NCBI GenBank assembly: GCA_963843975.1
Contig: CAWJMG010000003.1
Span: forward strand, 30,001 to 62,000
DNA: 32,000 bases
DNA from: an uncultured Actinomycetes bacterium
GTDB taxonomy: Bacteria; Actinomycetota; Actinomycetes; S36-B12; CAIYMF01
Direction of reading: 5' to 3'
The notes under the pieces: generated by a model
What the model was told of the DNA's origin: nothing
The model's input: the letters and a program-made list of their open reading frames with translations, nothing else
The model's database searches: none
In this document: positions 1-32,000 of the stretch, piece after piece
How the letters are laid out: every line of letters starts with the position of its first letter
How positions within the stretch are numbered: the first letter of the stretch is position 1
Translations under genes and position numbers: made by a program

Positions 1-1
1 C

Positions 2-106
2 ATCACCGAGCAGGTCGTCGAGGTCGTCCACGCCGGCCTCGACCCGCGCGAGATGCTCCAGGCCTTCATGAGCCGCAGCCTCAAGGCCGAGGCCGAGGTC
101 GGCTGA
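2..106 (+). CDS. gpsA: 3' end of an NAD(P)H-dependent glycerol-3-phosphate dehydrogenase-like gene (5' part outside window)
   Basis: Frame 2 reads ITEQVVEVVHAGLDPREMLQAFMSRSLKAEAEVG then TGA 104-106, with G/C-rich third positions. Position upstream of ddl fits actinobacterial gpsA-ddl synteny. Only 34 aa are visible, so the family call is tentative. Confidence 0.5.
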   Translation: MTEQVVEVVHAGLDPREMLQAFMSRSLKAEAEVG

Positions 107-118
107 CCGTCCCGAGCG

Positions 119-1249
119 CTACGGCGCGAGGGTGTCGAGCGCCTTGCTCAGGTCCGTCCAGAGGTCGTCGACGTCCTCGATGCCGACCGAGAGGCGGATC
201 AGCGTCTCGGGGATGTCGGGCCGCTCCTCGATCCACCGGCGACGCCGCTCCCACGACGTCTCGACGCCGCCGAGGCTCGTGGCGTGGATGACGACGCGGC
301 TGCGGTCGCACATCGCGTCGGTCTCCGCGGCGCTGCCGACGGTCTCGAACGACACGATCGTGCCGAAGCCGTCCATCTGCTTGGCGGCGACGAGGTGGCC
401 GGGATCGTCCGGCAGCCCCGGGTAGCGCACGTTGCGCACGGCCGGGTGCGACTGCAGGCGTACGGCGAGCTCGAGGGCCGAGGCCTGCGCCTGCCGGAGC
501 CTCAGCGCGAGCGTCCGCATGCCCCGTAGGCCGAGGTACGCGTCCAGCGGCCCGGGGATCGCGCCGACCAGCGTCCGGACGCGCAGCACCCGCGCGAGCA
601 GTGCGTCGTCAGCCGTGACGACCGCGCCGAGCAGCACGTCGGAGTGCCCGGCCAGCGCCTTGGTGGCGGAGTGCACGACGACGTCGACCCCGAGCTGCAG
701 CGGCCGCTGCAGCAGCGGCGTCGCGAAGGTGTTGTCGCACACGGTCATGACGCCGTGCTCGCGTGCGGCGGCGGTTGCCGCTGCGAGGTCGCACACCTCG
801 AGCGCGGGGTTGGTCGGCGTCTCGATCCACAGCACCGCGGCGCCCTCGCACGCGGCGGCGACGGCGTCCGCGTCGTCGATCTGCACGAGCCGCACCACCA
901 CGCGGCCGGCCGCCTCGAGGTCGCGCAGCCGCGCGGCCGTGCCGGAGTAGGAGTGCGACGACACGACGACGACGCCGCCGGTCGGCACGAGGTCGAGCAC
1001 TGCCGAGACCGCGCCCATGCCGCTCGCGAAGGCGAGGCAGCGTCCGCCCTCGAGCCGGCCGAGCACCTCCTCGAACGCCTCCCAGGCAGGGTTCGACGTG
1101 CGCGCGTAGCCGACAGGGCCGCCGGCATGGAACGTCGAGGACAGCACGACGGGCACGTTCACGGGGGCGTCGGGCGCCGCCGCCGGTCGTCCGGCGGACA
1201 CGACCACCGTCTCGGGGCGCAGCGTCTCGGGGCTCGTGGGCTCGGTCAC
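119..1249 (-). CDS. Cys/Met-metabolism PLP-dependent enzyme (cystathionine gamma-synthase/gamma-lyase family)
   Basis: 376-aa ORF with GTG start. Has the PLP-lysine motif SATKALAGHSD, plus IETPTNP and a C-terminal LIRLSVGIEDVDDL typical of this family. Confidence 0.85.
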   Translation of the reverse strand: MTEPTSPETLRPETVVVSAGRPAAAPDAPVNVPVVLSSTFHAGGPVGYARTSNPAWEAFEEVLGRLEGGRCLAFASGMGAVSAVLDLVPTGGVVVVSSHSYSGTAARLRDLEAAGRVVVRLVQIDDADAVAAACEGAAVLWIETPTNPALEVCDLAAATAAAREHGVMTVCDNTFATPLLQRPLQLGVDVVVHSATKALAGHSDVLLGAVVTADDALLARVLRVRTLVGAIPGPLDAYLGLRGMRTLALRLRQAQASALELAVRLQSHPAVRNVRYPGLPDDPGHLVAAKQMDGFGTIVSFETVGSAAETDAMCDRSRVVIHATSLGGVETSWERRRRWIEERPDIPETLIRLSVGIEDVDDLWTDLSKALDTLAP

Positions 1250-1313
1250 GCGACGACGCTAGCCGACGGAAGCCTGGCGGGGGCAGCACGGAGCGCCCAC
1301 TAGGGTTGACGCC

Positions 1314-2426
1314 GTGAGCGAGTCCCGGCGCATCCGCGTGGCCGTCGTCTTCGGCGGCAGGTCCAGCGAGCACGCCATCTCCTGCGTCTCCGCCGGATCC
1401 GTGCTCCGCGCCCTCGACCGTGACCGCTACGACGTCGTCCCCATAGGGCTCACGACCGACGGCCGCTGGGTGCTCGAGAGCGACGACCCCGACCGCTTGC
1501 GCATCACCGACGGCGTCCTGCCGCACGTCGACGGCACCGGCACCGCACTCGTCCTCCCGGGCGACCCCACCCGCCGCGACCTCGAGGTCCACGCGCCCGG
1601 CGACGTGCCCGGCACGCTGGCGGGCGTCGACGTCGTCTTCCCCGTCCTGCACGGCGCGTACGGCGAGGACGGCACGATCCAGGGCCTGCTCGAGATGGCC
1701 GGCGTCCCGTACGTCGGCAGCGGCGTGCTCGCGTCCGCGGCGGCCATGGACAAGGGCGTCATGAAGGCGCTGTTCGCCGGTGCAGGCCTCGAGCAGGCGC
1801 CGTACGCCGTCATCACCGACCGCGACTGGGCTCGCGACCGCGACGCGGCGCTCGCCCGCGTGTCGGCGCTGGGCCTGCCCGTGTTCGTGAAGCCGGCCAG
1901 GGCCGGGTCCTCGCTCGGGATCAGCAAGGTGTCCGACGCCTCCGACCTCGTCGCCGCGATCGAGTTCGCCCGCCAGCACGACCCGCGCGTGGTCGTGGAG
2001 GCCTCGGTCGAGCGCGCCCGCGAGATCGAGTGCGGCGTCCTCGCCGACGCCGACGGCGTCCCGCAGGCCAGCGTCTGTGCGGAGATCGTGGTGAAGGGCG
2101 ACCACGAGTTCTACGACTTCGGGGCCAAGTACCTCGACGACGCCGCCGACCTCGTCGTGCCGGCCGATCTCGATCCCGCGCTGAGCGAGCAGGTGCGGGC
2201 CCTGGCGATCCGGGCCTTCGACGCCCTCGGCTGCGAGGGGCTCGCGCGCTGCGACTTCTTCGTGACGGCCGACGGCCGTGTGGTGATCAACGAGGTCAAC
2301 ACGATGCCGGGCTTCACGTCGATCTCGATGTTCCCCCGCGTGTGGCAGGCGACCGGCGTCGACTACCCGACGCTCGTCGACCGCCTCGTCGCCGACGCGC
2401 TCCGCCGCGGCACCGGCCTGCGCTGA
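1314..2426 (+). CDS. ddl: D-alanine--D-alanine ligase
   Basis: 370-aa ORF. N-terminal RVAVVFGGRSSEHAISCVSA and C-terminal INEVNTMPGFTSISMFP are classic Ddl/ATP-grasp motifs. Confidence 0.95.
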   Translation: MSESRRIRVAVVFGGRSSEHAISCVSAGSVLRALDRDRYDVVPIGLTTDGRWVLESDDPDRLRITDGVLPHVDGTGTALVLPGDPTRRDLEVHAPGDVPGTLAGVDVVFPVLHGAYGEDGTIQGLLEMAGVPYVGSGVLASAAAMDKGVMKALFAGAGLEQAPYAVITDRDWARDRDAALARVSALGLPVFVKPARAGSSLGISKVSDASDLVAAIEFARQHDPRVVVEASVERAREIECGVLADADGVPQASVCAEIVVKGDHEFYDFGAKYLDDAADLVVPADLDPALSEQVRALAIRAFDALGCEGLARCDFFVTADGRVVINEVNTMPGFTSISMFPRVWQATGVDYPTLVDRLVADALRRGTGLR

Positions 2427-2430
2427 CGCC

Positions 2431-4128
2431 TCAGCCGACGATCTCGCTGTCGCCGCGAGTGTCGAGCACGGTGAGGCCGTACGCCACCGCCCACCGGTGG
2501 CCGAGGGCACCGGCGACGTCGGCCCGGCCTGGCGTCGAACCCGGCAGGGCACGCACCACGAGGTCGAGCAGCTCGGCGTCGCCGGCCGGCCCGCCGACCA
2601 GCAGCACGTCGACACCTGTGGGAAGCCCGGACGTCGCCCGGGCGACGTTGTCGCCGACGACGGCGCGCTTGAGGTGCTGGCGCAGCATCCGCCACTCGCC
2701 CGGCGCGAGGCGTCGGTGGAACGGCAGGAGGCCCGCCGGGCCGGGGACGACGAGGGATCCCACCGCGTCGGCAGGCACGGCCGTCTCGACGAAGCGGCGC
2801 TCGCCGTCCTCGCCCACGAGAACGTGCGGGCCCTCGAGCCGTGACGACGCACCGCGCTTGGCCCACTCCGCCGCACCGCGCGGCACGTCGAGCACGTGCG
2901 CGACCGCTGCCGTGAGCAGGTCGCCGGCGCCGGCCACGATGCGCGCGGCCTCGCCGTCGGGCACGACGTCGACCGTGCCGCCGCCGAGGTCGATCACCAG
3001 TGCTTCCGGCCGTGCAGAGGGTGTTGTCATCGCGCCGGTGCGCGCGGCCTCGGCCTCCGACGCGACCCGGGCGACGGGGACCCCGAGGGCGTGCGCGAGC
3101 ACCACTGCTGGGTCGTCGTCGGCGCCGGAGGCTGATGCCAGGGTTGCGACGGCGACAGCGCGGCCGATGACCGACCGGGGCCGTGCGGCGGCGCTCGTGC
3201 CCACGGCGTCGAGGTCGACTACCCACGCATCGTCGACGGCGTGCTCGACGACCCGCCCTCGCTGAGGCAGCCCGACGACGGCCACGACACCTGAAGGCTG
3301 GGGTGCGGCGGCGAGGTCGTGCAGCGACGTCGTAGAACCCGAAGTCGTTCGCGCCCAGGCGATGTCGGCCTCAGCCCCATCACGACGGGGTAGTGCCGGG
3401 CCGATCCCGATGGCGGCGTCACGAAGCCCGCGGAGCGAGGCGGCGACCGCCTCGGCGGCCACGTGCTCGGTGCCGTCGAGGCCGAGCAGCGCCGCGATCC
3501 GGACCGGGTCGACCAGCTGCGCGAGGCCGTGCTCGGCCACCTCGACCGCGACGAGCGAGCAGGCGAGCGCGGCATCGGCGTCGACCTGGTCGACCACGGG
3601 TAGGGGGCGGGTGAGACGTCGGCTCACCAGCACGGCCTCGTCGCCCGCGAGCAGCACGCCCACCACCTCGGCGCCCGAGGACTGCCAGAGGCCGACGCGC
3701 TCCGCAGTGGCCCGGTAGCCGCGCGCGTCGCGGGCCACGAGCACGACCGGCCCAGCCGCCGGCGTCGGGTCGGAGGCGACGTCGACGGGTCGGCCGACTC
3801 CGGCGCCGGAGGTGCCGGGCGTCGCGCTCCCCGACCCGAGCACCCGCAGCCGTCCGGTGTCGGGCGCCGGTGCGGGCAGCACGAGCGCGTGCGAGTCGAC
3901 AGGCCGCTGCGGAGCGACGACCACCCGCGTGACCTCGACGCCCGCCTTGCGGGCGAGCCGGCGTACGACGACCGCGGCGGCCGACGCCGCAGCCGCGGAG
4001 CCCTTGCGGCCTCGCGTGGGGGTGCGCTCCCACACCAGCGGCAGGGGAGGGTCGACCGAGACGTCGACGAGCACGACCTCGGTCGTGGCGTTGCCGACGT
4101 CGACCCCCGCGACGACCGTGCGGTTCAT
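2431..4128 (-). CDS. ddrA: Diol/glycerol dehydratase reactivase, large (alpha) subunit (DdrA/PduG-like)
   Basis: 565-aa ORF. VAGVDVGNATTEVVL and GVLLAGDEAVLVSRRLTRPLPVVDQV align by eye with PduG (IAGIDIGNSSTEVAL; GVILQRDDGVLVSNRLEKPLPIVDEV). Last gene of the dehydratase operon. Confidence 0.8.
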   Translation of the reverse strand: MNRTVVAGVDVGNATTEVVLVDVSVDPPLPLVWERTPTRGRKGSAAAASAAAVVVRRLARKAGVEVTRVVVAPQRPVDSHALVLPAPAPDTGRLRVLGSGSATPGTSGAGVGRPVDVASDPTPAAGPVVLVARDARGYRATAERVGLWQSSGAEVVGVLLAGDEAVLVSRRLTRPLPVVDQVDADAALACSLVAVEVAEHGLAQLVDPVRIAALLGLDGTEHVAAEAVAASLRGLRDAAIGIGPALPRRDGAEADIAWARTTSGSTTSLHDLAAAPQPSGVVAVVGLPQRGRVVEHAVDDAWVVDLDAVGTSAAARPRSVIGRAVAVATLASASGADDDPAVVLAHALGVPVARVASEAEAARTGAMTTPSARPEALVIDLGGGTVDVVPDGEAARIVAGAGDLLTAAVAHVLDVPRGAAEWAKRGASSRLEGPHVLVGEDGERRFVETAVPADAVGSLVVPGPAGLLPFHRRLAPGEWRMLRQHLKRAVVGDNVARATSGLPTGVDVLLVGGPAGDAELLDLVVRALPGSTPGRADVAGALGHRWAVAYGLTVLDTRGDSEIVG

Positions 4129-4137
4129 CGCACCCGC

Positions 4138-4500
4138 TCAGCCCTCGGCCAGGAGGCCACGACGGGCGTACGCCGCTGCGGCCTCGCGGACGAGCGCGGC
4201 GTTGCGGACGGCACCCCGCGACTCCAGCGACGCCGCGATCGACTCGAGCTGCGCGGCGGTCGAGCGCCGCGGGCGGAGCGCGTCGTACACCGCGAGCACC
4301 TCGTCGTCCGGCAGGAGAGTGAGCTCGGCCGCGCGACGCAGGTTGGCCGCGAGCTGCGGGTTGGCGTTGGCCTCGGCGACCGTCGCCTGGTGCTCGAGGG
4401 TGTCGGGGTGGATGCGGATGTCGTCGAGCGAGACGAGACCTTCGCGGACGGCGTCGAGAGTGATCTCGCTGCTGTCGCGGCCGGAACGGGCTGCGGTCAT
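4138..4500 (-). CDS. pduE: B12-dependent diol dehydratase small (gamma) subunit, PduE-like
   Basis: 120 codons at the 3' end of the long 4138..5592 ORF. ATG 4500 overlaps the upstream stop (ATGA). DDIRIHPDTLEHQATVAEANANPQLAANLRRAAELTLLPDDEVLAVYDALRPRRST matches the PduE/DhaB3 core. Confidence 0.85.
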   Translation of the reverse strand: MTAARSGRDSSEITLDAVREGLVSLDDIRIHPDTLEHQATVAEANANPQLAANLRRAAELTLLPDDEVLAVYDALRPRRSTAAQLESIAASLESRGAVRNAALVREAAAAYARRGLLAEG

Positions 4501-6737
4501 CGGAGCACCTCCAGCTCTTCGGGGCCGAGCGCCGGGTCGAGGCAGCCCCGCTCGATCGCGACCAGGGACACCACCTTGGTGTGGAAGCGCGCCTCGATCG
4601 CCATGTCGGAGTAGGGATTCCGGAGCGGCTCTGGGGTCGAGCCCTTGGCGTGACGGCCGGCGTTGGAGCCGAGCGCGCGGTAGAGCTCGGGGGTCACCGT
4701 GGGTGCGACGCTGAACAGCTCGAGGTTGGCCAGCGGTGCGAGGTCGCGTCGGTGGATGAGCGCGGTTCCCTTGGCCTGCAGGCCGATCGCGATGCCGGAT
4801 CCCGCCAGCCTCGCTGCGGTCAGGCCGATGAGCCCGAGGTCGAGGGTGTCGTTGATGCGCACGACCCGCCCGCGGCACCCCTCTTCCTCGAGCCCGGCGA
4901 GCAGCTCCTCGAGCACGTCGTGCACCGACAAGCCCGACAGCGTCGTCCAGATCCGGCGGCCCGTGGCGGCCGAGACACCGATGACGACGTCGGTCGGGTC
5001 TGAGCCGGCGGCGGCCGGGCCGAGCACCCGGAAGGCCGCGGTGCTGCCCGTCGCCTGCTCGCGCAGGAGGTCGTCGACCGAGCGCTGCTGGCGGACGGTG
5101 TTGATCTCGTGCAGCCGCGCTCCGCTCGGCCGGTAGCCCGTGCCGGGGCCGGCGTAGTCGTTCGGGTCGGTCACCAGCGACAGCACGTTCATCTGCTCGT
5201 CGAAGATGGCCGCGGTCTGCAGGTAGTCGCCGCTCACCCGTGCGTGCAGCATCGCCAGAAGCCGCTCGGCCTCCTCGGCGTAGCCGCACGCGTCGAGCGC
5301 CGTGACGACGTCGATCATCGTGACGCCGGACTGCCGGATCACCCGCGAGGCCTCGAGCGGCACCATGAGATCGGCTGCCGGCACGTCCTTGCTGCCAGCG
5401 GCGTCGACCGCCTGCTCGAGCCACTCGTCGTCGAGGTCGGCGAGGCCGAGCCAGCGGTAGACGTCGCGCACGGCCTCGGCGGCCCGGCGGCGCAGCCGTG
5501 CGACCTCGGGCTCGGCCGCGGTACGCAGCCCGCCGTCCACGGTCCAGTCGCGCTGCATGACGAGGTAGTCGTCGATGTCCTCGGAGTTCCACTGGCTCGG
5601 GCCGAACATGTTGTCGTAGCGCTGGATCGAGCCGAAGCCGCTGCAGATGAAGTCTGAGCCGCCGATGAAGATCGGGTGCGTGCGGGAGGTACGCCGCACC
5701 TCCGACTCGCTCATGAGGGCGTCGTTACCGGTGCACGCCTCGAGGTTGCGCAGCATCACCATGAGGTTCTCGGCCATGAGGCTGCGGACGCCGCCCGGCA
5801 CCGAGCCGGCGACCGACGCGGAGTCGATGCCGCCGTTCTGCACGCCCTGCGCGCCCATCGCCCGTGCGAGCGAGACGCATCGGGCCTCGAGGTAGAACAT
5901 CGAGCAGCCCTCGGCACCGCCCATGAGGGCCTCGGAGCCGCCACCCGTCGTCACGCGCATCTTGATGCCGCGGCTGGCATACGCCGAGGTCAGGAACGCC
6001 TTGGACCACGGGGTGTCGTCGCCGTCGACGAAGATCTGCTCGGTGCCGTAGAGCGACACGGTCTCGGCGTACGACACGAGGCCGGCCATGCCGAGCTCGA
6101 GCTCGAGGGCCTCCTCGACCGAGCACTGCACGAGCACGCCGGGCGAGCCCACGGCCGCGCCGATCGACACGGCAACGGCGTTGCTCGGGGCGTCACCCAG
6201 CACCGGCACGGTGGTCTCGATCTCGCGGAACCCGAACGCCGCCGCTGTGGCGGCGTCGGCAGCGAGCAGCAGCGGGTCGTCGGAGCGGTTGGTGACGTGG
6301 GCCTGGTTGCTCGGCGTACGGCGTGCCCTCATCTTGGTCATCGCGATGACGAGCTCGGCCGGCGTCAGCTGGGCGAGCACGCGCGCGAGCTTGGCCGGGG
6401 TGGCACCGGCGGCGAGGCGCACGACCTCCGACCGCGGCACGGCGACGTCCACGAGCATCCGTGCCAGCGCGACGTCGTCGAGGGCCATCACCTCCGCGGC
6501 CACGGACACGTCGATGCCGTGCGCGGCGATGAACGCGTCGACGACGTCGAAGTCGTCCTCGGCCTTCCCGTCGAGCTCGACGACGCGACCGGACGCGTCG
6601 ACGACGAGGCTCGGCACCGGGTCCCCGGGGGAGTCGAACGCCACGAGGCCCAGTGAGGGCTCCTCGACCGCGAACCCGTCGAGGTTGACCCGCTGGGCGT
6701 CCATGAAGCGGAACCGCCCGATCGGCTGGTCAGCCAC
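4497..6737 (-). CDS. pduCD: B12-dependent diol/glycerol dehydratase, large and medium subunits fused (PduC-PduD in one polypeptide)
   Basis: 746-aa ORF; GTG 6737 preceded by GAAGGAGG. The first ~550 aa are co-linear with PduC (MTKMRARRTPSNQAHVTN, GDDTPWSKAFL, YDNMFGPS, NDYAGPGTGYR). The last ~160 aa are PduD-like (VVIGVSAA..., GIAIGLQAKGTALIH), with no stop between the two parts. Confidence 0.9.
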   Translation of the reverse strand: MADQPIGRFRFMDAQRVNLDGFAVEEPSLGLVAFDSPGDPVPSLVVDASGRVVELDGKAEDDFDVVDAFIAAHGIDVSVAAEVMALDDVALARMLVDVAVPRSEVVRLAAGATPAKLARVLAQLTPAELVIAMTKMRARRTPSNQAHVTNRSDDPLLLAADAATAAAFGFREIETTVPVLGDAPSNAVAVSIGAAVGSPGVLVQCSVEEALELELGMAGLVSYAETVSLYGTEQIFVDGDDTPWSKAFLTSAYASRGIKMRVTTGGGSEALMGGAEGCSMFYLEARCVSLARAMGAQGVQNGGIDSASVAGSVPGGVRSLMAENLMVMLRNLEACTGNDALMSESEVRRTSRTHPIFIGGSDFICSGFGSIQRYDNMFGPSQWNSEDIDDYLVMQRDWTVDGGLRTAAEPEVARLRRRAAEAVRDVYRWLGLADLDDEWLEQAVDAAGSKDVPAADLMVPLEASRVIRQSGVTMIDVVTALDACGYAEEAERLLAMLHARVSGDYLQTAAIFDEQMNVLSLVTDPNDYAGPGTGYRPSGARLHEINTVRQQRSVDDLLREQATGSTAAFRVLGPAAAGSDPTDVVIGVSAATGRRIWTTLSGLSVHDVLEELLAGLEEEGCRGRVVRINDTLDLGLIGLTAARLAGSGIAIGLQAKGTALIHRRDLAPLANLELFSVAPTVTPELYRALGSNAGRHAKGSTPEPLRNPYSDMAIEARFHTKVVSLVAIERGCLDPALGPEELEVLR

Positions 6738-7191
6738 CGAGGGCCTCCTTCGCGTCGTGCTCGGCCTCGTGGCCGGAGAAGACGGCGGCCGCCGCGGCCG
6801 CAGCCGCAGCGTCCTGCGCGGCGGTGCCTCCGCTCACGCCGACACCACCGACCACCCGTCCCCTCGACCAGAGCGGCAGGCCGCCCGCGAAGGCGACGAA
6901 GCGGCCGCCGTCCGCGGCGTACATGCCGACGAGCTCGCCGCCGTCGACCACGAGCGGCCCGAGCTCGGCCGTGGCCGCGCGGTGCGCCACCGAGGTGTAC
7001 GCCTTGTCGCGGGCCAGCGTGGGCCCGGCGATCTCGGCGCCGTCCATGCGCTCGAATGCGACGAGGTGGCCGCCGGCGTCCACCACGGCCACCGACACGA
7101 GCGCGTCGAGCGAGGCCGCCTCGGCGCGGGCGGTCGCGCACATGGCGAGCGCCAGGTCAAGGTCGATCTCGGTGCGGGTCGTGCGGGCCAC
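6730..7191 (-). CDS. GlcG/HbpS/PduO-C-terminal-type (DUF336) heme-binding protein
   Basis: 153-aa ORF. GGLPLWSRGRVVGGVGVSGGTAAQD is the family signature. Its stop overlaps the pduCD start by 8 nt. Confidence 0.8.
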   Translation of the reverse strand: MARTTRTEIDLDLALAMCATARAEAASLDALVSVAVVDAGGHLVAFERMDGAEIAGPTLARDKAYTSVAHRAATAELGPLVVDGGELVGMYAADGGRFVAFAGGLPLWSRGRVVGGVGVSGGTAAQDAAAAAAAAAVFSGHEAEHDAKEALGG

Positions 7192-7215
7192 GGGAGCCTC
7201 CTGGGGGAGAAGGGA

Positions 7216-8233
7216 TCAGCGGGCGAGGGCGCGCAGCGCCGCATGCGTGCCGCGCATCGCGACGGCGCCGGCGAGCACGGACTTCGGCACCTTCGCCACG
7301 ACGGTGTAGTTGGTGTCGACGACGTTCGCCACGGGGGTGAGCGCGGTCTGCGAGACGAGCTGGTAGGCATCGAGCGTCGACTGCCCCGTGCAGCTCGGCG
7401 ACCCAGAGGACCATCTGCTGGTGGGCGATGCGGAACGCGTCCTCGAGCGGCCGCGATGAGCCCGTCGTCATGATGAACGTGTCGTCCTCCATGCGCGGCC
7501 ACGGGGTGGGCATGCCCTTGATGAGGTCGAGGATCACCACGGTGTCCATCGCGCACTCGACTGCGACGCCGCACGTCTCGCCCTCGCCCTGCCGGGCGTG
7601 GCCGTCGCCGAGGCTGAACAGCGCGCCCTCGACGTTCACCCCCAGGTAGCAGGTGGTGCCCGCGCGCATCTCGGGTGTGTCCATGTTGCCGCCCCAGTCG
7701 CCCGGGGTGAGCGAGCTGCGCACCTCGCCGAGCGGGGGAGCGACGCCGACCGTGCCGTGCATCGGGTCGAGGGGGAGATCGGCGGTGAACGTCGTGTCGG
7801 CGGCGCTGTAGCGCACGAGCCGGTCGGTGGCGTCGATCTCGTAGATCCAGGTGCGCTCGAGCAGTGCGGGCTGCAGGCTCGCGGTCTGCGGCGTCGAGGT
7901 CAGCGAGCCGAAGAACGGCACCGTGCTGCTGACCCCCCACGCCTCGCGCGGCTCGATCGAGACGAAGTGCACGGCGAGCGTGTCGCCGGGCTGGGCGCCC
8001 TCGACGTAGAACGGGCCGGTCTGCGGGTTGAGCAGCCGGGGGTCGCACACCTCGCTGGGCAGGTCGGACGTCGAGCGCACGCGGCCGCCGAAGCAGTCGA
8101 AGGTCCAGGTCGACAGGCGGGTGCGCGGTCGCACCGAGGCGACGGGCGCGACGCCGCCGAACGTGTACGTGAGGGCCGTGGGGTCGCCGTCAGGGTCCGG
8201 GGCCCAGAACAGGTCGGTCAGCGAGTCGGTCAC
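7216..8233 (-). pseudogene. Acetamidase/formamidase-family amidohydrolase, reading frame broken by one extra nucleotide near 7384-7390
   Basis: GTG 8233 (SD GGGAGA) opens VTDSLTDLFWAP...GNMDTPEMRAGTTCYLGVNVEGALFSLGDGHARQGEGETCGVAVE (FmdA/AmiF-like). After ...QQMVLWVAEL the ORF-track frame becomes Arg-rich nonsense. The adjacent frame reads (T/H)GQSTLDAYQLVSQTALTPVANVVDTNYTVVAKVPKSVL...ALAR then TGA at 7216-7218. Span is 1018 nt (3n+1). Confidence 0.8.
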
Positions 8234-8278
8234 GGCAGCAGTCTCCCTGTCGGGGCGGGGGTGCGGAGGGCGAACGAA

Positions 8279-8312
8279 GGGGGTGCGCCGCGCATCTGCG
8301 CGACGCACCCCC
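8279..8312 (-). terminator. GC-rich hairpin just downstream of the permease stop (candidate terminator/attenuator)
   Basis: GGGGGTGCGCCGCGCA (8279-8294) pairs with TGCGCGACGCACCCCC (8297-8312), 15 of 16 positions. It lies 16 nt after the permease stop (8328-8330). On the minus-strand RNA it is followed by CUUCGUUCG, a poor U-tract. Confidence 0.45.
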
Positions 8313-8327
8313 TGTCGGTGGTGCGGG

Positions 8328-9941
8328 TCAGACGCGCTCGTGCGCCTCCTCGAGGGTGGTCTGCCCGATCTCCGCGAAGATGTCGGGCTTGGCCTTGCGC
8401 ATCCACAGGGCGTAGCCGAAGCCGAGCACCAGGATTCCGACGATGTACCAGGGCATGAGCTGGAACACCAGGCTGTCCGAGCCCAGACCAGCCGCGAAGG
8501 CCCTGTTCGTCCAGAGCAGGTAGAGCGCGTAGAGCATGCCCGCCGCGCCCACGAGCGGTGCGATGAGCGTGGTGATGACGTTGCCCTTGTGCACCTTCTT
8601 GACCCAGAAGTACGAGATCACGGCGAACGACGTGATCGTCTGGACGAGCAGGATCATGGCGGTGCCGATGACGGCGATGAGGCCATAGACGTTCACGTAG
8701 GGAACGAGCTCCGGCGTCGGGACCATGTTGCCGTCGGCGTCGGGGACGTACACGTTCGTGAACAGGAGGAACGCCACCAGGATCACCGTGGTGATGATCG
8801 TCTGCAGGATGACTGCTGCCGCGGGCGACTGGTGCTTCGGGTTGATGGTGCCGAACGAGTTCCGCATCCAGCTCCACGCACCCTCGCGAGCGAGCGCGTA
8901 GATGTAGCGGGCCGAAGCGTTGCCGAACGCGAGCGCGCAGGCGAAGGAACCGATGACGAGCAGGATCTTGTAGATCGTGGTCATGAAGTCACCCATGTTG
9001 GCGGTGACGAGACCGAGCCACAGGTCGACGGGGTTGGCGCCCGCCGACAGCTCGACGGACTTGGCCGCACCGTTGCCGACAACGACGACCCACGACATGA
9101 GCGTGTAGAAGAGGCCGAGGCCGATGACCGCGATCATGGTCGCCCGCGGGACGTTCTTCTTGGGGTCCTTGGACTCCTCGCCATAGACCGCGGTGGTCTC
9201 GTAGCCGATCCAGGACCAGAAGGCGAAGAAGATGCCGATCGCCGCGGCACCCTGGGCCACGCCAGTGCCGAACGCGCCCTCGTCGAGGGACTTGAATGCG
9301 TTCTGCACCGGCACGATGTCGCTGAACATGAGGCCGTCCGGGCCGCCCTTGGCGAACACGGTCACGGCAAGCCCGAGCAGCAGCAGCACCTCGGCGACGA
9401 GCGTGACGCTGAGGACTCCGGCAGCGACCGTGATGGAGAAGTAGGTCAGGACGCCGATCGCGATCGTGCCGATGATGGCGATGACGATCCAGTTCACGTT
9501 GATGCCGGCGGGGACGAGGATGTAGCTCGTCGCGAAGTACGCGAATCCACCGATGAGGGACGCCTCGAACACGATGTAGGCGACAGCTGCGAGCAGGCCT
9601 GAGGCCATGCCCCAGACCTGGCCGAGCCCCTGGGAGATAAACCCGTAGAAGGCTCCGGCCGTCGTCACGTACTTCGCCATGGCGACGAAGCCGATCGTGA
9701 AGATCGTCAGGACGATGGTGGCGAACAGGTAGCCCGCGGAGGCGCCGATCCCGTTGCCGTAGCCGATGGCGATCGGGACGTTGAAGCTCATCGCGGTGAT
9801 GGGGGCCGCGTTCGCCACCGCCATGAACAGAACGCCGACGAGGCCCACGGCCCCTGCCTTGAGCCGGACCTCCTCCTTCGGGCTGACGTGGTGGTCGCCC
9901 GGGAGTGCGACGGGACCGTCGGGACCGTGTTCGGTCGTCAT
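8328..9941 (-). CDS. APC-superfamily amino acid/amine permease
   Basis: Long hydrophobic multi-segment protein (AVGLVGVLFMAVANAAPITAM..., FFAFWSWIGYETTAVYGEESKDPKKNVPRA). ATG 9941 preceded by AAAGGAA was preferred over the ORF-track start at 10004. Confidence 0.85.
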   Translation of the reverse strand: MTTEHGPDGPVALPGDHHVSPKEEVRLKAGAVGLVGVLFMAVANAAPITAMSFNVPIAIGYGNGIGASAGYLFATIVLTIFTIGFVAMAKYVTTAGAFYGFISQGLGQVWGMASGLLAAVAYIVFEASLIGGFAYFATSYILVPAGINVNWIVIAIIGTIAIGVLTYFSITVAAGVLSVTLVAEVLLLLGLAVTVFAKGGPDGLMFSDIVPVQNAFKSLDEGAFGTGVAQGAAAIGIFFAFWSWIGYETTAVYGEESKDPKKNVPRATMIAVIGLGLFYTLMSWVVVVGNGAAKSVELSAGANPVDLWLGLVTANMGDFMTTIYKILLVIGSFACALAFGNASARYIYALAREGAWSWMRNSFGTINPKHQSPAAAVILQTIITTVILVAFLLFTNVYVPDADGNMVPTPELVPYVNVYGLIAVIGTAMILLVQTITSFAVISYFWVKKVHKGNVITTLIAPLVGAAGMLYALYLLWTNRAFAAGLGSDSLVFQLMPWYIVGILVLGFGYALWMRKAKPDIFAEIGQTTLEEAHERV

Positions 9942-10183
9942 ACTCGGGTGTTCCTTTCGCTGGAGGCGCTGGGGTGCTTGCCGCCTACCGCCGGGCCGGC
10001 CCAAGCCCGGCCCGTGCGTGTTGCGGAGTATTCACTGGACCTTTGGACCGAATCAAGGCCTTGGGGGAACCGTTTACCTCGTCGAAACGGTCACCCGTTC
10101 GGTCCAGGCTCACGCGGGGTTCGGGGAAATCTGCGCGTAACGGTCTGCTGAACCGCCGCCTCGCACCAGCACTGGTGAAGATT

Positions 10184-10216
10184 TGGTCTTGTTTTGGTCT
10201 GGTCTTTCGGTATGCT
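10184..10216 (+). promoter_or_regulatory. Candidate promoter of the BMC operon with three direct TGGTCT repeats (possible GntR/HutC operator)
   Basis: TGGTCT at 10184-10189, 10195-10200 and 10200-10205. TTGTTT (10189-10194), 16 nt, then TATGCT (10211-10216) resembles a sigma-A-type -35/-10. SD GGGAGG lies at 10241-10246 before ATG 10251. Confidence 0.35.
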
Positions 10217-10250
10217 CGTGCACGACGTCGCTGGCTGACCGGGAGGTGCC

Positions 10251-11576
10251 ATGACCGATCACGCCCGGGTCGAGGACGGGGAGACGCCGCTCGACTACGG
10301 CTTCTTCTCGTTCGCCTCCAAGACCGAGGTCCTGGACAAGAGCAAGGAGTTCTGGAACCCGAACAAGACCACCTTCTGGTCCGAGTCGGGCGTCCCGCTG
10401 GTCATCGACCGGCGCGAGGACTACTTCATCTACGACGTCACCGGCAAGCGCCTCATCGACGTCCACCTCAACGGCGGCACCTACAACCTCGGGCACCGCA
10501 ACCCCGAGATGGTGCAGGCCATCACCGTGGCCATGCAGCATTTCGACATCGGCAACCACCACTTCCCCTCCCTCGCGCGCACGGCCCTCGCCGAGGCGCT
10601 GATCGCGAGCGCGCCGAAACACATGTCGAAGGTCGTCTACGCCTCGGGCGGGGGGGAGGCCATCGACATCGCCCTCAAGACAGCGCGCCACACGACCCAG
10701 AAGCGCAAGATCGTGTCCATCGTCCGCGCGTTCCACGGGCACACGGGCCTGGCGGTCGGAGCCGGCGACGACCGGTTCTCCAAGCTGTTCCTGTCGGACC
10801 AGCCTGAGGACTTCCCGCACGTGCCCTTCAACGACCTCGAGGCGATGGAGGAGGCGCTGCGTGGGCGCGACGTGGCTGGCGTCATCCTGGAGACGATTCC
10901 CGCCACCTACGGCTTCCCGCTCCCCGACCCCGGCTACCTCGAGGGTGTGAAGCGCCTCTGCGAGAAGTACGACGCCCTCTACATCGCCGACGAGGTGCAG
11001 ACCGGCCTCATGCGCACCGGTGAGTTGTGGGGCATCACCAAGCACGGCATCGAGCCTGACATCCTGGTGACGGGCAAGGGCATCTCGGGCGGCATGTACC
11101 CCATCGCGGCGGTGCTCGTGAGCGAGCGCGCCTCCGGCTGGCTCGACGAGGACGGCTTCGGCCACATCTCGACCTTCGGCGGTGCCGAGCTCGGCTGCAT
11201 CGCCGCGCTCAAGGCGCTCGAGATCTGCAACCGCGCCGAGACCCGCTCGATGGTCCACTACATCGCGGACTTCATCGGCCGGGGCCTGCGCGACATCCAG
11301 GCCACCTACCCCGACTGGTTCGTCGGCATCCGCCAGAACGGCGTGGTGATGGGCCTGGAGTTCGCCCGCCCGCAGGGCGCCAAGGCCGTGATGAAGCGCC
11401 TGTACGAGAACGGCGTCTGGGCGATCTTCTCCACCCTCGACCCGCGGGTGCTGCAGTACAAGCCCGGAATCCTCCTCAAGCCCGAGGTGGCCGAGGAGCT
11501 GCTCGACCGCACCGAGGTCGGCATCGCCCTGGCCCGCGAGGACGTCCTGGGCGCTGGCAAGAAGGCGTGGCGCTGA
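10251..11576 (+). CDS. Class-III aminotransferase-fold PLP enzyme; candidate 1-amino-2-propanol O-phosphate phospho-lyase of the RMM pathway
   Basis: 441-aa ORF. ADEVQTGLMRTG and VTGKGISGG (PLP lysine) are class-III aminotransferase motifs. It is the first gene of the RMM-type operon, where this fold is assigned the phospho-lyase role in M. smegmatis. Confidence 0.8.
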   Translation: MTDHARVEDGETPLDYGFFSFASKTEVLDKSKEFWNPNKTTFWSESGVPLVIDRREDYFIYDVTGKRLIDVHLNGGTYNLGHRNPEMVQAITVAMQHFDIGNHHFPSLARTALAEALIASAPKHMSKVVYASGGGEAIDIALKTARHTTQKRKIVSIVRAFHGHTGLAVGAGDDRFSKLFLSDQPEDFPHVPFNDLEAMEEALRGRDVAGVILETIPATYGFPLPDPGYLEGVKRLCEKYDALYIADEVQTGLMRTGELWGITKHGIEPDILVTGKGISGGMYPIAAVLVSERASGWLDEDGFGHISTFGGAELGCIAALKALEICNRAETRSMVHYIADFIGRGLRDIQATYPDWFVGIRQNGVVMGLEFARPQGAKAVMKRLYENGVWAIFSTLDPRVLQYKPGILLKPEVAEELLDRTEVGIALAREDVLGAGKKAWR

Positions 11577-13142
11577 TGGTCGAGACCATGTTTGAGATGC
11601 CGCTCGACCCCGCCGGCGTGCCGCGCGGGCGGGCCATGATCGAGCGAGCCGAGTGGGCCGCGCGCGCGTTCGCGTCGTACGACGCCGCCACCGTGCAGCG
11701 GATCGTCGACGCTGCCGCCGCCGCGGGTGCCGCGCACGCCAAGGAGCTCGCCGAGGCGGCCGTGCGCGAGACGGGCTTCGGCGTGGCCGAGCACAAGGTG
11801 CTCAAGAACCTCGCCTGCTCGCGCGGCATCGCCGAGCTCTACAGGGCCGCCGACTACGTCGACGTCGTGGTCGACGCCGACGCGAAGATCGTCTCGGTGC
11901 CGCGGCCGGCCGGCGTGGTGCTCGCGCTGACGCCGTCGACGAACCCTGTCGCCACCGTGTACTTCAAGACCCTGCTCGCGCTGCTCACGCGCAACGCCGT
12001 CGTGATCTGCCCGCACCCCTACGCCAAGGAGGTGTGCGCCAAGGCCGCTCGCATCATGGCCGAGGCGGCGGTGGCGGCGGGCGCTCCCGACGGCTGCATC
12101 CAGGTCGTCGACGAGCCGTCGATCCCGCTGGTCAACGCGCTCATGACCGACCCTCGCACCGACGTCATCGTGGCGACGGGCGGCTCGGCGATGGTGCGCT
12201 CGGCTTACCGCAGCGGCAACCCCGCGATCGGCGTCGGGCCGGGCAACGTGCCGGTGCTCGTCGACGCCTCGGCCGACCTCGCGGCGGCGGCCAAGCGGAT
12301 CGTCGACAGCAAGGCGTTCGACAACTCGATCCTGTGCACCAACGAGAGCGTGCTGGTCGTCGAGAAGTCGGTGGCCAAGCAGCGTGTCCCAGCTCGAGCG
12401 CGCGGGCGCCCACCTGCTCGCGCCCGACGAGCGCGACCGGGTGCGCGACCTGATCTTCCCGGGCGGCCGGTTCGACACCGCGTGGGTGGGCAAGGACGCG
12501 ACGGACATCGCGAAGGCGGCCGGCGTGCGCGTCGGCGCGCGCACGCGGATCCTGCTCGCGCCGTTCGACCTCGTCGTGCCGGAGGAGCCGCTCGCGCACG
12601 AGAAGCTCTGCCCGGTGCTCGGCATGGTGGTCGTCGAGACCGCCGCCCGCGGCATCGACGCCGCGCGCGCCGTCCTGCGCATCACCGGCGAGGGCCACTC
12701 GGCCGCGATCCACAGCACGGATGCGCGCACGATCATGGAGTTCTCGGCCGCGGTCCGCGTCCTGCGGGTGTCGGTCAACGTCGGCAACAGCCTCGGCAGC
12801 TCCGGCATCGAGACCAACCTCGCGCCGTCGATGACGATCGGCACCGGCTTCTTCGGCCGCTCGTCGGTGGGGGAGAACCTCGAGCCCAAGCACCTCGTCA
12901 ACTGGACCCGCCTGGCCTGGAACGCCGACTCCTCGGTGCGCATGCCCGACGTCGCAGCGATCTCGCCGTGGCACGCGCCCGACGGCGCCGTCCCGGCGTA
13001 CCCGCGCGCGTCGAACGACGGCGGCGCACCGCTGGTGCCCTCGCCCACGGCTGAGGTCGCGGTCGAGGGTGCGCCCGACAGCCTGCGCGACGAGATCCGC
13101 CGGCTCATCATCGAAGAGCTCAACGCGATCGTGCGGGGCTGA
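11576..13142 (+). pseudogene. CoA-acylating aldehyde dehydrogenase (EutE/PduP-like), frame broken by one extra nucleotide near 12380-12386
   Basis: ATG 11576 overlaps the upstream stop (TGATG). The N-terminal part (11567..13054 ORF) stays sensible up to ...AFDNSILCTNESVLVVEKSVAKQ (catalytic Cys), then turns Arg-rich. The next frame (12384..13142) continues VSQLERAGAHLL...EKLCPVLGMVVVE...GEGHSAAIHS...MTIGTGFFG. Span is 1567 nt (3n+1). Confidence 0.85.
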
Positions 13143-13145
13143 CCC

Positions 13146-13748
13146 GTGGCCGAGCTCCGCTCCTTCATCTTCCTCGACCGGCTGCAGCCGCAGACCATGA
13201 GCTACATGGGCTCGACCGTCAAGGGAGCCCTGCCGCGCGCCGACATGGCCTCGCTGATCATCGAGGTGGCGCCGGGCCTGGACATCGAGCCGCTCACCGA
13301 CGTCGCCCTGAAGTACGCCGAGGTGCAGGCCGGGATCCTGGTGGTGGAGCGGCAGTACGGCTACCTCGAGGTGCACGGCCCGACCGGCCAGGTGAAGGCC
13401 GCCGGCGAGGCGGTGCTCGACTCGCTCGGCGCCGACCCGGACCAGGCCACGAAGCCGCAGGTGCTCGCCTCACGCATCGTGACGATGCTCGACCGCCAGC
13501 ACGCATTCCTCATCAACCGCAACAAGGCCGGCTCGATGGCGCTGCCGGGCGAGTCGCTGTTCGTGCTCGAGATGGCGCCGGCGTCGTACGCGATCCTCGC
13601 GACCAACGAGGCCGAGAAGGCCGCGGCCATCAAGGTCGTGGACTTCCGCATGATCGGTGCGACGGGCCGCGTGTACCTCTCCGGCAAGGAGAGCGACGTC
13701 CGTCAGGCGGCCGAGGCCGCCGAGGCCGCCCTGGGGAGAAGCCGATGA
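13146..13748 (+). CDS. BMC shell protein, double-domain (BMC-T class), paralog 1
   Basis: 200 aa. Co-linear with the 14775..15425 product (LIIEVAPGL.IE, GIL.VERQ.G.LEVH, INRN...SM.LPG.SL.V.EM.PA, NEAEK, MIGA.GRVY). Size and position match the tandem-domain RMM shell proteins. Confidence 0.75.
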   Translation: MAELRSFIFLDRLQPQTMSYMGSTVKGALPRADMASLIIEVAPGLDIEPLTDVALKYAEVQAGILVVERQYGYLEVHGPTGQVKAAGEAVLDSLGADPDQATKPQVLASRIVTMLDRQHAFLINRNKAGSMALPGESLFVLEMAPASYAILATNEAEKAAAIKVVDFRMIGATGRVYLSGKESDVRQAAEAAEAALGRSR

Positions 13749-14188
13749 GCACCGGCCTCGGCGACTCCGAGCGCGACCTGCTGCGCCAGATGGTGCGCCA
13801 GGTCCTGCAGGAGGTCGTGCCGGAGACGATGGCTGCGGCCTCGGCGTCAGGCGGCGCGTCCGACGAGACCGTCGTGCTGACCAACGACGCCGAGCTGGAG
13901 GCGTTCGTGCGCCGCGTCGCCGTGCTCTGCGAGGACCCCGCCGAGCGCGAGGCGCTGCGCAGCGGGAGCCGCCGCTTCCACCTGGCCGGGCACCCGACGA
14001 CGTCGGCGGCTGCTCCCGCCTCCGCAGCCGCGGTGGTCCGGGTCGACAAGGGGGCCGTCACCGAGCGGCACGTGCGCGAGGCGGCGTCCCAGGGCGCCGA
14101 CCTCGTCCTGGGACGCGGCGCCGTCCTGACTCCGCTCGCGCGCGACCGCGCGCGGGCTGCGGGCGTCCGGATCACGAAGGAGAAGTGA
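13745..14188 (+). CDS. Hypothetical BMC-locus protein (amphipathic N-terminal helix, Ala/Ser linker, ~50-aa C-terminal domain)
   Basis: 147 aa; ATGA overlap upstream and TGATG overlap downstream. N-terminus is SERDLLRQMVRQVLQEVV. C-terminus is VVRVDKGAVTERHVREAASQGADLVLGRGAVLTPLARDRARAAGVRI. It occupies the slot of the uncharacterised gene between shell genes in RMM loci. Confidence 0.7.
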   Translation: MSTGLGDSERDLLRQMVRQVLQEVVPETMAAASASGGASDETVVLTNDAELEAFVRRVAVLCEDPAEREALRSGSRRFHLAGHPTTSAAAPASAAAVVRVDKGAVTERHVREAASQGADLVLGRGAVLTPLARDRARAAGVRITKEK

Positions 14189-14778
14189 TGCTGCGCGGAC
14201 GGGTGATCGGGAACGTGTGGGCCAGCCGGAGGCTGGACGAGATCCCTTCAGGCGCGTTCCTGGAGGTGCAGGTCGAGGGTGGCGCGACGCTCATCGCGTT
14301 CGACGTCCTCGGCAGCGGGATCGGGGAGGCCGTGCTCGTGTCCACGGGGTCGGTCGCGGCCTCGTGGTTCCCGGGCGACGCACCGCCGATCGACGCGCTC
14401 ATCATCGGCTCGATCGACGAGAAGCCGGGCAGCGCAGCTCCCGGACCACAGCCCCGCGCCGCACGCCGGCGCGGTCAACGAGGAGGAACACGCATGTCGA
14501 ACAACGCGATCGGTCTCATCGAGACCAAGGGGTACGTCGCTGCACTCGCCGCCGCCGACGCGATGGTGAAGGCCGCGAACGTCGTGATCGTCAGCAAGGA
14601 CACCGTGGGCGACGGCCTGGTGGCCGTGACCATCGTCGGCGACGTCGGCGCGGTCAAGGCTGCGACCGAGGCCGGTGCCGAGACGGCGTCGTCGGTCGGA
14701 GAGCTCGTCTCCGTGCACGTCATCCCGCGTCCGCACGCCGAGCTCAGCAAGCACTTCACGGTCAGCGGCGACGCGTGA
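14188..14778 (+). CDS. Continuous ORF: BMC-P (EutN/CcmL pentamer) domain, 21-aa linker, then BMC-H domain
   Basis: MLRGRVIGNVWASRRLDEIPSGAFLEVQVEGGATLIAFDVLGSGIGEAVLVSTGS...IDALIIGSID is EutN/CcmL-like (aa 1-81). There is no stop before TGA 14776-14778. Confidence 0.85.
   Translation: MLRGRVIGNVWASRRLDEIPSGAFLEVQVEGGATLIAFDVLGSGIGEAVLVSTGSVAASWFPGDAPPIDALIIGSIDEKPGSAAPGPQPRAARRRGQRGGTRMSNNAIGLIETKGYVAALAAADAMVKAANVVIVSKDTVGDGLVAVTIVGDVGAVKAATEAGAETASSVGELVSVHVIPRPHAELSKHFTVSGDA
14494..14778 (+). CDS. BMC-H hexameric shell protein (PduA/EutM-like), from an internal start
   Basis: MSNNAIGLIETKGYVAALAAADAMVKAANV...GDVGAVKAATEAG...GELVSVHVIPRPH is canonical Pfam00936-type sequence. It has its own SD, GAGGAGGAA (14480-14488), before ATG 14494. 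Confidence 0.95.
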   Translation: MSNNAIGLIETKGYVAALAAADAMVKAANVVIVSKDTVGDGLVAVTIVGDVGAVKAATEAGAETASSVGELVSVHVIPRPHAELSKHFTVSGDA

Positions 14779-15425
14779 GCGCGGCCCCGATCGCGGGGCC
14801 GGAGCTGCGTGTCTACCTGCTGATCGAGGATCTGCAGCAGCAGTTCGCGGCGTATCTCGGTACGCCGACACGAGCACGCGGCTACCCGCCGTACGCCGGG
14901 CAGCACGCGCTCATCATCGAGGTCGCACCCGGCCTCGCCATCGAGCGCGTGACGCACCAGGCGCTGACGTCGGTGCCCGACATCGAGCCGGGCATCCTCT
15001 TCGTCGAGCGTCAGTTCGGCGTGCTCGAGGTGCACGCGTCGTCGCTCGACGACGTGCTGCGCGCAGGCGAGGCGATCCTCGACGGGCTCGGCGCGGAACC
15101 GGCCCACCAGCTGGCCCCGCGCGTGCTGTACCACGACGTCATCGAGCACGTCACGGACATGCACGCCGTCATCATCAACCGCAACCGGCAGGCCTCGATG
15201 CTGCTGCCGGGGCAGTCGCTGCTGGTCTACGAGATGACCCCTGCGCTGTTCGCCGCCGTCGCGGCGAACGAGGCCGAGAAGGTGGCGCCGGAGAACACGC
15301 TCGTCGACGTGCAGATGATCGGCGCCGCCGGCCGCGTCTACATCGGCGGCACGACCGAGGGCGTCACGAAGGCGCGCGACGCGATCACGAAGGTCCTCGA
15401 CTCGATCGAGGGCCGTCGGCACTAA
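14775..15425 (+). CDS. BMC shell protein, double-domain (BMC-T class), paralog 2
   Basis: 216 aa. GTG 14775 overlaps the BMC-H stop (GTGA). Co-linear with the 13146..13748 product. Ends in TAA, which directly abuts the tandem repeat. Confidence 0.75.
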   Translation: MSAAPIAGPELRVYLLIEDLQQQFAAYLGTPTRARGYPPYAGQHALIIEVAPGLAIERVTHQALTSVPDIEPGILFVERQFGVLEVHASSLDDVLRAGEAILDGLGAEPAHQLAPRVLYHDVIEHVTDMHAVIINRNRQASMLLPGQSLLVYEMTPALFAAVAANEAEKVAPENTLVDVQMIGAAGRVYIGGTTEGVTKARDAITKVLDSIEGRRH

Positions 15426-15533
15426 GTTCCAGCAAGCACGGGTTCCAGCAAGCACGGGTTCCAGCAAGCACGGGTTCCAGCAAGCACGGGTTCCAGCAAG
15501 CACGGGTTCCAGCAAGCACGGGTTCCAGCACGG
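15426..15533. repeat. Perfect tandem repeat: 6 copies of the 16-mer GTTCCAGCAAGCACGG plus one 12-nt copy lacking AGCA
   Basis: Units start at 15426, 15442, 15458, 15474, 15490 and 15506, all identical. A seventh copy, GTTCCAGCACGG, spans 15522-15533. The array is intergenic between BMC-T2 and the kinase. Confidence 0.97.
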
Positions 15534-15566
15534 CACGTCCCTGTCGTACGACTCGTAGGGAGAACG

Positions 15567-16548
15567 GTGAGTTCCGAGCTCGACACCGACCACCTCGAGG
15601 TCTTCGCGCGCGGCGCGGTGGCCGAGCACGGCATGCCGGACGCCGAGATCACGCTGCTGAACGTGTCGGAGAACGCGACGTTCCGTGCCGACTCCGCCGA
15701 CGGCCGTCGGCTGGTGCTCCGGGTGCACCGCACCGGCTACCACTCGCGCGAGGCGATCGAGAGCGAGCTGGCTTGGATCTCGGCGCTGCGCGCGGACGGG
15801 ATCGTGCACACGGCCCCCGTGATCCCCACCCCTGACGGCCGCGACATCGTCGCGGTGCGCCACCCGGGCGGCGAGGAGCGGCAGGTCGTCGCGTTCGAGT
15901 GGATGAACGGGCACGAGCCGCCCGAGGACCGTCTCGTCGACGACTTCCGCGAGCTCGGTGCCATCACCGCACGCCTGCACCGGCACGCGCGCGAGTGGCA
16001 GCGCCCGGCCGGTTTCACCCGGTTCCGTTGGGACTTCGACACCTCGCTCGGTGCGAACGGGCACTGGGGCCGTTGGCAGGACGGGCTCGGCATGGGACCG
16101 TCCGAGCTCGAGGTGCTCGGTCGTGCGGCCGACGCCGTGCAGCGCCGGCTCGCCGCGTTCGGCGCCGGGCCCGACCGCTTCGGCCTCGTCCACGCCGACA
16201 TGCGCCTCGCCAACCTCCTCGTCGACGGTGACAGCGTCTGCGTGATCGACTTCGACGACTGCGGCCTGTCCTGGTACCTCTACGACCTCGGGTCGTCGCT
16301 GTCGTTCATCGAGCACCTGCCGGTCGTGCCCGAGCTGCATCGACTCGTGGATCACCGGCTACCGCACCGAGGGCACGCTGAGCGCCGAGGAGGTCGCCGA
16401 GCTCCCGACCTTCGTGATGCTGCGCCGCCTGCTGCTCGTCGCGTGGATCGGCTCGCACTCCGCCGTCCCGGAGGCTCAGGCCCTCGGCGCCGACTTCACC
16501 ACCGTGTCCTGCGACCTCGCGGAGAAGTACCTCGTCCAGTTCGGCTGA
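15567..16548 (+). pseudogene. APH-family (phosphotransferase) amino-alcohol kinase, RMM-type; frame broken by one extra nucleotide near 16335-16340
   Basis: GTG 15567 (SD GGGAGAA). Sensible sequence runs to ...VIDFDDCGLSWYLYDLGSSLSFIEHLPVVPEL and then becomes nonsense. The next frame reads IDSWITGYRTEGTLSAEEVAELPTFVMLRRLLLVAWIGSHSAVPEAQALGADFTTVSCDLAEKYLVQFG, stop 16546-16548. That stretch is co-linear with the intact paralog at 20532..21533. Span is 982 nt (3n+1). Confidence 0.85.
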
Positions 16549-16564
16549 CCTGCCCGGAGGATCC

Positions 16565-17354
16565 ATGTTCAGCTCCATCGCCGGCCGCTCCGTCATCGTG
16601 ACGGGTGGCACCAAGGGCATCGGCAAGGGCATCGCGCGCGTGTTCGCGCGGGCTGGCGCCAACGTCCTCATCACCGGGCGCAACGAGGCGGACGCCGCCG
16701 CCTGCGCAGCCGAGCTCACCGGGCTCGGTGGCGGCGAGGTCACGTACGTCCTCGGCGACGTCGCGTCGGCCGAGTCGTGCGCGGCGATGGCCGCGACCGC
16801 GGTCGAGCGCAACGGCGGCATCGACGTGCTCTGCGCCAACGCCGGGATCTTCCCCGACTCCAAGCTTCGCGACGATGACCGAGGCCGACATGGACCTCGT
16901 CTTCGGCACCAACATCAAGGGCACGCTGCTGTCGGTGCAGGCGTGCATGCCGGCGCTCACGGCGTCGGGCCGCGGGCGCGTCATCCTCACCTCGTCGATC
17001 ACCGGGCCGATCACCGGCTACCCGGGCTGGTCGCACTACGGCGCGAGCAAGGCCGCACAGCTGGGCTTCATGCGTACGGCGGCCATCGAGCTCGCGCCGC
17101 GCAAGATCACCGTGAACGCAGTGCTCCCGGGCAACGTCGCGACCGAGGGCCTGGCCGAGCTCGGCCCGGAGTACCGCGCGTCGATGGAGGCGAGCATCCC
17201 GTTGAGGGCGCTGGGCGAGGTCGACGACATCGGCAACGCCGCCCTGTTCTTCGCCACCGACGAGGCGGCGTACATCACCGGGCAGGCGCTCGCGGTCGAC
17301 GGCGGCCAGGTGCTGCCCGAGTCGCTCGCGGCGCTCGAGGCCGCAGCCGACTAG
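16565..17354 (+). pseudogene. Short-chain dehydrogenase/reductase (RMM aminopropanol dehydrogenase position); frame broken by one extra nucleotide near 16865-16869
   Basis: [11 protein letters not shown]...[10 protein letters not shown] is followed by nonsense. The next frame (tail of ORF 16605..17354) reads [18 protein letters not shown]...YGASKAA...[10 protein letters not shown]. Span is 790 nt (3n+1). Confidence 0.85.
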
Positions 17355-17396
17355 ACGACGTACCGTGGTCGCACCGACACCGCACCGGGGGGTGAG

Positions 17397-18194
17397 ATGA
17401 CCGAGACCGACGCCCTCCTGGGGCCGACGGCCGATGAGGCGCGGCGCAACATCGTCGGCCTCATCACCTCCGGCGCGCTGCGACCAGGTCAGCGCCTCGG
17501 CGCCGAGCGTGATCTCGCCGTGCAGCTCGGCGTCAGCCGGTCGACCCTGCGCGCCGCCCTGGCCTCGCTCGAGCAGGACGGCCTCGTTCGTCGCGTCCCC
17601 GGCCGCGGCGGCGGCACGTTCGTCGCGCGGGAGAAGATCGACCGCGACCTCTCGCGCATCGTCGGCGTGCCCGCGCTCCTGCGCGACCAGGGCTACACCG
17701 CCGGCACCCGCGTCGTGAGCGGTGCGGTCGCGCCCCCCGATCCGGATGCGCGCGCGGCGCTCGAGATGGACGACGACTCGTTCGTCGTCGACCTCGTGCG
17801 CATCCGCCTCGCCGACGGAAGCCCCATCTCGCTCGAGCACGCGCGCCTGCCTGCCGAGCGCTTCCCCGGTCTGCTCGAGCGCCCGCTCGGCGGCTCGCTG
17901 TACCAGCTGCTCGAGAAGGAGTACGGCGTCGGCCCGCACCAGGCCGTGGAGAGGCTCGAGGTCGTGTCGGCATCCGACGACGAGGCACGCGTCCTCGGCG
18001 TCCCGTCCGGCTCGCCCCTGATCTCGATCACGCGCACGACCACCGACTCCGACGGCCGGCCGTTCGAGTACTCGCACGACCTGTTCCGCGCGGACCGCAC
18101 CCGCATCACCGTGCGCACGTACGGAGCACCGGCGGGCGCGGGGATGGACGCGACCCGCGGCCGTCTCGTCGAGGTCCGCGACAACACCGCCTGA
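17397..18194 (+). CDS. GntR-family regulator, HutC-like (winged HTH plus UTRA-type effector domain)
   Basis: 265 aa. ERDLAVQLGVSRSTLRAALASLEQDGLVRRVPGRGGGTFV is a GntR wHTH. The C-terminal half resembles UTRA domains (...PISLEHARLP...YSHDLFRADR). Confidence 0.8.
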   Translation: MTETDALLGPTADEARRNIVGLITSGALRPGQRLGAERDLAVQLGVSRSTLRAALASLEQDGLVRRVPGRGGGTFVAREKIDRDLSRIVGVPALLRDQGYTAGTRVVSGAVAPPDPDARAALEMDDDSFVVDLVRIRLADGSPISLEHARLPAERFPGLLERPLGGSLYQLLEKEYGVGPHQAVERLEVVSASDDEARVLGVPSGSPLISITRTTTDSDGRPFEYSHDLFRADRTRITVRTYGAPAGAGMDATRGRLVEVRDNTA

Positions 18195-18207
18195 CCGGAG
18201 GGTCGTC

Positions 18208-18543
18208 ATGCCGTACGACGAGGTGCTCGCCGACCGCATCCGCGCGCTGCTCGAGACACGCGTTGACGTCGCGGAGAAGAAGATGTTCGGCGGCCTGGCG
18301 TTCCTCGTCGGCGGGCACATGGCTATCGCGGCCAGCGGCGAGGGCGGCGCGCTGGTGCGGGTCGATCCCGCGGAGTCCGACCAGCTGGTCGACACCGATG
18401 GCGCCGAGGTCGCGGTGATGCGCGGCCGGCCCATGACGGGGTGGCTACGGGTGGCCGACGAGCAGCTCGAGTCCGACGACGTGCTTGCGGCGTGGGTGCA
18501 GCGGTCGTCGGCGTACGCCGCGTCGCTGCCACCGAAGGGCTAG
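18208..18543 (+). CDS. TfoX N-terminal-domain protein
   Basis: 111 aa. KKMFGGLAFLVGGHMAIA...MRGRPMTGWLRV is typical of the TfoX_N family. Confidence 0.7.
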   Translation: MPYDEVLADRIRALLETRVDVAEKKMFGGLAFLVGGHMAIAASGEGGALVRVDPAESDQLVDTDGAEVAVMRGRPMTGWLRVADEQLESDDVLAAWVQRSSAYAASLPPKG

Positions 18544-18550
18544 CGGCCGA

Positions 18551-19015
18551 TCAGCCCTGGGCGGTCGGGATGGCGTCGGCGACGGCCGGGGAGATGTCGA
18601 CCAGTGCGTCGGCCTCGGGGGAGTACGCGTCCGGCACGCTGACCTCGATGTTGAGCTCGCGCCCTACCGTGGTGAAGAGGTAGCCGTTCTCGAGCTGCTC
18701 GGGCAGCCAGTCGATGCCGTCGACGGTGACGAGCTGCGAGGTGGGCCCGAGCGCGGCCGGAGTGGGCACGCCGCAGCGGACGACGATCGCGGGGTCTCCC
18801 CAGGCCGACACGAACGAGCTCCTCGGATCGGTGGCCGTCACGGTCTGGCCGACGACCTCGTCCGGGAGGCTGCTCTTGAAGTTCGCGCACGCGTAGGCGC
18901 CCGCCCCCTCGGGGAGCGGGTCGGGCAGGGGTACGGCGAGGCCGCGGGAGCAGCCGGTGAGCGAGAGCAGGACCGCCGCGGCAGCGAGTGCGCTGCCGAC
19001 GTGCCGCCTGCCCAC
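18551..19015 (-). CDS. DUF3515-like secreted lipoprotein
   Basis: Only the 3' 155 codons of ORF 18551..20029 look coding. GTG 19015 opens VGRRHVGSALAAAAVLLSLTGCS (signal peptide plus lipobox), followed by SAWGDPAIVVRCGVPTP...VDGIDW. Sits in the conserved position near thiL. Confidence 0.7.
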   Translation of the reverse strand: MGRRHVGSALAAAAVLLSLTGCSRGLAVPLPDPLPEGAGAYACANFKSSLPDEVVGQTVTATDPRSSFVSAWGDPAIVVRCGVPTPAALGPTSQLVTVDGIDWLPEQLENGYLFTTVGRELNIEVSVPDAYSPEADALVDISPAVADAIPTAQG

Positions 19016-19023
19016 AGCCGGTG

Positions 19024-19260
19024 TCAGAGGTGGACGACGGGGCAGGTGAGGGTACGCGTGATGCCCTCGACCGCCTGGATGCGTGCCACCACGAGCTTGC
19101 CGAGCTCGTCGACGCTGCGCGCCTCGGCGCGCACGATGACGTCGTACGGGCCGGTGACGTCCTCGGCCTGCGTGACGCCCTTGATCTGGGCGATCTCGGC
19201 GGCCACGTGAGCCGCCTTGCCGACCTCGGTCTGGATGAGGATGTAGGCCTGCACCACCAT
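19024..19260 (-). CDS. Small Lrp/AsnC ligand-binding-domain protein (about 78 aa)
   Basis: MVVQAYILIQTEVGKAAHVAAEIAQIKGVTQAEDVTGPYDVIVRAEARSVDELGKLVVARIQAVEGITRTLTCPVV. ATG 19260 was chosen inside the longer 19024..19365 ORF. Confidence 0.8.
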   Translation of the reverse strand: MVVQAYILIQTEVGKAAHVAAEIAQIKGVTQAEDVTGPYDVIVRAEARSVDELGKLVVARIQAVEGITRTLTCPVVHL

Positions 19261-19433
19261 GGTCGTCCTCCTCGGTCGGAATCTGGTGCGGTCGGGGAAG
19301 CGCAACCAGGTCGAGCAGCCCCGTTGAAGTGCGGCCCGGTGTCCGGTAGGACCGCAGGACGACACTATCGCCCGGATGGTGCGGGCGGAGAACGGGTACG
19401 GGACGCTCCCGCCCCGACGTGAAGGAGAACACA

Positions 19434-20405
19434 GTGCCGAACGGTCCCGTCGGTGGCGGCGGCTCGGTGTCCGACCTGGGCGAGTTCGGGCTGATCGGTG
19501 CGATCGTCGGCCGATTCCCGGTCACCGACGACGTCCTCCTCGGGCCCGGGGACGACGCGGCCGTCGTCGCGGCGCCGGACGCCCGGGTGGTCGCCACGAC
19601 CGACCTCCTGGTGGAGGGACGGCACTTCCGCCGCGACTGGTCCTCGGCGCATGAGATCGGGCGCAAGGCCGCGGCGCAGAACCTCGCGGACGTGATCGCG
19701 ATGGGCGCACGTCCGACGGCCCTGCTCGTCGGGCTCGGCTGCCCGCCGGACCTGCCCACCGCCTGGGCTACGGGCCTCGCGGACGGCCTCGCGGAGGAGT
19801 GCGCCCTCGTGGGGGCCACGGTCGTCGGGGGCGATGTCGTGCGCAGCGACATGGTCGTCCTGGCGGTCACGGCCCTCGGCGACCTCGAGGGCCGCGCGCC
19901 GGTCACGCGGTCCGGGGCGCGGCCCGGCGACGTGCTGGCGGTCGCGGGCCGGCTGGGGTGGTCGGCGGCCGGCCTTGCGGTGCTCGGCCGGGGGTTCCGC
20001 TCACCGCGCGTTCTCGTCGAGGCGCACAAGGTGCCGACCCCGCCCTACGCCGCGGGCCGTGCGGCCGCGGTCGCGGGTGCGACGTCGATGATCGACGTGT
20101 CCGACGGGCTGCTGCAGGACGCCGGCCATGTGGCCGCGGCCTCCGGCGTCGTCCTCGGCATCGACTCGGCAGCGCTGGTCGTCGACCAGCCGCTGGCGGA
20201 TGCGGCCGCGGCGTTCAACGCCGACCCGCTGCAGTGGGTCCTGCGCGGCGGCGAGGACCACGCACTGCTGGCGACGTTCCCGCGGGGGGCAGTGCTTCCG
20301 GAGGGCTTCACGGCGATCGGCCGCGTCGACACCGGGGACGCCGGGGTGCTCGTCGACGGGGAGCCGCCCACTGGTGCCGGCGGCCACGACCACTTCCGCT
20401 CCTGA
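19434..20405 (+). CDS. thiL: Thiamine-monophosphate kinase
   Basis: DLGEFGLI, GPGDDAAVV, TTDLLVEGRHF and AQNLADVIAMGARP are ThiL/AIR-synthase-fold motifs. GTG 19434 follows AAGGAG (19422-19427); the ORF-track start at 19419 is also possible. Confidence 0.9.
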   Translation: MPNGPVGGGGSVSDLGEFGLIGAIVGRFPVTDDVLLGPGDDAAVVAAPDARVVATTDLLVEGRHFRRDWSSAHEIGRKAAAQNLADVIAMGARPTALLVGLGCPPDLPTAWATGLADGLAEECALVGATVVGGDVVRSDMVVLAVTALGDLEGRAPVTRSGARPGDVLAVAGRLGWSAAGLAVLGRGFRSPRVLVEAHKVPTPPYAAGRAAAVAGATSMIDVSDGLLQDAGHVAAASGVVLGIDSAALVVDQPLADAAAAFNADPLQWVLRGGEDHALLATFPRGAVLPEGFTAIGRVDTGDAGVLVDGEPPTGAGGHDHFRS

Positions 20406-20411
20406 CACGAG

Positions 20412-20465
20412 CTACTGCCCACAGGCGCGCGGACGAGCGTCCTTGAACCTGGATCGGGGCAGTAG
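20412..20465. terminator. Inverted repeat between convergent thiL and kinase genes (weak bidirectional terminator candidate)
   Basis: CTACTGCCC (20412-20420) pairs with GGGCAGTAG (20457-20465), a 9-bp stem. The 36-nt loop is long for an intrinsic terminator. Confidence 0.25.
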
Positions 20466-20531
20466 TTCGAGTTCCCAGGTGAGGTGGTAGGTGGCACCAG
20501 GGACGCTCGCGAGGTCGCGGACCGCTCGACC

Positions 20532-21533
20532 TCAGGCCAGGTAGGTGCCGCTCAGGTAGGACTCCGCGAGCTCGCACGTCTCGGTCGTGAACGGCGCGCC
20601 GAGCTCGCGCGCCTCCTCGGCGTACGAGTGGTGGGAGCCCACCCATCCCACGAGGAGGAGCCGTCGGAACATCACGAGCGTGGGGATGATCCCGACGTCC
20701 GTCGAGGTGAGAGGGCGCAGGGTCTGGTAGCCGGCGAGCCACGGCTGCATCCAGTCGCTGGCGCGGGGGTCGGCCTCCAGGAAGCTGACCGCGGTCGCGA
20801 AGTCGTACAGGAACCACGAGAAGCCGCAGTCGTCGAAGTCGATGACCTTCACCTGGTCACCGTCCACGAGCAGGTTCGTCAGTCGCAGGTCGTTGTGGGC
20901 GAGCCCGAACCGGGCGGGGTCGGTGCCGTACGCCGCCAGCTCGCGGCGGATCTGGTCGTCCACCCGCTGCAGGAGCCGGCGCTCGTCGGCACCCATCCCG
21001 AGCCCGTCCTGCCAGCGACCCCACATGGCCCGGGCGCCCAGCGCGGCGTCGTAGTCGCACGTGTACCTGGTGAAGGTCGAGGGCCGTGCCCAGGCACCAC
21101 CGTGCAGGTGCATGGCTGCGGCGAGCCGGCCGAGGACCTCGAAGCTGGCCTCCAGCCCGCTCTCGGTGCTGGGTGCCGCGCCGTCCATCCAGTCGAAGAG
21201 GACGACGTGGCGGCTGTCGCCGTCCCCGACAGGCAGCGTGGTGAGCCGGCCGCCGTCGCGCCGGCGGATCGCGGTCGGGGGATCGACGACGCCGTCAGCG
21301 CTGAGCGCGTCGAGCCAGAGCAGCTCGGACTCGATCTCCCGGCCGGAGTGGTATCCGGGGCGGTGCACACGCATGGCGGCGACGCGACCGCTGTCGGGAT
21401 CGACCACCTTGTACGTGGTGTTCTCGGACACGTTGATCAACGTGACGTCCGACCGAGGAGACAGCTCGTAGTGCTCCAGCACCGAGCGAGCCACTGAGTC
21501 GAGCGAGGTGATCATGACCTCGGCGCCGTCCAT
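20532..21533 (-). CDS. APH-family (phosphotransferase) kinase, intact paralog of the RMM kinase
   Basis: ATG 21533 (SD GGAGGGGG) opens MDGAEVMITSLD... It shares VSEN.T..., RVHR.GYHS..EIESEL.W..AL, GRWQDGLGMG and NLLVDGD.V.VIDFDDCG.SW.LYD with 15567..16548. Confidence 0.85.
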   Translation of the reverse strand: MDGAEVMITSLDSVARSVLEHYELSPRSDVTLINVSENTTYKVVDPDSGRVAAMRVHRPGYHSGREIESELLWLDALSADGVVDPPTAIRRRDGGRLTTLPVGDGDSRHVVLFDWMDGAAPSTESGLEASFEVLGRLAAAMHLHGGAWARPSTFTRYTCDYDAALGARAMWGRWQDGLGMGADERRLLQRVDDQIRRELAAYGTDPARFGLAHNDLRLTNLLVDGDQVKVIDFDDCGFSWFLYDFATAVSFLEADPRASDWMQPWLAGYQTLRPLTSTDVGIIPTLVMFRRLLLVGWVGSHHSYAEEARELGAPFTTETCELAESYLSGTYLA

Positions 21534-21591
21534 GCTCCCCCTCCGGTCCGCTCGACCACGTGACGTCGTGGCCGTCCTGCTGCGCTGTGGC

Positions 21592-21701
21592 CAAAGGCAC
21601 AAGGACCAAACCATAAGTGACGACGGAGGGAGAGACAAGGTCCGACCGTGTGGTGGCAGTCCTTGCCCGCGGGCACTTACGGGCCTAGGTTTAGACCATT
21701 A
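21592..21701. promoter_or_regulatory. Back-to-back divergent promoter module A (homologous to 27668..27778)
   Basis: Rightward: TTGCCC (21663-21668), 17 nt, TAGGTT (21686-21691), then TAGACCATTA. Leftward, on the minus strand: TTGTCT (21633-21638), 17 nt, TATGGT (21610-21615). Confidence 0.5.
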
Positions 21702-21754
21702 ATCTGCCGGTGGGGCTCGCCTCCACCATCCGTACCCGAGGAAGGGCGGCACCT

Positions 21755-22153
21755 GTGGCCTCGAGCAACACGGACGTCGAGTTCGTCCCACCGAGCGGCT
21801 TCCTCGCCAAGGCTCCCCTGAGCGCCGCCGTGCGGGTGGGCGATCTGGTGCTGGTGTCGGGCCAGATCGGCATCGACGACGCCGGCGTCGCGCTGCGGGG
21901 CATGGCCGAGCAGACGAAGGCCTGCATCGAGGCCGTGGCGGCCGCACTGGCGCCCGTGGGCGGCAGCCTCGCGGACGTGGTCCAGACGCGGGTGTACCTC
22001 ACCGACTTCAGCGGCTACGACGACTACAACCGGGTGTACCGCGAGTACTTCGCCGAGCCCTTCCCGGCCCGTGCCACGGTGGGCACGCCGCAACTCGCTC
22101 TGGGCGCCCAGATCGAGATCGAGGCTGTCGCCGTCCTGCGCCGGGCCGACTGA
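21755..22153 (+). CDS. ridA: RidA/YjgF-family reactive enamine/imine deaminase
   Basis: 132 aa from GTG 21755 (SD GAGGAAGGG). VLVSGQIG...VYLTDFSGYDDYNRVYREYF...PARATVG...GAQIEIEAVAV is typical of RidA. Confidence 0.85.
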   Translation: MASSNTDVEFVPPSGFLAKAPLSAAVRVGDLVLVSGQIGIDDAGVALRGMAEQTKACIEAVAAALAPVGGSLADVVQTRVYLTDFSGYDDYNRVYREYFAEPFPARATVGTPQLALGAQIEIEAVAVLRRAD

Positions 22154-22211
22154 GCCGACTGCCCACGCCTGGCGCTGATCGCTGCAGCCACGTCCGATCG
22201 AAGGAGCACCG

Positions 22212-23243
22212 GTGCCGAGGACCACCCACGTCGACTTCCTGGGACGGTCGGCACGGACCGGCGACTGGGCCGAGCGATCGCGCGGCACGTACACGGTCCT
22301 CGCGGAGGCTCTGGAGCGTGGTCAGTGGGAGGACGCCGACGAGCTCCTCGAGGTGACGTTGCTCGAGGCGGAGGAGCTGCGCGACGTCTACTCGGTGTGG
22401 CCGCAGGCGATCGCCGCATGGCTGACGTCGCAGGGGGTCGACGCCGACCGGCTTGCTGCACGCGTCGCGGAGCTCCGCTCGGTGATCGGGGGCGAGGGCG
22501 CCGGTGACGTGCTCGCCGGCTGGGACCAGTACGTCGACCTCACCCATCGGGCGCAGGCGTTGGTGCGGCAGGCCAGCCCGCGAGCAGTCGTTGCCGTCGA
22601 GGACGCTCGTCGCTCGTGGGAGGCCACGCACGATCGGGGCGTCGACGACGTCTACGGGATGCTCAGCATCGCGGTCGAACTCCTGGGCGAGGAGTGCCTC
22701 CGGGACCTGTGGGACCACCTCATGTCGGACTGGTACGACGACCACGCGCGGAGGCTCGATCCGGCCAACCAGTCGTGGAGGACCTCGAGGGAGCAGCTCG
22801 CGCTGGCGATCACGGACGGCTTCCACGCCCACCTCTCGGGCCGGAACAGGCTCGGGGACATGGAGCTCATCGAGGAACCGGACCGGGTCGGGTTCAGGTT
22901 CGCTCCCTGCGGGTCCGGAGGCCGGGTGCTGCGCGACGATGCGGCCGGTGGCGCACGGCCAGAGGCCCCGTTCGGGTTCGCAGTCACCGAGCGGGCGCAC
23001 CCCTGGGCCTTCGGACTGGTGGGGGTCGGCGCCTACTGCGTCCACTGCTGCCTGCTCAACATGACCGTGCCGGTCGAGCGCATCGGCTTCCCGACGCGCG
23101 TGATCGAGCCGCCCACGTGGCCGGACTCGCGTGAGGGCGGCACCTGCACGTGGTGGGTGTACGACGATCCCGCGTCGGTGCCGGCGGATGTCGTCGGAAG
23201 AGTGTCGGATCCCGGCCGCGCCGAGGACGAGGAGGACGCGTGA
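22212..23243 (+). CDS. Uncharacterised 343-aa protein: helical N-terminal part and Cys/His-rich C-terminal part
   Basis: GTG 22212 follows GAAGGAG, and G/C-rich third positions run throughout. Motifs FAPCGSGGR, YCVHCC and GGTCTWW. Its stop overlaps the next start (GTGA). I recognise no family. Confidence 0.65.
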   Translation: MPRTTHVDFLGRSARTGDWAERSRGTYTVLAEALERGQWEDADELLEVTLLEAEELRDVYSVWPQAIAAWLTSQGVDADRLAARVAELRSVIGGEGAGDVLAGWDQYVDLTHRAQALVRQASPRAVVAVEDARRSWEATHDRGVDDVYGMLSIAVELLGEECLRDLWDHLMSDWYDDHARRLDPANQSWRTSREQLALAITDGFHAHLSGRNRLGDMELIEEPDRVGFRFAPCGSGGRVLRDDAAGGARPEAPFGFAVTERAHPWAFGLVGVGAYCVHCCLLNMTVPVERIGFPTRVIEPPTWPDSREGGTCTWWVYDDPASVPADVVGRVSDPGRAEDEEDA

Positions 23244-24556
23244 GCCGTTCGCGAGTGCCGCTGACACAGCTCGAGGTGCCTGACTACGACCTCGGTCTGC
23301 GGGGGAAGCTGCTGCGCGCCGACAAGGTGGCCAAGGCAGGCGGCAGCGCCTTCTGCACCATCATCTACGGGCTCGATCCCGAGGACGGGGTCGCAGACAC
23401 CCCCCTGTCCTCCGCAGCCAACGGCTACCCCGACGCGTTCGCCGCCGTCGACGAGTCCACGCGGGTCCCGCTCTCCTGGCGGGCGGGGACCGACGCCGTG
23501 ATCGCCGACCTGGTCGACGGGTCGGGCACGCCGCTCGAGGAGTCGCCGCGGGTCGCCCTCGCCCGCGTCATCACCGCTTTCAGGAGCCGCGGGCTCGAAC
23601 CGGTGCTCGGTTTCGAGTACGAGTGCCACGTCCTGCACGCTGATGACGACGTGCTGAGCCGCGGCGACTACGGCGCCGTGCGCCCGCTCGGGCGCGAGGA
23701 GAACGCCTACAGCCTGAGCCGGCTGGTGGAGTCGGGGCCGCTGTTCGCGGAGTTCGTCGACCGGATGGACTCCATCGGTGTCCCCGTGGAGGCCTGCCAC
23801 TCGGAGCTCGGTCCCGGCTTCTTCGAGTACGCGCTCGCACCTCTGCCCGCACTGCGAGCCGCCGATGCCGCGGTGCGTAGCCGCCTCTACTTCCGGGAGC
23901 TGTGCGCAGAGCGGGGCCTCCACGCCACGTTCATGGCCAAGCTGCGGATCGAGACGTCCGGGGCCGGCGGGCACGTGCACCAGAGCGTCCTGCGGGACGG
24001 GATGAACGCGTTCGCCGGGGACTCGGACGGGCTGTCGCCCCTCGGCCGGAACTACCTCGGCGGGCTGCTGGACGCCATGGCCGACTCGACGGTGCTGTTC
24101 AACCCGTTCCTCAACTCCTACAAGCGGATCAGTGCCGGGTTCTTCGTCGCCGAGCAGGCGTCGTGGGGCCGGGACGACCGCAACGCGGCCTGCCGCGTGA
24201 TCACCGGACCGGGCTTGGAGGCCTCGCGGATCGAGCACCGGCGGCCGGGGGCGGATGCGAATCCCTACCTTGCGGCGGCGGGCATGCTCGCGGGCGGACT
24301 GCACGGGATCGAGCGGGAGATCGTGCCTGGCCCGCCGGTGTCCGGCGGCTCGTCGAGCACCGCACCGGCAGTCCCGAACTCCCTCGAATCCGCGCTGGCG
24401 GCCTTCCGGTCGTCCACGGTCCTCGCCGACAAGCTGGGCACCCGCCTGGTCGAGTCGTACGCCGCCACGCGGCAGGCTGAGCTGGATTCGTTCACGCGGT
24501 GGTGGGCCACGACGGTGACCGACTGGGAGAAGCGCCGGTACATGGAGCACCTCTAG
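23240..24556 (+). CDS. Glutamine-synthetase-like enzyme (gamma-glutamyl-amine synthetase candidate), copy 1
   Basis: 438 aa from GTG 23240 (SD GAGGAGGA). GAGGHVHQS, NSYKRI and RIEHRRPGADANPYL are GS catalytic-domain motifs. Confidence 0.8.
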   Translation: MSRSRVPLTQLEVPDYDLGLRGKLLRADKVAKAGGSAFCTIIYGLDPEDGVADTPLSSAANGYPDAFAAVDESTRVPLSWRAGTDAVIADLVDGSGTPLEESPRVALARVITAFRSRGLEPVLGFEYECHVLHADDDVLSRGDYGAVRPLGREENAYSLSRLVESGPLFAEFVDRMDSIGVPVEACHSELGPGFFEYALAPLPALRAADAAVRSRLYFRELCAERGLHATFMAKLRIETSGAGGHVHQSVLRDGMNAFAGDSDGLSPLGRNYLGGLLDAMADSTVLFNPFLNSYKRISAGFFVAEQASWGRDDRNAACRVITGPGLEASRIEHRRPGADANPYLAAAGMLAGGLHGIEREIVPGPPVSGGSSSTAPAVPNSLESALAAFRSSTVLADKLGTRLVESYAATRQAELDSFTRWWATTVTDWEKRRYMEHL

Positions 24557-24586
24557 GCGCTCCGCGACGACGAACGGATCGAGACC

Positions 24587-25294
24587 ATGACACGTCGACC
24601 CATCGTGGGGATCACCGGCTTCCACGGCCACTGGACGTACGCGCACGGCCAGGACCAGTTCACGGGCGTCGAGCGGGTCTACACGGACACGATCCTGCGC
24701 TCCGGAGGGATGCCCGTGCTGCTCATGGCGGGCATCGACGCGATCGACGAGGCGTTGGACCTCGTCGACGCGCTGCTGCTGACGGGTGGTGCCGACGTCG
24801 ATCCGCTGCACTACGGCCATGATCGCGCGCTGCACACCGGTGACTCAGACCCCGAGCGCGACGAGTTCGAGATCGCCCTGGTCCGGGGTTCCGTGCAACG
24901 CGACCTGCCCACGCTGGCGATCTGCCGGGGCCACCAGCTGGTGAACGTCTGCCTGGGCGGCCACCTCCATCAGCATGTGGAGGGGCATGAAGGCATCCAG
25001 TCCCCGGGGGCCGGCGTCCACGAGGTGACGGTCGTGCAGGGGAGCCGCCTGCACGACGTCCTCGGCACCACGTCGGTCTGGGCCAACTCCTTGCACCACC
25101 AGGCCGTCGCCGAGCCGGGCGACGGGCTCACCGCCGTCGCCACTGCTCCCGACGGTGTCGTCGAAGCGACGGAGCACCAGGCTCTGCCGCTCCTGACCGT
25201 GCAGTGGCATCCCGAACGCCAGCACGACTCGGACGTGTACGGGACGCTCGTCGACTGGCTCCTCGAGCAGGCTCGCAGCCGCATGGGCGGGTGA
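24587..25294 (+). CDS. Class-I glutamine amidotransferase-like gamma-glutamyl hydrolase (PuuD/peptidase C26 family)
   Basis: 235 aa. LLLTGGADVDP, the catalytic AICRGHQ, and VQWHPE. Confidence 0.8.
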   Translation: MTRRPIVGITGFHGHWTYAHGQDQFTGVERVYTDTILRSGGMPVLLMAGIDAIDEALDLVDALLLTGGADVDPLHYGHDRALHTGDSDPERDEFEIALVRGSVQRDLPTLAICRGHQLVNVCLGGHLHQHVEGHEGIQSPGAGVHEVTVVQGSRLHDVLGTTSVWANSLHHQAVAEPGDGLTAVATAPDGVVEATEHQALPLLTVQWHPERQHDSDVYGTLVDWLLEQARSRMGG

Positions 25295-25347
25295 CGGCCG
25301 CAGTCCGTGTCCTAGTGGTCGGAGCGGTGCCGCCTGGCACGGCTGCT

Positions 25348-26730
25348 TCAGGCGCGCTCGTGGTACCTCTGGAGCTCCCAGTGGGTGACGGGCCCGAGCT
25401 GGAACGCGTCGACCTCGCTCTGGGCCGAGCGCAGGAGATGCTCGAAGACCTCGTCCCCGAAGCTCTCGCGAGCGAGGGCTGACGCGGCGAACCTCGCGAC
25501 CGACGCCATCATCGTGCCGGTCATGTGCTCCAGGGCGCCGTCCTCCTCGGCGTTCCCCTCGTGGAACGGCGGTGTCGGCCGAGAGTCACGGATGCCCTGC
25601 AACCCCGCTGCGATGACCGCGCTGTAGGCGTAGTACGGGTTCGCATCAGCACCAGGGACCCTGTGCTCCAGGTGGAGAGTCGGCCCGTGTCCGACGATGC
25701 GGAACGCGCACGACCTGTTGTCGTCGCCGAGGGCGATCGTGGTCCCCGCGAACTGGTTGGTGCGATAGCGGCGGTAGGAGTTCACCGTGGGCGCGAACAG
25801 GACTCCGAGCTCCAGCACATGGTCGATCTGGGCTGCGACGAACGAGCCGAAGGCCGGTGCGATGCCCTTCCTGTCCGAACCGAGCGGCACTGCGCCGGCC
25901 CCGTCCCAGAGGCTCACGTGGATGTGGCAGGAGGAACCCACGTCGTCGACGTCCGGCTTCGCCATGAACGTGACGGTGACGTGGTTGCGCCGCGCGAGAT
26001 CCTTGACCCCGTACTTGAAGAGCACGTGCCTGTCGGCCATCTCCAACGGCTCGCAGTAGGTGAGGGTGATCTCCTGCTGGCCTCGCCCCCACTCAGGCTT
26101 GGCAGCCTCGACGGGCACGCCGAACTCAGGCATCTGCGTGCGGATCTGACCCAGGAACCAGTCGTCCCTCGCAGCCTGGATGAGCTGGTAGTCGGAGCGG
26201 TTGTCGGTGATGCGCGGAAGGTTCGCGTAGCCCGCCTCACGAGCGGCGTCCGGCTCGATCGTGTAGGCGTAGAACTCCAGCTCCGACGCGAGCTTGAGGG
26301 ACAGGTCGAGCTCGGCCAGCCGTGCGATCTGTCGCCGCAGGATCGTCCTCGGCGCCACGTCGATCAGGGAGTCGCCGTGCGCCTGGTAGGCGTCGCAGAT
26401 GACCAGGGCGCAGCGAGGCTCCCAGGGTATCCGTCGGAGCGTCGGCAGGTCCGGGACGAGCCGGATGTCCCGGTACCCGTTGGTCGCGTTGGCGATGGGC
26501 AGGTCGACCGGGGTCAGCTCCAGGTCAAAGGCGAAGATCACCCCGCTGACATGGATCCCGTCGCCCTCAAGACATAGCGTGCGGAAGCTGTCGACGGGCA
26601 GGCGCTTGCCCACCAGCCGGCCGTACGGATCGGGCGCCGCGCACACGACGGTGTCGATCTCTCCTTGCGCGGCGAGCTCCTCGAGCTCCTCGACGGACAG
26701 CGTGCGGCGGCCTCCGTGGTTCACGGTCAC
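25348..26730 (-). CDS. Glutamine-synthetase-like enzyme, copy 2
   Basis: GTG 26730 (or 26724) follows GAGGAGAG. GSSCHIHVSLW, NSYRRY and LEHRVPGADANPYY. The upstream 64 codons of ORF 25348..26922 were judged non-coding. Confidence 0.8.
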   Translation of the reverse strand: MTVNHGGRRTLSVEELEELAAQGEIDTVVCAAPDPYGRLVGKRLPVDSFRTLCLEGDGIHVSGVIFAFDLELTPVDLPIANATNGYRDIRLVPDLPTLRRIPWEPRCALVICDAYQAHGDSLIDVAPRTILRRQIARLAELDLSLKLASELEFYAYTIEPDAAREAGYANLPRITDNRSDYQLIQAARDDWFLGQIRTQMPEFGVPVEAAKPEWGRGQQEITLTYCEPLEMADRHVLFKYGVKDLARRNHVTVTFMAKPDVDDVGSSCHIHVSLWDGAGAVPLGSDRKGIAPAFGSFVAAQIDHVLELGVLFAPTVNSYRRYRTNQFAGTTIALGDDNRSCAFRIVGHGPTLHLEHRVPGADANPYYAYSAVIAAGLQGIRDSRPTPPFHEGNAEEDGALEHMTGTMMASVARFAASALARESFGDEVFEHLLRSAQSEVDAFQLGPVTHWELQRYHERA

Positions 26731-26788
26731 GGGCTCTCCTCGGGGCTGGTCTGGTGCAGCTGCTCGTCCTCCACGTCGTCTGGCCGGC

Positions 26789-27568
26789 TCAGGTGAGGGC
26801 GAACCCGCCGTCGACGACGAGATCGGCGCCCGTGACGTAGGCCGCCTGGTCGCTGAGGAGGAACGCCACGCAGGCCGCGACCTCAGACGGGTGCGCGAAG
26901 CGCCCGAGCGGCACGCGCCCATCGAGCGCCGGCGGCAGGGTGCCGATCTCGCCGTGGGCGTCGGCCATGGGTGTGGCCACGAAGCCCGGCGCCACGGAGT
27001 TCACCCGGACTCCTGCCGGGGCCCAGGCCCGTGCCGCGCTCCGCGTGAGGGAGGTCAGTGCTGCCTTGGAGGCGGCGTAGTGCGGGTTGGGATCAGGGTC
27101 GGAGAGCGCCACGACCCGGTGCGCCTCGACGGACGTGACGTTCACGACGGCGCCGCCGCCGGCGGCGCGCAGCCGAGGACCCAGGAGGTCGAGCAGCGAG
27201 TACGCGGCAAGGAGGTTCACCTCGAGGGTGCTCTGCCACATCGACCGCGGCACCCCGTCGAAGCCATGGTCGGGGAGCACCCCCGCGCAGTTGACGACGT
27301 ACGACACCGGTCCGTCCGTCAGCGCCGAGTCGAGCGCGTTCTGCAGCTGTTCGGTGTCGCGGACGTCGGCCTCAGCGTGGACGAGGCTCCCCGGGGCGTC
27401 GGCGGGACGGCCGCCCAAGGGGCTCCGCGAGACTCCCACCACGTGCAGCCCGCCGTCCGCCAAGGTGGTCGTGATGGCCGCGCCGATGCCGCTCGACGCG
27501 CCGGTGACGACCGCCCGCCCGCCGGCGAACGTGAGGGCGAGACGCGAGACCGGGGTCACCGGGCGCAC
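26789..27568 (-). CDS. Short-chain dehydrogenase/reductase
   Basis: VVTGASSGIGAA, NCAG and YAASKAA. The start is uncertain: GTG 27568 or 27559. The ORF-track start at 27670 lies in lower-GC3 sequence that overlaps the promoter module. Confidence 0.75.
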   Translation of the reverse strand: MRPVTPVSRLALTFAGGRAVVTGASSGIGAAITTTLADGGLHVVGVSRSPLGGRPADAPGSLVHAEADVRDTEQLQNALDSALTDGPVSYVVNCAGVLPDHGFDGVPRSMWQSTLEVNLLAAYSLLDLLGPRLRAAGGGAVVNVTSVEAHRVVALSDPDPNPHYAASKAALTSLTRSAARAWAPAGVRVNSVAPGFVATPMADAHGEIGTLPPALDGRVPLGRFAHPSEVAACVAFLLSDQAAYVTGADLVVDGGFALT

Positions 27569-27667
27569 CCGAGTCCACGGGCCTGCCGAGCAGTTCGGTA
27601 GCGCATGTCGATCGACCTCCGACCTGGCTGGTCCGCGGCCCGGATGCTCGTCGGCGACCCGGTCCAT

Positions 27668-27778
27668 CAAAGGAACAATAGATGAACCATAAGTGCGATC
27701 GGCGACCGGGACAAGGGCGACGCCACGGCGTCCACCACCTTGCTCAAGGGGTGATTCGGGCCTACCTTTAGACCATTA
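27668..27778. promoter_or_regulatory. Back-to-back divergent promoter module B (homologous to 21592..21701)
   Basis: Rightward: TTGCTC (27740-27745), 17 nt, TACCTT (27763-27768), then TAGACCATTA. Leftward, on the minus strand: TTGTCC (27709-27714), 17 nt, TATGGT (27686-27691). Confidence 0.5.
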
Positions 27779-27845
27779 GAGGCGCACCGGCCCCGTGGTC
27801 GCAACGCCGATACATCGCGGATGGCCGAGCGCTGATGGAGGACTC

Positions 27846-29210
27846 GTGACGGACATGCAGGTGATGCGGGACAGCTGGTCGATGGACGAGCAGGAGCTGC
27901 GCGACGCACTGCCCCCGATGGAGTGGGACTACGCCACCGCGCTGCATGACCGCGAGACGTACCTGACGCCGGTCCTGAAGACGTTCCAGGCGACGACGAA
28001 GCCGATCCTCATCAAGCGCGGCGAGGGTCAGTACGTCTTCGACGCCGACGGCAACCGCTACATCGACACCGTTGCCATGAACCAGGCGATCAGCGCCGGG
28101 TACCGGAGCCCGTACGTGATGGCCTCGGTGCGCCAGCAGCTCGAGGACATGCAGCACTGCTCGACCATGTGGATGCACCCCGCGCCGGCCTCGCTCGCCA
28201 AGGCCCTGATCGACAAGATGCCCGAAGGCGACTGGGTCGTGCACTTCCTCAGCAGCGGCACCGAAGCGGTGGAGCTCGCGGTCCTCATGGCGCGCAACTA
28301 CACCGGCCGCCACACAGTCCTCGGGCTTCGATCGGCCTATCACGGAGGGGTCAGCTCCACCGCCAACGCGCTGACGTCGATCAGCCGGTTCCACCACAAG
28401 CTGCCGTCCGCGTCCGGTGTGATCCACGTGGCCAACCCCGACCAGTACCGCGGCATCCACGGACCGGGCGTGGAGCCCTACCTCGCCGAGTTCAAGGCGA
28501 CCATCGCCTCGTCCACCAACGGCGAGTTCGCGGCGTACATCTACGAGCCGATCCAGGGGTACGGCGGCGTCATCCCCATGCCGACCGAGTACGTCCAGCG
28601 GTCGGTGCAGCTGGCGCGGGAGCACGGCGCGCTCGTCATCGCGGACGAGGTCCAGACGGCGATCGGTCGCACGGGTTCCCACTTCTACGGCTTCGTCGAG
28701 CATGGCGTCGTGCCCGACATGGTCGTCATGGCGAAGGGCCTCGGAAACGGGTTCCCCTTGTCCGCCGTCGTGGTCCGCCGCGAGATCGCGGAGGGGATGA
28801 CGCACGGCAAGGCATTCATGAGCACCATGGGGTCGAACCCCACCTGTGTCGCTGCCGGACGCGGGGTGATCGCGGCGCTCGACCACGGTGGCCTGCAAGA
28901 GAACGCGCGACAGGTCGGCGAGACGGCGATCGGCATGTTCCGCGAGCTGCAGTCGCGCTACGAGGTGGTCGGCGACGTCCGCGGCAAGGGCCTCATGCTC
29001 GGCATGGAGCTGGTCAAGGATCGCGACACCAAGGAGCCGGCCACCGAGCTCGTCAACATGATCGCGGACGAGATCTCGGACTCGGTGATCGTCACCAAGG
29101 CTGGCCAGTTCGGGAACGTCCTGCGCCTGGTCCCACCGCTCTGCTTGACAGCCGACGATGCGGCCGTGGTCGTCGAACGACTCGACGCCATCCTGCGCCG
29201 CCAGGCCTGA
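27846..29210 (+). CDS. Class-III aminotransferase, AGXT2-like subgroup (transaminase or phospho-lyase)
   Basis: GTG 27846 follows GGAGGA. ADEVQTAIGRTG and VMAKGLGNGFPLSAV (PLP lysine) resemble AGXT2 and the AGXT2L phospho-lyases. Confidence 0.8.
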   Translation: MTDMQVMRDSWSMDEQELRDALPPMEWDYATALHDRETYLTPVLKTFQATTKPILIKRGEGQYVFDADGNRYIDTVAMNQAISAGYRSPYVMASVRQQLEDMQHCSTMWMHPAPASLAKALIDKMPEGDWVVHFLSSGTEAVELAVLMARNYTGRHTVLGLRSAYHGGVSSTANALTSISRFHHKLPSASGVIHVANPDQYRGIHGPGVEPYLAEFKATIASSTNGEFAAYIYEPIQGYGGVIPMPTEYVQRSVQLAREHGALVIADEVQTAIGRTGSHFYGFVEHGVVPDMVVMAKGLGNGFPLSAVVVRREIAEGMTHGKAFMSTMGSNPTCVAAGRGVIAALDHGGLQENARQVGETAIGMFRELQSRYEVVGDVRGKGLMLGMELVKDRDTKEPATELVNMIADEISDSVIVTKAGQFGNVLRLVPPLCLTADDAAVVVERLDAILRRQA

Positions 29211-29222
29211 GGCCCCAGCCGG

Positions 29223-30749
29223 GTGAACGTCGGGAGCTTCCTCACCAAGGCTGCGCGGGTGCACCCGCACCGACCGGCGGTGACAGACGACAGGGTCAGC
29301 CTCACCTACGAGCAGATGGATGCGACGGCAGAGCGGGTCGCGTCGTACCTCAGCGAGCGTGGGCTGGCCCCGGGCGACCGCGTCGTGCTGTTCATGGCCA
29401 ACCGCGCGGAGTACCTCACGCTGCTGTTCGGCATCTTCAAGGGCGGATTCGTCGCGGTGCCCGTCAACGCGAAGCTGCACGTGTCCGAGGTCGCGTTCAT
29501 CATCGAGCACTGCGCCGCGGGGGCCGTGCTGGTGGATGCGAAGAGCTCGTCGCTGGTCAGGGGGCACGTGGGCGGCGCCGCGGTCGTGCACGTCGACGAC
29601 GAGGAGCTCGACTGGCTCCGGCAGGGGGCCCAGCGCACGGGCTCCTTCGTCGACCACGCCGTCCGGCCGGACGATCCTGCCTGGATCTTCTACACGTCTG
29701 GGACGACCGGGCGTCCCAAGGGGGCCACCCTCACCCATCGCAACCTGCGGGTGAGCGCCATGAACGCGCTCGCCGACATGTGCGACTTCCAGCCCGAGGA
29801 CGTGGTGCTCCACGTGGCGCCGCTCTCGCACGGGTCCGGGCTCTACGCATTGCCGGCGGTCGCCCGTGCTTGCTCGAACGTGATCCACGTGGGCGGCTCG
29901 TTCCAGGCCGACGACGTCCTCGAGAGCATGCGACGCCTGGGTGTCACCGTCGTCGCCTTCATGGCGCCGACGATGATCCACATGCTGCTGGAGAGCGACC
30001 TTGCCGCGCCGCCTCTGGTGCGACGGATCATGTATGGCGGAGCGCCCATCGACGCAGGCCTCGTCGCGAGGGCCATCGACCGTTTCGGACCGGTCTTCGT
30101 GCAGCTCTACGGCATGGGGGAGTCGCCGATGACGATCACCTACCTCCGGCCGGCGGACCATCGTGGGCACACGGTCACGTCCGCCGGGATACCTCGGACC
30201 GACGTGGAGGTCCAGGTGCTCGACGACGTCGGCAACTCGGTGGCCGACGGCGTCGAAGGCGAGATCTGCGTGCGTGGGGACATCGTGATGGCGGGCTACT
30301 GGAACGACCCGGACGCCACGGCTCGGGCGCTCCGCGACGGATGGCTGCACACAGGAGACGTGGGACGCTTCGAGTCAGGGTTCCTCTTCCTGCTGTCGCG
30401 CCGGAACGACGTGATCATCTCCGGAGGAAGCAACATCTACCCCCGCGAGGTCGAGGAGGCCCTGATGCAGCATCCGGCCGTCACCGATGCCTGCGTGTTC
30501 GGGGTCCCAGACGACAAGTGGGGGGAGTCCGTCGTGGCGGCCGTCGTCGTGGACCAGCCCACGACCGTGGACAGCCTGCTCGACACCTGCCGCGAGCACA
30601 TCGCCAGCTTCAAGAAGCCGAGCGCGGTCGTGTTCGTCGACGCGTTGCCCGTCAGCGCCTACGGCAAGGTCCTGCGGCGCGAGGTACGCGACGGCTACCT
30701 CCGGGGCCTCGCCGAGTCCGTGTCCGCGACGGCTGGGGAGCGGCCGTGA
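29223..30749 (+). CDS. AMP-dependent acyl-CoA synthetase/ligase (class-I adenylate-forming enzyme)
   Basis: 508 aa. YTSGTTGRPKGA, YGMGES, HTGDVG and the C-terminal FKKPSAVVFVDALPVSAYGKVLR. Confidence 0.85.
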   Translation: MNVGSFLTKAARVHPHRPAVTDDRVSLTYEQMDATAERVASYLSERGLAPGDRVVLFMANRAEYLTLLFGIFKGGFVAVPVNAKLHVSEVAFIIEHCAAGAVLVDAKSSSLVRGHVGGAAVVHVDDEELDWLRQGAQRTGSFVDHAVRPDDPAWIFYTSGTTGRPKGATLTHRNLRVSAMNALADMCDFQPEDVVLHVAPLSHGSGLYALPAVARACSNVIHVGGSFQADDVLESMRRLGVTVVAFMAPTMIHMLLESDLAAPPLVRRIMYGGAPIDAGLVARAIDRFGPVFVQLYGMGESPMTITYLRPADHRGHTVTSAGIPRTDVEVQVLDDVGNSVADGVEGEICVRGDIVMAGYWNDPDATARALRDGWLHTGDVGRFESGFLFLLSRRNDVIISGGSNIYPREVEEALMQHPAVTDACVFGVPDDKWGESVVAAVVVDQPTTVDSLLDTCREHIASFKKPSAVVFVDALPVSAYGKVLRREVRDGYLRGLAESVSATAGERP

Positions 30750-31483
30750 CCGCGCCCACGGCCGTCGTGACGGGCGCGGCCGGCGGAATCGGCCTGGCGG
30801 TGTGCCGCCGCCTCGCCGCTGACGGGTACGAGGTGCACGGGCTCGACGTCCGGCCCATGCCCGAAGGGGTCGCGCCGGGAGTGGTCGGCGCCGTGGTGGA
30901 CCTGTCCGACGCGTCCGCGCCGCGCCGGTTCTTCGCCGAGGAGTTCGACGGGCGCCCGCTCACGACTCTGGTCAACGCCGCCGGGGTTGCCTTCTTCGGG
31001 CGGGACGAGTCGGCGCTCGAGGCTGACGAGTCGCTGTGGTCGCGAACCCTGCAGATCAACCTGGACGGCCCTCGACGGATGTCCGCAGCCGCGCTGCCCG
31101 CCCTCCGGCGCGCGACCGGAGCGTCGATGGTCCACGTGGCGTCGATCGCGGGGCTCCGGAACATGGACTCGCCGATGGATGCTTACCAGGTGTCGAAGAC
31201 GGCTGTCGTCGCACTGTCGCGAAGCTTCGCGGTCCAGCTCGGGCCGGAGGGCATCCGCTCCAACACCGTGTGCCCAGGGGCGGTTCTGACGCCGATGATC
31301 TCCCACCTCTACGACGAGGATCCCGCGCGGCGGACGCGTATGGAGGCGAAGACGCCCCTGCGGCGACTGGGGGCACCGGACGACATCGCGGAAGCCGTCG
31401 CGTGGCTGGCGTCGTCGGCCGCGAGCTTCGTCACCGGTGCGGATCTCGTCGTCGACGGCGGCTGGTCGGTCGTCACTCCGTAG
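30746..31483 (+). CDS. Short-chain dehydrogenase/reductase
   Basis: These are the last 246 codons of the artefactual 28169..31483 ORF. GTG 30746 overlaps the ligase stop (GTGA). VVTGAAGGIGLA, NAAG and YQVSKTA. Confidence 0.8.
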   Translation: MTAPTAVVTGAAGGIGLAVCRRLAADGYEVHGLDVRPMPEGVAPGVVGAVVDLSDASAPRRFFAEEFDGRPLTTLVNAAGVAFFGRDESALEADESLWSRTLQINLDGPRRMSAAALPALRRATGASMVHVASIAGLRNMDSPMDAYQVSKTAVVALSRSFAVQLGPEGIRSNTVCPGAVLTPMISHLYDEDPARRTRMEAKTPLRRLGAPDDIAEAVAWLASSAASFVTGADLVVDGGWSVVTP

Positions 31484-31515
31484 TTCATGCCCGACCCGGC
31501 GTCCACGTGGCCGGT

Positions 31516-31533
31516 TAGGGTGAGGGGACCCTA
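31516..31533. promoter_or_regulatory. Palindrome TAGGGT-N6-ACCCTA upstream of the FadR-type GntR gene (candidate autoregulatory operator overlapping a -10-like hexamer)
   Basis: TAGGGT (31516-31521) and ACCCTA (31528-31533) are exact reverse complements. The core GGT-N6-ACC fits the general GntR GT-Nx-AC pattern. It lies 15 nt upstream of GTG 31548. Confidence 0.3.
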
Positions 31534-31547
31534 GCGAGGAGCACTCG

Positions 31548-32000
31548 GTGGCACAGACCGCTTCGTCGTACGGCCTGGAGCCGGTGCGCGTGCTCGCCAC
31601 GCACGAGCTGGTGCTCGACCAGATCCGGACGGCGATCAACCTGGGCCGGTTCAGGCCGGGCGACAAGCTCCCCTCCGAGCGCGAGCTGGCAGCGATGCTG
31701 CGGGTGTCGCGCACCACGGTGCGTGAGGCGGTTGCGCTGCTCGAGAGCGAAGGGATCGTGGCCGTGCGCCGCGGACGCGGCGGCGGGATCGTGGTCGTGG
31801 ACCCGGCTCGATCGCGGGCTGAGCTCCGCCGGCTGCTGCGCTCACAGCGAGACGAGCTGCTCGACGTCTTCGACTTCCGCGTGGCCGTCGAGTCGTCCGC
31901 CGCCCGTCTCGCGGCGGCGCGACGGACCAAGCAGGACCTCGAGGCGATGACGCGGCACGTGCAGGCAATGGCGGAGATCATCGAGGATCGGGTCCGCGTC
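31548..32000 (+). CDS. GntR-family regulator, FadR/FCD-like; 3' end outside window
   Basis: Absent from the ORF track because no stop is reached. GTG 31548 (SD GCGAGGAG) opens VAQTASSYGLEP...PGDKLPSERELAAMLRVSRTTVREAVALLESEGIVAVRRGRGGG..., followed by the helical ...DVFDFRVAVESSAARLAA... The frame stays open to 32000. Confidence 0.8.
   Translation, partial: MAQTASSYGLEPVRVLATHELVLDQIRTAINLGRFRPGDKLPSERELAAMLRVSRTTVREAVALLESEGIVAVRRGRGGGIVVVDPARSRAELRRLLRSQRDELLDVFDFRVAVESSAARLAAARRTKQDLEAMTRHVQAMAEIIEDRVRV

Follow-up and report, generated by a model that had tools for sequence, protein, structure and literature searches.

Why should a B12-dependent diol dehydratase be encoded back-to-back with an amino-alcohol (RMM/AAUM) microcompartment, as it is in an uncultured Longivirga actinobacterium? 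The divergent arrangement is not new: Axen 2014 (PMC4207490) told RMM2 from RMM1 by diol-dehydratase genes on the opposite strand and offered two readings, namely that the dehydratase goes unused or that the microcompartment is bifunctional. A sequence-only reading of the window (the whole 32,000-nucleotide stretch analysed here) had pointed to a split of RMM loci into two subtypes, one with a diol dehydratase, which matches RMM1/RMM2; both of its hypotheses, a hybrid PDU/RMM organelle and a cytosolic dehydratase feeding an encapsulated aldehyde dehydrogenase, had also been put forward by Axen 2014. It knew of no experiments on the combined system, and our literature search likewise found no experimental paper on a combined dehydratase/RMM system. 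With a probability of roughly 60%, we favour the view that region 2431-9941 forms the dehydratase side of a 15.8-kb island of RMM/AAUM type with the RMM2 arrangement, and that the organelle would have two feeder routes.

Two operons around a shared control region

The island comprises the following features.

2431-4128, minus: reactivase, alpha (PduG/DdrA-like) subunit only, 565 aa (Pfam DDR 2.6e-36, DDR_swiveling 5.7e-17)
4138-4500, minus: dehydratase small (gamma, PduE) subunit, 120 aa (Pfam Dehydratase_SU 3.8e-36)
4497-6737, minus: alpha-beta-fused B12 diol/glycerol dehydratase (PduC-PduD), 746 aa (Pfam Dehydratase_LU 3.5e-232, Dehydratase_MU 5.9e-25)
6730-7191, minus: GlcG/HbpS-like (DUF336, PduO-C-terminal-like) protein, 153 aa (Pfam HbpS-like 1.6e-32)
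about 7216-8308, minus: FmdA/AmdA-family amidase (Pfam FmdA_AmdA 2e-23; frame break near 7375-7390 as assembled)
8328-9941, minus: APC-family amino acid/ethanolamine-type permease, first gene of its operon (Pfam AA_permease_2 5e-27)
9942-10250, no strand: shared divergent control region between the permease and aminotransferase genes
10251-11576, plus: class-III aminotransferase-fold enzyme, presumed aminopropanol-phosphate phospho-lyase, the RMM signature enzyme (Pfam Aminotran_3 7.1e-71)
11567-13142, plus: acylating aldehyde dehydrogenase, ALDH (Pfam Aldedh, residues 23-274 only; frame break near 12383 as assembled)
13146-13748, plus: BMC-T (double-permuted, CcmP-like) shell protein 1 (NCBIfam CcmP 1.2e-64; Pfam BMC)
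13745-14188, plus: 147-aa protein with an N-terminal encapsulation-peptide-like helix (motif ERDLLRQMVRQVLQEVV), candidate scaffold
14188-14778, plus: BMC-P (14188 to about 14470) and BMC-H (14494-14778), one open frame as assembled
14775-15425, plus: BMC-T (double-permuted, BMC-Tdp) shell protein 2, 47% identical to BMC-T1
15567-16548, plus: APH-family kinase, aminopropanol kinase type (Pfam APH 3.7e-27; frame break near 16337 as assembled)
16565-17354, plus: short-chain dehydrogenase, SDR, aminopropanol dehydrogenase type (Pfam adh_short_C2 6.9e-36, C-terminal part only; frame break near 16864 as assembled)
17397-18194, plus: GntR/HutC-family regulator with a UTRA domain, last gene of the island (Pfam UTRA 5.2e-40, GntR 1.3e-16)

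All six genes that had been placed opposite the RMM operon (permease, amidase, GlcG-like protein, fused PduCD, PduE and reactivase) are recovered by Pfam on the minus strand. Neighbouring genes among them overlap or are separated by no more than 25 nt (the PduE ATG overlaps the PduCD stop codon as ATGA, and the GlcG-like stop codon overlaps the PduCD start), which fits one minus-strand operon; its first gene, the permease, starts with an ATG at 9941 and has an AAGGA ribosome-binding site. Co-occurrence across loci, however, makes this operon a composite of two modules. The permease, a weak NCBIfam match to ethanolamine permease, and the amidase belong by their distribution to the RMM side; the former is the canonical RMM permease and, whether or not a locus has a dehydratase, is encoded divergently from the aminotransferase gene. 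The dehydratase module proper consists only of GlcG-PduCD-PduE-reactivase; the GlcG-like gene lies directly upstream of PduCD in most loci, type B and L142 included, and travels with the dehydratase. As for the reactivase, its alpha subunit is present (151 bits against NCBIfam reactive_PduG, under the 400-bit cut-off); a beta subunit (PduH) was not found, as the genome contains no second Dehydratase_MU domain.

The plus-strand RMM operon (10251-18194) holds a complete gene set. Its ALDH ends in a conserved C-terminal encapsulation peptide (LRDEIRRLIIEELNAIV, 13083-13139), and in all six frames of the window the peptide motif occurs only in this enzyme and in the 147-aa protein, whose orthologues keep it and whose C-terminus weakly matches TIGR02536. 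In genome G020 a TAG stop separates the BMC-P and BMC-H genes that form a single frame here (Pfam EutN_CcmL at residues 1-77, BMC at 107-182). The claim that the only ALDH and the only shell genes are on the RMM side holds genome-wide: there is one shell-gene set, one dehydratase and one close ALDH of RMM type, the other ALDH matches being at most 29% identical to it. PduL and an alcohol dehydrogenase for cofactor recycling are absent; methylmalonyl-CoA mutase (downstream propionyl-CoA use) and a PduO-type adenosyltransferase and CobS (for B12) are present.

Operator-like half-sites are about 10-fold enriched in the control region (8.5 versus 0.88 per kb) and stand on both promoter sides. A triple direct repeat of T(T/C)GGT(C/A)T lies over the aminotransferase-side promoter at 10182-10217 (PWM match 59.4 bits, unique in the window), the strict motif being found in 13 of 40 orthologous regions, and a conserved element, TTGATTCGGTCC...GAATACT, lies on the permease side at about 10030-10060. 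We infer from this pattern that the GntR regulator may control both operons through these repeats.

Linkage across relatives

If relatives never kept the two operons adjacent, the reading of a combined system would be refuted. This possibility clearly fails: among 40 full-flank species loci (fused dehydratase 71-98% identical), RMM shell genes lie within 10-12 kb of the dehydratase in 38 and 12.4 kb away in a 39th, counts that overstate independent events because the sampled species are related. Three architectures occur among the 38, divergent (25), convergent (6) and same strand (7); in the last, PduCD starts 12-60 nt past the GntR stop codon with its own ribosome-binding site. The convergent and same-strand forms go beyond the opposite-strand RMM2 of Axen 2014 and remove the argument against dehydratase use that rested on opposite strands. 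The dependence is one-way, since the dehydratase accompanies only 21 of 40 RMM-centred loci; it is also absent from three of five RMM-only genomes. Across 41 relatives, all 15 genomes with PduCD have an RMM BMC-T, the sole other credible BMC-T being a divergent one (39% identity) in G032. In the congener G021 the block 2428-18206 (15.8 kb, both operons) is missing as one unit, its flanks 35 nt apart; the island boundary is at 18206/18207.

The dehydratase might nonetheless be an ordinary cytosolic diol/glycerol enzyme that shares the island and has no functional connection to the microcompartment, which is the view taken in the Sutter 2021 supplement. It carries no encapsulation peptide, 19 of the 40 RMM loci do without it, two MAGs have the fused dehydratase with no BMC-T anywhere in the assembly, and in two Mycolicibacterium species it adjoins lipid genes, unlinked to the species' own RMM locus. 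Several observations nevertheless lead us to regard such a chance association as unlikely. Adjacency in 38-39 of 40 loci has outlasted at least two rearrangements, seven species have the dehydratase within the RMM operon itself, right after GntR, and gene packing predicts that the dehydratase of the window is co-transcribed with the RMM permease. Both operons, moreover, are gone together from G021, and the genome has no other acylating ALDH of RMM type to which an independent dehydratase could turn. The count in Sutter 2021, finally, covers the proteobacterial RMM2 class, not the actinobacterial loci considered here.

Active site and substrate

The fused dehydratase scores 552-584 bits against Klebsiella alpha subunits and keeps all Ca-binding and catalytic residues of Klebsiella PddABC (PDB 1DIO) and glycerol dehydratase (1IWP/1MMF): Q145, H147, E225, Q300, D339 and S366 correspond to GDH Q142, H144, E222, Q297, D336 and S363, and the Glu aligned to GDH E171 is kept as well. 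It should therefore convert a vicinal diol to an aldehyde. That this means propionaldehyde from 1,2-propanediol, as first proposed, is an assumption and not a secure one, because both residues that contact the C3 group of the substrate are changed, Ser301 to Asp (Asp305 here) and Gln336 to Ala (Ala340 here). The change sets the whole fused clade apart from the Klebsiella diol/glycerol dehydratases, with Asp in 110 of 110 fused homologues and Ala in 107 of them; in M. wolinskyi, a paralogue that is not fused retains Ser and Gln. Plain propanediol may thus not be the substrate, and, to judge by these residues, a C3-substituted, possibly amine-bearing, diol would be at least as likely. Our literature search found no paper describing the Asp/Ala pocket variant; natural alpha-beta fusion has been reported before, in M. 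smegmatis and Mesorhizobium loti, according to a passage of PMC7674605 that cites Liu 2010.

Imagine, alternatively, that aminoacetone or aminopropanol is converted via lactaldehyde to 1,2-propanediol or a related diol as an intermediate, so that the dehydratase extends one pathway and provides no second entry. Scenario 2 of Ravcheev 2019 (PMC6620236) proposes as much, with the aminotransferase and SDR taking aminopropanol to lactaldehyde and then 1,2-propanediol, and tight linkage and shared regulation would suit one pathway as well as two. However, about half of RMM loci, the M. smegmatis type included, keep the same enzymes without a dehydratase. The kinase, characterised by Mallette and Kimber 2018 (cited in a passage of Asija 2021 for a proposed route from aminoacetone to propionyl-CoA), fits the phospho-lyase route to propionaldehyde, and an enzyme for plain propanediol would have no need of the altered C3 pocket. 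Taken in series, the two operons make an improbable pathway.

In the assembly, a frame break interrupts each of four genes, those for the amidase, ALDH, kinase and SDR; these are most likely assembly errors. The ALDH (522 aa), kinase and SDR (262 aa) are intact in G020, the amidase (363 aa) is intact in Longivirga aurantiaca, and where the amidase breaks, the assembly has one base more than G020, inserted at a GAGCTC site. It is very improbable that the four are pseudogenes of an RMM operon on its way out that would leave a stand-alone dehydratase: the dehydratase, shell genes and permease are indeed intact, and four breaks within 10 kb exceed the about 0.7 expected from the genome-wide rate, but 306 such breaks were detected genome-wide and none in control loci of relatives, they also hit ligA, ftsK, murG and pyrG, they are concentrated at words made of GAGCTC plus one base (39 observed versus 2.3 expected for AGCTTC, 37 versus 1.5 for AGCTGCA), three of the four local ones are single-base insertions of this type, coding signal remains strong before and after each break, L. 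aurantiaca has intact copies of the genes at 88-90% nucleotide identity, and marker completeness is 92.9% in a 3-contig assembly.

Encapsulation and known systems

PDU enzymes carry targeting peptides on the N-terminal regions of their beta and gamma subunits. Here, relative to the K. oxytoca enzyme, the first 48 residues are missing from the beta part and about the first 51 from the gamma subunit (PduE residues 9-116 correspond to positions 60-168 of the 173 in K. oxytoca gamma), and no architecture has an N-terminal extension on the dehydratase. This is a weak test, since the aminotransferase-fold lyase, the accepted signature enzyme, also has no encapsulation peptide when orthologue N-termini are compared. 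A location inside the shell is somewhat less likely than one outside it; the dehydratase would have to enter by a route other than a peptide of its own, such as the peptide-bearing 147-aa protein.

The proposed hybrid PDU/RMM organelle is not a hybrid in the PDU sense, given an RMM-type shell, the absence of PduL and the lack of PDU-type N-terminal targeting regions. What the locus shares with the PDU microcompartment of Salmonella enterica (PduCDE, PduGH, PduP, PduL, PduQ and PduABJKNTU) is the predicted sequence from a B12-dependent dehydratase with reactivase to an aldehyde and, by an encapsulated acylating ALDH, to acyl-CoA. It differs in lacking PduH and PduL, in its fused alpha and beta subunits, in an ALDH peptide at the C-terminus, in its RMM shell and changed pocket, and in beta and gamma subunits without N-terminal targeting regions.

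RMM1/AAUM1 of Mycolicibacterium smegmatis mc2 155 (Mallette and Kimber 2017, 2018; Sutter 2021 supplement) has the same shell inventory (one BMC-H, one BMC-P, two different BMC-Tdp) and likewise an aminotransferase-fold enzyme, acylating ALDH, APH kinase, SDR, GntR regulator and permease, but no adjoining dehydratase. Judged by its shell genes, our locus would probably fall there in the 2021 catalogue, in a class whose text in the supplement does not mention dehydratases. The likeness to RMM2 of Axen 2014 ('RMM2/PDU2' in the Sutter 2021 supplement) extends over the RMM gene set from permease to GntR regulator, the B12 diol-dehydratase genes on the opposite strand and the lack of PTAC and alcohol dehydrogenase; that type rested on 4 genomes, whereas dozens of actinobacterial species are represented here.

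A proposed microcompartment with two feeder routes

In the reading we favour, one minus-strand operon would leave the shared control region and unite two evolutionary modules: an RMM-affiliated APC permease, acting as importer, with an optional FmdA/AmdA amidase, and a mobile B12 module of GlcG/PduO-C-like protein, fused dehydratase, gamma subunit and single-subunit reactivase. Aminopropanol would enter through the kinase and phospho-lyase and a vicinal diol through the B12 dehydratase, yielding an aldehyde that the microcompartment would most likely finish to acyl-CoA, because the genome's only such acylating ALDH, with its C-terminal encapsulation peptide, is in the RMM operon; we infer that this enzyme is used for the dehydratase-derived aldehyde too. 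What is new is that the pairing is far more conserved than the current catalogue states, along with its several architectures, its one-way dependence, the joint gain and loss of the block, a dehydratase free of encapsulation peptides and an altered C3 pocket.

Layout of the two operons

Base composition in the window is 72% GC, and the parent assembly comprises 4.19 Mb in three contigs. Among named relatives, Longivirga aurantiaca CGMCC 4.7317 comes closest; its locus is collinear at 88-90% nucleotide identity, and its alpha-beta-fused B12 dehydratase (PduCD) is 98% identical. Genes were mapped from codon-position GC together with Pfam matches.

Genes of the two operons (window coordinates; assigned by Pfam where no other basis is given, the 147-aa protein being listed by length only)
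9941-8328, minus strand: permease
8308 to ~7216, minus strand: FmdA/AmdA amidase
7191-6730, minus strand: GlcG/HbpS-like protein
6737-4497, minus strand: alpha-beta-fused dehydratase (PduCD)
4500-4138, minus strand: gamma subunit (PduE)
4128-2431, minus strand: reactivase alpha
10251-11576, plus strand: class-III aminotransferase-fold enzyme
11567-13142, plus strand: acylating aldehyde dehydrogenase (ALDH)
13146-13748, plus strand: first BMC-Tdp, T1 (NCBIfam CcmP-like, 1.2e-64)
13745-14188, plus strand: 147-aa protein
14188-14778, plus strand: BMC-P and BMC-H (Pfam EutN_CcmL and BMC)
14775-15425, plus strand: second BMC-Tdp, T2 (47% identical to T1)
15567-16548, plus strand: APH kinase
16565-17354, plus strand: SDR
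17397-18194, plus strand: GntR/UTRA regulator

Neighbouring minus-strand genes either overlap (GTGGCTGA, ATGA) or are separated by gaps of only 9-25 nt. Given this tight packing, the sequence-only reading was right to describe a minus-strand operon divergent from the RMM operon, and the gene map agrees. The arrangement fits a single minus-strand transcript beginning in the 309-nt shared region. PduCD, PduE and the reactivase, all on the minus strand, lie 3.5 kb from the aminotransferase gene.

Further downstream, at 20532-30749, we observe a second amine-catabolism cluster, seemingly a pathway that gamma-glutamylates amines. Its genes encode RidA, a second class-III aminotransferase, an SDR, an AMP-binding ligase, a peptidase C26 of the gamma-glutamyl hydrolase type and two glutamine-synthetase-like proteins, besides an APH paralogue that shares 47% identity with the RMM kinase. 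A separate curiosity is found at 15426-15530, between BMC-T2 and the kinase gene, where a perfect 16-nt tandem repeat, GTTCCAGCAAGCACGG, runs for 6.6 copies at 100% identity; it is missing from the orthologous 40-nt gap of L. aurantiaca.

Frame breaks in the assembly

Four genes at the locus, those for the amidase, ALDH, kinase and SDR, change frame midway (at 7375-7390, 12377-12389, 16330-16345 and 16860-16870), and one might suspect that the RMM operon is decaying into pseudogenes. L. aurantiaca has intact versions of all four genes, and measured against these the breaks consist of three insertions of a single base and one deletion of two bases. A purpose-written codon-score detector reported exactly these four breaks in the window, none in the relatives' control loci, and about 306 across the genome (7.3 per 100 kb). 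Among the genes so broken are ligA, ftsK, murG and pyrG, whose disruption no living cell would survive. The breaks also concentrate strongly at words consisting of GAGCTC plus one extra base: we counted AGCTTC 39 times against an expectation of 2.3, AGCTGCA 37 times against 1.5, and GAGGCTC and GAGCCTC 24 times each against 1.5. In the amidase, for example, GTG-AGCTC appears as GTGCAGCTC. Because the breaks are genome-wide, include essential genes and are enriched at these words, we reject pseudogenisation of the RMM operon; the pattern probably reflects systematic basecalling, sequencing or assembly error, possibly tied to a methylated GAGCTC-like motif. Frame breaks in this genome should not be taken as pseudogenes.

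A PduO-type adenosyltransferase and one methylmalonyl-CoA mutase (C1:105080-105584 and C1:529737-531279) are each split over two adjacent frames, and are further instances of the assembly's frame errors. At 14188-14778, BMC-P and BMC-H share one open frame with no intervening stop. In L. aurantiaca the two are separated by a TAG that follows ...SIDETAGAQQ; the spacer in the window differs by several small indels, and the ribosome-binding site and ATG of BMC-H are retained. The shared frame could be genuine read-through from P to H, or one more artefact of the assembly.

The locus among catalogued types

Two RMM locus types were distinguished by Axen 2014 (PMC4207490), with RMM2 carrying diol-dehydratase genes on the opposite strand; the authors considered either that the dehydratase goes unused or, alternatively, a bifunctional BMC. 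In Sutter 2021 and its supplement, RMM2/AAUM2 is redefined as 32 loci, mostly proteobacterial (the class covers Proteobacteria and Marinimicrobia, and its gene order departs from that of RMM1), RMM1/AAUM1 comprises 140 loci from Actinobacteria and Proteobacteria with one BMC-H, one BMC-P and two BMC-Tdp, and the RMM2 dehydratase pairing is set aside as incidental. Asija 2021 pointed out an RMM2 in Paracoccus yeei, in a strain growing on propanediol, and Ravcheev 2019 (PMC6620236) proposed other pathways for the aminopropanol BMC. Both proposals of the sequence-only reading, a hybrid organelle or a dehydratase outside the shell, were thus already in print and the pairing already catalogued; our literature search found no experimental work on a combined dehydratase and RMM system.

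The locus is a further member of this catalogued type. Its shell genes code for a single BMC-H, a single BMC-P and two BMC-Tdp, as expected of RMM/AAUM (Pfam BMC and EutN_CcmL; NCBIfam), and they are accompanied by those for the aminotransferase-fold enzyme, ALDH, APH kinase, SDR, GntR regulator and amino-acid permease (Pfam). The adjoining opposite-strand diol-dehydratase genes make it RMM2 in the sense of Axen 2014, as the sequence-only reading had suggested, but not RMM2/AAUM2 in the sense of Sutter 2021, since the host is an actinobacterium and the shell content, judged by description, matches RMM1. PduL (PF06130) was not found in the genome (92.9% completeness), which agrees with the RMM/AAUM type, whose core includes neither a phosphotransacylase nor an alcohol dehydrogenase.

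Insofar as a hybrid PDU/RMM organelle implies PDU features, that proposal fails. PDU microcompartments have N-terminal encapsulation peptides on PduD/PduE, PduL, PduQ, a PduP with an N-terminal peptide and a PduA/B/J-type shell, whereas the enzyme here lacks such peptides, PduL is absent, the ALDH peptide is C-terminal and the shell is of RMM type. The genome holds no second shell locus and no second dehydratase; it does encode a PduO-type adenosyltransferase, methylmalonyl-CoA mutases and CobS.

Conservation of the pairing

Is the pairing incidental? Adjacency in relatives had been named beforehand as a test. One sample took in 80 loci, at species level, centred on genes homologous to that for the fused dehydratase (71-98% identity), 40 of them with full flanks. 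RMM shell genes lie within 10-12 kb in 38 of these 40, keeping in mind that the sampled species are related, so that locus counts are not counts of independent events. In one locus (L099) the shell genes are 12.4 kb off on the same contig; in another and its relative (L091 and L093) there is no BMC-T anywhere in the assembly. Three architectures occur: divergent as in the window (25 loci, some without amidase, GlcG or permease in between), convergent, with RMM genes downstream of the reactivase (6 loci), and same-strand, running from aminotransferase to GntR and then PduCD-PduE-reactivase (7 loci). In the last, 12-60 nt separate the GntR stop from the start of PduCD, which has its own ribosome-binding site. 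The existence of this form removes Axen's argument from strand. At least two rearrangements have left the pairing in place.

The converse sample, 80 loci around BMC-T homologues (40 with full flanks), gives a different picture, with the dehydratase present in 21/40 and missing from 19/40. Comparing 38/40 with 21/40, we conclude that dependence runs one way: the dehydratase is nearly always found with RMM, while RMM often does without the dehydratase. Three of five genomes from the dehydratase-free RMM group have no such dehydratase genome-wide; two Mycolicibacterium species of the same group carry a fused copy elsewhere (61-62% identical).

Among 41 relatives, all 15 PduCD-bearing genomes also have an RMM BMC-T, the only other credible BMC-T being a divergent one (G032, 39% identity), with a marginal match in one further genome (G017). 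The block 2428-18206 forms a sharp-bordered island between ddl and a TfoX_N-like gene, at which we saw no mobility genes. In a congener (G021) the whole block is missing as one unit, leaving ddl and the TfoX-like gene 35 nt apart; in two other genomes (G009 and G011) the TfoX-like gene is missing too.

Some sampled loci carry implausible labels: L025, L030, L065, L117 and L166 (titled Bifidobacterium breve MAGs), L128 (a Gemmatimonadota MAG) and L070 (a Gammaproteobacteria MAG). Their BMC-T is 64-84% identical to that of this actinobacterial island, and mislabelling or mis-binning seems more likely than transfer.

Not every gene of the minus-strand operon travels with the dehydratase. Across loci, the permease gene is divergent from the aminotransferase gene with or without the dehydratase, and the amidase adjoins the permease, including in three dehydratase-free loci (L175, L177, L187). 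In L142, GlcG-PduCD-PduE-reactivase lies downstream of GntR, with amidase and permease left on the other side. This constancy of permease and amidase, together with the L142 layout, shows the operon to be a composite, an RMM importer and amidase followed by a mobile B12 module.

The control region

A triple direct repeat, TTTGGTCTTGTTTTGGTCTGGTCTTTCGGTATGCT, at 10182-10217 overlaps the likely -10 of the aminotransferase promoter. We built a 36-nt operator matrix, and a 25-nt core version, from 13 orthologous sites in divergent-type loci. The repeat scores 59.4 bits against at most 12 bits in the rest of the window, and 20 shuffles gave no match at the 8-bit reporting threshold. The half-site T(T/C)GGT(C/A)(T/C) occurs at 8.5/kb in 40 orthologous intergenic regions versus 0.88/kb in the loci overall. 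On the permease side, the same half-site sits between the -35 and -10 of a conserved CTTGATTCGGTCC ... (C/G)ATACT element; a strict pattern of promoter plus half-site recovers 8/40 regions, capturing poorly an element that is visible by eye. Neither the 36-nt matrix nor the 25-nt core found sites in convergent or same-strand loci. From these patterns we infer an arrangement that fits control of both operons of the divergent type by one HutC-type GntR repressor.

Consensus promoter and terminator scans of 2300-10300 returned nothing, which is uninformative in an actinobacterium at 72% GC, and Rfam found no riboswitch in the window, B12 riboswitches included. Many relatives, spanning high to low GC (L024 and some 30 further loci), share a conserved CRP/GlxR-type palindrome, TGTGA-N6-TCAC (e.g. 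GTGTGAGCCCGATCAC). It is found in the leader 5' of the permease gene, shortly after the -10 on that side, and seems degenerate in the window (~9960-10020).

Encapsulation

At its C-terminus the ALDH has a conserved amphipathic helix, (E/A)LR(D/E)EIRRL(I/V)(I/V)EEL..., preceded by a variable Pro/Ala-rich linker, and the N-terminal helix of the 147-aa protein (13745-14188) nearly matches it. In six frames of the 32-kb window the motif occurs in these two proteins only, and we reject the idea that the dehydratase operon hides an encapsulation peptide. The C-terminal 45 residues of the 147-aa protein resemble the end of the TIGR02536 ethanolamine-utilisation family (E 0.004), and the protein is a candidate cargo organiser.

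Fan and Bobik are said to have located the targeting peptides of PDU enzymes in the N-terminal beta and gamma regions. Here, alignment with the K. oxytoca subunits begins only at residue 49 of beta for the beta part of PduCD and at residue 60 of gamma for PduE, and none of 19 orthologues, covering all architectures, has an N-terminal extension on PduCD or PduE. An encapsulation peptide is equally lacking from the accepted signature enzyme, the one with the aminotransferase fold, and the peptide test therefore cannot tell cargo from non-cargo.

The dehydratase active site

Alpha, beta and gamma domains of an AdoCbl-dependent diol/glycerol dehydratase are all present (Pfam). As Ca-binding and catalytic residues (diol dehydratase numbering) we took Gln141, His143, Glu170, Glu221, Gln296, Asp335 and Ser362, a list drawn in part from the mutant table of PMC7674605; all seven are kept in PduCD, which aligns to glycerol dehydratase without gaps through the active site. 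The C3 pocket is not canonical: the equivalent of Ser301 is Asp305 and that of Gln336 is Ala340. The Asp is found in 110/110 fused homologues and the Ala in 107 (Asn in 2, Ser in 1), while an unfused paralogue from M. wolinskyi retains Ser and Gln. Ser301 touches the C3-OH of glycerol in diol dehydratase, and the Km for propanediol is 6- to 40-fold higher in the S301A and Q336A mutants (PMC7674605; Yamanishi 2012); a natural alpha-beta fusion has been reported before (Liu 2010, as cited in PMC7674605). Thus, although catalytic residues are kept, both C3-pocket residues have changed, and the production of propionaldehyde from 1,2-propanediol, which the sequence-only reading took for granted, cannot safely be presumed. 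With a carboxylate, the C3 pocket would be well matched to a substituent that is cationic or forms hydrogen bonds, and the amino-alcohol neighbourhood makes an amino-diol an attractive, if unproven, candidate substrate.

We reject the notion that fused dehydratases are always found beside amine genes: unlinked mycobacterial fused copies sit among lipid genes, that of M. wolinskyi adjoining WS/DGAT, PBP and GDSL lipase. The reactivase alpha-like protein scores 151 bits against an NCBIfam equivalog cut-off of 400 bits, and no reactivase beta subunit was found, the whole genome having a single Dehydratase_MU domain.

Discussion

Overall, the comparative evidence favours the view that the B12 module is a functional partner of the aldehyde sink on the RMM side, to which we assign a probability of roughly 60%, and counts against the 2021 catalogue's dismissal of the pairing. 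Near-obligate linkage, the same-operon form, block loss of both operons and one-way dependence make the question worth reopening, and a cultured carrier exists in L. aurantiaca CGMCC 4.7317.

Microcompartments are usually described with one signature enzyme each, and the RMM2 pairing was the first hint of a two-entry organelle. One speculative scenario, which we regard as rather unlikely, is that fused dehydratases with Asp at the Ser301 position are an undescribed subclass that acts on a C3-substituted, probably amine-bearing diol (e.g. 3-amino-1,2-propanediol) and passes a reactive amino-aldehyde to the RMM microcompartment. The RMM organelle of these actinobacteria would then be a metabolosome with two signature enzymes, the second recruited without an encapsulation peptide of its own, for example via the peptide-bearing 147-aa protein. 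The acidic pocket variant itself suggests that there may be an unrecognised substrate class for B12 eliminases. If so, this would matter for annotation, where propanediol dehydratase or glycerol dehydratase is the name routinely given to such genes, and for the engineering of multi-input compartments.

Follow-up and report, generated by a model that had tools for sequence, protein, structure and literature searches.

Four frame-broken enzyme genes in an actinobacterial RMM2-type microcompartment locus very probably reflect motif-bound consensus errors of the assembly

In a 32-kb stretch of DNA from an uncultured actinobacterium (hereafter the window, analysed over its full length), four enzyme genes of a microcompartment locus change reading frame. 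The initial annotation set these enzymes against shell genes that appeared intact and offered three explanations: context-specific sequencing or assembly error, a decaying compartment whose shell is still intact, and deliberate or systematic editing. The question is whether the genes are broken in the bacterium or only in its deposited sequence. The whole 4.19-Mb assembly was subjected to a codon-frame scan, with 400 kb of a same-genus isolate genome as the control, and the affected genes were compared with those of relatives. The four breaks are very probably consensus (basecalling or polishing) errors of the assembly and not mutations, as inferred from their pattern and from the relatives.

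RMM2 loci comprise a syntenic block from permease to GntR regulator, flanked on the opposite strand by homologs of diol dehydratase (Axen, Erbilgin and Kerfeld 2014, PMC4207490). Pfam profiles assign the genes of the window as follows:

2431..7215, minus strand: dehydratase arm (reactivase, small subunit region, fused large and medium subunits, HbpS-like), intact
2431-4137, minus strand: diol dehydratase reactivase (PF08841)
4497-6767, minus strand: fused large and medium diol dehydratase subunits (PF02286 and PF02288)
within 2431..7215, minus strand: gene for an HbpS-like protein (PF03928)
7216..8272, minus strand: FmdA/AmdA-family amidase gene, in two frames (PF03069 on the N-terminal piece)
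within 8328..11576, minus strand: amino-acid permease (PF13520), intact
within 8328..11576, plus strand: class-III aminotransferase/phospho-lyase (PF00202), intact
11549..13142, plus strand: microcompartment aldehyde dehydrogenase gene, in two frames (PF00171 on the N-terminal piece)
13143..15425, plus strand: shell block (MSM0275-like BMC-T, 147-aa ORF, BMC-P of the EutN type, BMC-H, MSM0271-like BMC-T)
15552..16548, plus strand: APH-family (aminopropanol) kinase gene, in two frames (PF01636)
16565..17354, plus strand: short-chain dehydrogenase (SDR; aminopropanol dehydrogenase) gene, in two frames (PF00106/PF13561)
17370..18194, plus strand: GntR/UTRA regulator (PF00392 and PF07702), intact

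The order of permease, class-III aminotransferase, aldehyde dehydrogenase, phosphotransferase, SDR and GntR regulator is that of RMM2, and the diol dehydratase homologs adjoin it on the opposite strand. The BMC-H, BMC-T and BMC-P proteins (PF00936, PF03319) are homologous to the mycobacterial RMM shell, with matches in the PDB to 5l39 (MSM0275, E = 3e-97) and 5suh (MSM0271, E = 8e-98); the 147-aa ORF among them had no match in solved structures. The locus resembles known RMM2 loci (PMC4207490; M. smegmatis shell proteins MSM0271-0275, PDB 5suh, 5l39) in its syntenic block and its opposite-strand dehydratase and reactivase, but differs from the RMM2 loci of Mycobacterium or Rhodococcus in its host, a Longivirga-like actinobacterium, in a dehydratase arm that also holds the FmdA/AmdA amidase and the HbpS-like gene, and in the four genes with frame errors as deposited. 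The fusion of the large and medium dehydratase subunits was considered as another artefact and rejected, as it is kept in relatives L024 and L029.

The codon-frame scan located four same-strand frame switches, each inside a single gene and each net +1, at 7390-7396 (minus strand), 12383/12384, 16332-16338 and 16862-16868, with no slippery heptamer at any of them and no further frame break in the 32 kb. This bears out the initial annotation as to the number, sign and places of the breaks, the intactness in frame of the other genes, and the three RMM enzymes hit (aldehyde dehydrogenase, kinase and dehydrogenase), the fourth gene being the amidase. The presumed error sites are:

7390..7396, minus strand: site 1, coding-strand GAGCTGC; aligned relatives have GAGCTC
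12377..12386, plus strand: site 2, AAGCAGC^GTG, lacking the TG of CAGCTG compared with relatives
16332..16338, plus strand: site 3, GAGCTGC; aligned relatives have GAGCTC or GAGCTG
16862..16868, plus strand: site 4, AAGCTTC; close relatives have AAGCTC in the alignment

The extra base of the three insertion sites is missing from all aligned relatives, among them the isolate Longivirga aurantiaca, and these encode each gene in a single frame. At site 1, GAGCT-CAC is found in 7 same-genus loci, including that of the L. aurantiaca isolate, and the N- and C-terminal pieces of the amidase, whose frame switch was placed at about 7375/7376, share a single frame and follow each other in the relatives L024, L014 and L015. 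The kinase pieces are contiguous and in one frame in L024, L023, L029 and L030, as are the two SDR pieces in relatives, the first piece covering profile positions 2-91 and the second 88-234. In L024, L023 and L029, the two pieces of the aldehyde dehydrogenase lie one codon apart and share a frame; no Pfam domain was found in the C-terminal piece, which is 95% identical to the in-frame Longivirga ortholog. Both halves of each broken gene are 87-96% protein-identical to the intact gene of the isolate relative, and the pieces 3' of each break still have a GC3 above 0.9 and are 87-95% identical at the protein level.

The similar local context that had been proposed for the four breaks is real, with the octamer GAGCTGCA common to two of them, but the rule proposed for it, a C inserted after AG-CNN, gives way to one of a G or T added within RAGCTC: the relatives show the extra base to be G in GAGCT[G]C at two sites (7391 and 16337) and T in AAGCT[T]C at one (16866/16867). 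Nor does one extra base describe the aldehyde dehydrogenase well. All eight aligned relatives (8/8) are 2 nt longer at site 2, the two closest reading AAGCAGCTGGTG, and the lesion would be explained more simply by two missing bases, CAGC[TG]GTG. The context of site 2 lies at a break in 1/132 of its genome occurrences, and this lesion lacks the signature of a recurrent break.

The same type of lesion is spread over the whole assembly. We found about 355 same-strand frame breaks, or 0.85 per 10 kb, and net +1 breaks account for 301 of 331 (91%); in the 400 kb of the isolate, the same scan returned only two candidates, both marginal. A frameshift density as high elsewhere in the genome was the outcome that the initial annotation had named as refuting its pattern; this positive result supports context-specific sequencing or assembly error. 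The four breaks in 9.5 kb exceed the genome mean about fivefold, but enrichment at the microcompartment locus was rejected because 17 of 420 10-kb bins (4%) hold at least four breaks, and the locus, although above the mean, is not unusual. Essential genes are affected as well: single-copy rpoC is interrupted at GAAGCTC (C3:2196735), its two parts matching model positions 2-138 and 146-1146 in different frames, and ribonucleotide reductase is interrupted at AAGCTTC. In ribonucleotide reductase, lysine aminomutase and a BD-FAE hydrolase, Pfam profile coordinates run consecutively across the split pieces, and RecN is divided into pieces carrying its N- and C-terminal domains. The assembly comprises 3 contigs, yet its marker completeness is 92.9%.

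An unbiased k-mer and hexamer search, in which breaks were compared with background positions, found GAGCTC plus one base at 183 of 355 breaks (52%) compared with 8.7% of background positions, and this signal is equal on both assembly strands. GAGCTGCA, GAGCTGCAT and AAGCTTCG are 17- to 58-fold overrepresented at breaks relative to chance (0.6%). Among their genome occurrences, those at frame breaks number 46/466 (10%) for GAGCTGCA, 29/213 for GAGCTGCAC (site 1), 15/55 for GAGCTGCAT (site 3) and 13/37 (35%) for AAGCTTCG (site 4). At break sites, GAGCTGC is followed by A in 75% of cases, compared with 8% for intact GAGCTC. A broader GRGCYC motif, as in Propionibacterium, was unsupported, since GGGCCC showed no enrichment at breaks (5/1771).

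The per-site error rate of GAGCTC is about 4%, and this bears directly on the shell genes. The shell block contains only three GAGCTC sites, all intact, from which about 0.1 errors would be expected; selective sparing of the shell was therefore rejected, and the difference between affected enzymes and an unaffected shell, to which the initial annotation had drawn attention, is predicted by motif counts and carries no weight. No frame break lies within the block (13143..15425), as had been claimed; however, there are four shell genes, not five, and BMC-P is without its stop:

14429..14441, plus strand: expected stop region of BMC-P, reading GCAGCGCAGCTCC; stop codon absent, AGCT-core site

BMC-P runs in frame into BMC-H, with no stop in any frame before the BMC-H ATG; in relatives, the IDE of BMC-P is followed after five to eight codons by TAG or TGA. 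As judged from these alignments, the BMC-P gene is not clean, its stop codon having been lost at an AGCT-core site.

We propose a systematic error by which the assembly gains a single base within the palindrome GAGCTC or a close variant of it such as AAGCTC; which base is added would depend on the neighboring base, so that GAGCTC before A would become GAGCTGCA. Three of the window sites would then be extra-base errors and the fourth a two-base omission in CAGCTG. GAGCTC may be modified (methylated) in native DNA and misread by a long-read, nanopore-type basecaller, and such modification and misreading are the most likely cause of the errors. A 5mC motif, GRGCYC, which includes GAGCTC, has been documented in a high-GC actinobacterium (PMC11649196). 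A search of the genome for a cognate methylase gave one candidate C5-methyltransferase gene (C1:1273250-1274480), itself split at GAAGCTC, and no match to the PF01555 methylase.

An artefact could also have arisen if a mixed-strain consensus of a metagenome bin had written CTG and CTC alleles side by side at polymorphic third-codon positions, giving GAGCTGC, which we consider unlikely. In its favor, relatives carry both GAGCTC and GAGCTG at the kinase site, most of the closest relatives in the database are metagenome bins, further +1 insertions are present at this locus in another bin of the clade (L030), and GAGCTGC at breaks is mostly on the coding strand (47 vs. 13). However, allele mixing does not predict the motif specificity. 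The insertions fall at several places inside a palindromic hexamer (GAGGCTC, GAGCTTC, GAAGCTC), non-wobble positions included, all aligned relatives have CTC at the amidase site, and CTT is a disfavored codon in this genome. A different proposal is that a fraction of the cells truly carries the extra bases: a SacI-like, GAGCTC-specific nuclease or modification system would cut the DNA in vivo, faulty repair would leave one-base insertions, and the assembly would have captured the resulting heterogeneity. We regard it as extremely improbable.

Real and recent inactivation, leaving the compartment enzymes as pseudogenes behind a retained shell, would fit the presence of the lesions in the deposited sequence and their local density, but is very improbable, as the same type of lesion affects about 355 genes, rpoC and ribonucleotide reductase among them, the same-genus isolate is clean in the same scan, the downstream pieces show no decay, and the escape of a shell with only three target motifs is expected. 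The decaying compartment of the initial annotation is unsupported, as is deliberate or systematic editing, given breaks alike in sign and motif throughout the genome and in essential genes, and given the high identity of both halves of each broken gene to the intact gene of the isolate. Programmed recoding or editing, by which the proteins would be restored through a +1 frameshift or a corrected transcript at AGCT-core sites, could in principle use the recurrent context as its signal, but it has next to no probability. Slippery sequences are absent, the inserted base is not constant (G, T, C/G, A), and at one site the lesion is instead a 2-base gap. In relatives, an isolate among them, the same proteins are encoded in frame with no extra base, and recoding would be required in hundreds of genes of a single species. 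Motif-bound consensus error is thus the explanation we retain.

Long-read indel errors reportedly break protein prediction, as Watson and Warr are said to have described in Nat Biotechnol in 2019. The assembly studied here shares with that class of error the single-base indels that split many genes, the contiguity and the lowered marker completeness; in contrast to the classic errors of homopolymer length, those found here lie in a palindromic hexamer. Motif-bound, modification-mediated errors in nanopore-only genomes have been documented for Listeria at GCAGC and GCTGG (Chiou et al. 2023, Commun Biol, PMC10687267). Both cases involve one short motif genome-wide, relatives conserved at the affected positions, and a highly contiguous assembly of reduced gene-level quality (PMC10687267). 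They differ in that the errors here are mostly one-base insertions at GAGCTC/AAGCTC, and in that platform and modification are inferred here. Published modification-mediated errors are mostly substitutions, whereas those of the window and genome are insertions.

Pseudogene calls, completeness estimates and metabolic inference from this assembly are unreliable wherever GAGCTC-type motifs occur, and about 9% of its genes would be wrongly called broken; similar long-read bins of the clade are probably unreliable likewise. There is little biology in these breaks, although the error footprint predicts that GAGCTC is modified in this organism. In the bacterium itself the four enzyme genes are almost certainly unbroken, and its RMM2-type aminopropanol/aminoacetone microcompartment locus is most likely ordinary and intact.

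The window (G+C 71-72%) lies on contig C3 (30001-62000) of the source assembly, which comprises 4.19 Mb in three contigs. Its gene map, derived from frame-specific GC3 and a Viterbi segmentation on codon scores, was unambiguous, and gene names were assigned through Pfam and PDB sequence searches:

2431-4137, minus strand, diol-dehydratase reactivase
~4168-4502, minus strand, short ORF, putative dehydratase small subunit by position only
4497-6767, minus strand, fused large and medium dehydratase subunit (756-aa ORF)
6733-7215, minus strand, HbpS-like protein
7216-8272, minus strand, FmdA/AmdA amidase
8328-9923, minus strand, amino-acid permease
10239-11576, plus strand, class-III aminotransferase
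11549-13142, plus strand, aldehyde dehydrogenase
13143-13748, plus strand, MSM0275-like BMC-T
13745-14188, plus strand, 147-aa ORF between BMC-T and BMC-P
start 14185, plus strand, BMC-P/EutN
14494-14778, plus strand, BMC-H
14775-15425, plus strand, MSM0271-like BMC-T
15552-16548, plus strand, APH-family kinase
16565-17354, plus strand, SDR
17370-18194, plus strand, GntR/UTRA regulator

The locus is of the RMM2 type, in which genes for diol dehydratase, on the opposite strand, join the RMM1 gene set, whose synteny spans permease to regulator (Axen et al., 2014). The fusion of the large and medium dehydratase subunits is real, since it is kept in Longivirga aurantiaca and one other relative. 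The 147-aa ORF, which ends in a GAVLTPLARDRARAAGVRI motif, matched no Pfam family and none of the solved structures.

Segmentation placed frame changes in the genes encoding the amidase (~7375/7376), aldehyde dehydrogenase (12382/12383), kinase (16337/16338), and SDR (16864/16865). Past each switch the upstream frame stays open for another 217-670 nt, both pieces of each gene belong to one protein family, and the net shift is +1 at all four; a same-strand frame-change scan found no further junction of this behavior across the 32-kb window. The four internal net +1 changes described in the initial annotation are thus present, and the local strings quoted there match the deposited letters. The observation is real in those letters, yet it is an assembly artefact.

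Sites were aligned to same-genus genomes. At the amidase site, seven loci, including that of the isolate L. aurantiaca, read GAGCT-CAC, while the window reads GAGCTGCAC; at the kinase site the window has GAGCTGC versus GAGCTC or GAGCTG in relatives, and at the SDR site AAGCTTC versus AAGCTC in close relatives. At the aldehyde dehydrogenase site (12383/12384), all eight aligned relatives are two bases longer (AAGCAGC--GTG in the window versus AAGCAGCTGGTG in the closest relatives). By these alignments, three lesions are one-base insertions within RAGCTC hexamers and the fourth is an omission of two bases from CAGCTG, so that the earlier description of one extra base per site holds for three sites but not for the aldehyde dehydrogenase. 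In the two closest relatives, the L. aurantiaca isolate locus (L024) and a bin (L023), the two pieces of every gene the locus covers, N- and C-terminal, adjoin in a single frame. Two different +1 insertions, CAGA[G]CCGG and CGGA[C]CGAG, affect the genes for the amidase and the aldehyde dehydrogenase at the same locus of a long-contig bin of the MFD series (L030:5500-5610 and 9860-9930) relative to a 98%-identical bin (L029). Other assemblies of the clade probably carry similar artefacts.

To the three contigs we applied a segmentation into six coding frames and non-coding sequence, with codon scores trained on the genome's own long ORFs, counting as a break any same-strand frame change whose upstream frame stayed open for at least 45 nt beyond. 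The assembly holds 355 breaks (0.85 per 10 kb), net +1 in 301 of the 331 that abut. At least four breaks fall in 17 of 420 10-kb bins; the 9.5-kb interval of the window belongs to the upper 4% and is no outlier, and by these counts the locus is not special. The identical scan of 400 kb of a same-genus isolate genome (G031) gave two marginal candidates (0.05 per 10 kb). As a check of precision, five gene cases from randomly drawn breaks were put to Pfam. In three, the two pieces matched a single family at consecutive stretches of its profile (lysine aminomutase, 1-103 and 114-461; ribonucleotide reductase barrel, 1-245 and 249-523; BD-FAE, 1-81 and 84-215), RecN had its N- and C-terminal domains matched on separate pieces, and an ABC-ATPase-like pair, the fifth case, gave no decisive result. 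Also split is rpoC, an essential single-copy gene (model positions 2-138 and 146-1146); its two frames meet at G000:C3:2196735 (L001/L002) in GTCGAAGCTCGAGG, a GAGCTC with an additional A. One 10-kb bin contains 10 breaks and another 7, far over the mean, which suggests that errors of a second, clustered mode occur elsewhere in the assembly.

An unbiased k-mer comparison with random coding positions showed AAGCTTC, GAGCTTC, GAGGCTC, GAGCCTC, and AGCTGCA to be enriched at breaks. Scanning all hexamers, one-base-insertion derivatives of the palindrome GAGCTC were found at 189 of 355 breaks versus 10.6% of background positions, and within ±25 nt at 183 of 355 versus 8.7%. Asymmetric derivatives were equally frequent on the two assembly strands (30/30, 23/23, and 31/30), as expected because GAGCTC is palindromic. 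The inserted base varies with the neighboring base: A follows 75% of break GAGCTGC versus 8% of intact GAGCTC. The window's own strings are recurrent break signatures: against a chance rate of 0.6%, detected breaks coincide with 46 of 466 genome occurrences of GAGCTGCA, 29 of 213 of GAGCTGCAC, 15 of 55 of GAGCTGCAT, and 13 of 37 of AAGCTTCG. AAGCAGCG, the context in the aldehyde dehydrogenase gene, does not recur as a signature (1 of 132 genome occurrences at a break), and that lesion is therefore another kind of error or unrelated.

The initial annotation had contrasted broken enzymes with spared shell genes. No shell gene has a frame break; however, the contrast carries no weight. Genome-wide, 4242 GAGCTC sites are intact and about 180 are detectably corrupted, roughly 4% per site. 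Shell genes contain three intact sites, and the three broken plus-strand enzyme genes ten besides their own error sites; with ~0.1 errors expected in the shell genes, their escape is uninformative. Moreover, at 14429-14494 BMC-P (EutN) lacks a stop codon, and its reading frame continues through the spacer into BMC-H. This spacer is conserved and carries a GAGGAGGAA ribosome-binding site; in relatives BMC-P ends five to eight codons past the IDE motif, at TAG or TGA, and where Longivirga has TAGCTG the window has GCAGCTC, a signature 7-mer. The missing stop is probably a fifth error, at an AGCT-core site, rather than a real pentamer-hexamer fusion.

As to the cause, we infer that GAGCTC carries a base modification that native long-read data would misread. 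Motif-specific modification-mediated errors are known from nanopore-only genomes (PMC10687267), although those published are mainly substitutions, whereas here they are insertions. A 5mC motif covering GAGCTC, GRGCYC, occurs in a high-GC actinobacterium (PMC11649196); in contrast to that broader motif, GGGCCC is unaffected in the source genome (5 of 1771 at breaks). A candidate for the enzyme that would modify GAGCTC is the product of the assembly's sole C5 DNA-methyltransferase gene (G000:C1:1273250-1274480; L021/L022), itself split at GGAAGCTCTC (GAAGCTC). That gene sits in a low-GC3 stretch and appears horizontally acquired. Marker completeness is only 92.9% despite three contigs; among the other assemblies of the genus with at most 10 contigs, four of five reach 49-82% and the fifth 96%, while fragmented ones reach 75-99%, and those of 100-500 contigs 75-97%, mostly at least 88%. 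This pattern is compatible with indel-laden long-read assemblies and, with the L030 insertions, backs the modification-based cause circumstantially. Alternatively, the assembly could have written the alleles of two strains next to each other, an artefact with which the kinase site agrees, but the palindromic motif, the non-wobble insertions, and the amidase site do not.

Context-specific sequencing or assembly error, one of the options initially raised, is borne out by motif-bound breaks across the genome, the split rpoC, and clean relatives. The breaks are genome-wide, motif-bound, and sign-biased, occur in indispensable genes, and are absent from relatives; they are therefore assembly errors, not properties of the organism, and the microcompartment cluster is an ordinary one of the RMM2 type.

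Follow-up and report, generated by a model that had tools for sequence, protein, structure and literature searches.

The pentamer (BMC-P) and hexamer (BMC-H) shell-protein genes that are deposited as one uninterrupted reading frame in the 32,000-nt stretch of DNA analysed here, which we call the window, are very probably two separate genes whose apparent fusion is an artefact of the deposited consensus. The true locus would consist of an 82-codon pentamer gene ending in GGC AGC TAG, a non-coding spacer of 59 nt and a 94-codon hexamer gene, and a motif-linked read or consensus error at AGCT, in an assembly probably made from long reads and with the motif probably methylated, would have dropped the TA of the TAG stop codon. 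The deletion of these two bases, its restriction to the window, its association with AGCT and the presence of TAG in the otherwise identical contig L097 are matters of direct observation.

As deposited, the locus is a single 196-codon ORF that runs on the forward strand from ATG at 14188 to TGA at 14776-14778, and both translation of the window and Pfam bear out the full EutN/CcmL and BMC-H domains that the initial annotation had described in it: EutN_CcmL (PF03319) matches aa 1-77 over profile 1-83/83 and scores 61 bits, where 25 would suffice, and BMC (PF00936) matches aa 107-182 with 84.9 bits (profile 1-75/75). The BMC-P gene of 82 codons (14188-14433) thus has a full-length profile match above the gathering score, and as deposited it does not encode a stand-alone protein of about 80-100 aa, there being no stop after codon 82, where TAG is expected after 14433 and its TA is absent. 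The BMC-H gene of 94 codons plus TGA (14494-14778) encodes a full-length single PF00936 domain and has its own ATG at 14494 and its own ribosome-binding site, the Shine-Dalgarno sequence GAGGAGGAA at 14480-14488, 5 nt upstream of that ATG, which is present as previously reported. Between the two lies the former intergenic spacer (14434-14493), which aligns base for base with its homologue in relatives, a non-coding spacer, and is read here as the linker AAPGPQPRAARRRGQRGGTR, giving the junction peptide ...IDEKPGSAAPGPQPR. This bridge is open, as had been claimed, and its length is 20 codons rather than the 21 first counted, because AGC at 14431-14433 (Ser) is the genuine last pentamer codon, the pentamer proteins of relatives ending in ...EKPGS*. 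If the sequence is taken as deposited, ribosomes that start at 14188 would run through the former spacer into the hexamer gene and make a 196-aa chimera, and the hexamer protein would still be produced from its own ribosome-binding site. An AF2 model of the 196-aa product predicts two separately folded domains (pLDDT about 90, pTM 0.46) joined by disordered bridge residues 85-104 (pLDDT below 50), a prediction that is compatible with any explanation of the fused ORF and is not decisive.

The openness of the bridge is in itself unremarkable, since the window has about 72% G+C and 80% of all 20-codon stretches in it are free of stops. Both remaining forward frames are likewise open over 14431-14493, as was noted earlier, being spanned by ORFs 14217..15425 and 14279..14569, and without the stop, read-through is what one would expect here.

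The site at which the stop was lost is apparent when the junction is aligned with those of L088/L092, L089, L090, L091, L009, L008 and L001. The pentamer gene ends in GGC AGC TAG in all relatives, i.e., in seven contigs with 89-96% nucleotide identity to the window and in 77 species-representative genomes. The stop is present in L088/L092, L089, L090 and L091 at 95-96% nucleotide identity (measured over 4 kb for L088/L092 and L089), and it is kept in the isolate genome of the nearest named organism, Longivirga aurantiaca (Sporichthyaceae; L008, 92% nucleotide identity), in the MAG L009 (89% identity) and in L001. Where L088/L092 and L089 read GAG AAG CCG GGC AGC TAG CAGCTCCCG..., the window reads GAG AAG CCG GGC AGC GCA GCT CCC G..., and the missing TA is the sole difference at the junction between the closest relatives and the window (14433..14434; GGCAGC-TA-GCAGCT in the relatives, which includes an AGCT site). 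The distance from the T of TAG to the hexamer ATG is 62 nt in the relatives and 60 nt, or 20 codons, in the window, so that one 2-bp deletion both removes the stop and puts the spacer into the hexamer frame. The earlier argument against a simple indel as the cause of the read-through is thus overturned, and the stop was not lost at CAG 14449, CAA 14476 or CGA 14479, as had been suggested, all of these being unchanged spacer bases in the relatives. The same CAA had been read as a hint of a recent stop loss or a base-call error; that suspicion stands, and the codon argument behind it does not, as CAA is spacer DNA and not a point mutation. The initial annotation had itself pointed to close relatives as the place to look for a stop in the linker, and TAG is found at the start of the "linker" in all of them and in L097.

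Comparisons at the protein level and across species lead in the same direction. L092 and L097 each encode a stand-alone pentamer protein of 82 aa that agrees with the one in the window at every residue (100% identity over 82 aa), and the 94-aa hexamer protein of the window occurs identically on four metagenome contigs, each with a separate upstream 82-aa pentamer gene. With the pentamer domain as query, 971 homologues were found, and each of the best 120 (70-90% identity) is a protein of 78-128 aa that stands alone. When one genome was scanned for each species, 80 loci were obtained, 77 of them with a recognisable downstream hexamer gene, and none of the 77 has a fusion of the two genes. The hexamer gene lies in the pentamer frame at 28 of these loci and in the other two frames at 49, which argues that the spacer is under no frame constraint; at 19 species loci one stop alone separates the two genes. 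The spacer of close relatives, 51-70 nt long, is non-coding and carries a stem-loop together with the Shine-Dalgarno sequence of the hexamer gene. The bridge in the window is without a coding signature as well, its G+C content by codon position being 0.90/0.90/0.48, whereas the pentamer domain has 0.68/0.51/0.94 and the hexamer gene 0.68/0.46/0.93, i.e., a third-position value (GC3) of 0.48 against 0.93-0.94 in the flanking genes.

The most direct comparison is with L097, a 1469-nt Logan assembly contig from the public run ERR12037365, which covers window 13277-14744 and has no substitution relative to it over all 1469 nt. On this contig we read GGCAGCTAGCAGCT, with TAG present, and the pentamer (82 aa) and hexamer genes are called as separate genes. 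Only two indels distinguish L097 from the window, namely the TA at the junction and one C, at window position 14706, that is absent from L097 at a GAGCT[C]G site 38 nt from that contig's own end. We infer that L097 is sequence of the same strain, independently assembled, and that it originated from the same sample. In the protein collection, the 2.76-Mb source contig, for which five neighbouring proteins match exactly, has neither the 196-aa product nor the 94-aa hexamer protein on record.

The TA loss is one of at least six short indels that are private to the window and located at AGCT sites, five of which, the TA loss included, disrupt coding; the sites are mostly GAGCTC or CAGCTC. In the contexts that follow, brackets enclose the inserted or deleted bases. 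On the reverse strand, the insertion of a C in [C]AGCTC at 7391 frameshifts the formamidase gene (7219-8233), in which tblastn, at 98% identity, changes from frame -2 (aa 1-283) to frame -3 (aa 282-338). The other coding disruptions are on the forward strand. A 2-bp deletion in CAGC[TC]G at 12383 frameshifts the aldehyde dehydrogenase gene (11567-13142), which tblastn follows in frame +2 over aa 1-271 and in frame +3 over aa 271-522 (98-99% identity), and Pfam coverage of this gene ends at profile position 286/461 in the window as compared to 427/461 in the intact L092. The insertion of a G in GAGCT[G]C at 16337 breaks the gene for the APH phosphotransferase (15567-16548), with tblastn matches to aa 1-257 in frame +3 and to aa 255-326 in frame +1, and that of a T in AAGC[T]TC at 16866 breaks the short-chain dehydrogenase (SDR) gene (16565-17354), whose adh_short match is split between profile 3-91 in one frame and 89-192 in another, a division that tblastn reproduces. 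Both halves of all four genes have 74-99% amino-acid identity to intact homologues by tblastn, and the four frame-breaking indels are absent from all relatives compared. The pentamer stop codon is lost in the context CAGC[TA]G at 14434, and an intergenic indel at 7197, GAG[C]CTC, has the same AGCT-linked context. Six of eight short indels thus fall within AGCT +/- 1 nt, a zone that makes up 2.5% of the sequence (binomial P = 6e-9).

This pattern points to a motif-linked read or consensus error. Systematic errors of this kind at methylated motifs, affecting only some occurrences of the motif, have been described for nanopore consensus sequences (PMC6591954, PMC12392509). We infer that the source assembly was made from long reads and that AGCT is methylated in the organism; a single contig of 2.76 Mb and differences that are indels only fit this. 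Some features count against an artefact, in that the indels of the window are mostly outside homopolymers. Deletions of 2 bp are not the commonest long-read error, which counts against it as well. A uniform motif error also fits poorly, because the indels cluster between 7.2 and 16.9 kb, where about 6 of 42 AGCT sites are affected, and the 91 other AGCT sites of the window are intact, no frameshift having been detected at any of these by GC3 phase plot and Pfam coverage. The AGCT-linked indels fall in about 10 kb (window 7197-16866), as opposed to the flanks (1-7000 and 17001-32000), and 18 flanking genes have full-length Pfam matches. Mixed-strain pile-ups, low coverage or partial polishing are possible reasons for such regional clustering. 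The reading frames at 21710-22153 and 22212-23243 were considered as one frameshifted gene and rejected as such; they are two separate genes.

The explanation that survives best beside an artefact, and which we nonetheless consider unlikely, is that the strain, or a sub-population of it, truly carries the TA deletion and the four frameshifts as mutations, in which case its aminoacetone/aminopropanol (RMM2-type) operon would be decaying. The fused ORF would then be one of several inactivating lesions, making the 196-aa chimera along with hexamer protein from its own ribosome-binding site, and the bias towards AGCT could have arisen if a restriction enzyme specific for AGCT cut the DNA and the breaks were then repaired by imprecise end joining. 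The frameshifts are limited to RMM-specific genes at 7.2-16.9 kb, whereas the Ddl, ThiL, GlnA-like and diol dehydratase genes look intact, and five indels per about 10 kb would fit a short period of relaxed selection, given the 1-5% amino-acid divergence from L092; the gene halves beyond the frameshifts could fit very recent real mutations as well. Decay should, however, also have left substitutions, indels of 3n length and indels away from AGCT, and there are 0 substitutions between L097 and the window, while the shell genes and the regulator are still perfect. Moreover, TAG is present in L097, an independent assembly that is otherwise identical, and the indel that L097 itself has at another GAGCTC site suits read noise better than it suits two haplotypes. 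Operon-wide pseudogenisation, weakened by L097 and by the AGCT bias, was for these reasons demoted to a minor rival. It is more improbable still that some cells of the population truly lack the TA, make the chimera next to free hexamer subunits and build it into their shells, so that each vertex subunit is tethered to one subunit of an adjacent hexamer. If this were true, no natural shell protein with a covalent vertex-facet link would have preceded it, accidental though its origin might be in an operon that is otherwise breaking down.

An evolved and selected fusion, in which a flexible linker of 20 residues would covalently connect a pentamer subunit with one subunit of a neighbouring hexamer, and co-expression with free hexamer subunits would serve to anchor the vertices, has in our estimation next to no chance of being correct. 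Both domains are intact, and AF2 folds each of them apart with a disordered bridge; Strep-II-tagged pentamers are known to cap shells still, with the tag accessible from the outside (PMC6056538); and a search of public data with the full 196-aa query listed 29 proteins that have both Pfam domains. Yet the fused state is private to the window and the stop is present in relatives at 89-100% identity, L097 among them, so that the initial annotation's proposal of a covalent pentamer-hexamer fusion as a new class of shell protein is not upheld. Neither conservation nor a coding linker, as would be looked for in a natural class of fusions, is in evidence: 0 of 77 species loci are fused, the frame relation of the two genes is unconstrained, the nearest homologues are stand-alone proteins, and the bridge is former spacer DNA with a GC3 of 0.48, homologous to a structured non-coding spacer that includes a Shine-Dalgarno sequence.

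At least 9 of the 29 fused proteins contain, by alignment, frameshifted stretches or read-through into the next gene. Four fused loci were inspected, and three of these (L093, L095 and L096) have other broken genes, including those for aldehyde dehydrogenase, SDR, aminotransferase, dehydratase subunits and GntR, only L094 looking otherwise intact. The proteins P0001-P0010, which have in common a pentamer domain beginning with MLTATV... and a variable in-frame linker, were considered as a conserved clade of fusions and rejected as such. Fused ORFs are most frequent in this clade, and each of the 120 pentamer proteins nearest to it (88-96% identity) is a stand-alone protein of 90-139 aa. The spacer is variable in length, rich in G/C homopolymers and found in all three frames; the tight overlap of the pentamer and hexamer genes there means that a single indel is enough to create a fused ORF. 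The 29 fused ORFs are sporadic, and they provide no evidence for a conserved pentamer-hexamer fusion anywhere. The normal state of the pentamer ORF in this actinobacterial clade, as at the species-representative loci L055, L056, L062, L067, L078 and L083, is to have a long, variable and homopolymer-rich tail that extends through the whole spacer, including the Shine-Dalgarno sequence of the hexamer gene, and stops 8-11 nt inside the hexamer gene in another frame. In P0015 and P0018, the ORFs continue from the hexamer gene into BMC-Tdp to give chimeras of 295-338 aa, a further sign that read-through ORFs are common in high-G+C loci.

Programmed read-through or frameshifting was rejected, there being no remaining stop and no slippery repeat in the window, and the relatives terminate.

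The spacer that has been read as a linker holds a small but real lead of its own. A G+C-rich stem-loop of 8 bp, CCGCGCCG-CACGC-CGGCGCGG, is predicted by MFE folding at 14454..14474 (forward strand), and stem-loops of this type, G+C-rich, with 6-8 bp and 5-12 nt upstream of the hexamer Shine-Dalgarno sequence, are observed in L001, L008, L009, L089-L092 and most of L010-L087. At the Shine-Dalgarno sequence, the block GAGGAGGAACA shows no variation between the window and its six close relatives L088-L091, L009 and L008. For the stem-loop, RNAalifold finds 7 pairs in the spacer with one compensatory change, in L008. Over 56 species loci the mean z for the spacer stem-loop is -2.08 as compared to -0.45 for a control segment (P = 1e-5), and in most of these loci it is kept in position and not in sequence. 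A scan of the window against Rfam gave no family at the gathering score. The stem-loop is not an intrinsic terminator, because no U-run follows the hairpin; it may act in the processing or stability of the mRNA and so help to set the ratio of pentamer to hexamer protein, and it may bear on the very unequal amounts in which these two proteins are made from such operons.

The biology of the microcompartment is little affected by these conclusions, as the RMM2-type operon in the window is an ordinary one, in which vertex and facet proteins have genes of their own. On the forward strand, Pfam matches and the gene assignments based on them identify a class-III aminotransferase (10251-11576), the aldehyde dehydrogenase (11567-13142), BMC-T (13146-13748), a conserved 147-aa protein (13745-14188), the pentamer-hexamer ORF (14188-14778), BMC-Tdp (14775-15425), the APH phosphotransferase (from 15567), the short-chain dehydrogenase (16565-17354) and a GntR regulator (17397-18194). 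On the reverse strand are an amino-acid permease (8328-10004), the formamidase (7219-8233), an HbpS-like protein (6730-7191) and diol dehydratase with its reactivase (2431-6737), the latter made up of Dehydratase_LU+MU (4497-6737), the dehydratase SU (within 4138-5592) and DDR (2431-4128). The RMM2 core genes are thus all found here (aminotransferase, aldehyde dehydrogenase, APH, SDR, GntR, permease and BMC-H/-P/-T), with those for aldehyde dehydrogenase, APH and SDR frameshifted, and so are the opposite-strand diol dehydratase homologues with reactivase that set RMM2 apart from RMM1 (PMC4207490); both content and layout agree with the published description of RMM2 (PMC4207490).

Several other features of this locus can be recorded. 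The protein encoded between BMC-T and the pentamer gene (13745-14188, forward strand), 138-176 aa long across loci and without a Pfam match, is present in every RMM locus examined (L004, L006, L092 and L093-L095), and in the window the stop of its gene overlaps the pentamer start (TGATG). Between the BMC-Tdp and APH genes, at 15426-15530, there is a perfect 16-nt tandem repeat, GTTCCAGCAAGCACGG, in 6.6 copies, with about three fewer copies in the 96%-identical contigs L088 and L089. The large and medium subunits of diol dehydratase form one 746-aa ORF (4497-6737, reverse strand), and the same fusion occurs in L093 and L094 (758 and 763 aa). Only L095 and L096, both loci with many frameshifts, have it split, and among these Actinomycetota the fusion seems to be conserved and genuine.

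More broadly, the locus is a reminder that most frames are open in high-G+C DNA, so that a single indel in a stop codon can mimic a convincing "domain fusion", and about 30 pentamer-hexamer chimeras are already present in public protein databases. The AGCT indel pattern also casts doubt on this assembly as a whole and flags it, and probably others from the same project, as one to be checked before frameshifts, pseudogenes or fusions in it are interpreted.

Among known systems, the nearest are the canonical actinobacterial RMM1 and RMM2 loci with separate pentamer and hexamer genes (Axen 2014, PMC4207490; Sutter 2021, PMC8217296). The window shares with the RMM relatives L006, L092 and L089 the order aminotransferase, aldehyde dehydrogenase, BMC-T, 147-aa protein, pentamer, hexamer, BMC-Tdp, APH, SDR and GntR, with the permease and diol dehydratase on the other strand as in these relatives, and its pentamer and hexamer proteins are 100% identical to those of L092; it differs from canonical RMM loci only in the two missing bases of the pentamer stop and in the frameshifts of four enzyme genes. 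As in the spurious fused or split ORFs known to result from indel errors in long-read assemblies, motif-linked (methylation) consensus errors included, short indels at some copies of one tetranucleotide have here produced frameshifts and a read-through fusion, and other database loci with fused pentamer-hexamer ORFs show the same syndrome. The differences are that the errors are regionally clustered in the window and that a long-read platform and AGCT methylation are presumed for it. Shell-protein catalogues contain P, H and T classes only, and BMC-T (tandem pfam00936) is their sole fused class, resembling the ORF in the window in that two shell-protein domains are covalently joined. In BMC-T, a class with conservation across phyla, the fused domains are alike and form a pseudohexamer, whereas the ORF in the window joins unlike domains of 5-fold and 6-fold symmetry through former intergenic DNA, and does so in a single sequence only.

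Follow-up and report, generated by a model that had tools for sequence, protein, structure and literature searches.

The window, i.e., the whole 32-kb stretch of DNA analysed here, carries a perfect tandem repeat, located between a shell gene and a kinase gene of a bacterial microcompartment operon. Judged from its sequence, the locus is an RMM2-type microcompartment operon of a Longivirga-like actinobacterium. [quoted passage not shown] 2014 as encoding an amino-alcohol-degrading microcompartment (PMC4207490). We recovered this gene complement by Pfam matches and by synteny with the locus of Longivirga aurantiaca (Sporichthyaceae), the closest named organism, in which the gene order at the locus is identical and the BMC-T2 orthologue shares 96.8% amino acid identity with that of the window.

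The locus and its tandem array

The genes of the locus and the parts of the spacer are arranged as follows:

from 10251, plus strand: class-III aminotransferase (Pfam and synteny)
from 11567, plus strand: aldehyde dehydrogenase (Pfam and synteny)
from 13146, plus strand: BMC-T1 (Pfam and synteny)
between BMC-T1 and BMC-P, plus strand: 147-aa protein without assigned function
thereafter, plus strand: BMC-P, BMC-H and BMC-T2, in that order
14775-15425, plus strand: BMC-T2 shell gene, 216 aa, tandem BMC / CsoS1D_N type (homologues carry PF27545 CsoS1D_N)
15423-15425, plus strand: TAA stop of BMC-T2, read directly from the sequence
15426-15521, plus strand: variable part of the array, six identical 16-nt units GTTCCAGCAAGCACGG (sequence read and Tandem Repeats Finder)
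15522-15533, plus strand: short terminal copy GTTCCAGCACGG (sequence read and cross-contig comparison)
15534-15566, plus strand: constant 33-nt 3' flank, ending at the kinase start (sequence read and cross-contig comparison)
15557-15562, plus strand: Shine-Dalgarno sequence AGGGAG, within the 3' flank
15567, plus strand: GTG start of the kinase, 33 nt beyond the end of the array
15567-16545, plus strand: APH-family kinase gene (Pfam), the amino-alcohol kinase of RMM loci
downstream of the kinase, plus strand: SDR
17397-18194, plus strand: GntR/UTRA (GntR/HutC) regulator (Pfam)
minus strand: permease, formamidase, and fused diol-dehydratase with its reactivase

The GTG start of BMC-T2 overlaps the stop of BMC-H, and the Shine-Dalgarno sequence in the 3' flank ends 5 nt before the GTG of the kinase. 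Tandem Repeats Finder placed the array at 15426-15530 (period 16, 6.6 copies, 100% matches) with a score of 210, by far the highest in the window (runner-up 60). At up to three mismatches, the unit was matched eight times in the window, compared with 0.33 matches expected from shuffled sequences, and eight matches were reached in none of 100 shuffles. Outside the array, the only matches in the window at this threshold are at 1360 (three mismatches) and at 29864 on the minus strand (one mismatch). GC content is 0.61-0.64 over 15400-15599 versus approximately 0.70-0.75 in the surroundings. The descriptive statements of the earlier note thus all hold, namely six perfect 16-bp copies directly after the TAA of BMC-T2, a GC content below that of the surroundings, and a BMC shell gene upstream and a kinase downstream; its statement that the window has no other copy of the unit stands as well, given that the nearest matches outside the array carry one and three mismatches. 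The copies are arranged head to tail and the unit falls within roughly 10-100 bp, as in a variable-number tandem repeat (VNTR) or minisatellite.

The minus-strand match (29864-29879, GTTCGAGCAAGCACGG) agrees with the unit at 15 of 16 positions and lies antisense within an AMP-binding enzyme gene. It has no tandem structure, approximately 0.001 such matches are expected by chance, and it is probably a coincidence. In the divergent permease/aminotransferase promoter region (10170-10215) we observed three direct TGGTCT repeats (gatTTGGTCTtgttTTGGTCTGGTCTttc), which are likely the operator for the HutC-type GntR regulator of the locus. Another cluster, at 20500-31000, consists of genes that look like those of amino-alcohol or amine catabolism. 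It includes an APH paralogue (50% identity with the kinase of the operon), an SDR, an AMP-binding enzyme, a class-III aminotransferase, two glutamine-synthetase-like genes and a C26 peptidase of the gamma-glutamyl hydrolase type; the cluster has no match in the 20-kb L. aurantiaca locus that we fetched.

Relative to L. aurantiaca, the window has five frame-breaking indels. At four of the five sites, other relatives (L124, L113, L001 or L131) also lack the indel:

7391: +1, formamidase (compared with L. aurantiaca alone)
12383: -2, aldehyde dehydrogenase
14434: -2, BMC-P, whose TAG stop loses its TA so that BMC-P reads into BMC-H
16337: +1, APH kinase, which is an intact 326-aa protein in relatives
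16866: +1, SDR

Every indel is located at, or destroys, an AGCT, and only 3.2% of positions are that near to any of the 127 sites. The other genes of the window appear full length by Pfam coverage. The link to AGCT points to systematic consensus error at a motif that may be methylated, or alternatively to real decay of the operon. If real, the deletion at 14434 predicts a pentamer-hexamer shell fusion of BMC-P (EutN) and BMC-H (14188-14778); in relatives, BMC-P (82-84 aa) and BMC-H (94 aa) are encoded by separate genes. The array call is unaffected by these indels, because contig L113 independently shows 16-nt units.

Array alleles in close relatives and their absence elsewhere

We gathered BMC-T2/kinase spacers from 102 orthologous loci. 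Ten contigs, the window included, carry the array at exactly the same site, starting at the first base after the TAA, with the following full units:

window: 6 x 16 nt, perfect
L001 (ENA): six imperfect units of 16-17 nt
L113 (Logan): 3 x 16 nt, one mismatch
L124, L125, L128 and L130 (JGI): 3 x 17 nt
L126: 4 x 17 nt
L127: 2 x 17 nt
L131: two units, 17 + 18 nt

Coverage of L001 is only 2.8x, and some of its unit variants may be errors. Short-read assemblers may miscount repeats; arrays of 34-68 nt are shorter than typical reads. Gaps between BMC-T2 and the kinase measure 79, 93, 95, 96, 113, 141 and 145 nt among the array alleles. Copies are alike within a genome, and it is between genomes that unit length (16 or 17 nt) and copy number (2-6) vary, as does the unit junction (CACGG/G, CACGGG/G or CACCGG/G, the slash marking the boundary). 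The BMC-T2 protein (P0017) is the same in contigs L124-L128, whereas their gaps measure 79, 96 or 113 nt and differ in steps of exactly 17 nt. Such whole-unit differences in copy number among close relatives at one locus are those of a VNTR. The proposal that the array is a copy-number-variable spacer is thereby borne out: relatives have 2, 3, 4 or 6 full units rather than an invariant number, even where the shell protein is the same, and the variation thus reaches down to the population scale.

The short terminal copy reads GTTCCAGCACGG in nine of the ten array contigs and GTCCAGCACGG in L001, and the 3' flank that follows it (CACGTCCCTGTCGTACGAC..AGGGAGAACG) is common to all array alleles. 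The seventh copy lacking AGCA that the earlier note described is therefore present, but it is a fixed 3' boundary of the array alleles rather than the product of recent decay. All ten array carriers group as a single clade when the adjacent 651-nt gene is analysed by neighbour joining; within this clade, the window and L001, both with six units, are sisters and copy number shifts repeatedly. All ten carriers have at least two full units plus the short copy, and none is in the single-copy state; in this small sample, the retention of at least two units could hint at selection.

Sister lineages (91-95% nucleotide identity in the BMC-T2 gene) have gaps of 34, 44, 51 or 63 nt, which begin with CCTCCRGCAGCACG.. 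and contain one or two decayed copies of the 17-nt period; the spacer of L. aurantiaca, for example, reads CCTCCAGCACCACGGGC GTTCCAGCCGCACGACG. The L129 spacer is 34 nt long compared with 51 nt in L. aurantiaca and in L002/L003, a difference of exactly 17 nt. The duplication-prone site predates the expanded clade, because these outgroup spacers also differ by one 17-nt period. Recent expansion, as deduced earlier from zero divergence among the copies, holds only partly. Six diverged copies of 16-17 nt are found in a sister contig and the whole clade carries arrays, so the array is older and the perfect identity of its copies points to turnover and homogenisation.

More distant RMM operons have gaps of -14 to approximately 119 nt with unrelated sequence, and the repeat was found at the spacer in none of approximately 85 such operons. 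Among the 102 loci, only those of the array clade have an exact tandem duplication in the 200 nt that follow BMC-T2. When 185,579 species-representative genomes were scanned for the tandem form, only 29 single hits emerged, all in unrelated taxa; they are chance-like and speak against a dispersed repeat family. One of the 29 is a two-copy tandem of a near-identical unit (GTTCCAGCAAGCACCC GTTCCAGCAAGCACC) in a Solirubrobacteraceae MAG (L026, 7143-7171, minus strand), which lies approximately 30 nt past a stop codon among unrelated genes and may be of independent origin or a coincidence.

Search for regulatory signals and rival readings

A search of 14500-16500 against Rfam (E<=1) gave no match at the array, the sole hit being a chance-level match to Mcr7 away from it. 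No promoter-like or terminator-like sites were found in 14700-16300, and no inverted repeats or dyad symmetry in the array. We folded the array alone, the array with its flanks, the flank alone and four outgroup spacers. Neither the array RNA nor the whole spacer folds more stably than shuffled sequence (minimum free energy z-scores of +0.3, +0.8 and +1.2), and the z-scores of the four outgroup spacers are likewise non-significant (best -1.7, in one outgroup). In some outgroups, an anti-Shine-Dalgarno-like CCUCC past the stop is paired with the opening codons of the kinase, which is inconsistent across lineages.

With no Rfam match, no terminator and no significant fold, a structured cis-regulatory RNA (attenuator, terminator, riboswitch or processing hairpin) was rejected. 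The related suggestion that processing or attenuation at the array sets the ratio of shell to enzyme finds no support either, as neither a promoter nor excess structure was detected. We also discarded a GntR operator in the unit, which has no dyad symmetry and is unlike the TGGTCT repeats of the promoter region, and an operator at the GTCGTACGAC palindrome of the 3' flank, which is not conserved outside the clade. The unit contains as many C as G (five each) and its GGG tracts are 13 nt apart; from this composition and spacing, we take a Rho-utilisation site and a G-quadruplex in the unit to be unlikely. The 141-nt gap of the window is free of stop codons and in frame with both BMC-T2 and the kinase. 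Stop-codon readthrough or a shell-kinase fusion is not selected, because the gap lengths of other alleles (79, 95, 113 and 145 nt) keep no reading frame, and the open frame of the window is a coincidence. The ORFs that run through the array (15422-15733, minus strand; 14675-15835, plus strand) were dismissed as spurious long ORFs typical of 71% GC DNA.

The array could nevertheless be an expression-tuning spacer, in which variable, unstructured A/C-rich mRNA would uncouple translation of the kinase from termination at the shell gene. It might also give ribosomes a standby platform where the ribosome-binding site is partly sequestered, and copy number would then set the ratio of the kinase and downstream enzymes to shell protein. 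An effect of copy number on kinase translation is conceivable, because translational coupling falls with intergenic distance (reviewed in PMC12548453) and unstructured tails can act as ribosome standby sites (PMC5934652). By local folding, few 108-nt stretches of the operon mRNA are predicted to be less structured than the array RNA (99th percentile of accessibility, mean unpaired 0.48 vs 0.37). A small hairpin is predicted directly downstream, where TCCCTG (15538-15543) pairs with TAGGGA (15556-15561) and overlaps the Shine-Dalgarno sequence, and the retention of at least two units in all carriers would also fit. However, the predicted accessibility may largely follow from the lower GC content, and the predicted hairpin is no better than those of shuffled sequences (z +1.2). 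Furthermore, the sister lineages and the approximately 85 RMM operons do without the array, many with overlapping genes or gaps <35 nt, and near-identical contigs differ in copy number with no compensating change nearby. We consider a tuning spacer unlikely. That the array might moreover be a slippage-driven, copy-number-tunable standby or decoupling element, through which populations would vary translation of the amino-alcohol kinase and downstream enzymes against that of the shell proteins as with a contingency-like dial on organelle stoichiometry, appears distinctly unlikely.

Iterated binding sites for a DNA-binding regulator (e.g., GntR), an RNA-binding protein or an sRNA had been proposed as well, and seven evenly spaced identical motifs in a locus with GntR/HutC regulator genes (17397-18194) would be consistent with them. 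Yet the unit has no dyad symmetry and no copy elsewhere in the window, including the divergent promoter region with its TGGTCT repeats, the 16-17-nt spacing is out of helical phase, and the unit itself varies among carriers. Sister lineages with the same GntR regulators and the approximately 85 distant operons lack the array altogether, and we found no support for this highly improbable role. Relaxed constraint in an operon decaying into pseudogenes would make the six-copy expansion a by-product, in keeping with the five window-specific frame-breaking indels (FmdA, AldDH, BMC-P stop, APH and SDR). Their location at AGCT motifs in all five cases, however, speaks for systematic consensus error rather than random decay, and the array carriers L124 and L128 have intact 326-aa APH and 262-aa SDR genes, which leaves operon decay a very improbable cause. 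While suspect indels elsewhere in the source assembly and the proneness of tandem repeats to copy-number miscalls might raise the concern of an assembly or sequencing artefact, nine other contigs have the unit in tandem at this site, including 16-nt units in L113. The array in the BMC-T2/kinase spacer is genuine, because these independent ENA, Logan and JGI assemblies carry the same unit at the same site, and the probability of an artefact is close to nil.

Relation to known repeat systems and proposed origin of the array

Bacterial VNTR or minisatellite loci serve MLVA typing, for example the loci of Mycobacterium leprae with 6- to 27-bp units. Like these, the array has a head-to-tail unit of 10-100 bp, is intergenic, differs by whole units between close genomes, shows high identity of copies within a genome and presumably evolves by slippage or unequal recombination. 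Unlike these, it belongs to an uncultured environmental Longivirga-like lineage, is situated inside a microcompartment operon, and its unit length flips between 16 and 17 nt via a G/C-run at the unit junction. By sequence and distribution, the array has the defining features of a bacterial VNTR or minisatellite, for which we infer an origin by slippage.

REP and BIME elements are palindromic, form stable hairpins, are dispersed genome-wide and shape differential expression within operons. The array likewise consists of repeats that separate cistrons of one operon where two classes of genes meet, but it lacks dyad symmetry and is no more stably folded than shuffled sequence. Contingency repeats have units of 1-9 nt that are located in ORFs or between promoter elements and switch genes on or off. 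The array shares with them presumably slippage-born, reversible changes in repeat number and a position near a gene start. However, it follows a stop codon, ends 33 nt upstream of the next start and shifts neither a frame nor promoter spacing; it is not a usual contingency locus, because it is in neither an ORF nor a promoter. MIRU units measure 46-101 bp. As in MIRUs, the array is actinobacterial, lies between genes of one operon, abuts the upstream stop codon and varies in copy number; unlike in MIRUs, its unit is 16-17 nt long, not a multiple of three and devoid of a sense-strand start codon (ATG, GTG or TTG). MIRUs are mostly intergenic and are thought to be transcribed within polycistronic operons (PMC3635867), and a MIRU carries a small ORF that is coupled to the neighbouring gene by a -4 overlap (PMC12548453). 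They are dispersed over many loci, whereas we found no second locus of the array unit in the 32-kb window or elsewhere in the related loci fetched. Membership of the MIRU family was rejected on unit size and on the coupled small ORF, which the array does not have.

Starting from the observed array with its polymorphism and restricted distribution, and from the lack of known signals in it, we favour, with a probability of approximately 0.77, a near-neutral, lineage-specific VNTR (minisatellite) that is driven by slippage in the BMC-T2/APH-kinase intercistronic spacer. An older 17-nt duplication just past the stop codon (CCTCCRGCAGCACGGGC in sister lineages) would have been the substrate on which replication slippage or unequal recombination acted. 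Expansion would then have occurred in one sub-clade of Longivirga-like actinobacteria, with whole units gained and lost. Such turnover would homogenise the copies within a genome, with unit length and copy number diverging between genomes. Whole-unit steps and homogeneity within arrays suggest slippage or unequal exchange as the mechanism, and near-neutrality is put forward with the same reserve. The one certain consequence of the array is that a poorly structured spacer in the mRNA grows from approximately 45 nt to 79-145 nt. Its effect is most likely neutral, or a small shift in the dependence of kinase translation on ribosomes from the shell gene, because the stop, the Shine-Dalgarno sequence and the start are untouched. 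Sequence comparison gave no sign of a conserved regulatory role, and the array is not required, because many related operons do without it.

As a plain VNTR, the array would have little biological weight, with possible use as a marker that resolves strains among Longivirga-like actinobacteria of fresh water and soil. If copy number tuned kinase output, which no result here demands, the array would represent the first case of microcompartment stoichiometry set by a repeat-based dial. The spacers of this group also form a natural series (approximately 45, 79, 96, 113 and 141 nt) that sets intercistronic distance against the coupling of shell and enzyme genes in a microcompartment operon.

Follow-up and report, generated by a model that had tools for sequence, protein, structure and literature searches.

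In Mycobacterium smegmatis and Rhodococcus, the RMM/Aaum/Aut microcompartment pathway converts aminoacetone to (S)-1-amino-2-propanol by an SDR and then to the O-phosphate by an APH-family kinase; a class-III PLP phospho-lyase subsequently yields propionaldehyde, which an aldehyde dehydrogenase turns into propionyl-CoA. An APH-family kinase also acts in the levulinate (lva) pathway of Pseudomonas putida, where it phosphorylates 4-hydroxyvaleryl-CoA. The Ipu pathway of Pseudomonas sp. KIE171 and Arthrobacter aurescens TC1 starts by gamma-glutamylation: IpuC forms gamma-glutamyl-isopropylamide from isopropylamine, a P450 converts it to gamma-glutamyl-L-alaninol, and the hydrolase IpuF releases L-alaninol for oxidation (PMC6776027, PMC1713258). 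Similarly, GlnA4 of Streptomyces coelicolor is a gamma-glutamylethanolamide synthetase (PMC6529630). Here, we describe an 11-gene block at positions 20532-32000 of a 32,000-nucleotide stretch of DNA (the window). The block adjoins a bacterial microcompartment locus and contains the right families for both gamma-glutamylation and phosphorylation-elimination, the two chemistries proposed in a preliminary description.

Gene content and the gamma-glutamyl genes

The gene map was obtained by combining GC3 frame analysis with Pfam and NCBIfam searches (Table 1 lists the genes in their order). All the gene families named in the preliminary description were found in place, but its list had left out the GntR/FCD regulator that begins at 31548. 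The start of B01 (21533) was set from the sequence and the gene call in contig L001, a relative 99.97% identical to the window, from which the full-length B11 (244 aa, GntR and FCD domains) was also read. The start of B04 overlaps the stop of B03 by 4 nt, and B09 and B10 likewise overlap by 4 nt. As described before, the block itself is free of aldehyde dehydrogenase and shell genes. These are found 7-9 kb upstream, in an RMM2-type locus that three or four unrelated genes (TfoX_N, unknowns, ThiL-like) separate from the block.

Table 1. Genes and regulatory features of the block (positions in the window).
Feature	Position	Strand	Evidence or remark
B01, APH-family kinase	20532-21533	-	PF01636, E 4e-24
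Divergent promoter/operator region 1	21534-21754		box A, inverted repeat, imperfect palindrome
Region 1, box A AACCATAAGTG	21609-21619		
Region 1, inverted repeat CAAGG/CCTTG	21636-21665		
Region 1, imperfect palindrome GGCCTAGGTTTAGACC	21682-21697		
B02, RidA-type enamine/imine deaminase	21755-22153	+	PF01042, E 3e-28
B03, uncharacterised Cys/His-rich protein (343 aa)	22212-23243	+	no match in Pfam or NCBIfam searches
B04, GS-like ligase a (GS-a)	23240-24556	+	Gln-synt_C, E 4e-79
B05, Peptidase_C26, predicted PuuD-type gamma-glutamyl amide hydrolase	24587-25294	+	PF07722, E 2e-57
B06, GS-like ligase b (GS-b)	25348-26730	-	Gln-synt_C, E 1e-73
B07, SDR oxidoreductase	26789-27568	-	adh_short_C2, E 5e-51
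Divergent promoter/operator region 2	27569-27845		duplicate of region 1
Region 2, box A	27685-27695		
Region 2, palindrome GGCCTACCTTTAGACC	27759-27774		
B08, AGXT2L-like class-III PLP enzyme	27846-29210	+	PF00202, E 8e-82
B09, AMP-forming acyl-CoA ligase	29223-30749	+	AMP-binding (E 5e-82) and AMP-binding_C
B10, SDR oxidoreductase	30746-31483	+	NCBIfam SDR models
B11, GntR/FCD regulator, 5' part	31548-32000	+	translation; gene ends about 282 nt beyond the window

The genes of the block fall into two modules. Module 1 consists of B03 and GS-a homologs, joined by GS-b, C26, SDR and GntR/FCD genes, and was found at about 80 loci in Actinomycetota and Alphaproteobacteria. By gene order, B03 is an obligate neighbour of GS-a: B04 homologs come after B03 homologs in 48 of the 53 actinobacterial and 25 of the 27 alphaproteobacterial loci. 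The 164 B03 homologs are all unnamed or annotated as "hypothetical", and the family comprises 679 clusters at 50% identity among 1.84e9 representatives. Homolog comparison revealed invariant residues, including the motifs DGFHAHL, PCGSGGR, YCVHCC and CTWW. An AF2 model (pLDDT 90, pTM 0.89) shows a helical bundle with a small beta/Cys domain, for which Foldseek returned no PDB structure at E<=0.001, the highest TM-score being about 0.2. B03 is probably a metalloenzyme that works with GS-a, and it is probably the most novel component of the block.

B04 is a putative gamma-glutamyl-amine ligase, seemingly coupled translationally to B03. It scores far under the NCBIfam cutoffs for true GS and PuuA, and its best PDB match is 5DM3 (E 2e-53). 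B06 shares 30% identity with B04 and best matches 11zs (E 2e-85) and 5DM3 (E 4e-73); its orthologs (54-60% identity) come after GS-a in 48 of the 53 actinobacterial loci. B05 retains its Cys/His motifs (ICRGHQ and QWHPE) and has orthologs (55-65% identity) in L004, L005 and L092. Among the same 53 loci, B07 orthologs (44-64%) immediately precede B03 homologs in 47 and B11 orthologs (47-64%) are present in 43, while B10 orthologs (54-73%) follow GS-b in about 49. The last two observations place the regulator B11 and the SDR B10 in the gamma-glutamyl module, and the earlier pairing of B10 with the CoA ligase is thereby overturned. In addition, mycobacterial and rhodococcal module 1 loci carry homologs of the RMM SDR (58-63%; best PDB matches 6CI8/6CI9, E 5e-83) and of the RMM permease (42%), which speaks for a substrate of the 1,2-amino-alcohol/aminoketone class.

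The kinase, RidA, PLP enzyme and CoA ligase

Module 2 (B01, B02, B08 and B09) is strictly conserved as APH | RidA-AT-CoA ligase (AT, the PLP enzyme) around all B08 orthologs with sufficient flanking sequence, apart from that of L084. The best PDB match of B01 over its full length is 6EF6 (E 7e-91), which we take to be the mycobacterial 1-amino-2-propanol kinase, and B01 is 48% identical over 253 aa to the RMM kinase W15. These matches confirm the earlier claim that B01 and the RMM (S)-1-amino-2-propanol kinase are true paralogs. The B01 motifs HNDLRLTN and IDFDD are intact, and B01 orthologs (57-64% identity) adjoin all RidA-AT-CoA ligase units with sufficient flanking sequence. B02 keeps the catalytic Arg in "PARATV" (PAR motif) and reaches 93 bits against TIGR00004 (cutoff 106). 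In the loci examined, the gene immediately 5' of a B08 ortholog is always a B02 ortholog (57-66% identity), in keeping with the earlier linking of RidA to phospho-lyase chemistry.

B08 is AGXT2L-like, which bears out the earlier comparison with the mammalian AGXT2L phospho-lyases. The best NCBIfam matches are the C-terminal aminotransferase halves of the kinase-AT fusion families PRK06148 and PRK06149 (E 5e-99 and 4e-91), whose N-terminal half is matched by B01, and the best PDB match is human ethanolamine-phosphate phospho-lyase (ETNPPL; 6TOR, E 2e-70). The B08 orthogroup is tight (68-100% identity, next relatives at most 55%) and forms a clade separate from the RMM PLP enzyme W08, to which B08 is only 27% identical. 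B08 is predicted to be an amino-alcohol-phosphate phospho-lyase, although it could instead be a genuine aminotransferase. The latter role would fit a Puu/Pau-like polyamine or diamine pathway, in which a GS-like ligase tags one amino group, B08 is an omega-aminotransferase like PuuE or SpuC, the SDRs stand in for an aldehyde dehydrogenase, C26 hydrolysis frees the amino acid and the acid formed is passed to the CoA ligase for activation, with the kinase having an unrelated or regulatory role. The GS-like, C26 and class-III aminotransferase genes do resemble PuuA/PuuD/PuuE, B08 is matched by GABA-AT models (E 2e-72), and JGI names its orthologs alanine-glyoxylate/beta-aminoisobutyrate transaminase. 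However, we regard such a pathway as distinctly unlikely, because the equivalog models are missed by far (GGputSyn, 180/170 versus 650 bits; PuuD, NF008471, 90 versus 266; GABA-AT, 244 versus 507), the block has neither a PuuB-type oxidase nor an aldehyde dehydrogenase, the best solved relative of B08 is a phospho-lyase, and B08 is nearly always paired with the aminopropanol-kinase paralog and RidA.

B09 is FadD-like in NCBIfam, where it reached no equivalog, and its best PDB matches are feruloyl/fatty-acyl CoA synthetases (E 2e-79). Since its orthologs (56-63% identity) lie directly 3' of B08 orthologs at every locus with flank, B09 is the third member of a fixed RidA-AT-CoA ligase triad. L066, L085 and L090 each have a thiolase gene, a hint of 3-oxoacyl-CoA chemistry rather than activation of an aldehyde-derived acid. 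Together with the invariant AT-CoA ligase pair and the lva precedent, in which a single catabolic operon combines an APH kinase with an SDR and a CoA ligase, the thiolase would suit a route on CoA esters: the CoA ligase would open the route with an amino or hydroxy acid as its substrate, B08 would be a beta-aminoacyl-CoA transaminase or a lyase acting, Lva-like, on a phosphorylated hydroxyacyl-CoA, and the thiolase would come last. Such a route is very unlikely in our estimation, given that B01 is so near a small-molecule amino-alcohol kinase, that acyl-CoA dehydrogenase and LvaB/LvaC-like genes are absent from the block, and that the window contains no thiolase.

Recurrence of the modules and their shared regulatory elements

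The gene neighbourhoods of these families were compared across lineages. Modules 1 and 2 occur together in at least five independent lineages, sometimes in one operon; beyond the window, they are integrated in L066 (Maritimibacter), L085/L094, L089, JGI contig 39108 and L092. In L085/L094, APH-GATase-GS-permease forms one operon; the APH-linked GATase of alphaproteobacteria is not an ortholog of B05. In L092, the genes RidA-AT-CoA ligase-SDR-permease-unknown-GS-a-C26-SDR all run in one orientation behind a GntR/FCD gene. Of the idea of a single pathway block, the co-occurrence therefore holds, but gene order shows the block to be a mosaic: it combines two modules, each conserved independently of the other, and does not derive from a single ancestral operon.

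About 75 of the 80 module 1 loci lack module 2, and L084, L087 and L090 have module 2 with no B03 homolog or GS-a nearby, so each module can work alone. In Albidovulum, both lie on one contig at separate places. These distributions favour two independent pathways for different amines that share a regulator or a neighbourhood but exchange no intermediates, such as gamma-glutamylation of one substrate and kinase/phospho-lyase breakdown of 1-amino-2-propanol-like compounds. Weighed against the single operons that hold both chemistries (L085, L092) and the interleaved modules and duplicated promoter region of the window, we consider this arrangement rather unlikely.

The adjacency to a microcompartment was also replicated in alphaproteobacteria. 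As in the window, RMM-like AT-AldDH-shell operons adjoin module 2 in L087, L088 and L089, and L052 has such an operon beside module 1. The regulatory regions were compared as well. Regions 1 and 2 are homologous (73% column identity; box spacing 81 versus 82 nt) and share an architecture of about 110 nt that ends in GGCCTA-N4-TAGACC, a motif found again at regulatory positions of related loci. TTTAGACCATTA occurs twice in the 32-kb window (0.05 expected), and TTTAGACC 51 times in 82 loci (5.5 expected). TTAGACC-type matches separate the GntR/FCD gene from the first SDR, precede the permease gene and occur in the RidA/APH gap of L066 and the GntR/RidA gap of L092/L093; the element is absent from L085-L088, and L087 carries a DeoR regulator. 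B11 orthologs stand directly upstream of RidA-AT-CoA ligase in L092, L093, L097 and L098. The duplicated architecture and the conserved TTAGACC element agree with the earlier idea of one regulatory scheme, and from these cis-elements we infer that the block is co-expressed.

Could the genes simply be neighbours with no common function? The unrelated genes between the block and the RMM locus and the ubiquity of SDR and CoA-ligase families would allow it. Nevertheless, the same families recur jointly in unrelated lineages and across phyla (orthologs 57-77%), two gene pairs overlap by 4 nt, and the duplicated regulatory region is confined to the two divergent promoters of the block, which makes chance juxtaposition extremely improbable.

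Proposed pathway and comparison with known systems

Beyond the established family assignments, gene content, conserved linkage and shared cis-elements, we lean slightly towards a two-module catabolism of small amines of the 1,2-amino-alcohol/aminoketone class, arranged in series within one regulon of the FCD-GntR protein B11; what we infer are the individual steps, the sequence in which they run and a substrate like aminoacetone, 1-amino-2-propanol or alaninol. In module 1 (B03-B07, B10), a GS-like ligase would use ATP to couple glutamate to the amine nitrogen, GS-a being partnered by B03; the SDRs would turn hydroxyl groups of the N-protected gamma-glutamyl amide into carbonyls or the reverse, and B05 would afterwards take the glutamate off. 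In module 2, B01 would phosphorylate the hydroxyl beside the free amine, B08 would eliminate phosphate and ammonia, RidA would hydrolyse the released enamine/imine to an aldehyde or ketone, and B09 would activate the derived acid. The block lacks an oxygenase gene for creating the hydroxyl and the aldehyde-to-acid step that would feed its CoA ligase; the aldehyde dehydrogenase would probably come from the adjacent RMM microcompartment or from elsewhere in the genome. The preferred order, Ipu then RMM, is to glutamylate, modify, deglutamylate, phosphorylate and eliminate. Overall, the earlier interpretation is partly supported.

The block shares with the RMM pathway the phosphorylation-elimination logic and a closely paralogous kinase, it lies close to RMM-type loci in two phyla, and RMM SDR and permease homologs accompany module 1. 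In contrast, its PLP enzyme belongs to another clade, shell genes and AldDH are missing, the extra genes encode RidA, a CoA ligase and an entire gamma-glutamyl module, and the regulator is FCD-type instead of the UTRA-type GntR of RMM. An APH-family kinase with an AGXT2L-like PLP enzyme is also found in the mammalian hydroxylysine kinase (AGPHD1) and AGXT2L1/AGXT2L2 and, fused, in bacterial PRK06148/PRK06149, whereas in the block the two genes are separate, divergently transcribed and constantly accompanied by RidA and CoA ligase genes. The lva pathway similarly uses phosphorylation to make a leaving group, but it works on CoA esters, has no PLP enzyme or nitrogen chemistry, and uses LvaB and LvaC. 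With E. coli Puu, Pseudomonas Pau and S. coelicolor GlnA2/GlnA3/GlnA4, the block has in common a GS-like ligase, a C26 hydrolase and, as proposed, the oxidation of N-protected intermediates; unlike them, it lacks equivalog-level matches to PuuA, PuuD and GABA-AT as well as an oxidase or aldehyde dehydrogenase, and no described system has the obligate partner B03. The Ipu pathway, in which a GS-like ligase and an amidotransferase-type hydrolase likewise release a free amino alcohol for breakdown, is a precedent for the proposed serial order (PMC6776027, PMC1713258). However, the block has no P450, ferredoxin or reductase, contains two GS-like genes and B03, and would proceed by kinase and phospho-lyase where Ipu employs alcohol and aldehyde dehydrogenases. 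As the preliminary description had stated, we found no described operon with this gene combination in the literature; the block joins gamma-glutamyl tagging and phosphorylation-elimination, two known routes of nitrogen removal from small amines, in one set of genes.

Modular organization of the accessory block

Genes in the block at 20532-32000 were chosen by third-position GC in this actinomycete-type DNA (window G+C, ~71%) and assigned to families with Pfam and NCBIfam. The coding ORFs and families proved to be exactly those listed in the preliminary description, and catalytic motifs are kept in the kinase, RidA, the C26 hydrolase, both glutamine synthetase (GS)-like ligases and the PLP enzyme. 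With Pfam, no aldehyde dehydrogenase or shell gene was found in the block; an Rfam scan of the whole window returned no RNA family, and a scan for sigma-70 promoters and terminators gave no match in the block. The regulator gene B11 could be followed beyond the window on contig L001, which belongs to another assembly of the same organism (Logan ERR12037365) and is 99.97% identical to the window; both an N-terminal GntR wHTH and a C-terminal FCD domain were found there. At 8239-8765, L001 differs by two indels inside the CoA-ligase gene, which appears as two ORFs in L001 and is intact in the window copy.

Genes and sequence elements of the block and of the adjoining RMM-type microcompartment locus (window coordinates)
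Feature	Position	Strand	Basis or remark
RMM2-type microcompartment locus	1-18200
AldDH and shell proteins of the RMM2 locus	11567-13748
RMM-locus kinase	15567-16601		split across two reading frames
RMM-locus SDR	16605-17354		split across two reading frames
TfoX_N-like ORF and one or two ORFs without family match	18208-19422		several coding-frame changes
B01, APH kinase	20532-21533	-	Pfam/NCBIfam
Divergent intergenic region 1	21534-21754
GGCCTA-N4-TAGACC element	21682-21697		computed
B02, RidA	21755-22153	+	Pfam/NCBIfam
B03, 343 aa, without family match	22212-23243	+	Pfam/NCBIfam
B04, GS-like ligase a (GS-a)	23240-24556	+	ATG overlaps B03 stop
B05, Peptidase_C26	24587-25294	+	PF07722
B06, GS-like ligase b (GS-b)	25348-26730	-	Pfam/NCBIfam
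B07, SDR	26789-27568	-	Pfam/NCBIfam
Divergent intergenic region 2	27569-27845
GGCCTA-N4-TAGACC element	27759-27774		computed
B08, class-III PLP enzyme	27846-29210	+	Pfam/NCBIfam
B09, AMP-forming CoA ligase	29223-30749	+	Pfam/NCBIfam
B10, SDR	30746-31483	+	Pfam/NCBIfam
B11, GntR/FCD regulator	from 31548, past window end	+	244 aa on L001

A search anchored on B03 yielded 164 homologs, all without a name or called 'hypothetical', in Rhodococcus, Mycobacterium/Mycolicibacterium, Gordonia, Nocardioides, Pseudonocardia and many MAGs; among GTDB representatives, the nearest is from Longivirga (57% identity). Eighty genome loci were fetched and annotated by BLAST with the window proteins. Among the 53 actinobacterial-type loci with B03, the B10-like SDR was present in 49, GS-a and GS-b in 48 each, the B07-like SDR in 47, the GntR/FCD regulator in 43, a homolog of the RMM permease (about 42% identity) in 40, a homolog of the RMM SDR (58-63% identity) in 29 and the C26 hydrolase in 27. 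The usual actinobacterial order, according to the Pfam and NCBIfam context, is permease, SDR, GntR (minus strand), SDR, AllG, SDR, B03, GS-a, GS-b, esterase, SDR, flavin monooxygenase and C26. In alphaproteobacteria, a minimal set of B03 and GS-a was found in 25 of 27 loci, mostly with SDRs; in one of these loci (L059), a member of the YjgF/RidA family and a Zn-ADH are encoded as well. Nearly all B03-anchored loci lack the kinase, RidA, B08 and the CoA ligase.

Several actinobacterial loci of this type (L002, L003, L007, L013 and others, in Rhodococcus and Mycobacterium) contain extra genes that the window does not have, namely AllG/DUF1116 (PF06545), an HSL-type esterase, an FMO/Baeyer-Villiger-like monooxygenase, a glutaminase and an acetyl-CoA-synthetase-like gene, which suggests a ketone-to-ester branch. 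Three loci titled Bifidobacterium breve or Bifidobacteriaceae MAGs (L006, L052 and L056) have 61-67% G+C and carry the actinomycete gene set, and one of them, L052, also has RMM genes 72-81% identical to those of the window; these bins are probably mislabelled.

The B08 orthogroup is tight, with identities of 68-100% (mostly 453 aa) and then an abrupt fall to 55% or less. In every neighbourhood with sufficient flank, the genes for RidA, B08 and the CoA ligase directly follow one another in this order, and a B01-type kinase adjoins them, usually divergently, with one exception (L084). RidA-B08 has a B01 ortholog as its neighbour in the window, L066, L085, L087, L089, L090, L096-L098, L102, L105, L107 and JGI contig 39108. 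Since the B03-anchored and B08-anchored sets are conserved separately, the block has a mosaic structure, made up of a gamma-glutamyl module (module 1: B03-B07, B10 and B11) and a kinase/RidA/PLP/CoA-ligase module (module 2: B01, B02, B08 and B09), interleaved in the window. The block had been described as two chemistries under one regulation, an interpretation that comparative genomics largely supported, although the assignment of genes to modules needed correction.

As the preliminary description had proposed to check by gene neighbourhood, both modules recur together in distant lineages, and this joint recurrence suggests that they are functionally linked. In Maritimibacter (L066), a Liv-type ABC transporter, B03, GS-a, a thiolase, an SDR, GntR/FCD, the CoA ligase, a B08-type enzyme (77% identical to B08) and RidA stand opposite APH and GATase genes. 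In L085/L094, APH-GATase-GS-permease form one operon, divergent from RidA-B08-CoA ligase, and adjoin a thiolase-GS-a-B03-ABC transporter set. L092 has GntR/FCD followed by RidA-B08-CoA ligase-SDR-permease-B03-GS-a-C26-SDR, in one direction throughout, and both modules are also found together in L089 and JGI contig 39108. L097/L098 carry GntR/FCD next to APH-SDR-RidA-B08-CoA ligase. A thiolase gene recurs beside B03/GS-a or near RidA-B08-CoA ligase (L066, L085 and L090) and has no counterpart in the window. Orthology between B05 and the APH-linked GATase of the alphaproteobacterial loci was considered and rejected: the GATase is of the PRK07053 type and shows no significant pairwise similarity to B05 beyond the active-site motif.

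Candidate operator elements

Divergent intergenic regions 1 and 2 align with 73% column identity. They have in common a box A, AACCATAAGTG, an inverted repeat CAAGG-N20-CCTTG, and an imperfect palindrome, GGCCTAnnTTTAGACC, listed in the table as the GGCCTA-N4-TAGACC element and followed by ATTA (spacing, 81 versus 82 nt). Within the window, the string TTTAGACCATTA is confined to these two regions (0.05 occurrences expected), and TTTAGACC was found 51 times in 82 related, phylogenetically non-independent loci, against 5.5 ± 1.8 expected. TTAGACC-type sites lie upstream of the permease, after the B10-like SDR and in the interval that separates GntR/FCD from the first SDR. In L066 they separate RidA from APH, and in L092/L093 GntR from RidA; the full palindrome GGTCTAATAATCAGACC is present in L089. 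The palindrome thus shows, at the level of sequence, the behaviour expected of a candidate operator of the conserved FCD regulator. Because these candidate elements are shared, they support a putative single regulon over all four transcription units of the block.

Predicted functions of the encoded proteins

The best solved relative of the kinase B01 is PDB 6EF6 (E 7e-91, 308 bits, full length), labelled only 'aminoglycoside phosphotransferase' in the search. We take this entry to be the M. smegmatis (S)-1-amino-2-propanol kinase. That assumption agrees with a reference cited in PMC8007038. B01 is 48% identical to the kinase of the RMM locus (W15), and B01-type kinases form their own orthogroup, with identities of 57-64% within it versus 47-49% to W15. 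For B08, which has the PLP lysine motif MAKGLG, the best PDB match is the human ethanolamine-phosphate phospho-lyase ETNPPL (6TOR, E 2e-70), followed by alanine/serine racemase (E 1e-63). Transaminase models of NCBIfam also match B08 strongly, and it could still be a genuine transaminase. Its best NCBIfam matches are the aminotransferase halves of PRK06148/PRK06149, kinase-aminotransferase fusions of ~1000 aa whose N-terminal halves match B01. This 'Rosetta-stone' link, together with the fixed adjacency of the kinase and the fixed RidA gene, leads us to favour B01 and B08 as a putative kinase/phospho-lyase pair. The RidA protein B02 has the YjgF/RidA fold (PF01042, E 3e-28) with the catalytic arginine in PARATV, and scores 93 bits against TIGR00004, slightly below the cutoff of 106.

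GS-a and GS-b share 30% identity and keep the GS catalytic motifs, with scores far below the NCBIfam cutoffs for true GS, PuuA and GmaS. Their best structural matches are 5DM3 and 11zs, for which the search output names no substrate. The hydrolase B05 matches PF07722 over its full length (E 2e-57) with its Cys/His motifs, and B09 is a generic FadD-like ligase. Searches of PDB and NCBIfam found no relative with a known substrate for GS-a, GS-b or the CoA ligase. The RMM-SDR homolog of module 1 loci best matches 6CI8/6CI9 in the PDB (E 5e-83), entries of the RMM 1-amino-2-propanol dehydrogenase. The presence of this homolog and of the RMM permease homolog in module 1 loci points to aminoacetone- or aminopropanol-like substrates.

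The B03 family comprises 679 clusters at 50% identity, and no description of it was found in the literature. Its invariant motifs are DGFHAHL, PCGSGGR, (C)xxCxxCC and CTWW. The AF2 model (pLDDT 90, pTM 0.89) consists of a long helical bundle and a small Cys-rich domain, with no fold match in the PDB. Within the family (P0241-P0390), many members are about 245 aa long and correspond to the C-terminal two thirds only, and several of 440-550 aa have 2-4 matched stretches, which may be tandem copies. A Pfam scan of unusually long relatives for fusions gave one case only, P0320 (688 aa), whose partial Gln-synt_C match is weak evidence for a fusion because it could stem from read-through in gene calling. 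We infer that B03 is a metal- or Fe-S-binding enzyme acting with GS-a, and it is the sole candidate in the block for an uncharacterised redox step.

A proposed pathway and its relation to known systems

These data can be brought together in a proposed regulon under the FCD-GntR regulator, which would serve the use of small 1,2-amino alcohols, aminoketones or amines. In module 1, the amine would be glutamylated, the N-protected chain remodelled by the SDRs, and the product deprotected by the C26 hydrolase. In module 2, a hydroxyl vicinal to the free amine would be phosphorylated, after which phosphate and ammonia would be eliminated and the resulting enamine/imine cleared by RidA. Oxidation of the carbonyl product would then fall to an enzyme not encoded in the block, perhaps the RMM AldDH, and the CoA ligase would activate the acid. 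In the Ipu pathway, the hydrolase frees L-alaninol from its gamma-glutamyl amide (PMC6776027), and because of this analogy we prefer a serial order of the two chemistries; the shared operons would be explained equally well by a bifunctional substrate in which one amine is masked during elimination of the other. Against the pathway as a whole, the aldehyde-oxidising step is absent from the block, the recurrent thiolase is unaccounted for, no role is assigned to B03, and each module also occurs alone.

The RMM2-type locus (classification according to PMC4207490) lies upstream of the block and encodes a permease, a class-III aminotransferase (W08), AldDH, shell proteins, an APH kinase, an SDR and a GntR/UTRA regulator; on the opposite strand are genes for a fused large and medium diol dehydratase subunit, its reactivase and an HbpS/GlcG-like protein. 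AldDH and the shell proteins thus belong to this separate locus. TfoX_N-like, unassigned and ThiL-like genes lie between it and the block. The frame changes listed in the table occur on the stretch that separates the RMM regulator from the ThiL-like gene, and the far left of the window encodes a Cys/Met-PLP enzyme and Ddl. Homology to the RMM kinase is in frame 3 as far as 16322 and in frame 1 beginning at 16348; homology to the RMM SDR is in frame 2 as far as 16870 and in frame 3 beginning at 16845. Either assembly indels or real pseudogenes account for the splits; if they are real, B01 is the only intact gene of the aminopropanol-kinase family at the locus.

Module 2 adjoins RMM-like operons (DeoR opposite aminotransferase-AldDH-shell proteins) in the Albidovulum-type loci L087, L088 and L089, and module 1 adjoins RMM genes in L052. 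In L087-L089, the sole nearby kinase is of B01 type (57-61% identity to B01, 47-49% to the RMM kinase), with an RMM-SDR homolog (53-57%) beside it. The DeoR-controlled BMC operons of these alphaproteobacteria have no kinase of their own in view, and a W15-like kinase with an RMM-SDR homolog occurs at a different locus together with GntR/FCD-B03-GS-a (L071/L079). The adjacent B01-type kinase and the W15-like kinase elsewhere indicate that the two gene sets are cross-wired.

The boldest reading, to which we give clearly less than even confidence, is an undescribed hybrid route of nitrogen removal that would combine gamma-glutamyl protection with kinase/phospho-lyase elimination on one molecule. 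Either glutamylation, remodelling and deglutamylation of the amine would yield a 1,2-amino alcohol that is then phosphorylated and undergoes elimination, or a bifunctional substrate such as a hydroxy-diamine would have one amine masked and the other eliminated. In both forms, this same tentative reading makes B03 a new, widespread Cys/His-rich metalloprotein family with a novel fold and an obligate catalytic partner of the GS-like ligase, and lets the pathway feed or bypass the RMM microcompartment. If true, coupling gamma-glutamylation to phosphorylation-elimination would be a new pathway architecture, acting on small amines common in soil, freshwater and seawater. The RidA-B08-CoA ligase triad and the bacterial proteins related to mammalian AGXT2L phospho-lyases would gain a role, and the widespread B03 family, which is without annotation or structural relative in the PDB, a first functional context. 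The pathway would also bear on a question about RMM/Aaum microcompartments raised in PMC4207490: which peripheral enzymes serve them, and what makes up for their missing cofactor-recycling steps. Culturable carriers (Longivirga aurantiaca, Mycolicibacterium vaccae, Rhodococcus koreensis and Pseudonocardia asaccharolytica) make direct testing possible.

As in the preliminary description, the gene combination could not be matched to a described operon: neither it nor the RidA-B08-CoA ligase triad was found in literature searches. Unlike in RMM/Aaum, the RMM-type PLP enzyme, acylating AldDH and BMC shell proteins lie outside the block, and B08 is only 27% identical to W08, true orthologs of which (57-81%) are separate, in L052, L087 and L089. 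The block differs from Puu in having no ORF for a PuuB oxidase or PuuC aldehyde dehydrogenase; the PuuA-type model NF045547 gives 180 bits for B04 and 170 bits for B06 (cutoff 650), a match at the level of the GS-like superfamily only. The hydrolase B05, a full-length PF07722 match, gives 90 bits with the PuuD equivalog model (cutoff 266). The Ipu pathway was ruled out as a match by the absence of its P450 system: with Pfam, the block showed no domain of the P450, ferredoxin or reductase types. Likeness to the AGXT2L-type pair lies in the adjacency of the APH-family kinase and PLP enzyme genes, L084 excepted. Judged by its genes, the block would thus act like RMM/Aaum, Ipu/Puu-type gamma-glutamylation and the AGXT2L/hydroxylysine-kinase pair together while being a member of none.
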